Source of the DNA: an uncultured virus (IMG/VR IMGVR_UViG_2593339138_000002)
Lineage: Duplodnaviria > Heunggongvirae > Uroviricota > Caudoviricetes
Length of the DNA stretch: 59,559 nt
Direction: 5' to 3' (one strand)
Virus record (IMG/VR): IMGVR_UViG_2593339138_000002
Of the stretch, positions 1-59,559 are shown piece after piece (the stretch's first letter is position 1; every line of letters starts with the position of its first letter). The position numbers were made by a program, and so were the translations under genes. The notes below the pieces were generated by a model that was not told the DNA's origin, made no database searches, and worked only from the letters and a program-made list of their open reading frames with translations.

Positions 1-258
1 TTACTTGAATTGATAGCCGCAGTCAAGACAGCAATAGGTAATTTCATTTGAAACTTTTCTGTTATCCTTGAATTTACCTTTAGTTTTTCCCATGCCGCAT
101 AATCCGCAGAAAAAACCGATACCGCCTGTAAGGCAGGTGCCAATGCAAGCTTTGCACCAGCCAAAGCCCTTTGTTTTCCTTGTATCTGTGACTTTTCCTT
201 TAACAACTTGCTGATTGACCGCTTGAATGTTTGAACTTCCGCATTTTGGACAATTCAT
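1..258 (-). CDS. Small Zn-ribbon/membrane protein of the lysogeny module
   Basis: CPKC...CLDC cysteine pairs around a hydrophobic Gly/Cys segment; GGAGG RBS before ATG at 258. Confidence 0.65.
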   Translation of the reverse strand: MNCPKCGSSNIQAVNQQVVKGKVTDTRKTKGFGWCKACIGTCLTGGIGFFCGLCGMGKTKGKFKDNRKVSNEITYCCLDCGYQFK

Positions 259-365
259 ATAAATACCTCCTGAAGAAAGATTGTATTTATATAATATCAT
301 ACACTTATCCACTAAATCTATAATATAATATGTCCAAAATATCGAATGTTGTCGCATTTTGTCGC

Positions 366-770
366 TTACAAGCTCCCATCGTCTCCGAGGACGTTCAGAT
401 GGCGGCTGTAGCGCTTGGGAATGTTTATGCCTACAAGATACCCTATGGAGTGCAGGAAGTCGGAAATAACGGCAAATCCGTCCTTGTAGAAGGCTTCGAT
501 GCGCTTATCCTTGAAGGGGATATTCTTGTAATCGGGCGGACAAACGAAAGTCCAGTCAGCTCCGCTCCTGTCCAGAACGATACGGAAGAACCTATCCACA
601 TCGGTGTCTTTGTAGCCCACATTCATGAGAAGTATGTGGTGCTCAACGCCTTCATCGATATGGCTCATAATGGCAGTCTTACCGTCGAAGGATATGAGTA
701 TGAGGAGCGGTTCATCATTCGCCATAGCCTTGTTTACGTCTTCCTCGGAGGGATATTTTATTATATTCAT
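366..770 (-). CDS. Hypothetical protein co-transcribed with repressor
   Basis: 134 aa ORF with GAGGAGG RBS, directly downstream of repressor. Confidence 0.7.
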   Translation of the reverse strand: MNIIKYPSEEDVNKAMANDEPLLILISFDGKTAIMSHIDEGVEHHILLMNVGYKDTDVDRFFRIVLDRSGADWTFVCPPDYKNIPFKDKRIEAFYKDGFAVISDFLHSIGYLVGINIPKRYSRHLNVLGDDGSL

Positions 771-785
771 CGGAATGACCTCCTC

Positions 786-1418
786 TCAGAACCTGCGTTT
801 GACTTCGATGACAGGACCGATGACCTTCACGCGGTTCATTTCTTCAAATTCGAAAACTCTCGGGGGATAGTAAGGATTGACAGAGCTGAGAGTTATACGG
901 GTATTTTCTATATCAACGAGCTTGACGAGCCCGTCTTCAGCGTCGACATTTACGACAGCGTAGCATTCTTTATCAAGCACTTCCTGTTCGCGGACGAGGA
1001 CAAGGTCCTTCTCGTGGAGCTCAGGCTCCATGCTGTCACCTTTGACTTCCAGCCAGAAGTGCTGATAGCCGTCCTTTAGTATATCGCTGTCGGTCATGAT
1101 ATATTCGGATATATTCTCCTCTGCATGGCAGTTATAGCCTGCGGCTACTCTGCCGATAAGAGGGACACGAACACAGTTGGCTTCGCTGTAGGGGATTTTC
1201 TTGATAGGGGTGTCATTTGTCTTCCAGCCCATGAGATATGCAGGTGTAACGTTCAAAACCTTTGCAAGCGGTTCTAATACAGTTGTAGGAAGCTTTTCTA
1301 TATCATTACTTTCATATCTGTATATTGTTGCACGGTTCTTTCCAAGACGCTCCGCAAGTTCATCGACAGTCAAACCAAGTTCTTTTCGACGTTCTTTGAT
1401 ACGTTCTCCAATAGTCAT
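786..1418 (-). CDS. CI-like repressor (XRE HTH + S24 peptidase)
   Basis: N-terminal HTH (IGERIKERRKELGLT...), AAG cleavage site, GDSMEP catalytic motif. Confidence 0.93.
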   Translation of the reverse strand: MTIGERIKERRKELGLTVDELAERLGKNRATIYRYESNDIEKLPTTVLEPLAKVLNVTPAYLMGWKTNDTPIKKIPYSEANCVRVPLIGRVAAGYNCHAEENISEYIMTDSDILKDGYQHFWLEVKGDSMEPELHEKDLVLVREQEVLDKECYAVVNVDAEDGLVKLVDIENTRITLSSVNPYYPPRVFEFEEMNRVKVIGPVIEVKRRF

Positions 1419-1460
1419 TGTGTTCACCTTCTTTGCTTTTTATTGTATTATATCACGCTT

Positions 1461-1583
1461 TTCGCAAAAATGCAATAGTAATTTTGAAAAATTCAAAAAA
1501 ATTCTAAAAAAATGCGAAAAAGGTATTGACAAACCATAGGCTGTATGGTATTATAAAAATGCAAAAAGTCGCACAAATGCGAC
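1461..1583. promoter_or_regulatory. Lysis/lysogeny switch: rightward promoter TTGACA(1526)-17-TATTAT(1549) and operators GTCGCAnnnnTGCGAC
   Basis: Operator-like palindromes at 1461-1476, 1568-1583 and 1810-1825 around divergent repressor and cro. Confidence 0.75.
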
Positions 1584-1605
1584 ATAATGTAAGTGAGGTG
1601 ATAAA

Positions 1606-1818
1606 ATGCTTGATGTCCAGAAGCTAAAAGGGAAAATAGTCGAGAAAGGCAAGAGCGTAGAGACAGTATCTGCCGATTTAGGCATAAATCCTGCTACTTT
1701 TTATCGTAAGCTCAAGAACAATTCTTTTGAGATTAGAGAAGCGGACAAGCTTATAGAAATTCTTGCTCTTACTGGTGAAGAGGCTTCGGCTATTTTTTTT
1801 AGCGACTGTGTCGCATAA
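1606..1818 (+). CDS. Cro-like HTH protein
   Basis: Divergent from repressor; HTH (SVETVSADLGINPATFYRKL). Confidence 0.85.
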   Translation: MLDVQKLKGKIVEKGKSVETVSADLGINPATFYRKLKNNSFEIREADKLIEILALTGEEASAIFFSDCVA

Positions 1819-1943
1819 ATGCAACAACGCAAGAAACATAAAATTCTGCAAAGAAATTTGCAAAAAAGTGTTGACATTTCTTCCCGAGTATGACGCAAGG
1901 CGCCATACACCGAGCATGATATACTCAACTCGGAGGTGAGAAT

Positions 1944-2120
1944 ATGTCAGAACCATGGAATGTAAGAGCTCGGAAAAAGCTTATCGATCTGAATATGAAC
2001 CGCAGACAGCTTGCCGAAATCATCGGCGTGAACTATTCTGTGATGTGCGCTGTGCTGAACGGTTCCGTTATTCGTGAGAGCGTTAAGCAGAAAATCTGCT
2101 CTTACCTGAAAATCAATTGA
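1944..2120 (+). CDS. Small HTH protein (not in ORF track)
   Basis: MSEPWNVRARKKLIDLNMNRRQLAEIIGVNYSVMCAVLNG...; GGAGGTG RBS. Confidence 0.7.
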   Translation: MSEPWNVRARKKLIDLNMNRRQLAEIIGVNYSVMCAVLNGSVIRESVKQKICSYLKIN

Positions 2121-2135
2121 AAGGGGAAGTAGAAC

Positions 2136-2324
2136 ATGGACAAGCTTATAATTCCCTCAAGGAATGAGCTTGAGGACGGCACACATATCCGCGTAAGCAA
2201 AAAGATGAAGGAGCTCGTTGACGAGATAGCAAAGCGCTCTGGTCGCAGCCAGTACGTCATCATTAATAAGATGATAGAGTTCGCTTATGAGCGCGTAGTC
2301 ATCGAGGACGAAGAAGACGAGTAA
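2136..2324 (+). CDS. Small ribbon-helix-helix-like protein
   Basis: THIRVSKKMKELVDEIAKRSGRS pattern; RBS. Confidence 0.55.
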   Translation: MDKLIIPSRNELEDGTHIRVSKKMKELVDEIAKRSGRSQYVIINKMIEFAYERVVIEDEEDE

Positions 2325-2372
2325 ACCAGTACAACCCATACCGCATACAATTGACCGAAAGGAGATGTTACT

Positions 2373-2573
2373 ATGGCAAAAAAGACAACCGAGCTGAAAG
2401 CTGTCAGCTACATATCTATCGGCGGCGCTCCGCCTGTCCGCTTCGACAGCCTTACACCCGAAAAGAGAGCTGAGTACGTTGAGAAGATGGCTGAGAACAT
2501 CGGCAGGACTCTAAGCACATACCTCAGCAATCACCCCGAAGAAGCCGCTCCGCTCTTCAAGAATGCGGAATAA
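2373..2573 (+). CDS. Hypothetical phage protein
   Basis: GAAAGGAG RBS, early operon. Confidence 0.65.
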   Translation: MAKKTTELKAVSYISIGGAPPVRFDSLTPEKRAEYVEKMAENIGRTLSTYLSNHPEEAAPLFKNAE

Positions 2574-2616
2574 GCCCTCAGGGGCTTGCGGACAAGCTAT
2601 GAAAGGAGATAGACCT

Positions 2617-2829
2617 ATGTTTGAAGGACTTGCAGTATTCTGCATATCTGGCTGCCTTGGTCTGGAACTCTACTGCGGAGTACTGATGAAGAAGATACTG
2701 AAAGCGCGCTCAGACGAGCGCACAGACGACAGGAGAGCCGCTTACAGGGCAAAGGCATATAAAGACCTTGCCGAGCGCACGGCTTTAAAAAACGCCCGTC
2801 AGACGCTTTGGCGGAGCTTACAAAAGTGA
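2617..2829 (+). CDS. Hypothetical membrane-anchored protein
   Basis: RBS GAAAGGAG, hydrophobic N-terminus. Confidence 0.55.
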   Translation: MFEGLAVFCISGCLGLELYCGVLMKKILKARSDERTDDRRAAYRAKAYKDLAERTALKNARQTLWRSLQK

Positions 2830-2840
2830 GGTGTAAAGAT

Positions 2841-2990
2841 ATGATAACACTTTACCAGAAAGCCGCAGCTATAGCCATAAAGCTTGAACAGTTGGACAAG
2901 GAGCTGCTGCTTCGCCCTGAGTGGGTACTTCGTAGGGCTACGGCTGAAGAAATCGACTTCTATTATGCAAAAATGTGTAAAGGAGTGTGA
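2841..2990 (+). CDS. Hypothetical phage protein
   Basis: GAGGTG RBS, packed in operon. Confidence 0.5.
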   Translation: MITLYQKAAAIAIKLEQLDKELLLRPEWVLRRATAEEIDFYYAKMCKGV

Positions 2991-2994
2991 GTAA

Positions 2995-4110
2995 GTGGCA
3001 GAAGTATACAGAAGCAGGGTTTATACAGACAGACCAGAATATGCCGACTTCGAGCCGCCTGAGAAGTTCGAGGCAATAAAGAGTATCATAGCAAAGCGGT
3101 TATCACAGCATCCGAATGCGATTTGTTCATATTCGGGAGGTGCTGACAGTGACATCATGATAGACCTGATAGAGCAGACAAGAGCACTCTTTGAACTGCC
3201 GCCTGTCAAGTATGTATTCTTCAACACAGGTCTTGAAATGCAGGCGACAAAGGACCATGTCAAGGCAACAGCTGAGAAGTACGGCGTTGAAATTGAAACA
3301 ATTCGCCCGAATATCAGTATTGTACAAGCTTCAAGGAAATACGGTATTCCCTTTGTATCGAAGATAATGTCATACGGTCTGGAAGAATGGCAGAAGAAAA
3401 AGCTTCCGCTCTCAATCGCTGATGAATATGAGCTGGCAGAGGACAAGATCGCCAAGCGTGCAGAGCTGAAAGCACGTTATCCAAAGTGCGAGAGTCTGAT
3501 AAATTTTCTGTGCTGCTGTAATGCAAAAGGAGAACCGCGCCCGAATATACAGCTTGTTATCAATTCAAGCAAGTACATGAGGGACTTTATCGGAGAGTTT
3601 CCGCCTGACTTCAAGATCAGCGCTCAGTGCTGCGACTTCTGCAAGAAGCAGCCTGCACATAACGTCCAGAAGGACTATGACATGATCATTACAGGCGAGA
3701 GAAGAGATGAAGGCGGTATGAGGTCGGTGCCGAAGAAAAAAGAGGCAACACAAAACGGCAATACTATGTGCTTTTCTCAGAATTCAGACGGTCAGTATCG
3801 TTTGAAGCCGCTGTATTATGTATCTGACAGTGATAAAGCTTGGTATAAAGTGCATTATAACATCCGCTACTCAGACGCCTATGAGGTCTATGGACTGACA
3901 AGGACAGGCTGTTGTGGCTGCCCGATATCGTATAAGGCTGTGGAAGACCTCGAAAAGATAAGGCCATATGAGCCTAATGTCGTAAAGGCGGCATGGGCTA
4001 TATTCGGTAAAAGCTATGAATACCGCATAAAGTACAATGAGTACAAGAAAGAACGTATGAACAGAGAAAAAGAAATGAAGACAGTCATAGATGGACAGCT
4101 TCATTTCTGA
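2995..4110 (+). CDS. PAPS reductase-family (PP-loop) protein
   Basis: SYSGGADS PP-loop, NTGLE, CCDFCKK and RTGCCGCP Cys motifs. Confidence 0.85.
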   Translation: MAEVYRSRVYTDRPEYADFEPPEKFEAIKSIIAKRLSQHPNAICSYSGGADSDIMIDLIEQTRALFELPPVKYVFFNTGLEMQATKDHVKATAEKYGVEIETIRPNISIVQASRKYGIPFVSKIMSYGLEEWQKKKLPLSIADEYELAEDKIAKRAELKARYPKCESLINFLCCCNAKGEPRPNIQLVINSSKYMRDFIGEFPPDFKISAQCCDFCKKQPAHNVQKDYDMIITGERRDEGGMRSVPKKKEATQNGNTMCFSQNSDGQYRLKPLYYVSDSDKAWYKVHYNIRYSDAYEVYGLTRTGCCGCPISYKAVEDLEKIRPYEPNVVKAAWAIFGKSYEYRIKYNEYKKERMNREKEMKTVIDGQLHF

Positions 4111-4186
4111 AAAAAAGTGCTCCCCGAAGGGAGCGAGAAAAAATATTTACCACCAACAATATACCACAGAAAAGGAGAAATGTCAA

Positions 4187-5827
4187 ATGAAACAGCTTGA
4201 TTTTTTTCGTGAGCTCATCGTGGACAACTTCGCAGGCGGCGGTGGAGCTTCGACAGGGATTGAGCTTGCGACAGGACGATACGTTGATATTGCTATCAAT
4301 CATGATCCTGACGCTATCCTCATGCACAAGACTAATCACCCATACACTACACACTATTGCGAGTCAGTATGGGAAGTTGACCCGGTAAAGATATGCGAGG
4401 GGCACCCTGTCGGTCTGATGTGGCTCAGCCCTGACTGCAAGCATTTTTCGAGGGCAAAAGGCGGAAAACCCGTAGATAAAAACGTCAGAGGACTTGCATG
4501 GATAGCAGTCAAGTGGGCGGCTACAGTAAAGCCGAGAGTGATTATTCTTGAAAATGTTCCCGAATTCGTTACATGGGGACCGTTGAAAGGCGGATATCCC
4601 GATAAGAACAAGATAGGAACTACTTTCCGAAGCTTTGTCAATGCCCTGAAGCTTCACGGATATGAAGTTGACTGGAAGAAACTGAGAGCCTGCGACTATG
4701 GAGCACCTACGACAAGAAAGCGATTCTTCCTTATAGCCAGATGTGATGGCGAACCTATTATATTCCCGGAGCCGACTCACGGAGCAGGTCTGAAGCCGTA
4801 CAGAACGGCAGCAGAGTGCATAGACTGGAGCATTCCCTGCAAGTCGATATTCGGCAGAAGTAAGCCTCTGGCTGAAAAGACAATGAAGCGCATTGCAAGA
4901 GGACTCGACAAATTCACATTGAGAGCCGATGAACCTTTTATAGTTCCGATAGGGTACGGAGAACGCAGTGGACAGGCTCCGAGGGTGAACAGTATTTGTG
5001 AACCTCTCAGCACTATCGTGTCAACAGTGAAGCAGTCCGTGGTTATTCCGTCAGTTCAGAAGTATTTCGGCGGAGTAGTTGGAAGCTCCTTGAGCGATCC
5101 TCTCGGAACTGTCACAGCTCAGGATCACAATGCCTTGCTCTCACCTTATCTTATACAGTATCACAGCGAGACTGTCAGCCATGAAGTCCGAGGGCAGACG
5201 CTCAATGAGCCTATTCTTACGGTGGACGCTTCTAATAGATACGGGCTCACAGCGGCACACATCGTAAAGTATTACAGCGGTGATAACAGTTCTGATTGCA
5301 ATGCGCCTCTCGGAACAGTCACAACGCACGACAGATGCGGACTTGTAGAAAGTCACCTTTGTGTGCTCAGGAATAATGAGGACTGCAAGCCCCTGACTGA
5401 ACCTCTTCCGACAGTCTGCACAAGCGCGGGACATTTTGCGGAAATACGCACAAGGCTGTGCAAGTATCCGCCGGAGATAGATCTCGGACACTGGTCTGAG
5501 GTGCGAAAACTGCTCATTGAATACTGCGGTTACAGCATAGCCGATGATGAGGTCCTGTTGCTGAATATTGAAGGAGAGGAATACTACATAAACGACATAG
5601 GGCTGCGTATGCTCGAACCGAGAGAACTCTACAGAGCGCAGGGATTTCCCGATGACTACATCATCGATCACGACTACAAAGGGAACTTATACAGCCGCAC
5701 TAAGCAGGTCGCAAGGTGTGGGAATGCAGTTCCGCCGCCATTTGTGGAAGCTCTTGTAAGAGCAAATCTGCCTGAGATGTGCGGAGCAAAAATATCAACA
5801 ATGAAAGAACTAAGGGAGGTAATCTGA
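4187..5827 (+). CDS. C5 DNA cytosine methyltransferase
   Basis: FAGGGG (I), SPDC (IV), ENV (VI), RKR (VIII), RAQGFP (IX), GNAV (X). Confidence 0.93.
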   Translation: MKQLDFFRELIVDNFAGGGGASTGIELATGRYVDIAINHDPDAILMHKTNHPYTTHYCESVWEVDPVKICEGHPVGLMWLSPDCKHFSRAKGGKPVDKNVRGLAWIAVKWAATVKPRVIILENVPEFVTWGPLKGGYPDKNKIGTTFRSFVNALKLHGYEVDWKKLRACDYGAPTTRKRFFLIARCDGEPIIFPEPTHGAGLKPYRTAAECIDWSIPCKSIFGRSKPLAEKTMKRIARGLDKFTLRADEPFIVPIGYGERSGQAPRVNSICEPLSTIVSTVKQSVVIPSVQKYFGGVVGSSLSDPLGTVTAQDHNALLSPYLIQYHSETVSHEVRGQTLNEPILTVDASNRYGLTAAHIVKYYSGDNSSDCNAPLGTVTTHDRCGLVESHLCVLRNNEDCKPLTEPLPTVCTSAGHFAEIRTRLCKYPPEIDLGHWSEVRKLLIEYCGYSIADDEVLLLNIEGEEYYINDIGLRMLEPRELYRAQGFPDDYIIDHDYKGNLYSRTKQVARCGNAVPPPFVEALVRANLPEMCGAKISTMKELREVI

Positions 5828-5829
5828 AT

Positions 5830-6453
5830 ATGTGTGAAAACAAGGATACAGCTCTGGCTGTACAGTCAGAGCAGCTTAATGAAGTAATGGCAAAGCCCAC
5901 AGGTGGCTTTATAGAGTCATTCAGAGAGAGCTATAAGCTTGCGAGCGTTCTCGCAAAGTCTTCACTTGTGCCGCAGCAGTATCAGGGCAAGACAGAAGAC
6001 TGCGCCCTTGCAATAGATATGGCTGAAAGAATGGGCGTATCGCCGCTCATGGTAATGCAGTCGCTGTATGTTGTGAAGGGAAAACCTTCATGGAGCGGAC
6101 AGGCTTGCATGAGCTTCATAAAGGCTAAGTACGGAGATGCACAGCCGGTATACACCGGACAGCGCGGAACGGATACAAGAGGATGTTTTGTGCGCGTTAT
6201 CAAGCCTGATGGTGAAGTTATCGAGGGTACAGAGGTAACTATCGCAATGGCAAAGTCAGAAGGCTGGATGAGCAACAGCAAGTGGAAGAATATGCCCGAA
6301 CAGATGCTTGCATACAGGGCGGCAGCATTCTTTGCAAGAGTATACTGCCCTGAGATTCTTATGGGTGTTTCGGTGGAAGGTGAAGTTGAGGATATGCAGC
6401 CTTCACAGCCACAGAAAGCACCTGATCCATTTAAAACGGAGGTAATTGAATAA
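5830..6453 (+). CDS. RecT-like single-strand annealing protein
   Basis: LVPQQYQGK...MGVSPLMVMQSLYVVKGKPSW...MLAYRAAAFFARVYCPE pattern; clustered with exonuclease and SSB. Confidence 0.7.
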   Translation: MCENKDTALAVQSEQLNEVMAKPTGGFIESFRESYKLASVLAKSSLVPQQYQGKTEDCALAIDMAERMGVSPLMVMQSLYVVKGKPSWSGQACMSFIKAKYGDAQPVYTGQRGTDTRGCFVRVIKPDGEVIEGTEVTIAMAKSEGWMSNSKWKNMPEQMLAYRAAAFFARVYCPEILMGVSVEGEVEDMQPSQPQKAPDPFKTEVIE

Positions 6454-6589
6454 TGAAAAAGTCGGAAACTATCAAGAATATAATAGATCTGATTATCGAG
6501 TATACGGGAAGCGAAAACTTCGCGGAACTTGAATGGCTTTTCAGTGAACTGAGCACAGCAAAAATAATCGAGGATAAGGAGAGTAAGAA

Positions 6590-8020
6590 ATGAGGACTAC
6601 AAAGATAAAAATACGCAACCTTTTCGGCATCACAGAGACAGAGCTTGACGGGCGTTCCGTTGAGCTCACAGGTGCTAATGGAGTCGGTAAGACCTCTGTT
6701 ATTGACGCTTTAAGATATGCGCTTACAAATAAGTCGGACAGGGACATCATAGTTCGTCAGGGTGAAAAGGAGGGCGAAATTCTTATCGAGACCGACACAG
6801 GTCTGAGTATCGACAGAAAAAAGAGAACGGAGCAGGCAGATTACAAGTCTGTAAAGGAAAACGGGAAAGAGGTAATGGCACCTGAGAATTTCCTTCGTCA
6901 GCTCTTTACACCATTGCAGCTTGATCCTGTTGCATTTACGTTAATGGACGCCAAGTCCAAGAACAGAGCTATCCTTGATCTTATAGAGTATGACTGGGAT
7001 CTGAATTTTATCAATGACAAGTTCGGCGAAATACCTTCATGGATCAATTACGAGCAGAATATCCTTGAAGTCCTCAGTGATATGCAGTCTGAGAACGGAC
7101 AGTGGTTCAAAGAACGCCAGAACGTAAACAGAGATATCCGAAACAAACAGGCGTTCATCGAAGATATTGCCAAGGATATCCCTGCGGATTATCAGGCTGA
7201 GAAGTGGGAAACTTACGACCTCGGAGCAGCATATAAGAAGCTTGAACAGATAAAGGAGCATAACAGCCGTATCGAAAGGGCGAGGCTTTTCCGCAGCAGT
7301 TATGACAGCAAACTCAGAAAGCTGGAAGCTGACAAAATGATAGAGATCTCAGCTGAAGAAAAGGCAATATCCACAGAGCGCGAAACGCTGCTATCCGATA
7401 TCGAGCGCATGAAGGCTCAGATAAAGGCAAGCGAGGACAAGCTTGCTGGACTGTCAGGCAAGCTCGAAGACAAAAAAGCACTTGCTGAAAGCCGTTTCAA
7501 CGAAGCTAAGACCAAGCTTGATGCGGATATGAGCGTTGCTGATGAATATACCGACAAACAGCCTATCGACTTTGCTGAGCTTCAGAAAGAGGTGGAGAAC
7601 GCCGAGGAGATGAAGCGACACCTCAATGAATACAGCAGAATGAAAGGTATGCAGTCGGAGCTCGAAGAGCTCAAGGCTCAGTCTGATGAATATACACGAA
7701 AGATAGAACTCGCTCGAACTCTTCCCGGGGAGATACTTGAAACAGCGAAGATACCGATAGAGGGCTTTACTGTTCAGAACGGCATACCTCTTATTAACGG
7801 TCTGCCTGTTGCGAACCTGTCGGAGGGTGAGCAGCTTAGCTTATGCGTAGATGTGGCAATTTCCAAGCCTAATGGCTTACAGGTCATTCTTATAGACGGT
7901 ACCGAGAAGCTGTCTTCCGAGAACCGTGAAAAGCTGTATAGCAAGTGCCACGAAAAGGGCATCCAGTTCATAGCTACAAGAACGACCGACTCCTCAGAAA
8001 TGGAGGTACACTACATATGA
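6590..8020 (+). CDS. SMC/Rad50-like AAA ATPase
   Basis: Walker A GANGVGKT, coiled coil, LSEGE signature, Walker B ILIDG. Confidence 0.85.
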   Translation: MRTTKIKIRNLFGITETELDGRSVELTGANGVGKTSVIDALRYALTNKSDRDIIVRQGEKEGEILIETDTGLSIDRKKRTEQADYKSVKENGKEVMAPENFLRQLFTPLQLDPVAFTLMDAKSKNRAILDLIEYDWDLNFINDKFGEIPSWINYEQNILEVLSDMQSENGQWFKERQNVNRDIRNKQAFIEDIAKDIPADYQAEKWETYDLGAAYKKLEQIKEHNSRIERARLFRSSYDSKLRKLEADKMIEISAEEKAISTERETLLSDIERMKAQIKASEDKLAGLSGKLEDKKALAESRFNEAKTKLDADMSVADEYTDKQPIDFAELQKEVENAEEMKRHLNEYSRMKGMQSELEELKAQSDEYTRKIELARTLPGEILETAKIPIEGFTVQNGIPLINGLPVANLSEGEQLSLCVDVAISKPNGLQVILIDGTEKLSSENREKLYSKCHEKGIQFIATRTTDSSEMEVHYI

Positions 8021-8820
8021 TCCCTCATTCCCTGACAGCTGAAAACTATTTCAGCGCCGAAAATAACATGAAGTATATGAGCTGCTCCCAGTTCAAGAGC
8101 TTTCTCACCTGTGAGGCTTCCGCTTTGGCGGAGCTTCACGGCGAGTATCAGAGAGAGGTCACGGACGCTCTGCTGGTCGGCTCTTATGTGGACGCACATT
8201 TTGAAGGGACGCTTGACATTTTCAGAGCACAGCACCCTGAGATATTCACAAAGTCGGGCGAGCTGAAAGCTCAGTACCGACAGGCTGAGTACATGATACA
8301 GCGAGCGGAACGCGATAAGCTTTTCATGCAGTATATGAGTGGCGAGAAACAGAAAATAATGGTCGGTGAGATAGCAGGCATACCTTTCAAGATCAAAATA
8401 GACAGTTATCATGAAAATAACTGTATCGTTGACCTGAAAGCTATCAAGGATTTTAAGCTTATATGGAATGTCGAAAAGGGGAAGAAACAGCATTTTATCA
8501 ATTACTGGGGTTATGATATTCAAGGTGCTATTTACCGCGAGGTCGTCCGTCAGAATACAGGAAAGCAGCTGCCCTTTTATATCTCAGCTATAACAAAGGA
8601 AAAAGAGCCTGATCTTGATGTACTCTGGGTACCGGATGAGGATATGGATAACGCCCTTGAGGAAGTTATCAGTCTCGCACCGAGATTTCAGCAGCTGAAG
8701 GACGGGCTTTTACAGCCACAGCGCTGCGGTGATTGCGGTTATTGCCGTTTCACGAAAGTGCTGACCGAGCCTCGGAACTATCATGAAGACTGTGAGGTGT
8801 ACGAAGTTGAGCAACAATGA
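8017..8820 (+). CDS. PD-(D/E)XK exonuclease (DUF3799/RecE-like)
   Basis: YMSCSQFKSF, KIKID...IVDLK, YDIQGAIY, C-terminal CGDCGYC. Confidence 0.82.
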   Translation: MIPHSLTAENYFSAENNMKYMSCSQFKSFLTCEASALAELHGEYQREVTDALLVGSYVDAHFEGTLDIFRAQHPEIFTKSGELKAQYRQAEYMIQRAERDKLFMQYMSGEKQKIMVGEIAGIPFKIKIDSYHENNCIVDLKAIKDFKLIWNVEKGKKQHFINYWGYDIQGAIYREVVRQNTGKQLPFYISAITKEKEPDLDVLWVPDEDMDNALEEVISLAPRFQQLKDGLLQPQRCGDCGYCRFTKVLTEPRNYHEDCEVYEVEQQ

Positions 8821-9361
8821 CGAGAAAAAGGACTTCATGAAAAAGGTAACTATCCTTGTCGATACCAGAGAGCAGCAGAACAGCCATATCACAGAAGTTT
8901 TTAGCAATCTCGGAATAATGTTCAAGTCTCAGAAGCTTGATTTTGGCGATTATAGCTTTATCGTTGACGGCAAGGACTTCTCACGCTCTTGTGTGGTAGA
9001 GCGAAAGGCTGATATCAATGAGGTATACGGCAATGTCACAAGCGACCGCGAGCGTATCGAAAAAGAGCTTGATACAATCTCACGGAATGCTCAGCAGTGT
9101 ACATTCATGCTTGAAAAATGCTCAGGCTGGGAGCACCTGAAAGGCTTTGAACTGTCTGAAATGCAGGCAGGAAAGCAGGGGCGCAAGGTCTGCAACATCG
9201 GAGCGACTGTATACAGTACTCTGCAAGCATGGCGCTGCGGCAACAGGTACAGCTTCAGTGTTGAATTCGTCCCCGAGACCAATAGATCAGCGCTGAAGAT
9301 ACTGGAAGTGTTCTTCTGGTATTATCACAACTACAAGAAACAGACCGCTCCTCGCAGGTGA
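8783..9361 (+). CDS. ERCC4-domain nuclease (start may be 8807)
   Basis: VDTREQ, GDYS, VERKA motifs. Confidence 0.85.
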   Translation: MKTVRCTKLSNNDEKKDFMKKVTILVDTREQQNSHITEVFSNLGIMFKSQKLDFGDYSFIVDGKDFSRSCVVERKADINEVYGNVTSDRERIEKELDTISRNAQQCTFMLEKCSGWEHLKGFELSEMQAGKQGRKVCNIGATVYSTLQAWRCGNRYSFSVEFVPETNRSALKILEVFFWYYHNYKKQTAPRR

Positions 9362-9365
9362 TCAA

Positions 9366-9608
9366 ATGGGTAAACGTATCCCTATGGATCAGGCTATGGA
9401 AGCCGCAAGGATCACACCGAATGACTCTATATATGCCAAGCAGAACAAGTACGGCTACAAAATCAATGTCAATCACCCACAGATACGGCCACTATATGAA
9501 AGATACAAAGAGCATATCGGTGAAAAAATACTATCTGACAGGCAGAGACTGAATTTTGAGTGCCTCATATATCAGATGATAGAAAGAAAGAAAACACAGC
9601 ATGAATAA
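9366..9608 (+). CDS. Conserved hypothetical phage protein (homolog at 36538-36792)
   Basis: Strong similarity to prophage 2 ORF (ITPND.IYAK.N.YGYK.NVNHPQI.PLYERYK). Confidence 0.75.
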   Translation: MGKRIPMDQAMEAARITPNDSIYAKQNKYGYKINVNHPQIRPLYERYKEHIGEKILSDRQRLNFECLIYQMIERKKTQHE

Positions 9609-10089
9609 AACGGTATTAGTCGGCAGACTCACAGCAGATCCCGAGCTCAGACAGACACAGAGCGGCGTTGCTTCATGCAGATTTACAGTTGCAGTGAACA
9701 GGCGCTATGCCGATAAATCCACAGGTGAAAGACAGGCTGATTTTATCACCTGTGTTGCATGGCGTCAGACAGCCGAGTTTGTCAGCCGCTACTTCTCAAA
9801 AGGTAAGATGATAGCAGTTGAGGGTGAACTGAGAAATAACAACTATCAGGACAGGAATTATCCTGATGTTACGCATTATTGCACCGAGGTACTGGTGGAT
9901 AATGTCGAATTCTGCGGCAGCAAAAATGAAAGCGGCGGCTACGGCGCTCCCCAGAACAATTACAATAACAGTTATTCTGCTCCTCCTCAGGAGGCAGCTC
10001 CACAGCAGCCCACTGCAAATGACAGTATGTCTTACGGCGACCTCAGCGATTTTGAGGAGATCCTCAGCGACGGCGATGTTCCATTCTAA
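9601..10089 (+). CDS. ssb: Single-stranded DNA-binding protein
   Basis: MNKTVLVGRLTADPELR OB-fold; acidic DVPF tail. Confidence 0.95.
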   Translation: MNKTVLVGRLTADPELRQTQSGVASCRFTVAVNRRYADKSTGERQADFITCVAWRQTAEFVSRYFSKGKMIAVEGELRNNNYQDRNYPDVTHYCTEVLVDNVEFCGSKNESGGYGAPQNNYNNSYSAPPQEAAPQQPTANDSMSYGDLSDFEEILSDGDVPF

Positions 10090-10101
10090 GGCGGTGAAAA
10101 T

Positions 10102-10854
10102 GTGGCAAATCCGCAGATCAAAAACGGCTATACACGCATAGCAAATGAGCTATTGGAAGCAATATGCAGGCTCAACATATCGGGAAACGAAATGCGGATA
10201 CTGCTTTATATTATCCGCAGGACTTACGGCTTTAACAAGAGCTATGCTGAGGTGCCGCTTTCGGATATTTCCGAGGCTCTCGGCATGAAAAAAGGTAATG
10301 TGTCAAGAGGAATAAAAAAGCTCCGCGAAGCAAATATAGTTGACCATAGACCGAACAAAGGTACCACTCCGCAGACTGTATCAATCAACAAAAACTATGA
10401 TGAATGGGCTGTTGAAAGTTGTACAGATTTGCTGTTATCAAATTCGATAACCGTTATCAATTCTGATAACCCTAAGGGTTATCAATTTGGAAACCCTACT
10501 GTTATCAATTCTGATAACCCTAAGGGTTGCCAAAATGATAACCATACATATAAAGAAAATATAAAAGACAGTATTAAAGAAAGGGGGGAAAGAAAAACGC
10601 TCCCTTCCTCACACGTTGGTCAGAATAGGAGTGCTTTTGTTAATGATGATAACTATAATCAACTCGTTTCTGAGTACGGAGCTGATGTTATCGACAAGTA
10701 CATCTCTCGGGTCGATGACTGGGCTTTCAAGAAAGGGAAGAACATAGGAGAGAGTTCGGAGACGATCAGAAGATGGCTTGAAGAGGACAACGTTCAGAAG
10801 CTTGACCCTGACATAAAGAATTATGAAAAATTCATCAATCAATTTTTGTATTGA
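10102..10854 (+). CDS. Phage replication initiator (lambda O-like N-terminus)
   Basis: NGYTRIANELLEA...IIRRTYGFNK motif; internal iterons. Confidence 0.85.
   Translation: MANPQIKNGYTRIANELLEAICRLNISGNEMRILLYIIRRTYGFNKSYAEVPLSDISEALGMKKGNVSRGIKKLREANIVDHRPNKGTTPQTVSINKNYDEWAVESCTDLLLSNSITVINSDNPKGYQFGNPTVINSDNPKGCQNDNHTYKENIKDSIKERGERKTLPSSHVGQNRSAFVNDDNYNQLVSEYGADVIDKYISRVDDWAFKKGKNIGESSETIRRWLEEDNVQKLDPDIKNYEKFINQFLY
10434..10543. repeat. Iterons / replication origin in initiator gene
   Basis: Five imperfect GTTATCAAnnnGATAAC inverted units followed by an A-rich tract. Confidence 0.8.
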
Positions 10855-10867
10855 AGGAGAAGTGACA

Positions 10868-11155
10868 ATGGACGACAGGATAAAAATTATAGCCGATCAT
10901 TACGGCTTCACAAGTCAGGCAAATATGCTCACCGAGGAAGCAGCTGAATTCACAGTGGCAGTGAATAAGCTCCGCAGAGGGCACGCAGACGCTTATGAGC
11001 ATATCAAGGAGGAAGTCGCAGATGTGATCGTAGTCGCAAAGCAGCTGCGGTACCTTCTCGGGGCTGACGAGATCGACAGGATAATCGACGGCAAGCTTGA
11101 AAGACAGATAGAACGAATAAAGGGAGAGGACGACAATGTCAAAGAAGAAACCTGA
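10868..11155 (+). CDS. MazG-like nucleotide pyrophosphohydrolase
   Basis: EEAAE...KEEVADV motifs. Confidence 0.7.
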   Translation: MDDRIKIIADHYGFTSQANMLTEEAAEFTVAVNKLRRGHADAYEHIKEEVADVIVVAKQLRYLLGADEIDRIIDGKLERQIERIKGEDDNVKEET

Positions 11156-11284
11156 CTACATGATAAAGGGACAGACCGAACAGCTGTCTGAGGACATTCA
11201 CAACGCAATCTTAATGGGAGTGAGCTACGGCAAGTATATGGGAATGAAGCACGATAAGCTTGCCAAGGCTCTTAAACGTATAAA

Positions 11285-11509
11285 ATGAAACGTGAGCAGT
11301 TATGCTCTCAGCAGATACACTGTCTGTCCTGCCCTTTGTCGGTGCTAAGGACAGGCAGGGACTGCCATGAGATAAAGGAGGATATTATGTTCATAGACGA
11401 TAAATGGTACACCGAACCTGAGGTACAGGCATATATCAAAGAGCTCAAAGCTCGGATAAGTACCCTTGAGGCAGCACTCGAAAGGTGCAAGGAGGAAGAG
11501 AATGAGTGA
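11285..11509 (+). CDS. Hypothetical phage protein
   Basis: MFIDDKWYTEPEVQAYI segment shared with prophage 2 ORF 41902-42306. Confidence 0.55.
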   Translation: MKREQLCSQQIHCLSCPLSVLRTGRDCHEIKEDIMFIDDKWYTEPEVQAYIKELKARISTLEAALERCKEEENE

Positions 11510-11783
11510 TACAAAGCTAAAGCCTTGTCCGTTCTGTGGCTATAATAAGTTGAAAATAGACCGCAAGAGGAAAAGAGAAGGATATACAGGCTTAGATGAT
11601 ATAGTCTACTATGATACATATTCAGTGCGTTGTCCTAAATGCTTTAGCAGAGGCGGTGCAGTAGGTGGAAGAGTCCTCTCCCGTATCAGCTATGATGGTG
11701 AACTGCCTGAGTGGGCAACGACTGCCGATGAGCTGCAAGCTAAAGCTGCCAGAGCATGGAACAGGAGGGCAAATAATGACTGA
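11502..11783 (+). CDS. Lar-family (restriction alleviation-like) Zn protein
   Basis: LKPCPFCG...CPKC...AWNRR. Confidence 0.7.
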   Translation: MSDTKLKPCPFCGYNKLKIDRKRKREGYTGLDDIVYYDTYSVRCPKCFSRGGAVGGRVLSRISYDGELPEWATTADELQAKAARAWNRRANND

Positions 11784-12054
11784 TACAGATATGCTGCACA
11801 TGGCAGCGCTGGAAAAGAGATGTGAAGAGCTCGAAACTCGTAATGCTGAGCTTGAAGCCAAACACTGGGACGAATGCAGACAGATAGCTCACTATGATAA
11901 TGACATCAAGAGCCTTAAAGCGCAGATAGCAGATTTAAAGCGGTGTGTTAAATCCTTAAATAGCGACTATCTGACAGGGTATATCTCAGCACTGTCAGCG
12001 GTTGAGGGCATGATAGATAAGAACGGAGGTACTGATGATGAAAACAGCAAGTGA
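11776..12054 (+). CDS. Hypothetical coiled-coil protein
   Basis: AGGAGG RBS, overlaps neighbours. Confidence 0.55.
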   Translation: MTDTDMLHMAALEKRCEELETRNAELEAKHWDECRQIAHYDNDIKSLKAQIADLKRCVKSLNSDYLTGYISALSAVEGMIDKNGGTDDENSK

Positions 12055-12175
12055 TCTGTTCTGGATAATTCATACAGGCTGTACATATGCATGGCTGTGC
12101 TGCAACTGCGATCGTGGCACGGAGTGCCGCATGGAAGCCCTCGCGAAGGAAATGATACTGCGAGGTGAATACTGA
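12038..12175 (+). CDS. Small Cys-rich protein (near-identical copy at 43246-43383)
   Basis: MKTASDLFWIIHTGCTYAWLCCNCDRGTECRMEALAKEMILRGEY; GGAGGT RBS. Confidence 0.65.
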   Translation: MKTASDLFWIIHTGCTYAWLCCNCDRGTECRMEALAKEMILRGEY

Positions 12176-12301
12176 TGATCATAGTAATAGCAGCTATTAT
12201 AATAGCTCTTGCCTGTTACCTCATGGGCTTCTGCATCGGCAAGAGGTACGCCGAGGAGCAGTTCAGGGCGATGAGAGGAGAGCTGGAAACGGAGGAGCAG
12301 G

Positions 12302-12748
12302 ATGACGGAATTTGAACTTCGCAGGTGGCTCAACAGAGCTTTTTACGCTGACAAGAAAGCAAAGGCACTGGATATGCTCGTACAGCAATGCAGAGAACGC
12401 GCCACGGGACTTGTAAGAGCGACCGAGGGTAATGACAAAGGCAGGAGCAGCACGTCAAAAAACGGCACGGAAAACGCTCTCATACAGCTTGCGGAAATGG
12501 AGGATAAGGCGGAGAAGCTCAGCGCTGAGGCTGTGAAGATCACTGCCGAGATCTGGGAGGCTATCATCGGACTTCATGATGATGACCTTGAGGCTGTGCT
12601 TATCAACAGGTATATCCTCTTCCAGACCGTTGAGCAGACGGCTGAGAGTATGGGATATGATCCGAGGACTGTTATGAGGAAAATCAAAAAGGCAATTGAA
12701 AAGTTGTCACCAAATGTCATTGAATGTCACCCTATTGATGTGTTATGA
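12302..12748 (+). CDS. ArpU/RinA-family late transcriptional activator
   Basis: Last early gene; C-terminal sigma-4-like HTH; repeats at its 3' end. Confidence 0.8.
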   Translation: MTEFELRRWLNRAFYADKKAKALDMLVQQCRERATGLVRATEGNDKGRSSTSKNGTENALIQLAEMEDKAEKLSAEAVKITAEIWEAIIGLHDDDLEAVLINRYILFQTVEQTAESMGYDPRTVMRKIKKAIEKLSPNVIECHPIDVL

Positions 12749-12749
12749 T
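12705..12749 (+). promoter_or_regulatory. Late promoter with three TGTCA(C/T) direct repeats at 10-bp spacing
   Basis: TGTCAC 12705, TGTCAT 12715, TGTCAC 12725, -10 TATGAT 12744. Confidence 0.65.
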
Positions 12750-12754
12750 GTATA

Positions 12755-12852
12755 CATAGAAAGCAGGCGAAACAACGGGTTGGCTTTCACGCGGCAGGCA
12801 ATAAATCGTCTTTCAGTTGCTCTTGCCGCGTGCGCCTTCGCCTATTTCTATG
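12755..12852 (+). ncRNA. Candidate structured RNA at start of late operon
   Basis: Nested stems catagaaa/tttctatg, aggcgaa/ttcgcct, cacgcggcag/ttgccgcgtg; homologous fold at 46560-46659. Confidence 0.55.
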
Positions 12853-12913
12853 AGTTTTACAAACATCCCTTTCACACAGCCGGGCATCTTCACCTTCAGC
12901 TCGGCTGCTCTTT

Positions 12914-12989
12914 GGCAGGTTAGAACAGCGGCGAGTTCGCAAGGCTCATAACCTTGAAGTCGTGGGTTCGAGTCCCACACCTGCAACCA
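12914..12989 (+). tRNA. tRNA-Met(CAT), initiator-like
   Basis: Cloverleaf, anticodon arm caagg-ctCATaa-ccttg, GGTTCGAGTCC T-arm, 1:72 mismatch, encoded CCA. Confidence 0.88.
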
Positions 12990-13028
12990 ACGGCATGAGT
13001 CCATTTTTGTATATCTCCTGAAAATAAT

Positions 13029-13064
13029 GCAGAAGTACCTCGGCAGCAGTCGGGGTATTTCTGT
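13029..13064. terminator. Stem-loop after tRNA
   Basis: gcagaagtacctcggc-agca-gtcggggtatttctgt. Confidence 0.5.
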
Positions 13065-13087
13065 TATCGGATAAGGCGGTCACAGCA

Positions 13088-13483
13088 ATGAAAAAAGCCT
13101 GCCCTTACTGCGGAGCAGTTCATGACAAAGGATGTATCTGTCCTAAAAAGCCGCAAGGCAAATATCATCAAAGGACAGAGCTGAGCAAAGCAGATGTTTT
13201 CAGAGGCTCCTACGAGTGGAAGTGCAAGCGTGAACACATCATGAAACGGGACCTTTACTTGTGTGTTGCTTGTCGGCATAAGCTTACGGGAACTATAAGG
13301 CAGTTCAATAACGAAGACTTATCTGTGCATCATATCAGACCTCTGATCACGAATTATGAGCTGCGTTTAGATGACAATAATCTTATAACTCTTTGCAGAA
13401 ACCACCACGAAATGGCAGAAAAGGGAGAGATTTCCGCTGAAAAATTATCAAAAATCCTGCCTGAGCATCCCCCCGGGGGGTGA
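13088..13483 (+). CDS. HNH endonuclease (terminase-associated)
   Basis: CVAC, VHHIRP, NLITLCRNHH; upstream of terS. Confidence 0.9.
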   Translation: MKKACPYCGAVHDKGCICPKKPQGKYHQRTELSKADVFRGSYEWKCKREHIMKRDLYLCVACRHKLTGTIRQFNNEDLSVHHIRPLITNYELRLDDNNLITLCRNHHEMAEKGEISAEKLSKILPEHPPGG

Positions 13484-13530
13484 ATTTTCAATATTTGAGA
13501 GGTGGTATCCATCGACGCCCCCCTTTGAAC
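13469..13530. other. Probable cos region
   Basis: CCCCCCGGGGGG palindrome at the HNH end and GC-rich CGACGCCCCC before terS; similar CCCCGGGGGG at 47379. Confidence 0.4.
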
Positions 13531-13571
13531 ATAAAGTATTCGGAAAATGAGTTTTTTTGGAGGTGAAAAGC

Positions 13572-14024
13572 TTGGCGAGACCCTGTAAAAATGTTAAATT
13601 GCAGCATGATAGATCGCTTGACAATGATGAAGCAGCTCTGCGGCTGAGCAATGAGAACAAGCTGAAGGGCGATGCTGCACAGCTCAGACCTCCGAAGTAC
13701 ATGACAACAGCACAGAAAAAGATATTCAGGTATATAGTCAAGAACCTTGAAGCGGCAGAGATACTCGGGAACCTCGATGTGTATGTTCTGTCCGAGTGCA
13801 GTATCTGCATTGACCGTATGCAGGAAATCGAAAGGACTATCAATGAAGCCGGTTCGATTATTCCTTCGCTCGTAAGGCTCAAAGAAACGTACACGAAAGC
13901 GTTCTTCCGATACTGCAACGAGCTCAGCCTTAGCCCTCAGAGCCGTGCAAAGCTTGCAAATATCAACCTTCAGGCATCAAATGAAGAAAATCCGCTTATA
14001 AAGGCGTTGATGGACGATGAATAG
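13572..14024 (+). CDS. Terminase small subunit (P27 family)
   Basis: PPKYMT...LGNLD...ELSLSPQSRAKL. Confidence 0.88.
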   Translation: MARPCKNVKLQHDRSLDNDEAALRLSNENKLKGDAAQLRPPKYMTTAQKKIFRYIVKNLEAAEILGNLDVYVLSECSICIDRMQEIERTINEAGSIIPSLVRLKETYTKAFFRYCNELSLSPQSRAKLANINLQASNEENPLIKALMDDE

Positions 14025-14769
14025 TGACTGGTTCATGAACTATGCCGAGTACGCAGTGAGAGCTATCGACATTGAGACACACTGGTATGAATTACGCGGC
14101 TGGATAACAAAGAACGGCAGGCATATCCTTATTGGCGATGACGGTGGCGGTTCTTCCGGCAGTGGAGCTGGAAAGAGTATTGACAATTCTGTAAAAAGTG
14201 GTATAATAGAAGAAAATGGTGAGCCAAAGCCTATTACTAAGATAACCGATAAGGCGATTGCAAGTGTACCCAAGGTAAAAATAAGTGGTTATACCGATGA
14301 GCAATGCTCGAAGATACAAGAACAGCATAAAGAATTGCTGAAGTATGCTCGTGATAATAATGATTGTAATGAAGTAGCGTTTGTATTTGATAGTTCATTG
14401 CAGGTCCGAAAAGAATTCAAAGGTTCTGATGATAGGCTTGATTTTGGACAGAACTTTTATGACAGTGATTTGATGATAATGCACAATCACCCGAGAAACA
14501 GTAGTTATTCTTTTACCGATATAGTTGAATTTGTCGGAAATGAAAGAATAAAGACACTGACCATTGTAAAGAATAACGGCAATGTCGAAACATTATCCAA
14601 GTTAAAGGACTTTGATAAACTCTCTCTCTTGAGGTCTTTGCAAAAGGCAGAAAATAAGGTGCTTAAAGCAACTAAAAAAGGTGAATATCGTGATAACGAA
14701 TACCGAAAGGTAGTAAATAAATTCCTTGATAATCAGCAGAAAGGTGGGCTTTTTGAATGGAAGAAATGA
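14017..14769 (+). CDS. Putative virion cargo toxin with JAB/MPN-like domain
   Basis: ELR-GWITKNGRHI leader, Gly linker, then NE...MHNHP-x5-S-x2-D; AT-rich; inserted between terS and terL. Confidence 0.6.
   Translation: MNSDWFMNYAEYAVRAIDIETHWYELRGWITKNGRHILIGDDGGGSSGSGAGKSIDNSVKSGIIEENGEPKPITKITDKAIASVPKVKISGYTDEQCSKIQEQHKELLKYARDNNDCNEVAFVFDSSLQVRKEFKGSDDRLDFGQNFYDSDLMIMHNHPRNSSYSFTDIVEFVGNERIKTLTIVKNNGNVETLSKLKDFDKLSLLRSLQKAENKVLKATKKGEYRDNEYRKVVNKFLDNQQKGGLFEWKK
14180..14207 (+). promoter_or_regulatory. Intragenic sigma-A promoter
   Basis: TTGACA-16-TATAAT with extended -10 TG. Confidence 0.7.
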
Positions 14770-14867
14770 ATGTAGTTCTTGACGGATCAAATAAGGAAGG
14801 CTCTGAGAGACTTGCTGAAATGATCAAAAGACTTGAGGAAGAAAAGAAAAAAGATAAGACCGTCTGA
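14766..14867 (+). CDS. Putative 33-aa immunity peptide (not in ORF track)
   Basis: MNVVLDGSNKEGSERLAEMIKRLEEEKKKDKTV; ATGA overlap with the upstream gene; followed by terminator. Confidence 0.5.
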   Translation: MNVVLDGSNKEGSERLAEMIKRLEEEKKKDKTV

Positions 14868-14886
14868 GAGATCAGGCGGTTTTCTT
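14858..14886 (+). terminator. Rho-independent terminator
   Basis: accgtctga-gaga-tcaggcggt-tttctt. Confidence 0.7.
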
Positions 14887-14895
14887 ATACCCATT

Positions 14896-14913
14896 TGTGA
14901 AGTTGACTGCACA
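14896..14913. repeat. 18-bp palindrome copy 1 (TG core, 1 mismatch)
   Basis: tgtgaagttgactgcaca. Confidence 0.8.
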
Positions 14914-14939
14914 GAAAGGAGCTGACAGCAATTGACATA

Positions 14940-16634
14940 GTGAAGCATAGCAGAGCTTATAAATACGCGCTTTGGTGTACCGAGCCCGATAATCAGTATG
15001 TGGGACGCTATGTCAAACGGCAGGCGAAGCTCTGGATAGCTATTGTTGACGGCAGCAACACCGAAGCTTATGTTTGCGGTAAGCGCTGGAAAAAAATAAC
15101 AAAGCTGCTGAAGCTCATCATTCACCCCGATCTGCATTGCTCGATGTATGAGGGGCTTGAGGATTATGCAGTATTGTTCATATATGCCCTGTTCTGCACA
15201 AAACGCAGGAGTGATGATCTCAGATATTATGAGACGGGGCTTTTAGAGATCGCGAGAAAGAACTTCAAGACGTTCACCTCAGCGGTCATTTTTATTATCG
15301 GACTCTTGACAGAGCCAAAGTTCAGCCGCTTTTTCAGTGTAGCCCCCGACCTGTCGCTTTCCAGTGAGCTTCAGGTCGCTATAAAGAAGATAATCAAATC
15401 CAGTCCCTGTCTTGCGGATGAAAAGATATTCAAGCTCATGCGCAAGGAAGTGCGGTGCAAGCTGACAGAGTCTGAATATACACCTCTTGCGTACTCAAAC
15501 GACCGTATGGACGGCAAGCTTGCCAATATGTTCCTGGCTGACGAGTGCGGAGCTATGGACAACTATCCGATAGAGGCGATGCGCTCATCGCAGATAATGC
15601 TGCTGGAAAAGCTGGGTATCATCATATCGACTCAGTACCCGAATGATAACAATGCGATGACTGAGGAAATAGATGTTGCAAAGAAGGCGATAGACGGGCT
15701 ACTCGATGATGAGCGTATATTCGCACTGCTGTATGAACCTGATGATGAGTTCAAGACAGGTGATACTTGGAAGACCTCCGATGTAGCTCTCTTACAGGCT
15801 AATCCTGCCGCCTACGCTCATGAACATATGCTGAGAGACTTGAAGAAAAAGCGCGAGAAGGCTGTGCTCTACGAGAATAAGCGTGAAAACTTCCTCTGCA
15901 AGCACATGAATATCCTCTACAAGGGGCTCGGAGTCGAGGGCTTTGTTGAGATAACCAAGGTCAGAATGTGCTTTTCCGAGCCTGAGCCTGACTTCTGGAA
16001 GGGCAGGAGAGTGTATATCGGGCTTGACCTGTCTCAGACCGATGATAATACATCGGTGGCTATGGCGGCTTATGACGAGGCGGAGGATATGATATATGTC
16101 AAGGTGTGGGGATTTTTTCCTGCTGATAAGCTTGAAGAGAAAACACACCGCGAAAGAGTAGATTATAAGAAGCTCATAGAGCGTGGTGAATGCTTTGCCT
16201 GTGGTGATGAGGTAATAGATTACGGCTTTGTGGAGCGTTTTATCCAGTCGCTGCCTGAGAAATACGGCGTTGAGATAGTTCAGCTGGGCTTCGACCGATA
16301 TAATGCTATATCTACTGTGCAGAAGCTTGAAGCCGCAGATGATCCTATTGAGTGCGTGGAGATAAAGCAGCACAGCAGCGTGCTCCACAGACCGACAAAG
16401 CTGCTGAAAGAGTCTATTCTCAGTAGGAAATTCAGATACGAGGGCAATCAGATGCTTGAGATAAACTTCCAGAATGCCCGATGCACCAAGGATACAAACC
16501 TCAATCTCTATGTCAATAAGAAAAAGTCAGCAGGCAAAGTGGATATGGTCGTGTCGATCATTAATGCGCTGTATCTCTTGCAGGTGGACGTACTTGACAG
16601 CATGGAGCAGGGCTTCGGCTGTCAGGTAATATGA
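14940..16634 (+). CDS. Terminase large subunit
   Basis: IARKNFKT Walker A, LADE, GLDLSQTDD nuclease, KVDMVVS. Confidence 0.95.
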   Translation: MKHSRAYKYALWCTEPDNQYVGRYVKRQAKLWIAIVDGSNTEAYVCGKRWKKITKLLKLIIHPDLHCSMYEGLEDYAVLFIYALFCTKRRSDDLRYYETGLLEIARKNFKTFTSAVIFIIGLLTEPKFSRFFSVAPDLSLSSELQVAIKKIIKSSPCLADEKIFKLMRKEVRCKLTESEYTPLAYSNDRMDGKLANMFLADECGAMDNYPIEAMRSSQIMLLEKLGIIISTQYPNDNNAMTEEIDVAKKAIDGLLDDERIFALLYEPDDEFKTGDTWKTSDVALLQANPAAYAHEHMLRDLKKKREKAVLYENKRENFLCKHMNILYKGLGVEGFVEITKVRMCFSEPEPDFWKGRRVYIGLDLSQTDDNTSVAMAAYDEAEDMIYVKVWGFFPADKLEEKTHRERVDYKKLIERGECFACGDEVIDYGFVERFIQSLPEKYGVEIVQLGFDRYNAISTVQKLEAADDPIECVEIKQHSSVLHRPTKLLKESILSRKFRYEGNQMLEINFQNARCTKDTNLNLYVNKKKSAGKVDMVVSIINALYLLQVDVLDSMEQGFGCQVI

Positions 16635-16640
16635 AAGGAA

Positions 16641-18344
16641 GTGGTCAAAATAGGACTTTTTAAACGTAAAAAGAGACAGGAAATAAGGGCGGACACCGTC
16701 CAGAGTGCCGAGACCTCAATACTCACATTCTTTGGTATCACAGGAGAGCTGACACGCGAAGCGGCTCTCAGTATTCCTACTGTATCAGCTTGCATCGGCA
16801 AGATAGGAGAGACGATATCACAGCTTCCTGTCAAGCTTTACTGCAAAGACGAGGAGCAGGTCACAGAAATATTTGATGATCCGCGAATAAAGCTGCTCAA
16901 CGGTTCGACAGGCGATACTCTCAGCACTGTGGATATGTGGAAGGCTGCTGTCGAGGACTACTATCTCGGGCGCGGAGCGTGGATATTCGTCAACAGCAGC
17001 GGTCTCAGCGTCAAGAGTCTGCACTATGTTGACAGCCGGGATGTGAGTATACTGTCTAACACAGACCCTATATTCAAGGCTTTCAGAGTACAGATAAACG
17101 CTCAGAGCTATTATGATTTCCAGTTTATCAAGCTGCTGAGACGTACCCGTGACGGATATACGAATATCCCGTTGCAGGAGGAAGCGTCTTCGGTGCTGTC
17201 AGCGGCATGGAACGCTCTTAAACTGGAAAATATGATGAACTCCAACGGCGGTTGTAAGCCCGGTTTCCTGAAAGCGAAGAACCGCCTCTCCGATGCTGCT
17301 ATATCAGCTATCAAGGAAGGCTATCAGAAGGTCTATGACAACGAGCAGAAGCGTGACAAGATAATCGTGCTCAATGACGGCGTTGACTTCGAGGCTATCT
17401 CTTCAACGGCGGCTGAGCTACAGATGAACGAGAACAAGAAGACCAACAGCATTGAGATATGCAAGCTGTTCGGCTTCCCTCATACGGTCATTGACGGCGG
17501 CGCTACCGAGAATGATAACAAGAAGTTCACGGCGGCGGTGATAGCGCTCCTTAATCAGATAGAGACAGAGCTTGACAACGTTCTTCTGCTTGAATCTGAG
17601 AAGGAGCAGGGCTATTACTGGGCATTCGACACGAAGGAGCTGACACGCGGTAGCTTGAAAGAGCGCTACGATGCTTACGAGGTCGCTGTCCGGAATAATA
17701 TCCTTCAGATTGACGAGATACGCCGCGAAGAGGACTATGAACCGCTCGGATTCAACTTTGTCAAGCTCGGACTCTCCGATGTTCTCCTGAATCCTGAGAC
17801 AATGGAAGTATTCACGCCGAATACCGGGCAACAGAAGAACCTTCTTACCGGCGAGGAACGTGCGGAGGACGTTGAGCTGAGATATAATCATAATCACGAT
17901 GAAAAAGGACGGTTCGCTTCTGGTGGCGGCGGTTCTTCCGGCGGAGCAGGCGGAAAAGCTGCGAAGAAGGTTGACAAATCTGAAAAAGATGCTATAATTG
18001 AACATAAGGAAGAGATTATAGCTGATTTTAAGTCAACTAACTTCAACGGAGAAATACATATACCGCCAAGAGAAATTGATGTCAATAGTCTTAGCTTTGA
18101 TAAAAGGCATATAATGGACGAAAATCATGATGTCAATCTCAAAAGTGCAAGACAGTATATCAATAATGCTAAGGTTTCTTATACAAAGCATATTAACGGT
18201 GAAGAGTTTGAAAACTATATCGGCGATAAAGGTGCAACATATGTTAATATCACAAAAAATAGTATAAGAACAGCTTTCCCCAATGCTGAATTTACTCAAG
18301 GAACCAAAAGATTTCTTGATACTGTAAATAAACACTTGAAGTAA
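16641..18344 (+). CDS. HK97-family portal protein with ~153-aa C-terminal cargo extension
   Basis: Portal core to ~aa 410 (IDEIRREEDYEP), then ELR-YNHNHDEKGRF, Gly linker and an AT-rich domain. Confidence 0.9.
   Translation: MVKIGLFKRKKRQEIRADTVQSAETSILTFFGITGELTREAALSIPTVSACIGKIGETISQLPVKLYCKDEEQVTEIFDDPRIKLLNGSTGDTLSTVDMWKAAVEDYYLGRGAWIFVNSSGLSVKSLHYVDSRDVSILSNTDPIFKAFRVQINAQSYYDFQFIKLLRRTRDGYTNIPLQEEASSVLSAAWNALKLENMMNSNGGCKPGFLKAKNRLSDAAISAIKEGYQKVYDNEQKRDKIIVLNDGVDFEAISSTAAELQMNENKKTNSIEICKLFGFPHTVIDGGATENDNKKFTAAVIALLNQIETELDNVLLLESEKEQGYYWAFDTKELTRGSLKERYDAYEVAVRNNILQIDEIRREEDYEPLGFNFVKLGLSDVLLNPETMEVFTPNTGQQKNLLTGEERAEDVELRYNHNHDEKGRFASGGGGSSGGAGGKAAKKVDKSEKDAIIEHKEEIIADFKSTNFNGEIHIPPREIDVNSLSFDKRHIMDENHDVNLKSARQYINNAKVSYTKHINGEEFENYIGDKGATYVNITKNSIRTAFPNAEFTQGTKRFLDTVNKHLK
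17971..17998 (+). promoter_or_regulatory. Intragenic sigma-A promoter in portal linker
   Basis: TTGACA-16-TATAAT with extended -10 TG. Confidence 0.7.
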
Positions 18345-18348
18345 AGGA

Positions 18349-18549
18349 GTGAGTGAAATGCTTAAATGTCCATTAGTAGACAAAGAAATTGATGGAGGCG
18401 ATTGTCTTATAAACACTGATATAATTGACGGCTTTATTTCAGATGATTCACACATTCCTGACGAGTTCAAAGTAAAACCTGATTACAAGGAAATCTGTAA
18501 AAAATGCAAGTACCATGAAAGCACATGGGGAGAACCGAATGACGATTAA
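18349..18549 (+). CDS. Putative immunity protein (Cys-rich)
   Basis: CPLVDKEI...C...CKKCKYH; directly after the portal extension; AT-rich. Confidence 0.6.
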   Translation: MSEMLKCPLVDKEIDGGDCLINTDIIDGFISDDSHIPDEFKVKPDYKEICKKCKYHESTWGEPNDD

Positions 18550-18584
18550 ACCGCCCAGCAACGAGAGGTTTTCTTATACCCATT

Positions 18585-18602
18585 TGTGCGGTCAACTGCA
18601 CA
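18585..18602. repeat. 18-bp palindrome copy 2 (CA core, 1 mismatch)
   Basis: tgtgcggtcaactgcaca. Confidence 0.8.
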
Positions 18603-18683
18603 AAAATATGTTGAAAAGCATTTGCAACAAAATTGAAACTTGGTTGCAAGTGCTATTTTTATACCTTGAAAGGATGTGAAATA

Positions 18684-19259
18684 ATGAAAATTGAAGTAAG
18701 AGCTGACGGGCTGCATATAAGCGGCTACGTCAATGTCACAGGCAAGCTGAGCCGCCCTGTGATAACTCCCAGAGGCAAGGTCCTTGAAACTATCGAGGAG
18801 AGAGCTTTCAGCGAGGCTATCAAGAAGAACGGCGACATAACCGTTACCCTCGACCACGATCAGGGACACGCCTATGCAAATACGCGTGACGGTTCACTCG
18901 TTCTTCGTGAAGACGCTATCGGACTTCACGCTGATGTGCTTATCACAGATGAAACAGTCATCGAAATGGCACGCAAGGGCAAGCTGAGAGGCTGGTCCTT
19001 CGGTATGTTCAATGTTAAGGACGAAATGGAGAGCCGCGGCACTGATGAGCTGCCGATCAGGCACGTCAAGAGTCTTGAACTGGACCATGTGTCTCTGATA
19101 AAGGACAAGGTTCCATGTTATGCTGCAACTTCGGTAGAGTGCCGCGCAGACGGTAACGTAGATATGGAACTGCGCTCTCTTGATATCGAGCCTGAGCTTG
19201 TTATCGAGAATAAGCCTGACTTTACGGAGTATGAGAACAGGCTGAAAGCACTGGGATAA
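18684..19259 (+). CDS. HK97-family prohead protease
   Basis: ISGYVN, LDHD, GWSFG, VSLI...PCY. Confidence 0.9.
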   Translation: MKIEVRADGLHISGYVNVTGKLSRPVITPRGKVLETIEERAFSEAIKKNGDITVTLDHDQGHAYANTRDGSLVLREDAIGLHADVLITDETVIEMARKGKLRGWSFGMFNVKDEMESRGTDELPIRHVKSLELDHVSLIKDKVPCYAATSVECRADGNVDMELRSLDIEPELVIENKPDFTEYENRLKALG

Positions 19260-19266
19260 TCCCTTT

Positions 19267-19284
19267 TGTGCAGTCAACTGCACA
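19267..19284. repeat. 18-bp palindrome copy 3
   Basis: tgtgcagtcaactgcaca between protease and capsid. Confidence 0.85.
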
Positions 19285-19354
19285 GTTTAATATGTTAGAA
19301 AGCACCATATAGGTGCTTTTTTTATACCCAAACCAAGAAATGGAGGAATTTATA

Positions 19355-20512
19355 ATGAAAAAGCTTTTTGAGAAAAGAGCACAGAAGAAAGCGGAGCTGG
19401 ACGCTCTGCTCAACAAGGCAAAGACAGAAGAAAGAGCTTTCTCTGCGGAGGAAAAGGCACAGTTCGATGCTCTCGAAGCTGAGATACAGTCCCTTGACGC
19501 TACTATCAAGGCAGAGGAGAGAGCCAAGGGCATTACTGAGCTTCACGCACCTCAGGCGGCTCCCAAGGGCGAGCAGCTCACACAGGAGCAGATCGAGGAG
19601 AGAGCTTTCGCCGACTTTATCAATGGCAAGATCACAGAGATGAGAGCAGGCGAGCAGAACGTTGACTGGACAAACAACAGCGGCGCTATCATTCCCACAA
19701 CGATCGCTAAGCGCATACTTGATGAGATCAAGGACATCTGCCCTATCCTTGCAGGAGCTGATGTCTACCATGAAAAGGGCAAGCTCCAGATACCTAAGTG
19801 GACAAAGGCAAACGGTTCTCACGATGTAACCGTGGGCTATGCTACAGAGTTCACCAAGCTCACCGCCGACAGCGGAAAGTTTGTATCTGTTGACCTGGGA
19901 GGATATCTCGCCGGTGCTCTTGTACTTGTAGGTAAGAGCGTCATCAACAGCTCCGCTGTCAATGTTACTGCATTTGTTATCCGTAAGATAGCAGAAAAGG
20001 CTGCGCAGTTCCTCGAAGGCGAGCTTCTCAAGGGAACAGGCTCAAATGCAGCTGAGGGTGCAACAAAGACTACAAACGTAGTAACAACAGGAACAGCAGG
20101 CTCTATCACTCTTGATGACCTTATCGCTGTTCAGGCAGCTGTAAAGCAGGCGCATCAGAAGAACGCCTGTTGGACAATGAATTCAGCAACATTCACTGCT
20201 ATCAAGCAGATGAAGGATACTAATCAGAGACCTCTCATCGAGCCTGATGTATCTTCCGAGTTCCCTTACAGACTGCTCGGAAAGCCTGTTTATCTGTCTG
20301 ATAACATGGACGGAATTGCTGCAAACAAGCTTGCAGTACTCTACGGCGACTACAGCGGTCTGTCTGTAAACTTCCGCGAGGATATCAGCATTGAGGTGCT
20401 CAGAGAGATGTATCACGATCAGCACGCTATCGGTATCGACTGCTGGTTCGAGTTCGACTCAAAGATCACAGACGAGCAGAAGCTTGCTGTGCTCAAGGTA
20501 AAGGCTTCATAA
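19355..20512 (+). CDS. HK97-fold major capsid protein
   Basis: N-terminal coiled-coil delta domain, GAIIPTTIA, LLGKPV, YGDYS. Confidence 0.93.
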   Translation: MKKLFEKRAQKKAELDALLNKAKTEERAFSAEEKAQFDALEAEIQSLDATIKAEERAKGITELHAPQAAPKGEQLTQEQIEERAFADFINGKITEMRAGEQNVDWTNNSGAIIPTTIAKRILDEIKDICPILAGADVYHEKGKLQIPKWTKANGSHDVTVGYATEFTKLTADSGKFVSVDLGGYLAGALVLVGKSVINSSAVNVTAFVIRKIAEKAAQFLEGELLKGTGSNAAEGATKTTNVVTTGTAGSITLDDLIAVQAAVKQAHQKNACWTMNSATFTAIKQMKDTNQRPLIEPDVSSEFPYRLLGKPVYLSDNMDGIAANKLAVLYGDYSGLSVNFREDISIEVLREMYHDQHAIGIDCWFEFDSKITDEQKLAVLKVKAS

Positions 20513-20572
20513 ATCAAACAGCGGACAGGTGGAGGCTTGTCCGCTAAATTTACTCTGAAAGGCGGCGAGAGC

Positions 20573-20866
20573 ATGAAAATAAGTGAGCTTACCTCTGAGA
20601 TGGTAAAGGACTATACGGGAATATCAGATGATGACAGCGATGACATTGTCGGTACACTGCTGATGCCTGCGGCGAAGGCTTATATCACCGGCTATACAGG
20701 ACTTACGGAGGAGCAGCTTGATGAGCATGATGATCTTGCTGTAGCTTTCTGCGTACTTGTCAACGATATGTTCACTCAGAGGGACTATACAACAAGCATA
20801 CACAGGCAGGTGTCTCCCACAGTCAAGACAATACTCAGCCTTTATGCTGTAAATCATCTGAGGTGA
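20573..20866 (+). CDS. Head-tail connector (gp6-like)
   Basis: Position and AAKAYITGYTG...LVNDMF motif. Confidence 0.8.
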   Translation: MKISELTSEMVKDYTGISDDDSDDIVGTLLMPAAKAYITGYTGLTEEQLDEHDDLAVAFCVLVNDMFTQRDYTTSIHRQVSPTVKTILSLYAVNHLR

Positions 20867-20870
20867 CGGT

Positions 20871-21206
20871 ATGGCTTATACAAAGAAGATCGAGATACAG
20901 CACTATACAGAGTCACAGGACGAGATCGGAAATGACGGTATGGTGTGGGCTGTTCTTATCAGGGCGTGGGCGAAGATTGAGGAGAATGCTTCAGGTAAAG
21001 AGTACTATGAAGCTGCTCAGACAAACTCCGAGAACGATGTAGTGTTTAAGATAAGATACACAAAGGCTCTCGAAAATAAGCTCACTTCAGAGCTTCGCAT
21101 CTCATACAGGGGAGCTTTATATGACATCAAGTCCATCGGAGGACTTGCCGAGAGAGCTCCTGAGCTCACTATAAGAACTGTGCTGCTGAACGGAGGTGTG
21201 AGGTAA
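20871..21206 (+). CDS. Head closure protein
   Basis: WAKI...EYYEA...FKIRY...YDIKSI. Confidence 0.85.
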   Translation: MAYTKKIEIQHYTESQDEIGNDGMVWAVLIRAWAKIEENASGKEYYEAAQTNSENDVVFKIRYTKALENKLTSELRISYRGALYDIKSIGGLAERAPELTIRTVLLNGGVR

Positions 21207-21619
21207 TGGCAAAGGGACATAATCAGCTTATTGCAACACCTGTGGCACTTGTCGCCGCAATGGTTTCGGCTTGTCAGGAATATACTGACGAGGTCAGAGA
21301 AGCAGTAGAGGAAGGCATAATCGAGATAGGACAGGAAGCTGTCGAGCAGATAAAGGTACTTGCTCCCGTATATGAGGGAAGCAACAAGAATACTCCCAAG
21401 GGAGCATATCGCCGCAGCTGGAAATACCGTGTTGACAGACAGCGTGGAAGGATAGAAGTGACTGTCCATGCCAAAAGCCCCCATTACCGCCTTACACATC
21501 TGCTTGAAAACGGTCATCTAAATCGTGACGGAACTACACGTTCAAAGGCTATCCCTCATGTCAGCATAGTCAATTCATTGGCTCAGAAAAAGGTAGACAA
21601 GCTTCTGGAGGAGTTGTAG
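21206..21619 (+). CDS. HK97 gp10-like tail completion protein
   Basis: LTHLLENGH motif; homolog at 54046. Confidence 0.82.
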   Translation: MAKGHNQLIATPVALVAAMVSACQEYTDEVREAVEEGIIEIGQEAVEQIKVLAPVYEGSNKNTPKGAYRRSWKYRVDRQRGRIEVTVHAKSPHYRLTHLLENGHLNRDGTTRSKAIPHVSIVNSLAQKKVDKLLEEL

Positions 21620-21949
21620 ATGGAACTTACAGAGATAAAAAGCAGGCTGGAAAGTCTCGGTATCCCCGTCGCTTATATGCGCTTCAGAAAGCCTCAGAGC
21701 CTTCCATTTGCGGTATACTATGAGTCTGGAACGGAGATAAAGGGAGCAGATAACTATAATCTGTACCGTGATGTTACCATAAATATTGAGCTGTACACCG
21801 AAAAGAAGCAGCCGCAGCTTGAGAGACAGCTGGAAAACTTATTCAGGGACAGGGAGATAGATAAATCTCCCGATATCTATATCAAGGACGAGGATATGTA
21901 CATGACACCATTCTCGTTCGATACTATTCAATACATTGAGGAGGAATGA
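21620..21949 (+). CDS. Tail terminator-like protein
   Basis: PVAY...ADN...IELYT; homolog at 54450. Confidence 0.75.
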   Translation: MELTEIKSRLESLGIPVAYMRFRKPQSLPFAVYYESGTEIKGADNYNLYRDVTINIELYTEKKQPQLERQLENLFRDREIDKSPDIYIKDEDMYMTPFSFDTIQYIEEE

Positions 21950-22524
21950 TCATGAAAAAGGAACTTGACAGAATTGCTTTAGGTTCAGTTGACATCTATA
22001 TGATGGAGTTCACGGGCTCAGCTGTTGCGGATATACCTGCTGACAGTGTGATTGAGACCGAGGCAAATCACATCGGCAGAACAAAGGACGGTGGAGAGAT
22101 CGTTTATTCGGCATCGTTCTATAACGTAAAGTCTGATGACGGAAAGGCAGCGAGAAACGAAATGACCGATGACAGTGCAACTATCTCATTCGGTCTCATC
22201 ACATGGAGCGGTGACACGATAACCAAGCTTGTGCCTACTGCAACAGCTACTGTTACGGGCACCAAGCGCCGTACCCTTATCGGCGGAGTTGCCAACAAGG
22301 ATGACAAGACCTATCTTATTCGCGCAGTCCATAAGGACAAGGTCAAGGGAGATGTGCGCTATACCGCTATTGGCAAGAACGTCAACGGTTTTGCCGCTTC
22401 CTACAGACCTCAGCAGGAGACTACTATCACTCCCAGCATCACGGCAGAGCCATTTGATGACGGCAGACTCATCATTCTTGACGAGGAGGATGTTACAGCT
22501 GCCACAACTGGAGCAGGTGCTTAA
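21946..22524 (+). CDS. Major tail protein
   Basis: Position; LGS...IGRTKDG; close homolog at 54784. Confidence 0.8.
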   Translation: MIMKKELDRIALGSVDIYMMEFTGSAVADIPADSVIETEANHIGRTKDGGEIVYSASFYNVKSDDGKAARNEMTDDSATISFGLITWSGDTITKLVPTATATVTGTKRRTLIGGVANKDDKTYLIRAVHKDKVKGDVRYTAIGKNVNGFAASYRPQQETTITPSITAEPFDDGRLIILDEEDVTAATTGAGA

Positions 22525-22710
22525 ATGTACAGGACGATAGTTTATTTTGAGGACCTTCAGGATGACAGCCACCCCTATAATGTGGGAGACGTCTATCCCC
22601 GTGAGGGCTTTACTCCTTCGGACGAAAGGATCAAGGAGCTTGCCACGGACAAAAATATCCGCGGAATTCCCCTCATAAAGAAGGAAGAACACAAACCAAA
22701 GAAGAAATGA
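22525..22710 (+). CDS. Small conserved phage structural-module protein
   Basis: YFEDLQD..PYNVGDVYPREG...RIKEL; homolog at 55373. Confidence 0.7.
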   Translation: MYRTIVYFEDLQDDSHPYNVGDVYPREGFTPSDERIKELATDKNIRGIPLIKKEEHKPKKK

Positions 22711-22713
22711 TAC

Positions 22714-22740
22714 AGGCGAGCTTATTGCTCGCCTTTTTCT
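22714..22740 (+). terminator. Rho-independent terminator
   Basis: aggcgagc-ttatt-gctcgcct-ttttct. Confidence 0.7.
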
Positions 22741-22755
22741 GTAAAGGAGTATATC

Positions 22756-23022
22756 ATGAGACGATTTAACTTCAGACTGGATAACGGTACAGCACTTACA
22801 ATACAGCCTCCTACACTGAGAATGTATTATAAGGAGCTTCTGACAGCAAAGAACGATCCACAGCTGTTCAATGCTGTGGCTCATATCTGTGACAGGAACG
22901 ATGAAGGAATAACAGTTACCGAGGAATATGTAGTCGATAACTTTACTGTTGACGACCTCAGCCGCTTTATGAGAGAACTTCCCGAGTGGATCAACAGCGA
23001 AAGGAAGGCTGACCCAAACTGA
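22756..23022 (+). CDS. Tail assembly chaperone G
   Basis: Between major tail and TMP; ends in slippery CCCAAAC-TGA. Confidence 0.75.
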   Translation: MRRFNFRLDNGTALTIQPPTLRMYYKELLTAKNDPQLFNAVAHICDRNDEGITVTEEYVVDNFTVDDLSRFMRELPEWINSERKADPN

Positions 23023-23282
23023 CGGTACCTTATTCTCCGTGCAAAAGCGAGGATAAGGTGTATTATAAATGCGTGTCAAGCGACATGAAGGTAGTATCTG
23101 ACTATACACTGCTTGATTTTTCTCAGATAGACGGACTTGAAGTGTTCGATTATTACGGCTATCTTCATGACGCTGTTGTCTGGAATTGCAGCAGATCAGA
23201 AGCAGGGCGTGACTACCTTGAGGACGCATATATGCACAGCCGGACCGAGCCTGACAGAGCTGCGCTTAAAAATATCAAGTAA
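23019..23282 (+). CDS. Tail assembly chaperone T part (-1 frameshift extension)
   Basis: -1 frame open from 23019, in frame with ORF 23058-23282. Confidence 0.7.
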   Translation: MTVPYSPCKSEDKVYYKCVSSDMKVVSDYTLLDFSQIDGLEVFDYYGYLHDAVVWNCSRSEAGRDYLEDAYMHSRTEPDRAALKNIK

Positions 23283-23293
23283 GGAGGGAGAAA

Positions 23294-26200
23294 ATGGCAA
23301 GCAATAAAATAAAAGGACTTACAGTTCAGATTGGAGCTGATACCCTCGGACTTGATACAGCTCTCAAAGGTATCGAGCAGAAGACAAAAAAGGCTGCCGA
23401 TGAGCTGAAGGACGTAAATAAAACAATAAGGATCACAGGTGAGTCGGCAACACTGTGGGATCAGAAACAGAAGCTGCTCAATACTGCTCTCGATGAAAGC
23501 AAAAAGAAGCTCGGCACTCTTATCGAAGCGCAGTCGCAGGTCAAAAAACAGCTTGCAGATAAGACGATCACGGGAGAACAGTACCGAGCTTTTCAGCGTG
23601 AAGTCGAATATGCAAAAAGCGCTGTTGATAAGTACGAAAAAGAGCTTGCAGAGGCAAAGGACAAGGTAGGGGAGCTTGGAAGTGCTTCTGACGCTGCCGC
23701 AAGGGAAGTAGATGACTTCGGAGATGAAACCTCGGAGGCAGCCGAAAAGGCAGATAAAGCTTCAAAGGGCGGTCTTACAGCTGTAGCCGTTGCCCTCGGC
23801 AATTTTATCTATGACGCGGCGAAAAAAGCAACTCAGGAGATAGTCGGTTTCGGCAAAGAGATAGTGTCAACGGGAATGACATTTGAAAGCTCCATGTCAA
23901 GCGTGGAAGCGATCTCAGGAGCCACTGCCGAGGAGCTTGAACAGCTGGAAGAAAAAGCCAAGGAAATGGGCGCAACAACAAAATTCACAGCCGCAGAGTC
24001 AGCCGACGCTTTCGGATATATGGCTCTTGCAGGCTGGAATGTAAGCGATATGCTCAGCGGTATCGACGGAGTTCTTGAACTTGCGGCTTCCTCAAATATG
24101 GACCTTGCAAAGGCGTCTGATATCGTTACGGACTATCTAACCGCTTTCGGCCTTACAGCGCAGGACTCCTCACGGTTCGTCGATATAATGACGTATGCTA
24201 TGGCTAATTCAAACACCACTACGGAAATGCTTGGAGAAGCCTACAAGAATTGCGCCGCTACTGCCGCTTCAATGGGATATTCAGTCGAAGATACAACAGC
24301 CGTACTCATGACCATGGCGAATGCTGGTATCAAGGGCGGAGAGGCAGGAACAGCTCTCAACGCTATAATGACACGTCTGGCGACTGATACAAAAAACTGT
24401 GCTACCGAGCTTGCAGAGTATGGCGTCAACGTATATGATGCTGAGGGTAATATGCAGAGCCTTTCAAGCATACTTGAAGGAGTTTCGGATCACTGGGAGA
24501 CTCTGACTGATCAGGAGCAGGCAAACCTTGCAAAGATGCTTGCAGGCACCAACCATTATGCAGCTTTGCAGACGATCATGAGCGGACTATCCGACACCGC
24601 TGAAGAAGCAGGTATGTCCTTCGGAGACTATACCAAGGCTCTTGAAGAATGTGAGGGCGCGGCAACTGATATGTCGCACACTATGATAGACAATCTTCAG
24701 GGAGATATGACCATACTTGACAGCGCCGTTGACGGTATGAAGCTTTCTCTTGCAGATGAACTCAATCCTGCTCTCAGGGATGTTGTCCAGTATGTTACAA
24801 AGCAGATGCCAAATATCCAGAAGGTAATGAAGCCCATTGCAGAAGGCGCAGGAAAGCTGATAAAAGGTATAACTGACAATCTCCCTGCCGTTATGGCAGT
24901 CATTAAGCAGAGAGCTCTGCCGGTCATAGAAGTACTTGGCGGAGCACTCAAGAACGCCTATGAGGGCGCTAAATGGCTGGTGGAGAAACTTCCCGGTGTC
25001 AGTGGATTTGTCCGCGATGTAAAAAATGTCAAGCTGTTCAGTGAACTGACAGAGGATGCGAGAGCGCTTAATGACGGTATCAGGAAAGATATCGAAAAAA
25101 TGCGTGAGCTCCGCGATACTGCAAGAGAGCAGACAGAGACAGACCTTGCCGAAACCTATAAGACAGAGGCTTTATATGAAGAACTCAAGGGGCTGGTAGA
25201 TGAAAACGGCAAAGTAAAAAAAGGCTATGAGGACAGAGTTAACTACATTATCGGAGAACTACAGCAGGCAACAGGCATAGAAATACAGCAGGTCGATGGA
25301 GTTATACAGAAATACGATGAGCTTCAGGCTAAGATAGAGGAAACCATCAAGAAGCAGCGTGCTCAGATATTCGAGAAGAACTATACCGAGATGTATAGTG
25401 AGGCACTTGTGCAGAACGGTCAGGCTGCGAGCAAAATCGCCGAAGCACAGAAGACCCGAGAGGAAAACCAAGCCTACATCGATGACCTTAACAGCCGCGT
25501 AAAAGCCATGTTCCAGCCGGGCGGCAAAATGTATAACTCAGACATCACATATGATATGGTCGGAGAAGTCAGTGATGGCTCCATTGAGAAAATGAAAAAA
25601 TGGGGTATCATCAATGATGAGGAATATGTTAAGGCAGGCAGAGCTCTCAATAATGTTATGAATTCATCAGACAGTCTCGCCCGGCTTTACGCCGAAATCA
25701 GGAACAACAATCATATCATCGAGCAGTACGAAAAAGCCGAGGAGGCTCTTGCCAACGGCAATTATTCAGATGCACAAGGGTTATTTGCGAGCATTGATAA
25801 CGCTTCTGTAGCTTCCTTTGGGAAGATAGAGGATAATGTTGATGAGGCTGTGGAGCATTACAAGGAAGCCGTTGATGATGTGGGGCGTAAGATCGAAGCT
25901 GTTACCGATGAGAAAATAAAGTACGGTGATACTGCAATAAAAGCCGAAATAACCGAGCTTGTTGACAAAATGAAAACTGACGGACTGAAAGGTGCTGATA
26001 TGCTTGCTACGGGCATTGTTGATAAACTTTCAGCAATAGACGGCTTTGACACATCTGCACTTAAAGAGTTTATGGCACAGACGGGCGTTGATCTCGGCGA
26101 TATCCTTGCAACTACATCGTTTGAACAGATGAGCAGCTCTCTTCGTTCTGCTGTGACAGAGCTGCTGTATTCACAGAATGACCTTATTTATAACACTATA

Positions 26201-26530
26201 AACAGCCCAAGCGATGCAAGACTATATGGTGAAGGAAGATACGATATAGGTTATGCTCATCATGCAACCGGCGGCACCATAGGCATAGGACAGCAGGGTA
26301 TTGTCGCAGAGGCAGGTCCCGAGCTCCTTCAGGTAATGAACGGCGGTATCAAGATCACTCCGCTGAGCCGCACGGCAACGAACACCCCCGTCGGAGCAGG
26401 CAGTGGTACGACTATCAACAACTACAACAACACCGTCTACGCGACGGTGAGAGGCAAATACGACGTATACGGCATGGCTGAGGACATGGCAACAGCCGAG
26501 CGCCGTATCGAGCAGGGAAAAGGCAGGTGA
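23294..26530 (+). CDS. Tape measure protein (TP901-like core)
   Basis: 1078 aa, IKGLTVQIGADT start, AKEMGATTKFTA...YMALAGW. Confidence 0.93.
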   Translation: MASNKIKGLTVQIGADTLGLDTALKGIEQKTKKAADELKDVNKTIRITGESATLWDQKQKLLNTALDESKKKLGTLIEAQSQVKKQLADKTITGEQYRAFQREVEYAKSAVDKYEKELAEAKDKVGELGSASDAAAREVDDFGDETSEAAEKADKASKGGLTAVAVALGNFIYDAAKKATQEIVGFGKEIVSTGMTFESSMSSVEAISGATAEELEQLEEKAKEMGATTKFTAAESADAFGYMALAGWNVSDMLSGIDGVLELAASSNMDLAKASDIVTDYLTAFGLTAQDSSRFVDIMTYAMANSNTTTEMLGEAYKNCAATAASMGYSVEDTTAVLMTMANAGIKGGEAGTALNAIMTRLATDTKNCATELAEYGVNVYDAEGNMQSLSSILEGVSDHWETLTDQEQANLAKMLAGTNHYAALQTIMSGLSDTAEEAGMSFGDYTKALEECEGAATDMSHTMIDNLQGDMTILDSAVDGMKLSLADELNPALRDVVQYVTKQMPNIQKVMKPIAEGAGKLIKGITDNLPAVMAVIKQRALPVIEVLGGALKNAYEGAKWLVEKLPGVSGFVRDVKNVKLFSELTEDARALNDGIRKDIEKMRELRDTAREQTETDLAETYKTEALYEELKGLVDENGKVKKGYEDRVNYIIGELQQATGIEIQQVDGVIQKYDELQAKIEETIKKQRAQIFEKNYTEMYSEALVQNGQAASKIAEAQKTREENQAYIDDLNSRVKAMFQPGGKMYNSDITYDMVGEVSDGSIEKMKKWGIINDEEYVKAGRALNNVMNSSDSLARLYAEIRNNNHIIEQYEKAEEALANGNYSDAQGLFASIDNASVASFGKIEDNVDEAVEHYKEAVDDVGRKIEAVTDEKIKYGDTAIKAEITELVDKMKTDGLKGADMLATGIVDKLSAIDGFDTSALKEFMAQTGVDLGDILATTSFEQMSSSLRSAVTELLYSQNDLIYNTINSPSDARLYGEGRYDIGYAHHATGGTIGIGQQGIVAEAGPELLQVMNGGIKITPLSRTATNTPVGAGSGTTINNYNNTVYATVRGKYDVYGMAEDMATAERRIEQGKGR

Positions 26531-26534
26531 TAGC

Positions 26535-27272
26535 ATGAGCACATTTATTTTTAACGGCATCAGCTCCGACACTCTGGGACTGATAATCACAACTCCGATG
26601 ATCCGCCCTACATGGCAGCCCGAAAGGGATTTTACGGCTATACCGGGCAGACCTCAGCAGTCATCGCACGAAAAACAATGGTACCCCAATGCTGAGCTTA
26701 CAGCATACGCAGTGATCACAGATGCAAGCGCTGAGAAACTGCATGATATCTATGCCAAACTTCGCGGCTACGGAGTGCTGAGTATATCGACAGCACCAGA
26801 TGAGATACTCTACGCATTTGTACACCTGCCCGTCCCCGAGGCTAAGGCTCTGCTCATGGCGGAACTGCCTATTGTATTCGAGTGTGAGCCTTTTGCCTAC
26901 GCAGCGGCGGAAAAGGCTGTTGATATCACGGAGACAAATCCGTATAAGCGCGTAGACGTCGAGGGCACTGTATTCTGCGATCCCACGATAGAGTTCGTGC
27001 CGTCACAGGCAAGCACCGATATCAACTGCAACGGCAAGGTGATACAAGTCAAAACACCGCAGGAGATCATCGGAGCAGGCTATCCGGACACATACAGCAT
27101 AACGCTTGACTGTGACGCGCAGCTTGCATACTATACCCGTCCGAGCGGTGACAAGGTCGCCTGCACGGAGCTGACCAAGGGACCGTTTCCGCGGCTCCAT
27201 ATCGCGGACAACTACATCATCAACAGCGGCGTGCAGTCTGCCGAGATACGCTATAGGGAGAGGTGGTACTAA
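26535..27272 (+). CDS. Distal tail protein (Dit)
   Basis: MSTFIFNGISS, IPGR, FECEPFAY, ends RERWY; follows TMP. Confidence 0.8.
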   Translation: MSTFIFNGISSDTLGLIITTPMIRPTWQPERDFTAIPGRPQQSSHEKQWYPNAELTAYAVITDASAEKLHDIYAKLRGYGVLSISTAPDEILYAFVHLPVPEAKALLMAELPIVFECEPFAYAAAEKAVDITETNPYKRVDVEGTVFCDPTIEFVPSQASTDINCNGKVIQVKTPQEIIGAGYPDTYSITLDCDAQLAYYTRPSGDKVACTELTKGPFPRLHIADNYIINSGVQSAEIRYRERWY

Positions 27273-29537
27273 GTGAGCGAGATCAAAGAGCTGACAAGTA
27301 TACCGCCTATAGTTTTTAATTCACAGGGCGGAGAACTTATAGACTGGAGCGTCACGGGAGCCGCAGGCGGCGTCGGAAAGGAGACGGCAAACAGACTTGA
27401 CTATAAGCCTATAGCTCGTGGCTCGGGGCCCGGCGGCACATATACCGACGGCACCACCATTGCAGGTGTTGCAATGAACGCTGTCAGTATCCCCGACGGA
27501 GCACCTGCCGACGCCGACCATCAGCGCTGGTATATGCTCCGTGCAAATATCAACGAGGGCGGTAACTGGGTGGACGATTACAGAAGTCCCACCTATGCCA
27601 ACTGCAACTGGTATGCGAAGCTTACGGCAGGCACATACAAGCTCATTGCAGAGTGTGCAAATCCCTACGGCAAAACCGTCCGCGTGCCCAATCTTGACAG
27701 CATCTACCGCAACGACAGTGTATTGCCGGGGAACCATATCCCCAGATACGACCTTGTGGACAGCAGCGGAAATACACTCATAGAAGTAACTTGGGAGAAC
27801 TTCTTCGTAAGCGAAAATCAGCGGAGATGGACCCGAAAAGAGTCCGTATTCACCATAGCGGAGGAGACCAGTGTCGGCGTGTTCTCGAAGATGTTCCAGT
27901 ACGACAGCTCCTACGCTGTTGATAATATCACGCCCTATCTTGTATTCCGCTACATGATAGTGCCTGTGGACACACCGACATCGCAGTTCAGCGTCACCCT
28001 GCCCATATCGGGCAGTCCCGTTATCTCGGGCGAGAGCTGCTGGGAGCCGCACAAGGTAACGCTTGCGCTGACTATCAGCTCAGTGGGTGCAGGCGCAACA
28101 GATATCGAGATAGACATCGGACAGAAGCTGACAGCAGGTCAGACGATATCCCTTGCAAGCACTGGCAGAAGTATACCCACTTACTACGGCCGCAATACCA
28201 TCACCTGTGACAGTGAAGTGCAGCCTACAGTATACATCAAGTACACCGAGCAGGAGCTTGTGCCGATGTGGGCTGAGGAGCGCCCTGCGCAGGTGAGCAT
28301 ATATGACATACATGAACCTCAGAGCGGCTTTGACCACAACGGCATTGCTATCCTTATGCCGTCGGAAGTGACGTCAGAAAAAGAGGATAAAGGGCGCTGG
28401 GATATCACTCTCACGCACCCGATCGACCCATTCGGGAAATGGACATACATCGTAGGGCAGAACATCGTCAAGGTTAACAGTCAGCTTTTCCGCATAGATG
28501 AGACTGAGATAGTCGCAGAGGCAGACTCTGAGTATATCACAGCCCATGCATGGCATATCACCTACGATATGAGCGACTACTGGATAGAGGAGGCACAATT
28601 CACAGCCGTCGGCGGCGAGAACTACATCACGCAGCTGAACGCTCACCGTGTCAAGGACTTTCCAAATCAGCAGCACATGGTCGGAGAGTATACGTTTGAT
28701 ATCACATCCGACCTCGAGGGACAGATGGAATGCTCTATCACCGATCAGAGCATCATCGAGTCGATTTTCGGCGCCGATAACTCGCTCGTCACTCTCTACG
28801 GTGGCGAGGTATATCGAGACAATTTTCACATGAGCGTCAATCAGACACTTGAGGGAGCACCTGAAGGCAATGCGTTTACCTTGAGGTACGGCACCGACCT
28901 TACGAAGATATCCTTCAAGATAGATATGTCGGGCTGGGTCACGAACCTGATCGGCGTCGACAATTACGGTAACATGGTAGGCGTATGGTACGATACATCG
29001 GGCGACTGGATCGTACATCACCATAAGACAAAGCGCATCCATTTTACTTACTCGGACGAGGCAGCAGATGGCATCGAGCGTCTCTGGAAATCTGTATGGC
29101 CGTACTGGGATAGCGTAAGCACTCCGACGGTATCTATTGTCGTAGAGGTCGCCAATATCAAAGGTGACCCGAAGTACAAAGATTTCCTGAACTTGCAGAA
29201 CTATGACGTAGGCTACAAGGGGACGATCTATGTCGAGCACCTCGGCATAGACGTGGAAATGAAGATAGTCTCTATACGCAGGAATGAGCTGACAGGGGAA
29301 GCAATACAGATCACCCTCGGCAATACCAGACGCTCGCTGATACGGCAGACAGTCATGTCGCAGACCATAGTGTCCCCGAATTCTGTGGAGGGCAAGAACG
29401 TAGCCGCCATGCAGTCGATGCAGGCGGAGCTGTACAATACTCAGACTGCACTCATGAGTATGAGCATTGCGGGCATGGAAGCGTTCGACATAGCAGAACT
29501 TGAGCGCCGAACGATAAACGAACTGGAGGGAAAATAA
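27273..29537 (+). CDS. Tail spike/Tal with extra N-terminal domain
   Basis: C-terminal half has prophage tail endopeptidase pattern (FDHNGIAIL, HPID, QLFRI, YGGEVYRDNF, LRYGTDL). Confidence 0.75.
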   Translation: MSEIKELTSIPPIVFNSQGGELIDWSVTGAAGGVGKETANRLDYKPIARGSGPGGTYTDGTTIAGVAMNAVSIPDGAPADADHQRWYMLRANINEGGNWVDDYRSPTYANCNWYAKLTAGTYKLIAECANPYGKTVRVPNLDSIYRNDSVLPGNHIPRYDLVDSSGNTLIEVTWENFFVSENQRRWTRKESVFTIAEETSVGVFSKMFQYDSSYAVDNITPYLVFRYMIVPVDTPTSQFSVTLPISGSPVISGESCWEPHKVTLALTISSVGAGATDIEIDIGQKLTAGQTISLASTGRSIPTYYGRNTITCDSEVQPTVYIKYTEQELVPMWAEERPAQVSIYDIHEPQSGFDHNGIAILMPSEVTSEKEDKGRWDITLTHPIDPFGKWTYIVGQNIVKVNSQLFRIDETEIVAEADSEYITAHAWHITYDMSDYWIEEAQFTAVGGENYITQLNAHRVKDFPNQQHMVGEYTFDITSDLEGQMECSITDQSIIESIFGADNSLVTLYGGEVYRDNFHMSVNQTLEGAPEGNAFTLRYGTDLTKISFKIDMSGWVTNLIGVDNYGNMVGVWYDTSGDWIVHHHKTKRIHFTYSDEAADGIERLWKSVWPYWDSVSTPTVSIVVEVANIKGDPKYKDFLNLQNYDVGYKGTIYVEHLGIDVEMKIVSIRRNELTGEAIQITLGNTRRSLIRQTVMSQTIVSPNSVEGKNVAAMQSMQAELYNTQTALMSMSIAGMEAFDIAELERRTINELEGK

Positions 29538-30319
29538 TGAGTACTACATATACGCCGAACTACAACCTCGGCAAGCAGGAAGATCACGCCGACAAGTTTG
29601 ACATGAGTGTGATCACCGAGAATATGGACAAGCTTGACACAGCACTGTATGAGCAGGCAGAGGATATCGCAGAAGCCGATACCGCCGAAGCCGCCGACCG
29701 TGCCGCACTCGCTGAGCTTATCGACGGTGGAGCGAAAAACCGCCTGCCGATAACATCTGTTGATAGTCTCAAGCGGCTGAATACCTATGGTACATGGGAG
29801 AACAATGTCTACACTCACTCAAGCGGAGTCGTATTCACAGTCAACGATGATATGTCAATCACAGCAAACGGCACAGCTTCGGGAGCAAATGCAGTTTTCA
29901 TTCTTTCAATGCCGGGAGGCTTTTCGATTGAGGCAGGCAACTGGATCCTCTCGGGCTGCCCGTCAGGCGGCTCGGCAAGCACATACAACATCGCTATCGC
30001 GGGTACGACGTCCGACACAGGTACGACGGGAAGCTTTACCTCGTGTAGCAAGGTGCTCGTGAGGATCTACGTCATAAATGGCACAAGTATATCAAATGCG
30101 GTATTCCGTCCCATGGTCTGCTCGAAAGCAGCATGGGATATATCACAGGCTTATCAGCCCTACCGCCCGAGCTATGCTGAGCTCTACGCGATGGTGCAGG
30201 CGCTTCAGGGCGGCAGCAGTCTCAACAGCGTGCAGTCAACTGCACAGCTCACGGCACTCGACAAAACCGAAGAATTAACGACAATAGACGACAGCAGTTA
30301 TACAACGGAAAACAGTTGA
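29537..30319 (+). CDS. Tail fibre / receptor-binding-like protein
   Basis: TPNYNL...NMDKLD start, beta-rich GVVFTVNDDMSITANGT segment. Confidence 0.65.
   Translation: MSTTYTPNYNLGKQEDHADKFDMSVITENMDKLDTALYEQAEDIAEADTAEAADRAALAELIDGGAKNRLPITSVDSLKRLNTYGTWENNVYTHSSGVVFTVNDDMSITANGTASGANAVFILSMPGGFSIEAGNWILSGCPSGGSASTYNIAIAGTTSDTGTTGSFTSCSKVLVRIYVINGTSISNAVFRPMVCSKAAWDISQAYQPYRPSYAELYAMVQALQGGSSLNSVQSTAQLTALDKTEELTTIDDSSYTTENS
30229..30246. repeat. 18-bp palindrome copy 4 (in CDS)
   Basis: cgtgcagtcaactgcaca, read as VQSTAQ. Confidence 0.8.
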
Positions 30320-30361
30320 TTTTCACCTTTTTTCAGACTATAAGTGAGAGGAGGTGAAAAC

Positions 30362-30628
30362 ATGGACAGCAGTATTATAGTATCCATCATATCAGCAGCT
30401 GTGACAATTATTACAGTAATCATAAATACAAAGGCAAGTAACCGTGAACTGACACACAAGCTTGAAACACAGCAGGCTGTCACGGAGACTAAGATAGACA
30501 GCCTGACATCTGAGGTCAGGGAACACAACAACTTTGCAAGGCGTATGCCTGTCGTCGAGGAGCAAATCAAGGTCATCAATCACAGACTGGAGGATTTGGA
30601 ACGTGAAAATCAAAGAAAGAGTAGCTAA
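30362..30628 (+). CDS. Holin-like membrane protein
   Basis: N-terminal TM, V..HNN...R...VE pattern, lysis module. Confidence 0.65.
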   Translation: MDSSIIVSIISAAVTIITVIINTKASNRELTHKLETQQAVTETKIDSLTSEVREHNNFARRMPVVEEQIKVINHRLEDLERENQRKSS

Positions 30629-30791
30629 GCTTATAGACGTAAAGTCGATAGTTACGCTGACATTAACAGGAGTATTCGCCTTTATGAATGCCGCAGGTCT
30701 GGATGTTCCTGAGAACTTCAAGACGATATACATAATGATAATAGGCTTTTACTTCGGTACTCAGACAAACAAAATAAAGGAGGAAAAGTAA
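30603..30791 (+). CDS. Holin
   Basis: LIDVKSIVT...IIGFYFGTQ, two TMs, before endolysin. Confidence 0.75.
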   Translation: MKIKERVAKLIDVKSIVTLTLTGVFAFMNAAGLDVPENFKTIYIMIIGFYFGTQTNKIKEEK

Positions 30792-31345
30792 TGAATAGTC
30801 CATACGAAGGCAAATTCAAGGTATCGCAGCAGTATACCCTCGGAACTCATGACGGACTCGACCTTGTCGGTATCGACAGCAAAGAGATCCACAGCTGTGC
30901 TAATGCAGAGGTTATCCATGTAGGCTGGGAAAACGCAGCGAACCACAAGCAGGGCTTCGGCTACTATGTAGCTACGAAGGACGATGTTGCCGGCAAAGAC
31001 GGCGTGCAGAAGATACGCTACTACGGTCATCTTACTGAGAACAGTGCAAGAGTAAAGGTCGGCGACAAGGTCAAAATCACTGATGTGCTCGGAATTGAGG
31101 GACACACTGGCTATGTGATACCCGACGGTCCCGGTGGAGCTCATTGTCACTACGAGATCCGTTCCGCGTTCTATAAGGGGGCGAAGGTCTATGATGTCAG
31201 CGCAGAGTCAGGTATTCCCAACGTTAAGGATGGTATCTATGATGATGGCTATCGCCCGAAGCAGAGCACTGCTGAGAAGAAAACGATAGAGGTAATGCTT
31301 GAGTATGAAGGACATAAGTACAGCGGCCTTCTGGAAGAACTGTGA
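30791..31345 (+). CDS. M23-family peptidase endolysin
   Basis: HDGLD, YGHL, GHTG, HCHYE. Confidence 0.85.
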   Translation: MNSPYEGKFKVSQQYTLGTHDGLDLVGIDSKEIHSCANAEVIHVGWENAANHKQGFGYYVATKDDVAGKDGVQKIRYYGHLTENSARVKVGDKVKITDVLGIEGHTGYVIPDGPGGAHCHYEIRSAFYKGAKVYDVSAESGIPNVKDGIYDDGYRPKQSTAEKKTIEVMLEYEGHKYSGLLEEL

Positions 31346-31348
31346 GCC

Positions 31349-31377
31349 TTGACAGTCTGCACTCAGCATGGTATAAT
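31349..31377 (+). promoter_or_regulatory. Consensus sigma-A promoter
   Basis: TTGACA-17-TATAAT with extended TG. Confidence 0.7.
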
Positions 31378-31382
31378 ACATG

Positions 31383-31416
31383 AAGAAAGCCCTTCCTTTC
31401 GGGAGGGCTTTTCTTT
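31383..31416. terminator. Bidirectional terminator
   Basis: aagaaagcccttcc-tttc-gggagggcttttcttt. Confidence 0.75.
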
Positions 31417-31430
31417 ATAACTTTCTGGAT

Positions 31431-31550
31431 TTCGGCGGTCCTGACGGTGAGCTTTCGGCTTCGCTTCGCTATCTCAACCAGCGCTATGCAATGCCATACG
31501 GCGAAGTAAAGGGACTCCTTACTGACATCGGGACCGAGGAATATGCACAT
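31431..31550 (+). pseudogene. cotJC: Internal fragment of host cotJC / manganese catalase family gene
   Basis: Translates FGGPDGELSASLRYLNQRYAMPYGEVKGLLTDIGTEE(YAH), the CotJC GG.DGEL...LRYL.QR...LLTDIGTEE.AH segment; no start codon; stop two codons later. Confidence 0.88.
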
Positions 31551-31578
31551 CAATGATGTATATGATACCTGTGGAAAA

Positions 31579-33093
31579 TCAAATCAGCGAAATATCGAGA
31601 AAAAACGGAACAGGGTGCCACTTGTCGCGGACCTCTGTCTCGCGGTGATATGTGATATCCTTGATTACTGTGCGGAGCAGATTATTCTTTTCCTCTGCTG
31701 AGGCAGTAGGGTCCTCAAGTATAGCGATAGCATCGTGCAGTGCAATGATCTTCTGTCGGTAGTCTACCTCTGATACCTGATAGCTCTTAGCTGTCTCGAT
31801 TGCCTCTTGGAGCTCCTGCCGGCGCTGCGCGAGTGCAGCATTACGCTTGACGAATACCTCGCTGGTATAGATACCCTGCTCGAGAAATTCGTATAGTCTC
31901 TCTTGCTGAGTTTCAAGCGCATTGAGTTCCTTGCGTAGAGCTTCTGCGATAGCCTTGTGCGCGTCATGAGTGTTTTGAGTGCCTTCTGCAAGCTGCTCAG
32001 ATAGTTCTGCCACAAGCTGTCGGAGTGCTCTGATTACTTCCTCTTCTACCTCTCTGTACGTCGCTGAGCGATTACCACACCGCATCTGATAGGCGCAGTG
32101 CAGACGAGCCTCGCACTTCTTATGAGGCTGATATATCATAGGGCGACCGCAGGAACAGTGCATGATACCCGCAAAGGGATTTTTCAGTCCTGACTTAGCC
32201 TTTACTTTCGGAAGGCTTCCGAAACGGGCAAGAGAAGCGTTGAACGTCTCCTCCGAGATGATAGGCTCATGCTTGCCGTCGACGAGTATCCAGTCCTCTT
32301 TGTTAGCCTTAGGGCGTGATGATATCAGCTCGCCGCCCTCATAGTGCTTCACGGTCTTGCGACAGTTCCAGCGAATTTTTCCGATATATACGGGGTTGCG
32401 AAGCATATCTCTTATGCTTGCGTTATTCCATATCTCGGACTTCCTCGGCTTGATATGCAACTCATTGAGACGGTTCGCGATCGTGGTGGTTCCGAGCCCG
32501 TCTTTTGTCCAGAGCTCATACATCAGGCGCACGGTGTCAGCCTCTGAGTTCGGGACGAGAGTATAAGCTTTCCCGACCTTTACTTTATCATAACCGTAGG
32601 GAGCGACAGAGCCGATGAAGTTTCCCTCATTGACGGAGGCTATCCTGCCGCGCATCATGATCTCCTTGACGTATTCCAGATAGTCATTTCCGCGCATGAG
32701 CTCCATCTCGAAAAACTTACGGTCGAACTTGTCTCCGAGATCATACGTCTTCGGAGGCGTGACGATCAGTGTATCAGTATAGCGGAACGCTCTGATAATA
32801 GTGCCGCAGTCAGACAGGTCTCCACGGCTCAGTCGCTGCGGATCAACAACAAGAACTCCCTTTACCTCCTCGGTCTGAATACGGTCGAGGAGCTTTTTTA
32901 TTTCTGGGCGGTCTTGAATAGTCTCACCCGAGACTACCTCTCGGTAGATCATGTCCTCAGGGATAACTCCGCCGAGCTTGGCAGCTGCATAGTCCTGCAA
33001 TATCTTATAGTGCTTCGCCAGTACCTCCTCGACGGTCTCATGCTCGCCGTCGGCTCGGGACTTACGAAGATACATCAAGTATTTATCGGACAT
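31579..33093 (-). CDS. Large serine recombinase (integrase)
   Basis: YLRKS catalytic motif, RLSR, recombinase domain (PYGY, NPVYIG, HEPII), Zn ribbon, coiled coil; AAAGGAGG RBS. Confidence 0.95.
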   Translation of the reverse strand: MSDKYLMYLRKSRADGEHETVEEVLAKHYKILQDYAAAKLGGVIPEDMIYREVVSGETIQDRPEIKKLLDRIQTEEVKGVLVVDPQRLSRGDLSDCGTIIRAFRYTDTLIVTPPKTYDLGDKFDRKFFEMELMRGNDYLEYVKEIMMRGRIASVNEGNFIGSVAPYGYDKVKVGKAYTLVPNSEADTVRLMYELWTKDGLGTTTIANRLNELHIKPRKSEIWNNASIRDMLRNPVYIGKIRWNCRKTVKHYEGGELISSRPKANKEDWILVDGKHEPIISEETFNASLARFGSLPKVKAKSGLKNPFAGIMHCSCGRPMIYQPHKKCEARLHCAYQMRCGNRSATYREVEEEVIRALRQLVAELSEQLAEGTQNTHDAHKAIAEALRKELNALETQQERLYEFLEQGIYTSEVFVKRNAALAQRRQELQEAIETAKSYQVSEVDYRQKIIALHDAIAILEDPTASAEEKNNLLRTVIKDITYHRETEVRDKWHPVPFFLDISLI

Positions 33094-33163
33094 GCTTCCT
33101 CCTTTCTGCGGCCGACAAAGATGTCGGTTGCAAATATCCCCTGCACGGAGCAGGGGATTATTT

Positions 33164-33694
33164 TTAATAGAAAACAATCGTATCAATCATACTCATGACA
33201 ACATCGTTGTCAATCGAATGGAAAGAAATAGTGCCATGAAGAGAGTCGGTATAGAATTCAATTCGTTTATTGTCGCTGTTCCCATCAGCAGTAATTAGAT
33301 ATGCCTGTCCATTTTTCACAAACGAGTCCTCAACAAAATATCCTTCATAAGATGATTTTAATGCATCATCAGTCAAGGCATATTCTTTGAAGCTTTCCCA
33401 GTGTTCAGTAATTTCGGCTTGAGATAGTTTATCATAAGAGGGATCGTGATTTATAGAAAAATCAATAAAATGCATATCGTCTTCTGAGCCCCATATCCAT
33501 GAAGCCATTGTTAAATCACCATTGATATGATCGTTTTCTTGCCAGTTTGAATTTGTGCTGATTTTTAAATAATCACATTCCCATGATGCATCAAGAGTCT
33601 TGAAGTCAAGTTCTTTTTCTTTTTGTGGCTTTGAGGAGCAAGAGCAGCTAAATAGCATTAACAGAGATATAGGGATTGAGATAAGCTTTTTCAT
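33164..33694 (-). CDS. Lipoprotein (possible superinfection exclusion)
   Basis: Signal peptide with lipobox LFSC; AT-rich; between repressor and integrase. Confidence 0.7.
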   Translation of the reverse strand: MKKLISIPISLLMLFSCSCSSKPQKEKELDFKTLDASWECDYLKISTNSNWQENDHINGDLTMASWIWGSEDDMHFIDFSINHDPSYDKLSQAEITEHWESFKEYALTDDALKSSYEGYFVEDSFVKNGQAYLITADGNSDNKRIEFYTDSLHGTISFHSIDNDVVMSMIDTIVFY

Positions 33695-33704
33695 AATAGC
33701 CTCC

Positions 33705-34364
33705 TTACACAGACTTGATTATTTTCTTTACCACGCCCATGATCTTTATATCATCGAGCTTAGAGCCAGAGAAGACCATCGGCGGATAGCTCGGATTGAT
33801 AGACTCAAGCGTGAGCTTTTCCTCAGTCTGAAAAGCACGCTTCACAAAGCCGTCGTTTTCTCCACAGACCACCGCCACAACAATGTCGCCGTTCTCGAAG
33901 TAGTCCTGCTTATGGACAACGACGAGGTCGTCCTCCTCTATCTTCGGATACATCGAGTCACCCTTGACAGCGATAGCCAGAGTCTCCTCAGCTTCCCGCT
34001 GACTTTCAAGATATAAAGGCTCATAGCCGCAGATCTGATCGTCCGCGTATGCTCCAAAGCCTGCGGATACAGTTTTGAAAATCGGTATCATGTATATATT
34101 ATCTTTATCAAGAATATTAAAACCTCTATACTGAGGTTCAGAAGTCAGTGAAAGGTTCGCGTCATCGTCCCAGCCCATAAGAGAAGAAGGAGAAGTATCA
34201 AGTGCCTTGGCGATTGCTACGATCATTGATTGAGAAGCGTCACGTTCCCCTGACTCGATTTTTGCAATGGTTGATCTTGATTTATATCCGGCTGCCTGAG
34301 CAAGCTCATCTTGTGTCATGCCTTTGTCTGTTCTTAATTTATTAACTCTTTCACCAAAAGTCAT
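33705..34364 (-). CDS. CI-like repressor (HTH + S24)
   Basis: HTH, SAG, GDSMYP, VKR. Confidence 0.93.
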   Translation of the reverse strand: MTFGERVNKLRTDKGMTQDELAQAAGYKSRSTIAKIESGERDASQSMIVAIAKALDTSPSSLMGWDDDANLSLTSEPQYRGFNILDKDNIYMIPIFKTVSAGFGAYADDQICGYEPLYLESQREAEETLAIAVKGDSMYPKIEEDDLVVVHKQDYFENGDIVVAVVCGENDGFVKRAFQTEEKLTLESINPSYPPMVFSGSKLDDIKIMGVVKKIIKSV

Positions 34365-34406
34365 GTATCTCACCTCCTATTTATATTATAATCATTATAG
34401 CATATT

Positions 34407-34568
34407 GTTGTCGAAGTGTCAACAAAAATTGTCGTTGAAGTGTGACACAATGTCAACAAAAATATCAGTACGGATTTGTGCAAAAAATAGAAAGAAAAAT
34501 AATATGCAAAATTCTGTTGACAAATTGCCAACACAATGATATACTGTAGATGTTGGCAAAGAGTCAAC
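34407..34568. promoter_or_regulatory. Switch region: operators GTTGAC-N5-GTCAAC and promoter TTGACA(34517)-17-TATACT(34540)
   Basis: Imperfect 17-bp palindromes at 34407, 34441, 34516, 34552 and 34800. Confidence 0.78.
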
Positions 34569-34592
34569 AATCATTACTGTGGAGGTGAGAAA

Positions 34593-34808
34593 ATGACTGA
34601 CACTCAACTTCTAATGTCTTGCATAAAAAACTGCAAGCTGAACGTAAAAAGCGTTGCAGCACAGCTAAATCTCACAAGACAGGGGTTTTGGAAGAAGATA
34701 ACAGGTCGTTCGGAGTTCAAACAGTCGGAAATCGGAAAACTTACAAGGCTTTTAAAACTTGATGTCGATACCCAGTATAAAATTTTTTTTGCGAATGCTG
34801 TTGACTGA
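34593..34808 (+). CDS. Cro-like protein
   Basis: HTH, SEFKQSEI...IFF; divergent from repressor. Confidence 0.85.
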   Translation: MTDTQLLMSCIKNCKLNVKSVAAQLNLTRQGFWKKITGRSEFKQSEIGKLTRLLKLDVDTQYKIFFANAVD

Positions 34809-34871
34809 TAGTCACGCACAGCCATCAGCTAAGGACAAAAATGTCCCTACCACCCGAGAAAGGAGGATATA

Positions 34872-35066
34872 ATGGACAAAATACATATTCACTGTGATAC
34901 TATTGCGCAGTTCAAAGCTTTAAGGGAAATACAGCGCTCTTTTCTACCGGAGGGAGTAAAGTCGTTACAACTTATTCCTGATGGGATAAGGCTCACCGAT
35001 CAGACAGGAGCGACAGCAGATTTTATTTATTTTCCCGGAAGCGATATGGTGGTATTTTCACAGTAA
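34872..35066 (+). CDS. Hypothetical protein
   Basis: AAGGAGG RBS, directly after cro. Confidence 0.65.
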   Translation: MDKIHIHCDTIAQFKALREIQRSFLPEGVKSLQLIPDGIRLTDQTGATADFIYFPGSDMVVFSQ

Positions 35067-35130
35067 AGAAAAAGAGCTGGAGGCAACTGTACAACCCGTA
35101 AGCACATAAGCATAGGAATGAGGTGATAGT

Positions 35131-35361
35131 ATGAGAAAAGACGATATCAGGAACTGGACAGAGACCGAGACCGAAAAGGAGCGCACGGTCAGCTACGATA
35201 CAGACCGCGCTCATATAACTGTACATATCCCGAAGCACACTTCCGAGGAGCAGGCAGTCTTTGAGAAAAACGTCCGTGCAGCTCTGCGTCGCTTTTATCA
35301 TCACATCACCGTTGAAAAAGGCTGTGACTGGGACGAGCTCGTCGCCAAGTACAGCAACTGA
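35131..35361 (+). CDS. Hypothetical protein
   Basis: GAGGTG RBS. Confidence 0.6.
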   Translation: MRKDDIRNWTETETEKERTVSYDTDRAHITVHIPKHTSEEQAVFEKNVRAALRRFYHHITVEKGCDWDELVAKYSN

Positions 35362-35363
35362 CT

Positions 35364-35381
35364 TGTGCAGTCAACTGCACG
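35364..35381. repeat. 18-bp palindrome copy 5
   Basis: tgtgcagtcaactgcacg then ggaaaaccgataaggag. Confidence 0.85.
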
Positions 35382-35406
35382 GGAAAACCGATAAGGAGGA
35401 AAATAC

Positions 35407-35988
35407 ATGAAAAAGCTTACCGATGCCGAGAAGAAGGAGATCATCAAGAACATTCTCGGCGCAGCAGACCGAAAGAAGCAGCTCGGAATTGAAGCCGACC
35501 TGCACTGTATCTCCAAGGGCGATGTGAAGGATATCCTCAAGGCTGACGGTGTCGACCTGAGAATATTCTGCGGAGGTCGCCACGACAAGAAACGCATTGA
35601 GGACGAGCTTATCAAGGAGCAGGCACAGGAGCCTGTGGACGAGCCCACCGCCACGGAGCAGGGAGAGACCGACGAGGAACTCGCTCAGCAGTGGGCTGAT
35701 CTGGCGATACCGCCCTATGAAGAAAATATTTGTGAACCTAAAGAAAAAATCTGCGAACCCGAAGAAAATCACACCCTCGCAGACGTTCAGGACATACCGC
35801 GCAAGCCTTACACCAACGAAATTCCTAAGGCGGTAATTGCTGCTGTAGAAGATAAGATTACAGAACTTCAATATATGATCGAGCAGAATAAGGAACAAGA
35901 AAAAAGCCTTTTACAGCACAACGAGAAGTTTAACGCTCGTATTGATATTTTGAATGCATGGCTAAAAGAGGTAAAAAACAGAAAGTGA
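35407..35988 (+). CDS. Hypothetical protein
   Basis: AAGGAGG RBS, acidic linker and coiled coil. Confidence 0.65.
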   Translation: MKKLTDAEKKEIIKNILGAADRKKQLGIEADLHCISKGDVKDILKADGVDLRIFCGGRHDKKRIEDELIKEQAQEPVDEPTATEQGETDEELAQQWADLAIPPYEENICEPKEKICEPEENHTLADVQDIPRKPYTNEIPKAVIAAVEDKITELQYMIEQNKEQEKSLLQHNEKFNARIDILNAWLKEVKNRK

Positions 35989-36000
35989 GGGGATTGAGGT

Positions 36001-36240
36001 ATGAGAACAGATGAAGAGATTTTTGACGAGAAGCGCCGGTTTGTCACGGACAAGCTCACACCTTTCCTCGCGGCGATAGATCAGGACATAGAGTCCGCGG
36101 AGTATCACGTTATCACTCATACTCCCTACGATCTGGAATATATCATCATCACATGGAAAGGCGGGAGCAGCAAGAGAGCATACGTCACCGGTGACAGCCT
36201 TGTCGCCCTCGCAAAGGACGTTCTGAAGGTGATATCATGA
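36001..36240 (+). CDS. Hypothetical protein
   Basis: RBS, operon packing. Confidence 0.6.
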   Translation: MRTDEEIFDEKRRFVTDKLTPFLAAIDQDIESAEYHVITHTPYDLEYIIITWKGGSSKRAYVTGDSLVALAKDVLKVIS

Positions 36241-36527
36241 TAAGATACAAGATAAGAGACGTCGCCTATGAGTGCGACGAGACACAGGGAACAGCTACGG
36301 TCAAGGCTCCGAGTGGTGACATTGCCTTCAGCAACGCCATCGAGGGCTGGAACTACTTCACAGGTCTGGCGTTCTTCCCGCTGGAACTTGACCTGCGGAA
36401 TAAGCTCCAAGAGAACGGCTTCAACCGCTGGACAGGCACTCGCAAGGTTGACTATACCGAGAGCGAGCTGAAGATGATAGACAATGCCGACGAGGCAGCA
36501 CGAAAGAGAGAGCTGTACAAGTTCTGA
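36237..36527 (+). CDS. Hypothetical protein
   Basis: ATGA overlap with upstream gene. Confidence 0.6.
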   Translation: MIRYKIRDVAYECDETQGTATVKAPSGDIAFSNAIEGWNYFTGLAFFPLELDLRNKLQENGFNRWTGTRKVDYTESELKMIDNADEAARKRELYKF

Positions 36528-36537
36528 GGAGGGCGGT

Positions 36538-36792
36538 ATGGGCAAGAAAATAGATTTCGACACCGCCTTGAAGCTCGGAGGCATTACTCCGAACGATACA
36601 ATTTATGCCAAGCCGAACAGCTACGGCTACAAGCTGAACGTCAATCACCCGCAGATCTTGCCGCTCTACGAGCGATATAAGAAAAAGCTCGGAGAGAAGA
36701 TCCTGTCAGATACTCAGAGGCTCACCTTTGAGACGATGATCTTCAAGGCTTTACAGAAAAAGAAAGAAAAAGAGGTAGAACAATGCGACTGA
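36538..36792 (+). CDS. Conserved hypothetical (homolog of 9366-9608)
   Basis: Protein similarity to prophage 1 ORF. Confidence 0.75.
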   Translation: MGKKIDFDTALKLGGITPNDTIYAKPNSYGYKLNVNHPQILPLYERYKKKLGEKILSDTQRLTFETMIFKALQKKKEKEVEQCD

Positions 36793-37055
36793 TAGCATAT
36801 ATCCTGATAGCGATAGCATTTATCGCTATCATAGGAGTGCCGATAGAGTTCCTTGCCGAGCACATTCGGAAGGGGAGCGCATACCGTGCGGCACGGAAGG
36901 AGATCAAAACGAACATCAGAGTCTGGGAAAGTATCGCAAAGAGTTGTGATCCGATCACAGATGCATACGATAAGGGCTATGCAATAGCCAGACTTGTGAT
37001 ATATCATCACGAACTGGACGAGCTGACAGCCCGAAAAGAGTACTTGTGCAGTTGA
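36783..37055 (+). CDS. Hypothetical membrane protein
   Basis: N-terminal TM. Confidence 0.55.
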   Translation: MRLIAYILIAIAFIAIIGVPIEFLAEHIRKGSAYRAARKEIKTNIRVWESIAKSCDPITDAYDKGYAIARLVIYHHELDELTARKEYLCS

Positions 37056-37062
37056 CTGCACA
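37045..37062. repeat. 18-bp palindrome copy 6 (TG core)
   Basis: tgtgcagttgactgcaca then gaaaaccgataaggag. Confidence 0.85.
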
Positions 37063-37084
37063 GAAAACCGATAAGGAGAAAACT

Positions 37085-37447
37085 ATGGATAGAGAGAAAT
37101 ATTTCGGTGAGAAAATCGAAGGACGGAAGGAACAGGCTATCGCGTCAGCCGTAAGGGAAGCCCTTGAAAGCTTCTGCGATCAGGAGCCCGAGTTCGAGCA
37201 GGCTATCGAGCAGAGCGGAAAGACCTTCCAGGAGTGCCTCAAGGAGGTAGTGAACGGCTGTGGAAGCTGCCTGTCCGACATCGAAGCATACCGCCGCGCC
37301 GTGAAGTTTTACTTCTCGACCGCGACGGTGAGTTTTAAAATGACTATTGACCTCAGCGGCGACAACGGTGCTGTGAAGCCCATCACCATGACAGAGAACA
37401 AGAAGGACACGCTGAGCATATCCCTCGACGATCTCCTCGATTTTTAA
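37085..37447 (+). CDS. PcfK-like protein
   Basis: FCDQEPEF...KTFQECL...SDIEAY..AVKFYF, acidic ISLDDLLDF tail; upstream of PcfJ. Confidence 0.6.
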   Translation: MDREKYFGEKIEGRKEQAIASAVREALESFCDQEPEFEQAIEQSGKTFQECLKEVVNGCGSCLSDIEAYRRAVKFYFSTATVSFKMTIDLSGDNGAVKPITMTENKKDTLSISLDDLLDF

Positions 37448-37462
37448 GATTGGAGCAAAAAA

Positions 37463-37729
37463 ATGAAAAGAGGAATAACTGTAGAATTCGACTATTCAGA
37501 CGACGGCTACTGGGTAGAGAAAAAGCGAGGCTCACTTACAATTGAGGAAATAGCGCAGGCAATAAACGAGTATCACGGAGAAGACAGATACTTCTTTATG
37601 ATCGACACAAACGCACCAGAGGGCTGGTACGATAACTATAATCTCAATGGCGACTATGAGCCGAAGGGTGACTGTGTCAAGGTTTACAGCTTCGATGCTA
37701 TGAAAAGGCTGACAGGAGCCAGTAAGTGA
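37463..37729 (+). CDS. Hypothetical protein
   Basis: Inserted between PcfK-like and PcfJ genes. Confidence 0.6.
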   Translation: MKRGITVEFDYSDDGYWVEKKRGSLTIEEIAQAINEYHGEDRYFFMIDTNAPEGWYDNYNLNGDYEPKGDCVKVYSFDAMKRLTGASK

Positions 37730-37741
37730 GGAGGCGAGAGT

Positions 37742-39361
37742 GTGGACAACTCATTTATCAGCACAGAAGACTACCGAGAGGAAATAGAAGACTTCTTTCC
37801 GAAGTTCGTGTTCTACCGCAGAGGACATCACACTCCTACCTGCGGGAGCTTCGGAGAATTCATAGACGGTGAGAAAGGGAAGGTCACGGACTGCTACTGC
37901 ACAGCCTGCCACGAACGCTATGAGGACGGGATCCGCAAGCCCTCGGAGTACAAGCATAAGGAACTCGGCTATTGTGCCAACTGTGGGCACCCTGTTGAGT
38001 TCAGACAGATGAACAGAGGGCGGCAGAGCTATTATGTGACAGGGAACTTTGCCATCTTCGAGGGCGCAGGAGATCTCATGCGGATCAAATGTATCAAAGC
38101 ATACCAGCGTTTTTCGGGAGATACCTCTGAAATGGAACCCGAGATAGGATGGTATACAGTCACTCAATATGAATTAAGGCCCGGACAAGCTATACAGTAC
38201 AAGGCTGTATGGAACAAGAGAAAATATGAATGGAAAAGAAAGAAGACGGACTGCACCGAGCCTAACTTCAATATCGGTGGCTTTGGATATGCCGACAGGA
38301 ACTACACGCTCATCAATCAGGAAGCCGTCGATCACAGCTTCCTGAAATACCTTTTCAAAGGCGAGCACTACGACTATATCTATATCACATGGCTCTGCTG
38401 CTATGCGCAGCATCCTCAGCTCGAATACCTCCTGCACGGTGGCTTCGAGTATCTTGCGAGGAACTATGTCGAGGCCCGTGTCCCTGAGTACGGAAAGCTT
38501 GTCACAACGCGGTACAACTGGCGCAGCAACGATCTCAAAAAAATGCTGCGTCTGGACAGACAGGAGATAAAGTTCCTTGCTAAGGAGCAAGGCAGATACT
38601 ACGACAGCTATATCAAGTTCAGGCGTGACTTTTTCAAGGGCAGAAATACAGCTGAAACCTTGAAATACTTCGAGAACTTCCGCAGCTCGACAGAGTATAT
38701 TCGAGAAGTCGAAGATATGACAGGTATTGCTCGCAAGAAGATCATGGACTATGCTCTGAGAAAGCAGAACTCACAAGGAACATACTTCTTTATCACTCTC
38801 TACAAGGACTATATCGAGCAGTGCATCGAGCTCGGGCGAGATATGAGTACCGATGTAGTAACAATGCCGAAGGATATGTTTGCAGCTCATGACAGAACAA
38901 CAGAAATGCTTCGTACCATACGCAGCGAGAAGGCTGCTATACAGCTTGCGGAGTCCGATGCACACCGCCGTGATCTTGAAGTCACGGATATGGAGCTTGG
39001 TCTTATCCTGAGGCTGCCGTATGATACGGAAGAAATAGTCGCAGAAGGTGAGAAGCTCTCTCACTGTGTCGGCGGATATGCAGACCGACACGCAGCAGGG
39101 AAGCTGGCTATACTGTTTCTGCGGACAGTAGGGCATCCCGGAACACCGTACTACACAATGGAAGTGTCAAACGATCTCCAGATAGTGCAGTGCAGAGGGT
39201 ATCGTAACAACAATGCCGGCAACCCGAAGCCGGAAGAGATCATCGAATTCGAGCGCCGCTACGAAGAATACCTCAAGGAAGTAAAGATTGACCGAAAGAA
39301 AGCGGCAGAAAAAGCCAAGAGGAAGAAAAGGCAGCAGCAGAAAGCAAAGGTTGCTGCCTAA
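37742..39361 (+). CDS. PcfJ-domain protein
   Basis: YKDY...PKD...AHD, EG.KLSHCVGGY, PYYTME, QCRG..N. Confidence 0.85.
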   Translation: MDNSFISTEDYREEIEDFFPKFVFYRRGHHTPTCGSFGEFIDGEKGKVTDCYCTACHERYEDGIRKPSEYKHKELGYCANCGHPVEFRQMNRGRQSYYVTGNFAIFEGAGDLMRIKCIKAYQRFSGDTSEMEPEIGWYTVTQYELRPGQAIQYKAVWNKRKYEWKRKKTDCTEPNFNIGGFGYADRNYTLINQEAVDHSFLKYLFKGEHYDYIYITWLCCYAQHPQLEYLLHGGFEYLARNYVEARVPEYGKLVTTRYNWRSNDLKKMLRLDRQEIKFLAKEQGRYYDSYIKFRRDFFKGRNTAETLKYFENFRSSTEYIREVEDMTGIARKKIMDYALRKQNSQGTYFFITLYKDYIEQCIELGRDMSTDVVTMPKDMFAAHDRTTEMLRTIRSEKAAIQLAESDAHRRDLEVTDMELGLILRLPYDTEEIVAEGEKLSHCVGGYADRHAAGKLAILFLRTVGHPGTPYYTMEVSNDLQIVQCRGYRNNNAGNPKPEEIIEFERRYEEYLKEVKIDRKKAAEKAKRKKRQQQKAKVAA

Positions 39362-39379
39362 TAAGATAAGGAGGAAACT

Positions 39380-40513
39380 ATGGACCAGATCATCACAGCA
39401 GGAGCAGGGGAGAGCACTCTCCCCGCCGCTGCAAGAGCAATACAGATCACGGAGCGCATCAGAGCCAACGGCAGAACCGCAGTCAACGCGGTCTGCGCTA
39501 TCGGTGAGGATCTCCGCACAATGAAAATAGATAACCTATACACCGAGCTCGGATATGAGTCCTTTGAGGACTACGCAGAGAAAGAGTTCGATCTGAAACG
39601 CCGTCAGGCCTATCAGTACATATCAGTATTTGAAAAGCTTGGAAAGGAGTTTGTGCAGTCAAATGCACAACTCGGCATCACGAAGCTTGCACTCCTTGCT
39701 ACCGCTAACCCTGAGGACCGTGCTGAGGTCATGGAGTCCGAGGATGTCGCCAAGATCACCACAAGGGAGCTTGAAGAGCTCCTCGACAAGTACAAGCGGC
39801 AGGGCGAGCAGCTCTCCCTCCTTCAGGAGGAAAAATCAAATCTTGAAAAAAAGATTGATGATCTCGAAAAATCCCCGAAAGATGTTGAAGTAGCAACACA
39901 AGTCAAAGAAGTTCCCGACCCTAAAACAGTCAAGCAGCTTGCTGAGGCAGAGGCAGCCCTGAAAGAAGCAAAAAAAGAACTCTCGGCAACGGCAGCAGAA
40001 GCGGAGCTTTATAAAAAATCTGCTGAAAGTGCTCGAATTGAAGCTAAGAAAGTCAAGGATAATGCGGAACTTGAAGCAGAAAAAGCGGCGAAGGCAGAAA
40101 TTGAAAAATTCCAGAAGGTTGCTAATGAAAGAATACGGAAAGCGGAGCAGGAGAAGGAAGCACTTGAAGCCAAGGTGGCAGAGCTCCAGAAAGCAGTCGA
40201 GAAGCCGCCCGAGAATGCAGATAAGAGTAATTTCAAAGTGCTGCTCAGTACAGTCTACCGCGATATGCTCGGACTTGTGGAATTTATCAACGATACCGAG
40301 ACCGAAAAGGAGCGCAAGCAGTATTTCAAAAAAGCTCTCGAAATACTGCACGTCTGCGAGGAGAGTATCAAGAAGATAGAGCTTCCCGTAGATATACCGA
40401 AGCAGCCTCTGACGTCTCGCGGAGTTGTTGACATCAACAGCATGAAGCCGATAACAAGCAGCAGCAACGCGGACTATGACGATGACGACGGGGAGGAAGA
40501 TGACGATGAATGA
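39380..40513 (+). CDS. DUF3102-like protein with coiled coil
   Basis: IGEDL...Y..LGY.SFEDY....F.L..RQAY.YI...LGITKL. Confidence 0.7.
   Translation: MDQIITAGAGESTLPAAARAIQITERIRANGRTAVNAVCAIGEDLRTMKIDNLYTELGYESFEDYAEKEFDLKRRQAYQYISVFEKLGKEFVQSNAQLGITKLALLATANPEDRAEVMESEDVAKITTRELEELLDKYKRQGEQLSLLQEEKSNLEKKIDDLEKSPKDVEVATQVKEVPDPKTVKQLAEAEAALKEAKKELSATAAEAELYKKSAESARIEAKKVKDNAELEAEKAAKAEIEKFQKVANERIRKAEQEKEALEAKVAELQKAVEKPPENADKSNFKVLLSTVYRDMLGLVEFINDTETEKERKQYFKKALEILHVCEESIKKIELPVDIPKQPLTSRGVVDINSMKPITSSSNADYDDDDGEEDDDE
39652..39669. repeat. 18-bp palindrome copy 7 (in DUF3102-like gene, 1 mismatch)
   Basis: tgtgcagtcaaatgcaca, read as VQSNAQ. Confidence 0.75.
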
Positions 40514-40691
40514 GCCGATACCCAAGCCGTGCAAGTGCGGAAATACATTCGTAGGACCCACGCATCATTTTGATAGCATCAGCTTGCGAACGGTATATCA
40601 TGTATCGTGTCTGATATGCGGCAAGCAGGGAAAGAGTGCAGATACTCCGGAAGGAGCTATCGAAGCTTGGAACAAGGAGGGCGAGAAATGA
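40506..40691 (+). CDS. Lar-like Zn-ribbon protein
   Basis: PKPCKCG...CLICG...AIEAWN. Confidence 0.6.
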   Translation: MNEPIPKPCKCGNTFVGPTHHFDSISLRTVYHVSCLICGKQGKSADTPEGAIEAWNKEGEK

Positions 40692-40897
40692 ATGATTACG
40701 AAGTCGCCCCTCGCAAGCGCTCTAAGTGCGAAGTAAAGAAAATCCCCGGTCAGACGCTGGACTTCTGCCGTGACATTGCCGCAGCGAACTCCCTCGGTGT
40801 TAGCTATGGCACATACATGGGAATGAAGCACGATGCAGAAGCTCAGGAATACTACGAAAAGTTCGGAGTACGTCTCAAGAGGAGGCGGGCGAAATGA
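40688..40897 (+). CDS. Hypothetical (GVSYGxYMGMKHD motif)
   Basis: Same motif in a small prophage 1 ORF near 11136-11288. Confidence 0.6.
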   Translation: MNDYEVAPRKRSKCEVKKIPGQTLDFCRDIAAANSLGVSYGTYMGMKHDAEAQEYYEKFGVRLKRRRAK

Positions 40898-41292
40898 AAA
40901 TGAAGCTCAGGAAATGCTCCTGCGGCGGAACTGCCGAGATTGTAGACGGCGAACCTACGGAATTAGGAGCTAAGATGCTGCGCGAGTACGGTCTGATACC
41001 GTCTCGCACTTATAAAGCCGTATGCAGTTCCTGCGGTAAGAGCACCGCGTCCTTCCCTTACGGCGACGAGGTAAAGGCGGACTGGAACCGCCTGAACCCT
41101 CTGCCGCTGAGAAAGTACGTCAGAGTTGTACGGTGCAAAGACTGCAAGCATCGAAAAGAACGACATTATGAAGAAAGTGGCGAAAAGCCATATATCAAGT
41201 ATGAGTGTAAATTCACAAAATACTCAATGAGTGATGATGGCTTCTGTTCTTTTGGTGCAAGAATGATAAAGGACGGTGATAAAAATGAGTGA
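40894..41292 (+). CDS. Cys-rich Lar-like fusion protein
   Basis: CSCGG, CSSCG..WN, VVRCKDC..FCS. Confidence 0.55.
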   Translation: MKMKLRKCSCGGTAEIVDGEPTELGAKMLREYGLIPSRTYKAVCSSCGKSTASFPYGDEVKADWNRLNPLPLRKYVRVVRCKDCKHRKERHYEESGEKPYIKYECKFTKYSMSDDGFCSFGARMIKDGDKNE

Positions 41293-41641
41293 TTATATAA
41301 GCAAAAATGAAGTTTTAAATCTTATAATGCATAATGATAAAGTTTGCCATTATGCAGATGAACGCTATGAGAATGTTGTGTACGCAACAGCTTGTAGAAT
41401 AAGTGATGTTGTGGCTAATATGCCTGCCGCAGACGTACAGCCTGTTGATAGGTGGACAAGCATTGAAGAAAGCAAGCCGAAAGATATGCAACAAGTGTTA
41501 GCTGTCGTTGACGGAGATGTACGAGAAGCGTTTTACAATGCAGGTTGTTTTATAGGAAGCAACTTTTATCGGAGCATTAACGAAGTAAAATGGTGGCAGC
41601 CTTTACCCGAACCACCAAAGGACGGTGATACAAATGAGTGA
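41285..41641 (+). CDS. DUF551-like protein
   Basis: WTSIEESKP...VKWWQPLPEPP. Confidence 0.7.
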   Translation: MSDYISKNEVLNLIMHNDKVCHYADERYENVVYATACRISDVVANMPAADVQPVDRWTSIEESKPKDMQQVLAVVDGDVREAFYNAGCFIGSNFYRSINEVKWWQPLPEPPKDGDTNE

Positions 41642-41912
41642 GTATATAAGCAGAGAAGCAGTACTCAAACACCTTAATGAGTGTAAGGAAGACCCATTTT
41701 TTGACCCTGATATGGCAAGGATATGCTTTGCAATAAGCATATTCATTGAAGAAATGCAAGCCGCAGACGTACAGCCTGTGGTACGCTGTAAAGACTGCAT
41801 ATATCTCAATCGGCACGACTGCCCTATGGCATATATCGAGCACCAGACACTGCAATTCGCAGCTGTCACTCCCGATTTCTACTGTGCGAAAGGAGCCGAC
41901 CATGAACCGTGA
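41634..41912 (+). CDS. Hypothetical Cys-rich phage protein
   Basis: YISREA...AADVQPVVRCKDC. Confidence 0.6.
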   Translation: MSEYISREAVLKHLNECKEDPFFDPDMARICFAISIFIEEMQAADVQPVVRCKDCIYLNRHDCPMAYIEHQTLQFAAVTPDFYCAKGADHEP

Positions 41913-42306
41913 TAATATCAGTAAGATGTCATTGATAGACCTGCTATCGAAAATCTCAAAAGGAATAGACGAGTGCCTCTATCAGGTGCTCTCAGACTGC
42001 AAAGACGTGGAGAAGCGCTCAAGATGCGAGAAAATGTCATCCTGCTATGACTGCTTGTCCGCATGGCTGAACGAAGGAGGCAAGATTATGTTCATAGGTG
42101 ACAAATGGTATACAGAGCCTGAGATCAAGGCGTATATCACGGAACTGAAAAAGAAGCTCTCGGAAGATACACACACACAGGAACTCGAAGCCAAGGTGAA
42201 GCTGCTTCAGGAGTTCCTACAGTGTGTCAGAGCATACTTCGGAACTACCTGCGGCTGGGTTGACATATTTGAGGAAGATGCCAAGAAGCTTCTTGAAGGG
42301 GAGTGA
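41902..42306 (+). CDS. Hypothetical protein (possibly two fused units)
   Basis: Internal RBS and MFIGDKWYTEPE unit shared with prophage 1. Confidence 0.5.
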   Translation: MNRDNISKMSLIDLLSKISKGIDECLYQVLSDCKDVEKRSRCEKMSSCYDCLSAWLNEGGKIMFIGDKWYTEPEIKAYITELKKKLSEDTHTQELEAKVKLLQEFLQCVRAYFGTTCGWVDIFEEDAKKLLEGE

Positions 42307-42310
42307 TGAC

Positions 42311-42775
42311 ATGACACAGCACGAGCTGAAAATACTCCCTGAGTACTTCGTTGCGGTAGCCAATGGCACCAAGACCTTTGAAGTCCGTAAGGATGACCGT
42401 CCTTTTGAAGTGGGAGATATTCTTTGTCTCCATGAAATCAACTGCGGGGTGCTGACTGGCCGCACAATAAAAGCTGAAGTGACCTATGTTCTCCGGCACC
42501 CTGATTATTGCAAAGAAGGATATTGCATACTCAGCATCAAGGTAGCTCAGCAGCTTGTGGTTGAGAATATATCGGAAAAAAGCAAGTGGGAATATCACGA
42601 ACTCGTCATAACAGGTGAAGGAACGACAGATTTTTATGTATGCCCGAAATGCAAAGGGGCATTTGCAACAGATTTATGTCAAGTGAACGGCGCATTTGAG
42701 ATTGACGCAGGAGAAAGCTTTAAATTCTGCCCTTACTGTGGAAAAGAGTTAGGAGGAGTTGAGCATGAGACATGA
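42311..42775 (+). CDS. DUF3850/ASCH-like protein with C-terminal Zn ribbon
   Basis: HELKILPEYF.AV..G.KTFEVRKDDR.FEVGD.L.L.E; FCPYCG. Confidence 0.8.
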   Translation: MTQHELKILPEYFVAVANGTKTFEVRKDDRPFEVGDILCLHEINCGVLTGRTIKAEVTYVLRHPDYCKEGYCILSIKVAQQLVVENISEKSKWEYHELVITGEGTTDFYVCPKCKGAFATDLCQVNGAFEIDAGESFKFCPYCGKELGGVEHET

Positions 42776-43055
42776 GGAAACTCCACTTAGTATCGGATTA
42801 GTCATTCTGATAGTGCTCATAGGAATATTCGTTGAAAGCTGTTGGAGTGGATCTGTAGCTGACAGCGATATTCACTCGCACAGATACATCGTAGTCGCAG
42901 GTAAGTACTACCCCACAGAGGATATAGAGTATATCGAAACAGATGTAGTGTTCCACGATAAGCACGTTATTACTATTCACTTCGAGGATGGAACGACTTA
43001 CCAAACCCAAGAGGGTCAGTATGTGTTTGCCGAGTCAAAACCTGAGGACACGTAA
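42765..43055 (+). CDS. Hypothetical membrane-anchored protein
   Basis: N-terminal TM, GGAGG RBS. Confidence 0.55.
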   Translation: MRHEETPLSIGLVILIVLIGIFVESCWSGSVADSDIHSHRYIVVAGKYYPTEDIEYIETDVVFHDKHVITIHFEDGTTYQTQEGQYVFAESKPEDT

Positions 43056-43245
43056 AGGAGGAAATCATGACAGAACCATGGGATTTGATCCAAATAGCAT
43101 CTGAAGGACTGGCTTGCTCTCAGCTCCCCTGCACTTATGAACTTTTTCGCGCGTGCTGTGAGGACGAAAAGCAGGAGATCGCTTCTCTCGTATGCTGCAC
43201 TATGTTCAAGATATCCCGAGACATGATCCTGAAAGGAGAATACTG

Positions 43246-43383
43246 ATGAAGACAGCAAGTGATCTATTCTGGATAATTCACACAGGCTGTACATACGCAT
43301 GGTTGTGCTGCAACTGTGATCGTGGCACAGAGTGCCGCATGGAAGCCCTTGCGAAGGAAATGATCCTGAAAGGAGAATACTGA
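43246..43383 (+). CDS. Small Cys-rich protein (near-identical to 12038-12175)
   Basis: Nucleotide-level match; bounded by a 29-bp direct repeat. Confidence 0.65.
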   Translation: MKTASDLFWIIHTGCTYAWLCCNCDRGTECRMEALAKEMILKGEY

Positions 43384-43616
43384 TGAAGCCAACAAAAATG
43401 AAACGCTGCCGCTGCGGAAGCCTTGTCGAGCGGCACCAGACTGTCAACGGCGGCTGGATAGTACACTGTCCCGAGTGTAGCATGGCATTCGGAGTCAAGC
43501 TCGATGTAGCGGGTACATTTGATCCTGAGTGTATCAGTGGTGAGTTTGAAACCGCTGAGCAGGCTGCTATTGCGTGGAATGAATGGATAGGAGGCGGAGA
43601 CGATGACGAAAGTTGA
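43383..43616 (+). CDS. Lar-like Zn protein
   Basis: RCRCG, CPEC, AAIAWN. Confidence 0.55.
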   Translation: MKPTKMKRCRCGSLVERHQTVNGGWIVHCPECSMAFGVKLDVAGTFDPECISGEFETAEQAAIAWNEWIGGGDDDES

Positions 43617-43763
43617 GCTGATAGTCGGTTTACTTATGGCAATTGCAAGCATCGCAGTAGCGCTCCTCATAGCCTACTGTGCGGATAACAAGGGCTACGT
43701 CTCAGATGAGGAGTGGGAGCGCTCCCGCCAGGAGACAGACGAGCACGACGAGGAGGTGAGAAA

Positions 43764-43967
43764 GTGAAGAACTGCTTTTACTGCGGAGGCAGGAAAGTCA
43801 AATACCAGCGTGACGCCGAGCTGAGAGTGACGGTGAAGTGTGAGAAGTGCGGCTCAGAGGTCAGCACTCCGTACATGACTGAGGACTCAGCTCGTGGCTA
43901 CTGGAACATGAAGCAGGCGAGCCTTGAGCACGCTGCTAAGAGATCAAGGAAAGCGGCTGCCAGCTGA
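43764..43967 (+). CDS. Lar-like Zn protein
   Basis: CFYCGG, CEKCG, YWN; GGAGGTG RBS. Confidence 0.55.
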   Translation: MKNCFYCGGRKVKYQRDAELRVTVKCEKCGSEVSTPYMTEDSARGYWNMKQASLEHAAKRSRKAAAS

Positions 43968-44078
43968 GCAGCCGCATACCTATACTATTATATAGTGATA
44001 AAAGCAGTCCCGTGAAGCTCGGGAATACGAGCTTGTAATCTATCTTATATTTACGACCACCGAGAGGAGCGGAGGAAA

Positions 44079-44912
44079 ATGAGAAGTTGGTATCGAGAGA
44101 CTCGTTACGAATGTGGTGACTACATGGAGGTAAATATATACCCCGTGTATACAAAGGCACCTTGCAGGAGAAAGAAGGCAAAGCCTACCTCGGAGACTCA
44201 GCAGAAGCTCAATGATATCTATGCGGAGAGCAAGCTGATCAGGATAGCGAATGCCAACTTCACAGATCACGATCTGAAAGTCGAGCTCACTTACTCGAAA
44301 GAGCATCTCCCTCAGACTGATGAAGAGGCAGCTCGTGAGTTGAGGAACTTCCTGCGCAGGGTGAAGAGATACAGAGAGCGGAACGGACTCTCTGAGCTGA
44401 AGTACATAGCAGTCACCGAGAAGAGCTCCCGATCAGGCAGATATCATCATCACCTGATCATGAGCGGAGATATATCAGTCTTTGATCTTGTACAGCTCTG
44501 GGGACTCGGCATTGTTGGAACCGATATCCTGATCTTCGACGAGAACGGGATAGCATCCCTCACTCGCTATATGCTCAAGCAGGCTCGTGAGTTCACAGGT
44601 AAGAAAAAGTATACACGATCTCGGAACCTGATAGATCCTCCACCGAAGCAGAGAGACAACCGCTTCAGCAAGCGGAAGATCGTCGAGCTTGCCAAGGACA
44701 CGGAGAACCGTGCCGAGTTCGAGAAGCTCTACGAGGGCTATCATCTCTCTCAGGCTCAGGTGGTATACAACGATACCAACGGCGGCGTATACATCTACGC
44801 CCGCTACTACAAGAAAGGAGCTGCATGGTGCAACAGAAAGAAGAAAACGAGCAGACTTTCCTCTTCCGCTGGGCGACCTTCGCCGAAGGACAATACCCAG
44901 AGCTCTCGCTGA
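44079..44912 (+). CDS. HUH-endonuclease Rep (rolling-circle-type initiator)
   Basis: Motif I ELTY, motif II RYHHHLI, motif III YMLK. Confidence 0.8.
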   Translation: MRSWYRETRYECGDYMEVNIYPVYTKAPCRRKKAKPTSETQQKLNDIYAESKLIRIANANFTDHDLKVELTYSKEHLPQTDEEAARELRNFLRRVKRYRERNGLSELKYIAVTEKSSRSGRYHHHLIMSGDISVFDLVQLWGLGIVGTDILIFDENGIASLTRYMLKQAREFTGKKKYTRSRNLIDPPPKQRDNRFSKRKIVELAKDTENRAEFEKLYEGYHLSQAQVVYNDTNGGVYIYARYYKKGAAWCNRKKKTSRLSSSAGRPSPKDNTQSSR

Positions 44913-45223
44913 TGTATCATATCCCGAATGAAGGCAAGCGAAGCAAGGCAACAGGAGGACGGCTGAAAGCGCAGGGACTCAAGCCCGGCGTTCCTGATGT
45001 CTGCCTTCCGACAGCACACGGCGGATACATTGGCTTGTATATCGAGATGAAAGTCAAGCCGAACCGTCCAACCGAGAACCAGAAGAACTGGCTGCGGGCC
45101 CTGCGAGCTGCGGGGCACCTGACAGCCGTAGCCTATGACTGGGAGGAAGCAAAGAACCTCATCGAGGATTATCTGAAGCTCCCTCCGACAATACCGAAAG
45201 GAGAAAGCAATGAAGCTAAGTAA
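44825..45223 (+). CDS. VRR-NUC nuclease
   Basis: HIPNEGKR, GVPD, IEMK, Q..W. Confidence 0.9.
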   Translation: MVQQKEENEQTFLFRWATFAEGQYPELSLMYHIPNEGKRSKATGGRLKAQGLKPGVPDVCLPTAHGGYIGLYIEMKVKPNRPTENQKNWLRALRAAGHLTAVAYDWEEAKNLIEDYLKLPPTIPKGESNEAK

Positions 45224-45746
45224 ACTATTCTCGCTCATGAAGCAGCACAAGTCCGTGCAGATCAGGCAGGGGCGAGCTGCTCAGTGGGTAGGAGACTCCA
45301 GTAGTCTCTATCCGATCTACAACCTTCCGCAGCTGAACGAGGCAGCTATGCAGGAACTGCTCGGCGTGAGTGACGACGCTTGGGACAAGTACAAGTATGA
45401 AGAATATGAGGCGATGAAGTACAGCGAGGAGGATAACATCGACGGAATGTATCAGCTCGACAGGCTGAAGATCATCATATGCTGGAGCGGCAAGGAACTT
45501 ATACCGCTTGTCGGCGGAGGTAAGATATTCTTCATACAGGCTAAGTATCTCAAGCCCTTCGATGATATCGGTCTGCTGTCATTCTGGTATCGCGAGGAGC
45601 CACTCCGTGATGGAGTGATAGGAGTCAACGAGGGTATGTGCCTCGCAGGTCTCGTGATGCCAATAGTAGTTGATGATCGCGTATTTATTGAGACACTATA
45701 CCGAGTATACGAGCTCACCAAGCGTCAGGCAGGTGAGGAAGCGTGA
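45210..45746 (+). CDS. Hypothetical phage protein
   Basis: QWVGD..LYP...YLKP...GLVMP. Confidence 0.65.
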   Translation: MKLSKLFSLMKQHKSVQIRQGRAAQWVGDSSSLYPIYNLPQLNEAAMQELLGVSDDAWDKYKYEEYEAMKYSEEDNIDGMYQLDRLKIIICWSGKELIPLVGGGKIFFIQAKYLKPFDDIGLLSFWYREEPLRDGVIGVNEGMCLAGLVMPIVVDDRVFIETLYRVYELTKRQAGEEA

Positions 45747-45986
45747 ACGACGAAAAGGAGACCTGCTACTTTCTGACACCCGGGAAGTTGAACAAGTGCA
45801 GCATACTGAATGAACAATGCACAGGCACCCGCTCTTGACAGCTCTGCTCCTTCCACAGGACCGAGAAAGAGTTCTTTGAGGCTCGGAACCGTGCCGTCGA
45901 GATCAATCGTGCCCGTGGCAAGTGCGCACGCTGCAAGTATAGCAGGCATCACCCTTGTGAGATCATCACGATAGGAGGCGGGGACA

Positions 45987-46511
45987 ATGCAGATCTGTAA
46001 GTGCTGGCACATCGAACACGGTGAAGGAGTATGCTATGGCACTCCCGAGCGTGATATCTGCAACTGTGACGGCGACGAAAGACACTGTGATTTTTATGAA
46101 CACGTCCGAAAAAGAGTAACAGGAAAGGAGACCAAGTATATGACACCCGAAGACTACCTCATGCAGATCAAGGACATCAGTCTGCGCATCAAGTCCCTTG
46201 AAGGGGAGCTCCACGACGCAGAAGCTGAGGAAGATACCGAGTATGCAGAGGAACTCAGCGCAAGGATAAGTGCTGACATCGCACGCTACAAGGAGCTGAG
46301 ACTCAGGATCAGAGACGAGATACAGCAGATAGGAGACAATCGCCTGAGCTGTCTTCTCACAGAGTACTACGTTCGCGGAAAGACGTGGGAAATGGTCGCA
46401 GAAGCTATCGGAGTCAAAGACGCTAAGTGGGTAAGGACAAGGCTTCACGAGAAGGCGTTGAAGCTTTTTGCAGGAACATTCCCGAAATATTTTTTGCAAT
46501 GCCCCTTTTAA
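45987..46511 (+). CDS. RinA/ArpU-like late activator
   Basis: EDYLMQI...LL.EYYV.G.TWE.VAE.IG; repeats at 3' end. Confidence 0.75.
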   Translation: MQICKCWHIEHGEGVCYGTPERDICNCDGDERHCDFYEHVRKRVTGKETKYMTPEDYLMQIKDISLRIKSLEGELHDAEAEEDTEYAEELSARISADIARYKELRLRIRDEIQQIGDNRLSCLLTEYYVRGKTWEMVAEAIGVKDAKWVRTRLHEKALKLFAGTFPKYFLQCPF

Positions 46512-46553
46512 GCCCTTTTCCACCCTTGAAAGTAGTTCTGAAATGATGTACTC
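46500..46553 (+). promoter_or_regulatory. Late promoter with CCCTT repeats
   Basis: gcccctttt / gccctttt / accctt repeats then TG-N-TACTCT-like -10; same position as prophage 1 late promoter. Confidence 0.5.
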
Positions 46554-46559
46554 TAAAAC

Positions 46560-46659
46560 TAAGAAAGGCAGGCGGATCCATCGTAGGGCTACCTTACCGG
46601 GCGTTTCCTTTACGGTATGCGGAGACGCTCGGCAGCCTCCGCCTACTTTCGCTCCTTAT
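46560..46659 (+). ncRNA. Candidate structured RNA (homolog of 12755-12852)
   Basis: gaaag/ctttc, aggcgga/tccgcct, ggct/agcc, ccgggcgtttcc/ggagacgctcgg. Confidence 0.55.
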
Positions 46660-46703
46660 CGGAATTTATCATCCCCTTTGCGGACGCAGCAGCGCCCGCA
46701 TCT

Positions 46704-46778
46704 GGCAGAGTGGAGCAGTGGTAGCTCGCGAGGCTCATAACCTTGAGGTCGCCGGTCCGAGTCCGGCCTCTGCAACCA
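46704..46778 (+). tRNA. tRNA-Met(CAT), initiator-like, atypical T-loop
   Basis: Cloverleaf, ctCATaa loop, T-loop TCCGAGT, 1:72 mismatch, CCA. Confidence 0.82.
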
Positions 46779-46827
46779 GGGCAGCAGTAAGCCCGGTAAC
46801 CTTATCAACAGCCGCTTCGGCGGCTAT

Positions 46828-46893
46828 GCAGGCGGCGGTACCAACGCAGGGTGGACACCTGCGTGGAGAGGTCGGCACTCTCAGCTTGCACCA
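46828..46893 (+). ncRNA. tRNA-like element with reduced D-arm
   Basis: gcaggc/gcttgc acceptor + ACCA, cgcagg-7nt-cctgcg arm, gagag-7nt-ctctc arm. Confidence 0.45.
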
Positions 46894-46975
46894 GTGCGAA
46901 AGCACCACCTTTTCAAAGATTTTTTCAGAGGCAGAGAGCCCGAGTTGCAGCTCGGGCTGATATGCACACAAAGCT

Positions 46976-47455
46976 ATGCTATCAAAGATATGCTCACGTT
47001 GTGGCAGGAAGCTCCAAGTCGGAGAGGCTTGCAGCTGCTACAAGCGAGACAGAGTCAATCCTCTCGGAGCTTATAATGCCGAGATAAAAAAATTCTACCT
47101 CACAGCAGACTGGGAAAAAGCAAGAAACAAGTGCATTTCTTCTTGTTTCGGGCTGGATTTGATAAGTCTTATCTGTGAGAAAAAAATCGAATATGGATTT
47201 ACGGTACATCACATTGTACCGCTGATAAACGACTACCGACTGCGATTACAGCAAAGTAATCTGATATATCTTACCGAGGCTCACCACAGAGCCGTCCATC
47301 GCCTATATGAGGCGGAATATCAGGAGACTGTCGAGGCGTTGAAAACATTTTCCGAACTTGCCCGGGAGGCACTCGCTACCCCGGGGGGTATGTTGAAAAC
47401 TTTCGACCTTCTCAAAATGAACCGCTGCGGTAGTTTTCTTTTTGCAAAATTGTAA
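46976..47455 (+). CDS. HNH endonuclease
   Basis: VHHIVP...NLIYL...HH; before terS. Confidence 0.85.
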   Translation: MLSKICSRCGRKLQVGEACSCYKRDRVNPLGAYNAEIKKFYLTADWEKARNKCISSCFGLDLISLICEKKIEYGFTVHHIVPLINDYRLRLQQSNLIYLTEAHHRAVHRLYEAEYQETVEALKTFSELAREALATPGGMLKTFDLLKMNRCGSFLFAKL

Positions 47456-47475
47456 ATAAAAAATTTTTCTAAGCC

Positions 47476-47493
47476 TGTGCAGTCAACTGCACA
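47476..47493. repeat. 18-bp palindrome copy 8
   Basis: tgtgcagtcaactgcaca just upstream of terS RBS. Confidence 0.85.
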
Positions 47494-47511
47494 GCAGAAA
47501 GTGAGGAGAGA

Positions 47512-47991
47512 ATGGGAAGAACCCGCTTGCCGCTCTCCGAACAGAAGGGTGATCTCACCAAGGAGCGAAGAGCAAGACTTGAAGCGGAGCAGGACCTTGT
47601 CCGCACGCCTAAGAAGTATATCCTCAAGGCTCCGACCTGGCTCAGCAAGAGAGCCCGCAAGGAGTATCGCCGACTGATCGAGAGTATGGCGGAGATGGAT
47701 ATGCTCGGCGATCTTGACGCCAACAATCTGGCGGCTTACTGCAACGCCTGGGACAAGTACCTCCAAGCTGAGGAGGAAATCAAAGAAAAGGGGCTGCTCA
47801 TAGAGTCCCCGAAAAATCCCAAGTCGCCGTATCAAGCTAATCCTGCTATACAGATACAGATCAAGCACGCGAAAGAGATGCGTGAGTTCGGTAGGCAGTG
47901 CGGCCTATCAATTGACAGCCGCTTGAAGTTTGCAGCGGCGAAGCTGCCGGAGATAGAGGCAGACATTACCTCGGAGTTCGGCGATATCTGA
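47512..47991 (+). CDS. Terminase small subunit (P27 family)
   Basis: APTWLS, LAAYC, NPA, GLSIDSR. Confidence 0.9.
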   Translation: MGRTRLPLSEQKGDLTKERRARLEAEQDLVRTPKKYILKAPTWLSKRARKEYRRLIESMAEMDMLGDLDANNLAAYCNAWDKYLQAEEEIKEKGLLIESPKNPKSPYQANPAIQIQIKHAKEMREFGRQCGLSIDSRLKFAAAKLPEIEADITSEFGDI

Positions 47992-49721
47992 TGACGATCA
48001 GGCAGGAGCTTGAGCGATACGCGGCAGAGTGCATCGACGGCAGACGGGTAAGCTGCCGGAAGCACCGATGGGCCTGCCAGCGCTTCCTGGCAGACATTGA
48101 AAAGCTTGATACTGATAGCAACTATCCGTACTACTGGGACGAGGAGCAGGCGAGGGCTATCGTCAAGTGGTTCCATTACCTCCGCCACTCGAAGGGAGTC
48201 CTCGCCGGTAAGAGCATCGAGCTCATTACCCCGCAGCGCTTTACTCTCTGCCAGCTCTACGGCTGGCGGAGGAAATCTGACGACCTCCGGAGGTTTACCA
48301 AGTACTTCAAGGAGGTAGCCAGGAAGAATGCTAAGTCTCAGGAGCTCGGCGGTGTCGCCCTCTATGAGATGTCCTGCGGAAGCACCAGAAACGGAGAACA
48401 CTATGAGGGCTACTGTGCAGGTACCAAGAGAGAACAGTCCAAGATCATAGTTGACGAGTGCAAGCTGATGCTCAAGAGGAGCCCGCTTGCGCGAAAATTT
48501 AACTGCACGGCAAATAGAGTCGTGCATCGGAAGACAGGCTCCTTTATCGTCGCTCTCAGTAAGCAGGATGGACAGAATGGCGACGGTACAAACCCCGCTT
48601 TTCTGATCCTTGACGAGTATCACCAGCACGCGACAACAGAGTTCTACGACCTTGGGCTCGGCTCCAATACCAAGGAGCCGCTGCTGCTTATCATTACAAC
48701 AGCAGGCAAGGACCTCAACTGTCCCTGCTATCAGCAGGAGTATATGTATTGCAGCGACGTACTGGACCCCGACAAGCCCGATATCGTCAACGACGAGTAT
48801 CTCATAGATATCTTCGAGGCAGACACAGACATAGAGCTGAGCGATGAGACATACGACAAGCTTGTAGAAATGGCGAACCCGGTCCGCGCATCGTATGCGG
48901 CAGGCCGCAAGCTCATGCATGATGATTACGTCATCGCGAAGGAAGTTCCCGAAAAGCTCATATCCTTCCTCACCAAGGTGCTGAACGTCTGGGTGCAGGC
49001 GCGTAATAACGGTTATATGGACATGGCGAAGTGGAACCGCTGCAAGGTCAGCGAGCTTCCCGTCGATATCAGAGGACTTCCCGTATATGTGGGCTTCGAT
49101 ATGTCTGCGAAGATAGACCTCACTTCGGTGAGCTTCATCATTCCCTACAAGGACGCAGACGGCATCGTCAAGTATATCCTGTTCTCGCACTCGTTCATTC
49201 CGAACCGCGAGAAGCTCATGGAGAGATGCCGCGTTGACAAGATGCCTTATGACGCATGGGAGCGCAACGGCTGGCTGACGGTGACGAACACCGAGATTGT
49301 CGATCAAAACGCCGTCATGAATTACGTTCGCGGCTTCTGTAGTTCTCAGGGTCTCGTGATACAGTCTTTGTGCTTCGACCCCGCCAACGCGAGCAAGCTT
49401 ATGCTTGAGCTCAGCGACGAAGGCTACGATGTCGTAGAAGTATATCAGTCGCATAAGTCTCTCAACGAGAGCACCGCAGGCTTCCGCGAACAGGTGTACA
49501 GTCAGAACGTGGTATTTATCAACAACCCATTGTTGAATTATGCGATAGGAAACGCCGTTGTCCGTAAGAATAACGGCCTAATCAAGATAGACAAGGACGC
49601 AACGAAGCGCCGAGTGGACCCGGTAGACGCTACTCTCTGCGCATTCAAGCTCGCCTTATATCATGTATTCGTCACTGCTCCCGTAGACGTGGACAAGTGG
49701 CTGGAAAGTGAAAGCTGGTGA
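47991..49721 (+). CDS. Terminase large subunit
   Basis: VARKNAKS, LDEYH, ITTAG, GFDMS, RVDPVDA. Confidence 0.95.
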   Translation: MTIRQELERYAAECIDGRRVSCRKHRWACQRFLADIEKLDTDSNYPYYWDEEQARAIVKWFHYLRHSKGVLAGKSIELITPQRFTLCQLYGWRRKSDDLRRFTKYFKEVARKNAKSQELGGVALYEMSCGSTRNGEHYEGYCAGTKREQSKIIVDECKLMLKRSPLARKFNCTANRVVHRKTGSFIVALSKQDGQNGDGTNPAFLILDEYHQHATTEFYDLGLGSNTKEPLLLIITTAGKDLNCPCYQQEYMYCSDVLDPDKPDIVNDEYLIDIFEADTDIELSDETYDKLVEMANPVRASYAAGRKLMHDDYVIAKEVPEKLISFLTKVLNVWVQARNNGYMDMAKWNRCKVSELPVDIRGLPVYVGFDMSAKIDLTSVSFIIPYKDADGIVKYILFSHSFIPNREKLMERCRVDKMPYDAWERNGWLTVTNTEIVDQNAVMNYVRGFCSSQGLVIQSLCFDPANASKLMLELSDEGYDVVEVYQSHKSLNESTAGFREQVYSQNVVFINNPLLNYAIGNAVVRKNNGLIKIDKDATKRRVDPVDATLCAFKLALYHVFVTAPVDVDKWLESESW

Positions 49722-49725
49722 TAAG

Positions 49726-51015
49726 ATGTCGCTGTTCAAGCGCAGAAAAAAGATAGCCGACGAAGTGGAGACCACCACGGAGCAGGCAGCAGAGGGAACG
49801 ACTACCGACACGGAGCAGGAACAGCCCGCGGGCGTCGTGACGATCCAGCAGCTGAATGAATTCTTCGACAAGCAGGGCTTTTCAAGCGCTCTGGCAAAGA
49901 ACAACCTCAACGCTGCGACATACTACGCTTGTATGCTGATCCGATGCAATGCCCTCGCGAAGGTTCCCTTCAAGGTATACGAGAGAGACGGCGACGGTGC
50001 CAAGGAGTCGGATCACTACCTCAACAAGCTCCTGAAGCTTCGGCCGAACAGGTTCATGACGGCCCACGACTTTTTCTGGGCGTCAGAATTCCAGAGGCTG
50101 AGCACAGGAAATACGTTCTGGGTATACAGCTTCCGACGCGGCAAGATCGAGGAGGTATATCTCCTCGATAGCAACTATGTAGAGATCATAGTCGATAATG
50201 CGGGCATACTCAGCTCGCCGAACTCGGTGTACTACCTGTACACTGACCCGCGGAGCTCGCGGCAGGTGATATACACGTCCGACAGGATAGTGCATCACAA
50301 GTACTTCTCGACTGACGGCATCAAAGGTAACTCGATACAAAAGTATCTTGTCGATGTTCTCAGTCAGGAGAAATACGCACAGCAGGTCGTGAATGAGAAG
50401 TACAGTCACGGCTTGCAGGACCCTATCATCGTAACCTATACGGGAGACCTTGACAAAGTCCACTCGGCCCAGATAAAGAAAAAGTTTGCTAACCTTGCAG
50501 GCGCTCAGAACGCCGGTACCGTGATCCCGATACCGGCAGACTTCGGTGTGCAGCAGCTTGAGACCAAGCTTGTGAACTCACAGTTCTTCGAGCTCAACGG
50601 GCTCACTACTCGACACATCGCGAACGCCTTCGGTGTCAAGAGCTTCCAGCTCAATGACATGGAAAAGAGTACATATAGCAACATCGAGCAGCAGAACAGA
50701 GCATTCTACAGCGACACGATGCAGAACGTTCTCACTGCTTACGAGCAGGAGGCGACGTTCAAGCTCCTCAGTTCCGAGGATCAGGAGACAAAGTTTATTC
50801 AGGCGAATGCCGACGTTTATCTCAGAGCTGACATCGAGGCTCGCTACAAGGCATACCAGACAGGCATCACGGGCGGCTTCTTGCAGATTGCAGAGGCCCG
50901 AAAACGTGAAAATCTGCCATTTATACCGGGTACCGATAAGCTTATCATCGGCAACGGCGCAGCTATTCCGCTTGATATGCTCGGCTCACAGTATGATAAA
51001 GGAGGTAACAAGTAA
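49726..51015 (+). CDS. HK97-family portal protein (no extension)
   Basis: RPN.FM, GN, QFFE...IANAFGV, EARKRENLP. Confidence 0.93.
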   Translation: MSLFKRRKKIADEVETTTEQAAEGTTTDTEQEQPAGVVTIQQLNEFFDKQGFSSALAKNNLNAATYYACMLIRCNALAKVPFKVYERDGDGAKESDHYLNKLLKLRPNRFMTAHDFFWASEFQRLSTGNTFWVYSFRRGKIEEVYLLDSNYVEIIVDNAGILSSPNSVYYLYTDPRSSRQVIYTSDRIVHHKYFSTDGIKGNSIQKYLVDVLSQEKYAQQVVNEKYSHGLQDPIIVTYTGDLDKVHSAQIKKKFANLAGAQNAGTVIPIPADFGVQQLETKLVNSQFFELNGLTTRHIANAFGVKSFQLNDMEKSTYSNIEQQNRAFYSDTMQNVLTAYEQEATFKLLSSEDQETKFIQANADVYLRADIEARYKAYQTGITGGFLQIAEARKRENLPFIPGTDKLIIGNGAAIPLDMLGSQYDKGGNK

Positions 51016-51219
51016 ATGGAATATGCTGACAGAATAGAGATCACCTTCAAAAGCGGTGAGACCATTGCCTATAAAGAAGGGGAATGGGACGACTACGCTT
51101 ACGACGGCAAAGCTGTTATCGTCAAACAGAAGGGTGCTTGGATCGGAATATATAACTTCGACCATGTTTTCAGCGTCGAGTTGAAGAACACCAAAGCCGT
51201 AGACTATGTGCCACTATAA
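51016..51219 (+). CDS. Hypothetical protein between portal and protease
   Basis: AAGGAGG RBS, 67 aa. Confidence 0.6.
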   Translation: MEYADRIEITFKSGETIAYKEGEWDDYAYDGKAVIVKQKGAWIGIYNFDHVFSVELKNTKAVDYVPL

Positions 51220-52039
51220 GGAGGTGAGAAAAACGAAAAAGTACCAGTTTACTCAGAAAGACAAGACAGGTGCAGTCAAGGACTGTGGCTATATGATCTA
51301 TGACAGTGCAGACGATGAGAGCGCAGAGCTCCGCTTCTACGGTGACATCTGCTCAGCTACATGGATCAGCAAGTACTTCAAGGAGGACAAAGCTCCTCAG
51401 GATGTCGTCGATTTTCTCGCTGAACTCACTGCCGAGGGCAACGGCCATAAGAAGCTGAACGTCTACGTAAACAGCGGAGGCGGTGACGTCTTCGGAGGTC
51501 TGGCTATATACAGCATACTGGCGAGATACCCCGGCGAGAAGATCGCACACATCGACGGTATCGCCGCGAGCATCGCGGGAATAATCCCGTTTGCTTGCGA
51601 CAAGGTCGTAGCTCCTAAGTACGCTCAGCTCATGCTCCACAAGCCGTGGAGCGGATGCTGGGGCAATGCTAACGACTTCAAGAAGGCGATCGAGGCACTC
51701 AATACAGCCGAACAGTCCATTATCAACGTCTACAAGGCCCACGCTGTTAACGGTACAACCGAGGACAAGATCAAGAGCATGATAGACCGCGAGACGTGGC
51801 TGACCGCGGAGCAGGCGGCAGAATACTTTGCAATCGAACTCCTTGACGCAGAGCCTGTCGCTGCCTGTGTATCAGACAGCTACAAGCGGTATATGAACAC
51901 TCCCGAAGCTCTCCTGAAAATCAGCGAGAGCACTAAGCAGACCGAACCTCCTATCCCTCAGGAAGGTGAGGATATCAACAAACGCAAGAGAAAGCTACAG
52001 ATGTCACTCGATGTCCTGAAGCTCTCAAATAAAACATAA
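51206..52039 (+). CDS. ClpP-type head maturation protease (start uncertain)
   Basis: VNSGGGDVF, GIAASIA, MLHKP, ETWLTAEQA. Confidence 0.92.
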   Translation: MCHYKEVRKTKKYQFTQKDKTGAVKDCGYMIYDSADDESAELRFYGDICSATWISKYFKEDKAPQDVVDFLAELTAEGNGHKKLNVYVNSGGGDVFGGLAIYSILARYPGEKIAHIDGIAASIAGIIPFACDKVVAPKYAQLMLHKPWSGCWGNANDFKKAIEALNTAEQSIINVYKAHAVNGTTEDKIKSMIDRETWLTAEQAAEYFAIELLDAEPVAACVSDSYKRYMNTPEALLKISESTKQTEPPIPQEGEDINKRKRKLQMSLDVLKLSNKT

Positions 52040-52058
52040 AGAAAGAAGGAAAACGACT

Positions 52059-53213
52059 ATGTCGAAAATCGAAGAGATGCAGGCCAAGCTTGCAGTAATC
52101 ATCAACACAGCTCAGGACTATCTCGACAAGGACGATCTTGAGAACGCCGACAAGATGCAGAAGCAGGCACAGGAACTTGCTGACAAGATCGAAAAGCAGA
52201 AGGCTCTTGATAAGCTCTCAGCGAGTATCGAGGTGCCTCAGGCATCTCAGGCAACCGAAGGCACTAAGGACGCTACTAAGACAAAGGAAAACGCTTCCTT
52301 TATCCGCGCAGCTCTTAAGAAGCTCTCGGGAACAAAGCTTACAGAAGCAGAAGATGCTCTGCTCCTTCCATCGGTAACATATCCTAACGGCGAGCACGGT
52401 GAGGGTTATATCCTTCCTCAGGATATTCGCACCAAGATCAAGGAGAAGCTCCGCCAGTTCAGAAGCCTCAGAGAGGTATGTGGCTATCTGAAGACAACAG
52501 CACTCACAGGTAGCTATCCTTCAGACAATGATGAAACTGAAGGCCTTATCGATTTTACAGACGGTACTGACGGCACATATGTGACTGATCCTGCATTCAC
52601 CCCCGTGAGCTGGTCGCTCAAAGAAAAAGGCGCATTCATCAAGATATCAAACACGCTGCTCTCACTCACAGATAATGATCTCATCAACTACATCGTAAAG
52701 AGATTTGCTAAGAAAGCAGTTATCACGGAGAATGCTATGGCGAAGGCTAAGCTCGAAGCAAATAAGACCGCGAAGACACTCAGTGGCTGGGAAGCTCTTA
52801 AAGAGTCCATAAACGTGGATCTCGACCCTGATGCGCTTTACAATACAAAAATCATAACAAATCAGGACGGCTTCAACGCACTTGATAAGGCACTTGATCA
52901 TAACGGCAGGTCTGTGCTTCAGCCTGACCCCACACAGCCCACGAAAAGGCTCTTTATGGGATATCCCGTAGAAGTATACTCAAATGCTATGCTTCCAAGC
53001 GACTCAACTAACAATGTCGCCCCCATTTACTACGGTAATATCGAGGAAGGTGTACAGTTCGTCGACCTCGACAATATCTCATTCGCATCCTCAAAGGAAG
53101 CAGGCTTCATGAGCAACACAACAATCTGCCGCCTCATCGAGTGGGTGGATGTTACTCAGCCTGACGCCTCCGACAAGTGCTACTGCTTCGGCAAGCTCGC
53201 ACTGGGGGAATAA
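52059..53213 (+). CDS. HK97-fold major capsid protein
   Basis: GYILPQDI, TNQDGFNALD, LFMGYPV. Confidence 0.92.
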   Translation: MSKIEEMQAKLAVIINTAQDYLDKDDLENADKMQKQAQELADKIEKQKALDKLSASIEVPQASQATEGTKDATKTKENASFIRAALKKLSGTKLTEAEDALLLPSVTYPNGEHGEGYILPQDIRTKIKEKLRQFRSLREVCGYLKTTALTGSYPSDNDETEGLIDFTDGTDGTYVTDPAFTPVSWSLKEKGAFIKISNTLLSLTDNDLINYIVKRFAKKAVITENAMAKAKLEANKTAKTLSGWEALKESINVDLDPDALYNTKIITNQDGFNALDKALDHNGRSVLQPDPTQPTKRLFMGYPVEVYSNAMLPSDSTNNVAPIYYGNIEEGVQFVDLDNISFASSKEAGFMSNTTICRLIEWVDVTQPDASDKCYCFGKLALGE

Positions 53214-53395
53214 CGAGCGAGAGTTCTGAGACCCTTGCCGCCGCTGATACCAACAGCGACGGCGAGCTGTCGCAGGAAGAGCTCGAAGCCCTGACAGTAG
53301 ATCAGCTCAGAGCTCTCGCTGAAGAACTGGAAATCACACTTACAGCAACCAAGAAGGCTGACATCATCGCCGAGATACTCGCGGCGCAGAAATAA
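53204..53395 (+). CDS. Putative -1 frameshift extension of capsid (EF-hand-like + HeH/Rho-N-like)
   Basis: GGGGGAA-TAA at capsid end; -1 frame open to 53395 with no RBS/start of its own. Confidence 0.6.
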   Translation, partial: GGITSESSETLAAADTNSDGELSQEELEALTVDQLRALAEELEITLTATKKADIIAEILAAQK

Positions 53396-53422
53396 GCTCT
53401 ACTCGTCGGAAAGGAGGACCTC

Positions 53423-53707
53423 ATGGAGCTATCACTTATAAAGCAGTTTTTAAAGGTCGACTTTGACGACGACGATAATATCATCGAGCTGATGGCAGAT
53501 GTCGCTACCGACTACATCAACGCAGCAGTCGGCTCTTGCAATTACGAGGACGCGAGGGTAAGGCTCCTCGCCCTCGTAATTATCACAGAGCTCTACGAGA
53601 AACGCAGCTACTCCGTAGAGAAAGCAGGCGTTAAAGCACAGTACACAATAAGATCAATCATAGCGCAGCTGCAAGCGGAGCAGGAGATGACCGACGATGA
53701 AGCTTGA
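53423..53707 (+). CDS. Head-tail connector (gp6-like)
   Basis: IKQFLKVDFDDDD...LYEKR...QLQ. Confidence 0.85.
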   Translation: MELSLIKQFLKVDFDDDDNIIELMADVATDYINAAVGSCNYEDARVRLLALVIITELYEKRSYSVEKAGVKAQYTIRSIIAQLQAEQEMTDDEA

Positions 53708-54053
53708 AACAGATGTAGGGCGCCTGAATAAGCGTATCACGATACAGCAGGCAAGCTCGGAGGAGCAATTCGACACGATCGGAAATCAGCTTCCCGGCTG
53801 GACTGACTATCACTCATGCTGGGCCGCAGTGACGGGTGACTCCGACAAGGAGAGCTACACTGCCAAGGAGCCCCGTGATAAGGCAGTCAAGGACTTCAAA
53901 ATCCGCTATTGCAGCAAGCTTGAAGACATGACAACGGATAGCTACCGCATCAAGTACAGAGGACACTACTACAACATAGTAAGCATCGACAATCTCGCCG
54001 AAGCCGACTCCTTGCTTATCATCAAGGCTCGGAGGGAGGAAGATAATGAATGA
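53697..54053 (+). CDS. Head closure protein
   Basis: GRLNKRITIQ, WA, FKIRY, YNI.SID. Confidence 0.87.
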   Translation: MKLETDVGRLNKRITIQQASSEEQFDTIGNQLPGWTDYHSCWAAVTGDSDKESYTAKEPRDKAVKDFKIRYCSKLEDMTTDSYRIKYRGHYYNIVSIDNLAEADSLLIIKARREEDNE

Positions 54054-54450
54054 GATCATTACCCCCGACGAGTTCGCCAAGGCTCTCGCCGAGGCAACCA
54101 GAACCATGACCGAGGAGGTCGTGGAAGAGATGGAAAGCGGGCTCGTCAATATCGCTAATAATGCGGTCGAGGAGCTCAAGCGTCTCTCTCCCGTCTATAA
54201 GGGGAGCAGCAAGAAGCTGAAAAAAGGTGACTACCGCAAGAAGTGGAAATGTATCATCGAGAAAGAACGCGGCGTCACAAGAGTGACGATCTATAATGCG
54301 AAAGGCGGTCTCACGCATCTGCTCGAGAATGGCCACGTTGTCAGAAATGGCACTAAAAGAGTGGTCGGAAACGCCGACCCTATACCGCATATCTCGATAG
54401 TCAATGAGCACGCCGAAAAAGAACTTGACAAGCTGATGGAGGGGCTGTAA
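54046..54450 (+). CDS. HK97 gp10-like protein
   Basis: LTHLLENGH. Confidence 0.82.
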   Translation: MNEIITPDEFAKALAEATRTMTEEVVEEMESGLVNIANNAVEELKRLSPVYKGSSKKLKKGDYRKKWKCIIEKERGVTRVTIYNAKGGLTHLLENGHVVRNGTKRVVGNADPIPHISIVNEHAEKELDKLMEGL

Positions 54451-54791
54451 TGGAACTGAAAGAGATCCGCGACAGACTCTTGTCGCTTGGCTTACCGGTA
54501 GCATATCTGCGCTTTAAGAAAGCTCAGAAGCTGCCGTTCATTGTATACTATGAGTCCGACACCGAAATAACAGGTGCCGACAACTACAACCTTTATCGCG
54601 ATGTCGAAATCACGATAGAGCTTTACACTGAGGACAAAGAGCCTCAGCTGGAGCGCCGTCTGGAAAATCTCTTCCGCGAGGTAGAGATTGGCAAGGAAGG
54701 TGACACAGCACTCGAGGACGAGGAAATGCTGCTTACAGTATTCTCGTTCCGCACAATACAGTACATAGAGGAGGAAAATAGCAATGTCTAA
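54450..54791 (+). CDS. Tail terminator-like protein
   Basis: Close homolog of 21620-21949. Confidence 0.75.
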   Translation: MELKEIRDRLLSLGLPVAYLRFKKAQKLPFIVYYESDTEITGADNYNLYRDVEITIELYTEDKEPQLERRLENLFREVEIGKEGDTALEDEEMLLTVFSFRTIQYIEEENSNV

Positions 54792-55371
54792 TACCACTAC
54801 ATACAGACAGGAAAAAGACCGTATCGCTCTTGGTTCGGTGGATGTATATGTCACAGAGTGGACCGGTACAGCAATATCGGATATTCCTGAAGATGCTACC
54901 CTTGAGGTAGACGCTAACCTTATCGGACGCACCAAGGAAGGCGCAGAGTTCGAGTATCAGACCAACTACTTCTCGGTCAAGAGCGATGACGGCAAAGCGT
55001 CGCGCAATGAGATGACCGACGATAACGGATATATGAGCTACGGAATGATCACTTGGAACGGTGATACAATCTCGAAGCTCATTGAGACAGCATCGGCAAC
55101 GGTCTCAGGAACAGGAGCAACAGCAAAGCGCCGCACCCTCATCGGCGGAGTTGCCAACGCTAACGGAAAGACATATCTTTTCCGTGCGGTACACAAGGAC
55201 AAGGTCAAGGGTGATGTACGCTACACGATGATCGGTAAGAATATCAACGGCTTCGCAGCATCATATCGTCCCGGTCAGCCCACAACGATCACCCCGAGAA
55301 TTCAGGCAGAGCCATTCAGCGACGGCCATCTGCTCATAATCGACGAGGACAATATCGACGCAGGAGCATGA
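54784..55371 (+). CDS. Major tail protein
   Basis: Close homolog of 21946-22524. Confidence 0.8.
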   Translation: MSNTTTYRQEKDRIALGSVDVYVTEWTGTAISDIPEDATLEVDANLIGRTKEGAEFEYQTNYFSVKSDDGKASRNEMTDDNGYMSYGMITWNGDTISKLIETASATVSGTGATAKRRTLIGGVANANGKTYLFRAVHKDKVKGDVRYTMIGKNINGFAASYRPGQPTTITPRIQAEPFSDGHLLIIDEDNIDAGA

Positions 55372-55372
55372 T

Positions 55373-55579
55373 ATGAGGTACGAGGTACTTGAGTACTTCG
55401 AGGACAAGCAGGATAATCGTCGCAAGTATTTTCCGGGCGACGCTTATCCGCGCAGAGGGCTCAAGCCCACGGCAGAGCGTCTCGAAGAGCTCTCCACCAA
55501 TAAGAATTGCCGTGGAGTGCCTCTCATCAGAGAGGAGCAGAAAGAAGATAAAGAGACTCAGACCGAAGCTGAGTCATAG
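55373..55579 (+). CDS. Small conserved structural-module protein
   Basis: Homolog of 22525-22710. Confidence 0.7.
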   Translation: MRYEVLEYFEDKQDNRRKYFPGDAYPRRGLKPTAERLEELSTNKNCRGVPLIREEQKEDKETQTEAES

Positions 55580-55582
55580 TAT

Positions 55583-55610
55583 AAGGCGAGCTTCGGCTCG
55601 CCTTTTTTTC
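55583..55610 (+). terminator. Rho-independent terminator
   Basis: aaggcgagc-ttcg-gctcgcctt-ttttt. Confidence 0.8.
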
Positions 55611-55626
55611 ATAAATGGAGGAAAAA

Positions 55627-56160
55627 ATGCAGGCTTTTCAGTTCAGATTGGGGAAGCAGCTCCTGACTATAGGAATACCTACCGTCAGAGAGTGCGACGG
55701 GCTTTTCAGCCCGATAAACAGCTATGAGAAAATCGACGCCGCCGAGAAATACCTCTCGCGGAATATCGAGGGGATAACAGTGCGAGACAAGCTCTCGGCA
55801 CTGGATATAATTGCACTCGAAGTCAGGCTCGGCGCCTGGCTTGCTCAGATCAAGGAAACGCCTGCATACAAAGCCCCGCCTGTGCAGTCAACTGCACAGA
55901 CTGTACTCCCGTATGACTGCACCACGACACACATCAAGGCAGTAGCAGAGTATGCCCGTATGAGCTTCCCGGAGGTCTGGGAACTGCCTATCACAGACTT
56001 CTGGAAGCTTTTCCGTGATGCGATCATATGGAACTACAGCCGCACCGCGGAAGGCATCGACCAGCTGGAGCACGCCAAGGCTATATCAGCGACCGAGCCC
56101 GACCGTGAGAAGCTCGGCAGCAGTCCCGCCATAGCAAGGAGGCGAAAGAATGGCGAGTAA
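55627..56160 (+). CDS. Tail assembly chaperone, G and T parts in one frame
   Basis: C-half similar to prophage 1 T part (DA..WN.SR...G.D.LE...TEPDR). Confidence 0.7.
   Translation: MQAFQFRLGKQLLTIGIPTVRECDGLFSPINSYEKIDAAEKYLSRNIEGITVRDKLSALDIIALEVRLGAWLAQIKETPAYKAPPVQSTAQTVLPYDCTTTHIKAVAEYARMSFPEVWELPITDFWKLFRDAIIWNYSRTAEGIDQLEHAKAISATEPDREKLGSSPAIARRRKNGE
55881..55898. repeat. 18-bp palindrome copy 9 (in CDS)
   Basis: tgtgcagtcaactgcaca, read as VQSTAQ. Confidence 0.85.
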
Positions 56161-59100
56161 AAAAATCAAAGGCATCACCATACAGTATGAGGGTGATACC
56201 GTCAAGCTGGAAGAGGCGCTTAAATCCGTCGAGAGTAAAGGCCGCAAGGCGAAAGCCGAGATGTCCGAAGTCAATCGCGCCCTCAAGGAGGCACCTGACT
56301 CTGCCGTACTCTGGCAGCAGAAACAGGAGCTGCTCAACAAGACACTCGAAAGCTCTAAGGATAAGCTCAAGCTCCTCGAAGACGCACAGGAAGAAATTCA
56401 AAGGCAGTTTGACAACAAGTCCATCGGCGAAGATCAGTATCGTGCATTTGAGCGCGAACTTGAAAGAGCCAGAGCTGAGACAGAGAAGCTCGGCGCCGAG
56501 GCTGAGGACGCAGGAAAGCACGTCGAGGAGCTGAGCGGAGAAGCCGGAAAAGCTTCAGGCAGTCTCGATAAGATGGGGAATACCGCGGAGAGCTCTGCCG
56601 AGGGCTTCACGGTCCTCAAGGGAGCAGTTGCTAAGCTTGCTGCCGACGGCCTTGAAAAACTTGCTTCTGAGCTTAAAAACGCGACCGAACAAGCACTGGA
56701 ATTTGAAGGGTCAATCGCAAAAGTTAGTACTATAGCTGATGATACTGTACCCATCGAAAAGATGAAAGATGATATCATCGATCTATCGAATGAAACAGGC
56801 ATTGCGGCGAATGTCATAGCTGATGCGACATATGATGCTATTTCGGCAGGTCAGCAAACCGGGAACGCCGTTAAATTCGTCGGCGACGCTACAAAACTCG
56901 CAAGAGCAGGTTTCGCCGACACTGGTGATACACTTGATTTGTTGACGACAATCTTAAATGCTTATCACATGGAAGCGTCCGACACAGCCAAGGTCATGGA
57001 TGTGCTCATACAAACTCAAAACCTCGGCAAAACCTCTGTCGGGCAGCTCTCAAGCGCCATGGGTAAAGTCATACCGACTGCAAATGCGTACAGTGTCAAC
57101 CTTGAGCAGATTGCAGCTGGATACGCGATCATGACGGCGAACGGTGTTGCAACAAGTGAAACAACGACATACATCAATAGTATGCTTAACGAACTCGGAA
57201 AGAGCGGTACAAAAACCTCGAACGTTCTCAAAGAAGAGACTGGAAAATCGTTTAAGGAATTGATGGACGAAGGCAATACCCTTGCCGATGTGCTTACAAT
57301 AATCAAGGATAATGCTGACAAGAATAGTCTTTCGTTTGGCGACTTATGGGGCAGCGCGGAAGCGTCAAAAGCAGGTCTTGTCTTGCTTGGAGAGTCAGCG
57401 GATGCATACAATGAAACTCTCAAAAAGATGGAAAGTAGCGCCGGTGCTACTGATATAGCTTTCGAGAAACTTGAAACAAAAGAGTATAAGCTGGAAAAGG
57501 CACAAAACCAAATGCGGAACTCACTGATTGAAATCGGAAGTGTTGCACTTGAATCAATTGTTCCTATCGCTGAAAAAGCAATGCCGTATATTGAAAATAA
57601 GCTTTTATCTTTTAACAAGAATTTGCCTGCAATTGAGAAGACGGTAAGTGATATGCTCCCGCTTATCAAGGGAGTAGGCGCTGCCTATGCCTCATGGAAG
57701 ATAGCCAGCACTGCACTCAAGGGTGCAGAAGCTGTCAAAGGACTCGCCACGGCCATGAAGACAGCCGACGGAGCGCAGAAGCTCCTTAACAGCTCTATGC
57801 TTGCAAACCCCGCCGTGGCAGTCACAGCAGCAATTGTCGGTCTTACCGTCGCAATCGGCGCTCTTGTAGTCGCTCAGAAAGAGGAGACAGATATATCCGC
57901 CGAGGTTGCTGAGCAGTTCCGAGCGGAGCAGGAAGCCGCAGACGCTGCCCGCGAAGAGATCAAAAAGATGAAGGACGACTTTAACGATCGAGCCCGCGAT
58001 ATCGAGAACGAGTCCAAGCGTACCGAAGACCTCTGGAAAGAGCTCGACAGCCTCGCAGATGCCTCGGGCAGAGTCAAGGACGCTGACAAGAAACGAGCCG
58101 AGTATATCCTCGGTGAGCTCAACAGTGCTCTCGGTACCGAGTACACTATGACAGGCAACCAGATTGAGAACTACAAGACGCTTGCGTCAGAGATTGACAA
58201 GGTGATCGAGAAGGAAAAGGCACAGGCTCTTGTCGATCAGTACATGGCGATGAACTCGGCAATGATGCGTCAGAACGCAGAAGCTCAGGCGAACTACGAA
58301 AAGTACGATAGTCAGTACTCAGCTGCGCGATCTGAAATGAGCACCGCGGAGCAGCAGTATCGGGCTCTTGCAGGTGACGATATCTCCGCTGAGGACTATC
58401 TGAGGCAGTATAAGGCTTCCCGAGCATTTGGCAAGAGTAATGACGAGGCGTGGGGAAGTGACGAAGTCGCCGCTGCTGCACAGGCATATCTCAATGCTAA
58501 GCAGGCAACGATCGAAGCTGGAGACCTCCGGCAGAATGCGAAGCAGGCATTTGACAGCACTATCGACTATATGCACCGCCTTGATGACGCAGAAAAAGCC
58601 TTTGCAGAGGAGAGGTACGACGATGTAAAGGATATCCTTTACACCGAGAAAAACGCGAACAAAGAAATCCTCGAAGATACCAAGAGCAGCCTTGACGAAA
58701 GGAAAGAGGCATACAAGGCAAGTCTCGAAAAGATATACTCGGATATAGAGCTCTACTCCAAGAACTGGCGGCAGAAAGAAGCTGACGCCATCATGCAGGA
58801 GATGGGCGAAGTTGTTAACTCTGCAAGGCTTGCGGGCCTTGATGCAAACGAAGCCTTTGACGAGACTTTCCGCGAGAACGTGCAGAAAATGCTCGATGAC
58901 GGTTTCGACATAACTGAGCTTGCCAAGTGGGCGAAGGAAGCAGGACTCGACGTCGGAGACGTTTTTCAAGAAGACTACACGAAGATAGTTCAGGATCAGC
59001 TTGACAAAGGCTATAACATATCGGAACTCCTTCTCTGGGGTATTGCGAGCGGTGAAAACGTCGGCGGGCTGTTCACAGACGAGTTCACGAAAAAGTATCA

Positions 59101-59559
59101 GTCGCAGCTCGACAGCGGCTTTGACGTTCAGGGACTCCTTCAGTGGGCGACAGAAAAGGGATATGAGCTCGGCGACGTTTTCGGAAGCAATTTTTCGTCA
59201 AGGTATCAATCATACCTCAACGATATGCTTTATGCTAACAACGACCTCATCAATGAGCACAGTATCAACAGTCAGGCGGATTATGAATACTGGAAAAGTC
59301 AGGGCTATGACTTTCACGCCACAGGCGGCACCATAGGCATAGGACAGCAGGGTATTGTCGCAGAGGCAGGCCCCGAGCTCTTGCAGGTGATGAACGGCGG
59401 TATCAAGATAACCCCTCTGAGCCGCACGGCAACAAACACCCCCGTCGGAGCAGGCAGCGGCACCACTATCAACAACTACAACAACACCGTCTACGCGACG
59501 GTGAGAGGCAAATACGACGTATACGGCATGGCTGAGGACATGGCAACAGCCGAGCGCCG
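56150..59559 (+). CDS. Tape measure protein (3' truncated; missing from ORF track because no stop in window)
   Basis: MASKKIKGITIQYEGDT start; 3' end matches prophage 1 TMP end in the same frame. Confidence 0.9.
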   Translation, partial: MASKKIKGITIQYEGDTVKLEEALKSVESKGRKAKAEMSEVNRALKEAPDSAVLWQQKQELLNKTLESSKDKLKLLEDAQEEIQRQFDNKSIGEDQYRAFERELERARAETEKLGAEAEDAGKHVEELSGEAGKASGSLDKMGNTAESSAEGFTVLKGAVAKLAADGLEKLASELKNATEQALEFEGSIAKVSTIADDTVPIEKMKDDIIDLSNETGIAANVIADATYDAISAGQQTGNAVKFVGDATKLARAGFADTGDTLDLLTTILNAYHMEASDTAKVMDVLIQTQNLGKTSVGQLSSAMGKVIPTANAYSVNLEQIAAGYAIMTANGVATSETTTYINSMLNELGKSGTKTSNVLKEETGKSFKELMDEGNTLADVLTIIKDNADKNSLSFGDLWGSAEASKAGLVLLGESADAYNETLKKMESSAGATDIAFEKLETKEYKLEKAQNQMRNSLIEIGSVALESIVPIAEKAMPYIENKLLSFNKNLPAIEKTVSDMLPLIKGVGAAYASWKIASTALKGAEAVKGLATAMKTADGAQKLLNSSMLANPAVAVTAAIVGLTVAIGALVVAQKEETDISAEVAEQFRAEQEAADAAREEIKKMKDDFNDRARDIENESKRTEDLWKELDSLADASGRVKDADKKRAEYILGELNSALGTEYTMTGNQIENYKTLASEIDKVIEKEKAQALVDQYMAMNSAMMRQNAEAQANYEKYDSQYSAARSEMSTAEQQYRALAGDDISAEDYLRQYKASRAFGKSNDEAWGSDEVAAAAQAYLNAKQATIEAGDLRQNAKQAFDSTIDYMHRLDDAEKAFAEERYDDVKDILYTEKNANKEILEDTKSSLDERKEAYKASLEKIYSDIELYSKNWRQKEADAIMQEMGEVVNSARLAGLDANEAFDETFRENVQKMLDDGFDITELAKWAKEAGLDVGDVFQEDYTKIVQDQLDKGYNISELLLWGIASGENVGGLFTDEFTKKYQSQLDSGFDVQGLLQWATEKGYELGDVFGSNFSSRYQSYLNDMLYANNDLINEHSINSQADYEYWKSQGYDFHATGGTIGIGQQGIVAEAGPELLQVMNGGIKITPLSRTATNTPVGAGSGTTINNYNNTVYATVRGKYDVYGMAEDMATAER
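59465..59559 (+). repeat. 95-bp exact repeat of 26411-26505 (high similarity from ~59318)
   Basis: Direct comparison of the two TMP 3' ends. Confidence 0.9.

What the first reader, a model, noticed from the sequence alone, without database searches (positions are those of the whole stretch)
31420..31578. A spore-coat gene (cotJC/Mn-catalase) apparently split into three pieces by two different prophages
Seen: the only non-phage DNA between the prophage 1 lysis terminator and the prophage 2 integrase translates on + as FGGPDGELSASLRYLNQRYAMPYGEVKGLLTDIGTEE(YAH), an internal CotJC segment lacking both ends, with homology stopping abruptly on each side. Known: serine-recombinase elements interrupt sporulation genes and are excised to restore them (skin in sigK, SPbeta in spsM). 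Inference: two prophages sit at two attB sites about 110-120 bp apart in one gene, leaving a DNA 'micro-exon'. Restoring the gene would need two coordinated excisions, effectively an AND gate. A gene-restoring attP duplication would carry a gene end, not an internal piece.
Basis: partly seen in the sequence, partly recalled or inferred. Interest (0 to 1): 0.88.

Follow-up and report, generated by a model that had tools for sequence, protein, structure and literature searches.

The report
cotJC cut twice by two prophages
In a rumen Ruminococcus genome the spore-coat gene cotJC is cut into three in-frame pieces by two different, complete-looking prophages, so the gene can only be rebuilt if both are cut out; the arrangement is real and recurs in related species.

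Summary
Confirmed. The only host DNA between the two prophages is a 108-bp internal piece of cotJC (window 31434-31541). The 5' piece (31 codons, behind cotJA-cotJB) lies 33.3 kb to the left, beside a second large serine recombinase. The 3' piece lies 35.4 kb to the right. Removing both elements at their core repeats (GGCGGTC; GAGGAA) gives a 180-aa frame, 91.6% identical without gaps to an intact orthologue. Free-phage attP junctions of both phages occur in viral contigs and in a bovine-gut metagenome. They carry no cotJC piece, so the "phage-borne fragment" rival is refuted. An independent metagenome contig bridges both junctions.

The pattern recurs: 7 of 37 genomes of the genus have cotJC cut twice, using at least four recombinase sites in the first 66 codons. 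Three more species and seven viral contigs show the same micro-exon.

Whether excision is tied to sporulation is untested; I give it about 0.4. No directionality factor or sporulation-type promoter was found.

cotJC is already listed in print as a target, and this scan noted another twice-cut cotJC elsewhere. This is a new variant of a known kind.

The parts
1..31433 (+). Prophage 1, the part inside the window. The whole element is C7 53447-86755, 33,316 bp core to core. Its left 1.9 kb, with Int1 at C7 53469-54935 on the - strand, lies just left of the window.
   Evidence: Pfam finds an S24 repressor, RecT/PDDEXK/SSB/replication O, TerS, TerL, portal, S78 protease, capsid, tape measure, tail and an M23 lysin. 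Its ends are fixed by free-phage attP contigs L055 and L056, whose Int1 is 100% and 99% identical.
31349..31377 (+). Perfect sigma-70-type promoter (TTGACA, 17 nt, TATAAT, with TG) at the right end of prophage 1. It points toward the terminator, attR1 and the micro-exon.
   Evidence: It matches 12 of 12 consensus positions. The same promoter is kept in free-phage contigs L055 and L056. Its function is unknown.
31391..31407 (+). Intrinsic terminator after the prophage 1 lysis genes.
31409..31440 (+). attR1: the phage P arm with the 14-bp inverted-repeat arm TATAACTTTCTGGA, plus the 7-bp core GGCGGTC (31434-31440).
   Evidence: The same core lies at attL1 (C7 53440-53446). The arm's reverse complement lies beside Int1. 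Free attP in L055 and L056 equals the attR1 left half plus the attL1 right half. The attP1 junction is also seen in metagenome run X2, record 4.
31434..31541 (+). The cotJC micro-exon: codons about 30-66 (GGPDGEL...TDIGTEE), the only host DNA between the two prophages.
   Evidence: PF05067 positions 29-71, E 1.3e-10. It is 89.7% identical to an intact orthologue. A 109-bp unitig covers exactly 31432-31540 in run X5, and an independent 4,316-bp contig in run X6 bridges it.
31536..31565 (+). attL2: the 6-bp core GAGGAA (31536-31541) plus the phage P' arm (TGCACATCAATGATG...).
   Evidence: The same core lies at attR2 (C7 122297-122302), where the arm is an inverted repeat. Free attP in L045 (Int2 97%) equals the attR2 left half plus the attL2 right half. 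The attP2 junction is seen in run X2, record 6.
31579..33186 (-). Int2, the large serine recombinase of prophage 2. The ORF as listed is 535 aa. The likely start is the ATG that opens MSDKYLMY, 31 codons further in.
   Evidence: Resolvase, Recombinase and Zn_ribbon_recom domains. It aligns full-length with SPbeta SprA/YokA, PDB 9dxh, E 2.7e-43.
33705..34373 (-). Prophage 2 CI/LexA-type repressor (HTH_3 plus Peptidase_S24).
   Evidence: It is 32% identical to the prophage 1 repressor at 786..1427 on the - strand.
31542..59559 (+). Prophage 2, the part inside the window. The whole element is C7 86864-122296, 35,439 bp core to core. It runs 7.4 kb past the window's right end.
   Evidence: Pfam finds Int2, an S24 repressor, PcfJ-like, a replication protein, VRR-NUC, TerS, TerL, portal, ClpP protease, capsid, connectors and tape measure. 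Beyond the window it finds tail, holin and a GH25 lysin. C7 114882-116065 is masked.
26260..30252 (+). Tail module of prophage 1 that is repeated in prophage 2 (C7 114636-118622).
   Evidence: Identity is 94.3% over 246 bp and 96.4% over 2,557 bp, in direct orientation. Elsewhere the two phages share only two weak stretches of 64-71%.

Best explanation
Two different temperate tailed phages have integrated independently into one chromosomal gene, cotJC, the last gene of a cotJA-cotJB-cotJC operon. Each has its own large serine recombinase (LSR). The two attB sites lie about 100 bp apart.

Phage 1 (33.3 kb, Int1) recombined at the core GGCGGTC in codons 30-32. Phage 2 (35.4 kb, Int2, a SprA homologue) recombined at GAGGAA in codons 64-65. 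The chromosome therefore carries cotJC as 31 codons, a 95-108-bp micro-exon, and a 3' part (shown).

Each element is bounded by its own attL/attR pair with inverted-repeat phage arms. The two recombinases and their sites are unrelated. Each excision should therefore be independent and precise, and full-length CotJC (180 aa) can only form in a chromosome from which both have been removed (inferred from the sequence). This is the only Mn-catalase gene found in this genome.

Both phages look active: their gene sets look complete, they carry SOS-type S24 repressors, and free attP forms occur in the field.

Inferred, not shown: by analogy with SPbeta/spsM and skin/sigK, both elements may be excised in the sporulating mother cell, restoring cotJC there while the spore keeps both prophages. 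I put that at about 0.4. Otherwise cotJC is simply off in this double lysogen and serves as a low-cost landing site.
For: Three pieces:
- The pieces are collinear with no missing or duplicated codons.
- cotJA and cotJB lie directly upstream.
- The in-silico double excision gives a 180-aa frame, 91.6% identical over 178 aa without gaps to the intact CotJC of G012.

att sites:
- The att arms are inverted repeats and the cores are duplicated at both ends of each element.
- Free attP1 is in L055 and L056 and free attP2 in L045. Each equals the predicted join and holds no cotJC DNA beyond the core.
- In run X2, contigs show the attP1 junction, the attP2 junction, and an unoccupied attB2. In run X6, from a different study, one contig bridges attR1, the micro-exon, attL2 and int2 at about 97% identity.

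Recombinases:
- Int1 and Int2 are 22% identical.
- Each has the LSR domain set.
- Orthologues of each sit at the same site in other species. Int1-like genes (43-61%) sit at site 1 in G009, G034, G049, G002 and G044. Int2-like genes (55-78%) sit at site 2 in G005, G014, G017 and G034.
- 18 of 26 Int2-like loci in species genomes abut cotJC at site 2.
- L137 (Int2 96%) has cotJC codons 1-68 uninterrupted, so phage 2 integrates without phage 1.

For programmed excision (indirect only):
- Int2 is a full-length SprA homologue.
- Relatives hold reduced, non-phage elements at these sites with open recombinase frames and unbroken cotJC pieces. These are about 3.2 kb in G044, about 5.6 kb in G009, and about 1.5 kb in L150, which holds a 419-aa recombinase frame and room for little else.
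- No cotJC piece examined in 20 relatives' loci carries an internal stop or frameshift.
- The genome has SpoIVA, Spo0A and full-length sporulation-type sigma genes.
Against: Against the structure, nothing found. The 4-kb tail module shared by the two phages could in principle mislead an assembler. However, the free-phage contigs pair each integrase with the right end that this assembly gives it.

Against programmed excision:
- No directionality factor was recognised among 47 small or unassigned ORFs in PHROGs, and none in the Pfam scan of 86 ORFs.
- Four small ORFs gave no match to the SprB (YotN) part of the solved SprA-SprB fusion.
- Sporulation-type promoter patterns, using Bacillus subtilis consensus recalled from memory, are not enriched in the two prophages. 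The sigma-K-like pattern scored 2 against 4.3 expected, and the sigma-E-like pattern scored 0.
- Both phages have ordinary S24 repressors.
- The source isolate's contigs show only the integrated form (run X1).
- Recalled, not tested: cotJ mutants of B. subtilis make apparently normal spores, and Ruminococcus flavefaciens-group bacteria are not described as spore formers. The gene may therefore be dispensable.
Confidence: 0.9

Rival explanations
1. Developmental two-input switch. Both prophages are excised by their own recombinase and directionality factor specifically in the mother cell during sporulation. CotJC is then made only where both excisions succeed. The forespore keeps both prophages.
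For: - The architecture gives the full frame only after both excisions.
- Int2 is a full-length homologue of SprA, which does exactly this for spsM (PMC4191935 and PMC5499854, abstracts seen in the listing).
- Reduced elements that keep an open recombinase frame sit at the same sites in relatives, including one of about 1.5 kb with room for little beyond its recombinase frame.
- The cotJC pieces are unbroken in all relatives examined.
- A sigma-K-like motif lies upstream of cotJA at L005 5768-5795 (consensus recalled).
- Core sporulation genes are present.
Against: - No directionality factor and no sporulation-type promoter were found in either prophage.
- There are no read-level data from sporulating cells.
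- Only the integrated form is seen in the isolate's contigs.
- Unbroken pieces can also reflect recent insertion.
Confidence: 0.4
2. Plain insertional inactivation. cotJC is a dispensable, vegetatively silent gene used as a safe landing pad by many LSR phages. In this double lysogen it is simply off, and it is restored only if both phages are lost by induction or curing.
For: - At least four LSR sites fall in the first 66 codons, and 7 of 37 genomes of the genus are cut twice. This fits heavy, tolerated traffic.
- Both phages have ordinary SOS-type repressors and occur as free forms.
- No sporulation control elements were found.
- The direct 4-kb repeat between the phages could delete the micro-exon for good. 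That hazard sits uneasily with strong selection on the gene.
Against: - Open recombinase frames persist in tiny non-phage remnants, and cotJC pieces stay unbroken across many species.
- This is the only Mn-catalase gene in the genome.
- Published summaries describe excision during sporulation for elements interrupting sporulation genes (PMC5595907, abstract in the listing; PMC6957869, passages).
Confidence: 0.5
3. The internal piece is phage-borne: a cotJC fragment carried in an attP region or picked up by aberrant excision. On this view there would be one insertion, not two.
For: Many viral contigs with Int1-like genes show the micro-exon next to the integrase.
Against: - The free attP junctions of phage 1 (L055, L056; X2 record 4) and of phage 2 (L045; X2 record 6) contain only the 6-7-bp cores.
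- The three pieces tile the gene with no overlap beyond the cores.
- In 4 of the 7 viral contigs with only the micro-exon (L103, L108, L111, L112) the junction sequence is shared, and in L103 and L108 a further serine recombinase gene follows. The other three (L075, L101, L118) continue into non-cotJC DNA with no recombinase gene recognised. All seven fit prophage calls that ran across a micro-exon.
Confidence: 0.02
4. Assembly artefact. The two prophages were mis-joined through their shared tail module or at the short micro-exon.
For: A repeat of about 4 kb at 94-96% identity lies inside both prophages. The genome is a 28-contig draft.
Against: - One 19.5-kb contig of the source run spans the whole laid stretch.
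- An independent metagenome contig (X6 record 19, 4,316 bp) bridges 31316-32800.
- Free-phage contigs pair int1 with the M23-lysin end and int2 with the attR2 arm, as assembled.
- G034, L140, L146 and L150 show the same micro-exon in other species.
Confidence: 0.03

Closest known systems
SPbeta prophage in spsM of Bacillus subtilis (SprA integrase, SprB directionality factor)
   Same: A complete, inducible prophage sits inside the coding region of a spore-envelope gene, and precise LSR excision rebuilds the frame. Int2 aligns full-length with SprA/YokA (PDB 9dxh, E 2.7e-43).
   Different: Here two unrelated prophages sit in the same gene. No SprB-like gene and no sporulation-type promoter were found. 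Excision in sporulation is untested. The host is a rumen Ruminococcus.
skin element in sigK (SpoIVCA), gin in gerE, and other sporulation gene-intervening elements (PMC5595907, PMC6957869, PMC5025042)
   Same: An LSR-bounded element splits a sporulation gene. Relatives of this locus hold reduced elements of 1.5-6 kb at the same cotJC sites, as skin and gin are reduced.
   Different: The two elements here are full phages. One gene carries two of them, leaving a 95-108-bp internal exon.
Previously listed cotJC interruptions
   Same: The target gene is the same, and so is the kind of element. Two sources list cotJC: Abe et al. 2013, as cited in bioRxiv 10.1101/2021.11.22.469490 (passage read), and the skin-like element in cotJC of Laceyella sacchari in bioRxiv 10.1101/2022.02.25.481979 (passage read).
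   Different: The passages I read name cotJC only as a target. They describe no double interruption, no att sites and no experiments on cotJC. I could not read Abe 2013 itself, nor Table S3 of the 2022 preprint.
Multiply interrupted nif genes of heterocystous cyanobacteria (Calothrix sp. NIES-4101, PMC11249958; survey PMC4874684)
   Same: Genes needed only in a terminally differentiated cell are cut by several recombinase elements and need several rearrangements to be restored (abstracts seen in the listing).
   Different: The phylum and cell type differ. Those elements are mostly not intact phages, and there restoration has been shown experimentally.
   Same: cotJC lies in three pieces, each cut made by its own LSR (unchecked AI note).
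   Different: That middle piece is about 325 bp and one element is not a phage. Here both are complete-looking phages and the middle piece is 95-108 bp.

Membership tests
CotJC / Mn-catalase family (Pfam PF05067) in a cotJ operon | Match to the family profile over its conserved core | tested here: met
   The three pieces cover model positions 1-31, 29-71 and 61-189. Each is over the cut-off, at 27.9, 41.9 and 93.7 bits. The joined frame is 180 aa, 91.6% identical to an intact orthologue.
CotJC / Mn-catalase family (Pfam PF05067) in a cotJ operon | Operon context cotJA-cotJB-cotJC | tested here: met
   CotJA (PF11007, E 7e-20) and CotJB (PF12652, E 5.5e-31) lie directly upstream of piece 1.
CotJC / Mn-catalase family (Pfam PF05067) in a cotJ operon | Spore-coat location and mother-cell expression | not testable with these tools
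   This is known for B. subtilis only (recalled). A sigma-K-like motif upstream of cotJA is a weak hint.
Large serine recombinase (phage integrase type) | N-terminal resolvase catalytic domain with the serine motif, a recombinase domain and a zinc-ribbon domain | tested here: met
   Int1 scores Resolvase 2.6e-27 and Recombinase 2.5e-24. Int2 scores Resolvase 3.7e-11 and Recombinase 7.6e-23. In both, Zn_ribbon_recom falls just under the cut-off, at 21.6 and 21.5 against 25.3 bits. The motifs YIRVS and YLRKS are visible in the translations.
Large serine recombinase (phage integrase type) | Short attP with inverted-repeat arms around a small core shared with attB, and no long direct repeats | tested here: met
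   The arms are 14 bp (site 1) and about 17 bp (site 2). The cores are 7 and 6 bp.
Large serine recombinase (phage integrase type) | Catalytic activity on these sites | not testable with these tools
   It is supported indirectly: attP, attB, attL and attR forms of the same sites all exist in nature.
Sporulation gene-intervening element with developmentally regulated excision (skin / SPbeta type) | Inserted inside the coding region of a sporulation gene, with a recombinase gene at the junction | tested here: met
Sporulation gene-intervening element with developmentally regulated excision (skin / SPbeta type) | Precise excision restores an intact frame | tested here: met
   Shown in silico only.
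Sporulation gene-intervening element with developmentally regulated excision (skin / SPbeta type) | A directionality factor or recombinase under a sporulation sigma factor | tested here: inconclusive
   None was recognised. The searches are insensitive: directionality factors are small and diverse, and the promoter consensus is from Bacillus and recalled.
Sporulation gene-intervening element with developmentally regulated excision (skin / SPbeta type) | Excision observed in sporulating (mother) cells | not testable with these tools
   Only contigs of the isolate's run were available, and they show the integrated form.

The most novel reading that the evidence does not exclude
In rumen Ruminococcus, cotJC is a multi-lane landing pad for orthogonal serine recombinases, with at least four sites in 66 codons. 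It also works as a natural multi-input developmental switch. Every resident element, here two full prophages, must be excised in the mother cell for the coat catalase to be made. Spore-coat completion would thus report, and depend on, the orderly excision of all of them. Reduced relatives that keep an open recombinase frame would be domesticated versions of the same switch.
Probability: 0.3. Interest if true: 0.8.

Novelty: new variant of a known kind. Interest (0 to 1): 0.6.

Why it matters
1. This is a natural case of one small gene gated by two unrelated, precisely defined serine-recombinase systems. The att sites are about 100 bp apart. attP, attB, attL and attR can all be read from data in hand. 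That makes the "is it an AND gate?" question directly testable by PCR in a cultured isolate. It also offers two orthogonal integrase/att pairs.

2. cotJC in Ruminococcus is a hotspot. At least four recombinase sites are used, often two at once, in either orientation. The orientation flip is accounted for by an inverted attP core.

3. Split cotJC is easily called missing or a pseudogene. That distorts predictions of sporulation capacity in gut and rumen Clostridia.

4. The 4-kb repeat shared by the two phages could delete the micro-exon by homologous recombination. Double lysogeny may therefore be one route to irreversible loss of the gene.

Tried and rejected
- Directionality factor: PHROGs on 47 small or unassigned ORFs of both prophages gave no excisionase or directionality factor. 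Pfam on 86 ORFs gave none either.
- SprB: four small ORFs of prophage 2 searched against solved structures did not hit the SprB (YotN) part of the SprA-SprB fusion entry. I tested 4 ORFs chosen by position, not all of them.
- Sporulation promoters: regex scans for sigma-E and sigma-K consensus (recalled) over C7 53300-122700 gave 0 and 2 hits, against 0.2 and 4.3 in 100 block shuffles. Both hits lie inside structural genes.
- Idea that LSR sites sit on the most conserved DNA: mixed result. Among 10 intact orthologues, the 41-bp window at site 0 ranks 1 of 494, site 2 ranks 38 and site 1 ranks 326. An earlier run that included two distant paralogues was discarded as misaligned.
- Reads: only assembled contigs were served, so levels of excision cannot be measured. 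The isolate's run shows only the integrated form, which proves nothing about rare forms.
- Literature: one search with min_terms 2 was too loose to be useful. Searches for cotJC with prophage (19 papers) and with "intervening element" (1 paper) found no description of a doubly interrupted cotJC. In PMC5595907 and PMC6957869 I found no passage on two elements in one sporulation gene.
- Named phages: the nearest deposited integrases are only 41% (Roseburia phage Jekyll) and 54% (bajarodcaudo virus 3) identical. I did not check where those phages integrate.
- I did not run complex prediction, structure prediction or the large protein searches, because no claim here rests on them.

Full report
**Observation**

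The window is G000:C7:55323-114881. A whole-genome search with Pfam Mn_catalase (PF05067) finds three matches on contig C7. All are on the + strand and in gene order:
- C7 53353-53445, model positions 1-31, E 2.9e-6.
- C7 86753-86878 (window 31431-31556), model positions 29-71, E 1.3e-10.
- C7 122285-122632, model positions 61-189, E 1.4e-26.

A fourth, sub-threshold hit (E 0.31) is unrelated. The genome, 99.7% complete, has no other Mn-catalase gene. Piece 1 follows intact cotJA and cotJB.

**Junctions**

I aligned the three pieces to the intact cotJC of a congener (G012, locus L013). Homology to the gene ends at short sequences that are duplicated at the two ends of each insert:
- GGCGGTC at C7 53440-53446 and at C7 86756-86762 (window 31434-31440).
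- GAGGAA at window 31536-31541 and at C7 122297-122302.

Beside each core the inserted DNA carries inverted-repeat arms, 14 bp perfect at site 1 and about 17 bp at site 2. This is the anatomy of large serine recombinase (LSR) att sites.

Joining the pieces at the cores in a script gives a 180-aa frame. It is 91.6% identical over 178 aa, without gaps, to the intact orthologue. With only the left insert removed the frame is 69 aa. With neither removed it is 37 aa. The host DNA between the inserts is 95 bp, or 108 bp with both cores.

**The two inserts**

The left insert is 33,316 bp and the right one 35,439 bp, core to core.

Both encode the following:
- an LSR at the left end on the - strand (Int1, 488 aa, just left of the window; Int2, 535 aa, window 31579..33186);
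- an HTH plus Peptidase_S24 repressor;
- replication or recombination genes;
- small and large terminase, portal, prohead protease and capsid;
- head-tail connectors, tape measure, tail proteins and lysis genes.

Int1 and Int2 are 22% identical. The repressors are 32% identical.

The two elements are otherwise unrelated, except for a tail module of about 4 kb at 94-96% identity in direct orientation. Part of that module in prophage 2 (C7 114882-116065) is masked and could not be read.

Int2 aligns over its full length with SPbeta SprA/YokA (PDB 9dxh, E 2.7e-43). The nearest deposited phage integrases are only 41% and 54% identical.

**Is the middle piece phage-borne, or an assembly error?**

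No to both.
- Viral contigs L055 and L056 (Int1 100% and 99% identical) run from the 3' end of int1 straight into the lysis end of prophage 1, across a single GGCGGTC. That is the free attP1.
- L045 (Int2 97%) has the predicted attP2.
- Neither attP holds cotJC DNA beyond the core.
- In bovine-gut metagenome run X2, one contig ends in the attP1 join. A 7,162-bp contig carries the attP2 join. A third runs from the micro-exon into the 3' part of cotJC, which is an unoccupied attB2.
- In run X6, from another study, a 4,316-bp contig at about 97% identity bridges 31316-32800. That stretch covers attR1, the micro-exon, attL2 and int2.
- The source run has one contig across the whole laid stretch.
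- The free-phage contigs pair each integrase with the right end that this assembly gives it. This rules out a swap through the shared tail module.

**Recurrence**

I searched 61 genomes: G000, 36 congeners and 24 others of the order. Of these, 45 have a PF05067 match and many show fragments. I fetched 20 regions and aligned them.

Sites and their recombinases:
- Int1-like recombinases (43-61% identical) sit at site 1 in G009, G034, G049, G002 and G044.
- Int2-like ones (55-78%) sit at site 2 in G005, G014, G017 and G034.
- A third LSR clade (36-39% identical to Int2) uses a site at codons 3-5. I call this site 0. It is used in G017, G009, G023, G028, G002 and G008.
- A fourth cut falls after codon 61/62 in G028 and G002. 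I call this site 2a.

Seven of the 37 genomes of the genus (G000 included) have cotJC cut twice:
- G000 and G034 at sites 1 and 2;
- G017 and G023 at sites 0 and 2;
- G009 at sites 0 and 1;
- G002 and G028 at sites 0 and 2a.

For G009 and G028 the 5' stub lies on another contig. There the site-0 call rests on the point where homology begins and on the conserved phage arm.

Wider surveys:
- 18 of 26 Int2-like loci from species-representative genomes abut cotJC at site 2. Three of the 26 are the same contigs as G014, G017 and G005.
- Nine of these show codons 1-65/68 uninterrupted. One is L137, whose Int2 is 96% identical: phage 2 without phage 1.
- Three (L140, L146, L150) show the micro-exon alone.
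- 24 of 89 viral-contig loci hold a cotJC fragment beside the integrase. Seven of them hold only the micro-exon followed by non-cotJC DNA.
- Four of those seven (L103, L108, L111, L112) share one junction sequence. L103 and L108, where enough DNA was held to look, continue into another serine recombinase gene. In the other three (L075, L101, L118) no recombinase gene was recognised beyond the micro-exon.

Both orientations of the site-2 phages occur. The attP of L046 (Int 79% identical) has the central core inverted between unchanged symmetric arms, which accounts for this.

Record titles place these hosts in rumen and gut Ruminococcus (flavefaciens group) and Oscillospiraceae.

**Mechanism**

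Shown:
- There are two independent LSR integrations at two attB sites in one gene.
- The two systems are unrelated.
- The full frame needs both excisions.
- Both phages exist as free attP forms in the field.

Inferred: what the cell does with this arrangement.

In favour of excision during sporulation:
- The SPbeta/spsM and skin/sigK precedents (abstracts in the listing; passages of PMC6957869).
- Int2's homology to SprA.
- Reduced, non-phage elements at these sites with open recombinase frames. They are about 3.2 kb in G044, about 5.6 kb in G009, and about 1.5 kb in L150, which holds a 419-aa recombinase frame and room for little else. A recombinase that only serves a dead element should decay unless excision is useful to the host.
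- No stop or frameshift in any cotJC piece of the relatives' loci examined.
- Core sporulation genes in G000: SpoIVA at 710 bits against a cut-off of 459.9, two Spo0A hits over the cut-off, and two full-length sigma-K/E-like genes.
- A sigma-K-like motif upstream of cotJA (consensus recalled).

Against:
- No directionality factor was recognised.
- No enrichment of sporulation-type promoter patterns in the prophages.
- Both phages have ordinary SOS-type repressors.
- There are no data from sporulating cells.
- From memory, cotJ is dispensable for gross spore properties in B. subtilis, and this group of ruminococci is not known to sporulate in culture.

I put programmed double excision at about 0.4 and plain tolerated inactivation at about 0.5.

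**What is known**

- cotJC is named as a frequent integration target, citing Abe et al. 2013, in bioRxiv 10.1101/2021.11.22.469490 (passage read).
- A skin-like element in cotJC of Laceyella sacchari is mentioned in bioRxiv 10.1101/2022.02.25.481979 (passage read). Its Table S3 could not be seen.
- I could not read Abe 2013 itself.
- My searches found no description of one sporulation gene cut by two elements.
- Multi-element restoration is known for cyanobacterial nif genes (PMC11249958, abstract in the listing).
- This scan has already noted cotJC splits in at least eight other genomes, one of them cut twice (e1-3629541, unchecked).

**Verdict**

The observation and the structural reading are confirmed and strengthened. 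The locus is a new variant of the known class of sporulation gene-intervening elements: two complete prophages in one gene, with a 95-108-bp micro-exon between them. It recurs within a hotspot of at least four sites. The functional "AND gate" remains an open, directly testable hypothesis.

Noticed in passing
window 31349-31377 (+), with 31380-31556: A perfect sigma-70 promoter (12 of 12 positions, with TG) sits 4 nt after the prophage 1 endolysin stop. It points at the terminator (31391-31407), attR1 and the micro-exon, and it is kept in free-phage contigs L055 and L056. The ATG at 31380 opens a frame that runs in frame into the cotJC micro-exon. In a lysogen carrying phage 1 alone, that frame would continue through the rest of cotJC. 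Whether the promoter makes a small RNA, acts across attP antisense to int1, or drives a truncated CotJC is unknown.
   Followed up: partly
window 26260-30252 and C7 114636-118622 (L006 about 637-4622): The two otherwise unrelated prophages share a tail and host-recognition module of about 4 kb at 94-96% identity, in direct orientation. Homologous recombination between the copies would delete about 33 kb, including the micro-exon. It would leave a hybrid prophage flanked by mismatched attL1 and attR2, so cotJC would be lost for good.
   Followed up: partly
L046 (viral contig), about 4001-4120, compared with L045: Related site-2 phages keep the same symmetric attP arms but carry the central core in the opposite sense (TATTCCTC against GAGGAATA). 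This matches the opposite prophage orientation seen in G014 and G017. It is a natural example of orientation being set by the core alone.
   Followed up: partly
L150 1266-2782 (uncultured Ruminococcus MAG): The site-2 element here is only about 1.5 kb, with an open 419-aa recombinase frame as its only long ORF. That is about 115 residues shorter than Int2. It sits between a micro-exon and the 3' part of cotJC, and an Int1-like gene lies on the other side of the micro-exon. It may be a domesticated excision cassette. Which part of the recombinase is missing was not worked out.
   Followed up: partly
L029 1899-5080 (G044) and L028 3455-9128 (G009): These are small site-1 elements of about 3.2 kb and 5.6 kb. 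The G044 element has an intact Int1-like gene, a 366-aa secreted-looking cargo gene and a 122-aa ORF overlapping the int start on the other strand. I did not look inside the G009 element.
   Followed up: no
codons 3-5 of cotJC in G017, G009, G023, G028, G002, G008 (L022, L028, L038, L035, L032, L036): A third LSR clade (36-39% identical to Int2) inserts right after the start of cotJC, leaving a 5' stub of 3-4 codons. The phage arm (ATGTACAACATGGATA...) is conserved across these genomes. Elements at this site range from about 6 kb (G023) to about 52 kb (G002).
   Followed up: partly
window 2995-5827: Prophage 1 carries a PAPS-reductase-like gene next to a C-5 cytosine DNA methylase. This may be a DNA-modification or anti-restriction pair.
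   Followed up: no
window 31386-31420: A 35-bp copy of the terminator stretch, with 3 differences, lies on another 34.9-kb contig of the source run and in run X5. It may be the lysis-end terminator of a further related prophage.
   Followed up: no
3' end of cotJC, C7 about 122620-122650: G000's CotJC ends about 24 residues earlier (…RFGEPFRSW) than that of most congeners. Similar short ends occur in G014, G008 and viral locus L065, so this looks like a lineage variant and not decay.
   Followed up: partly
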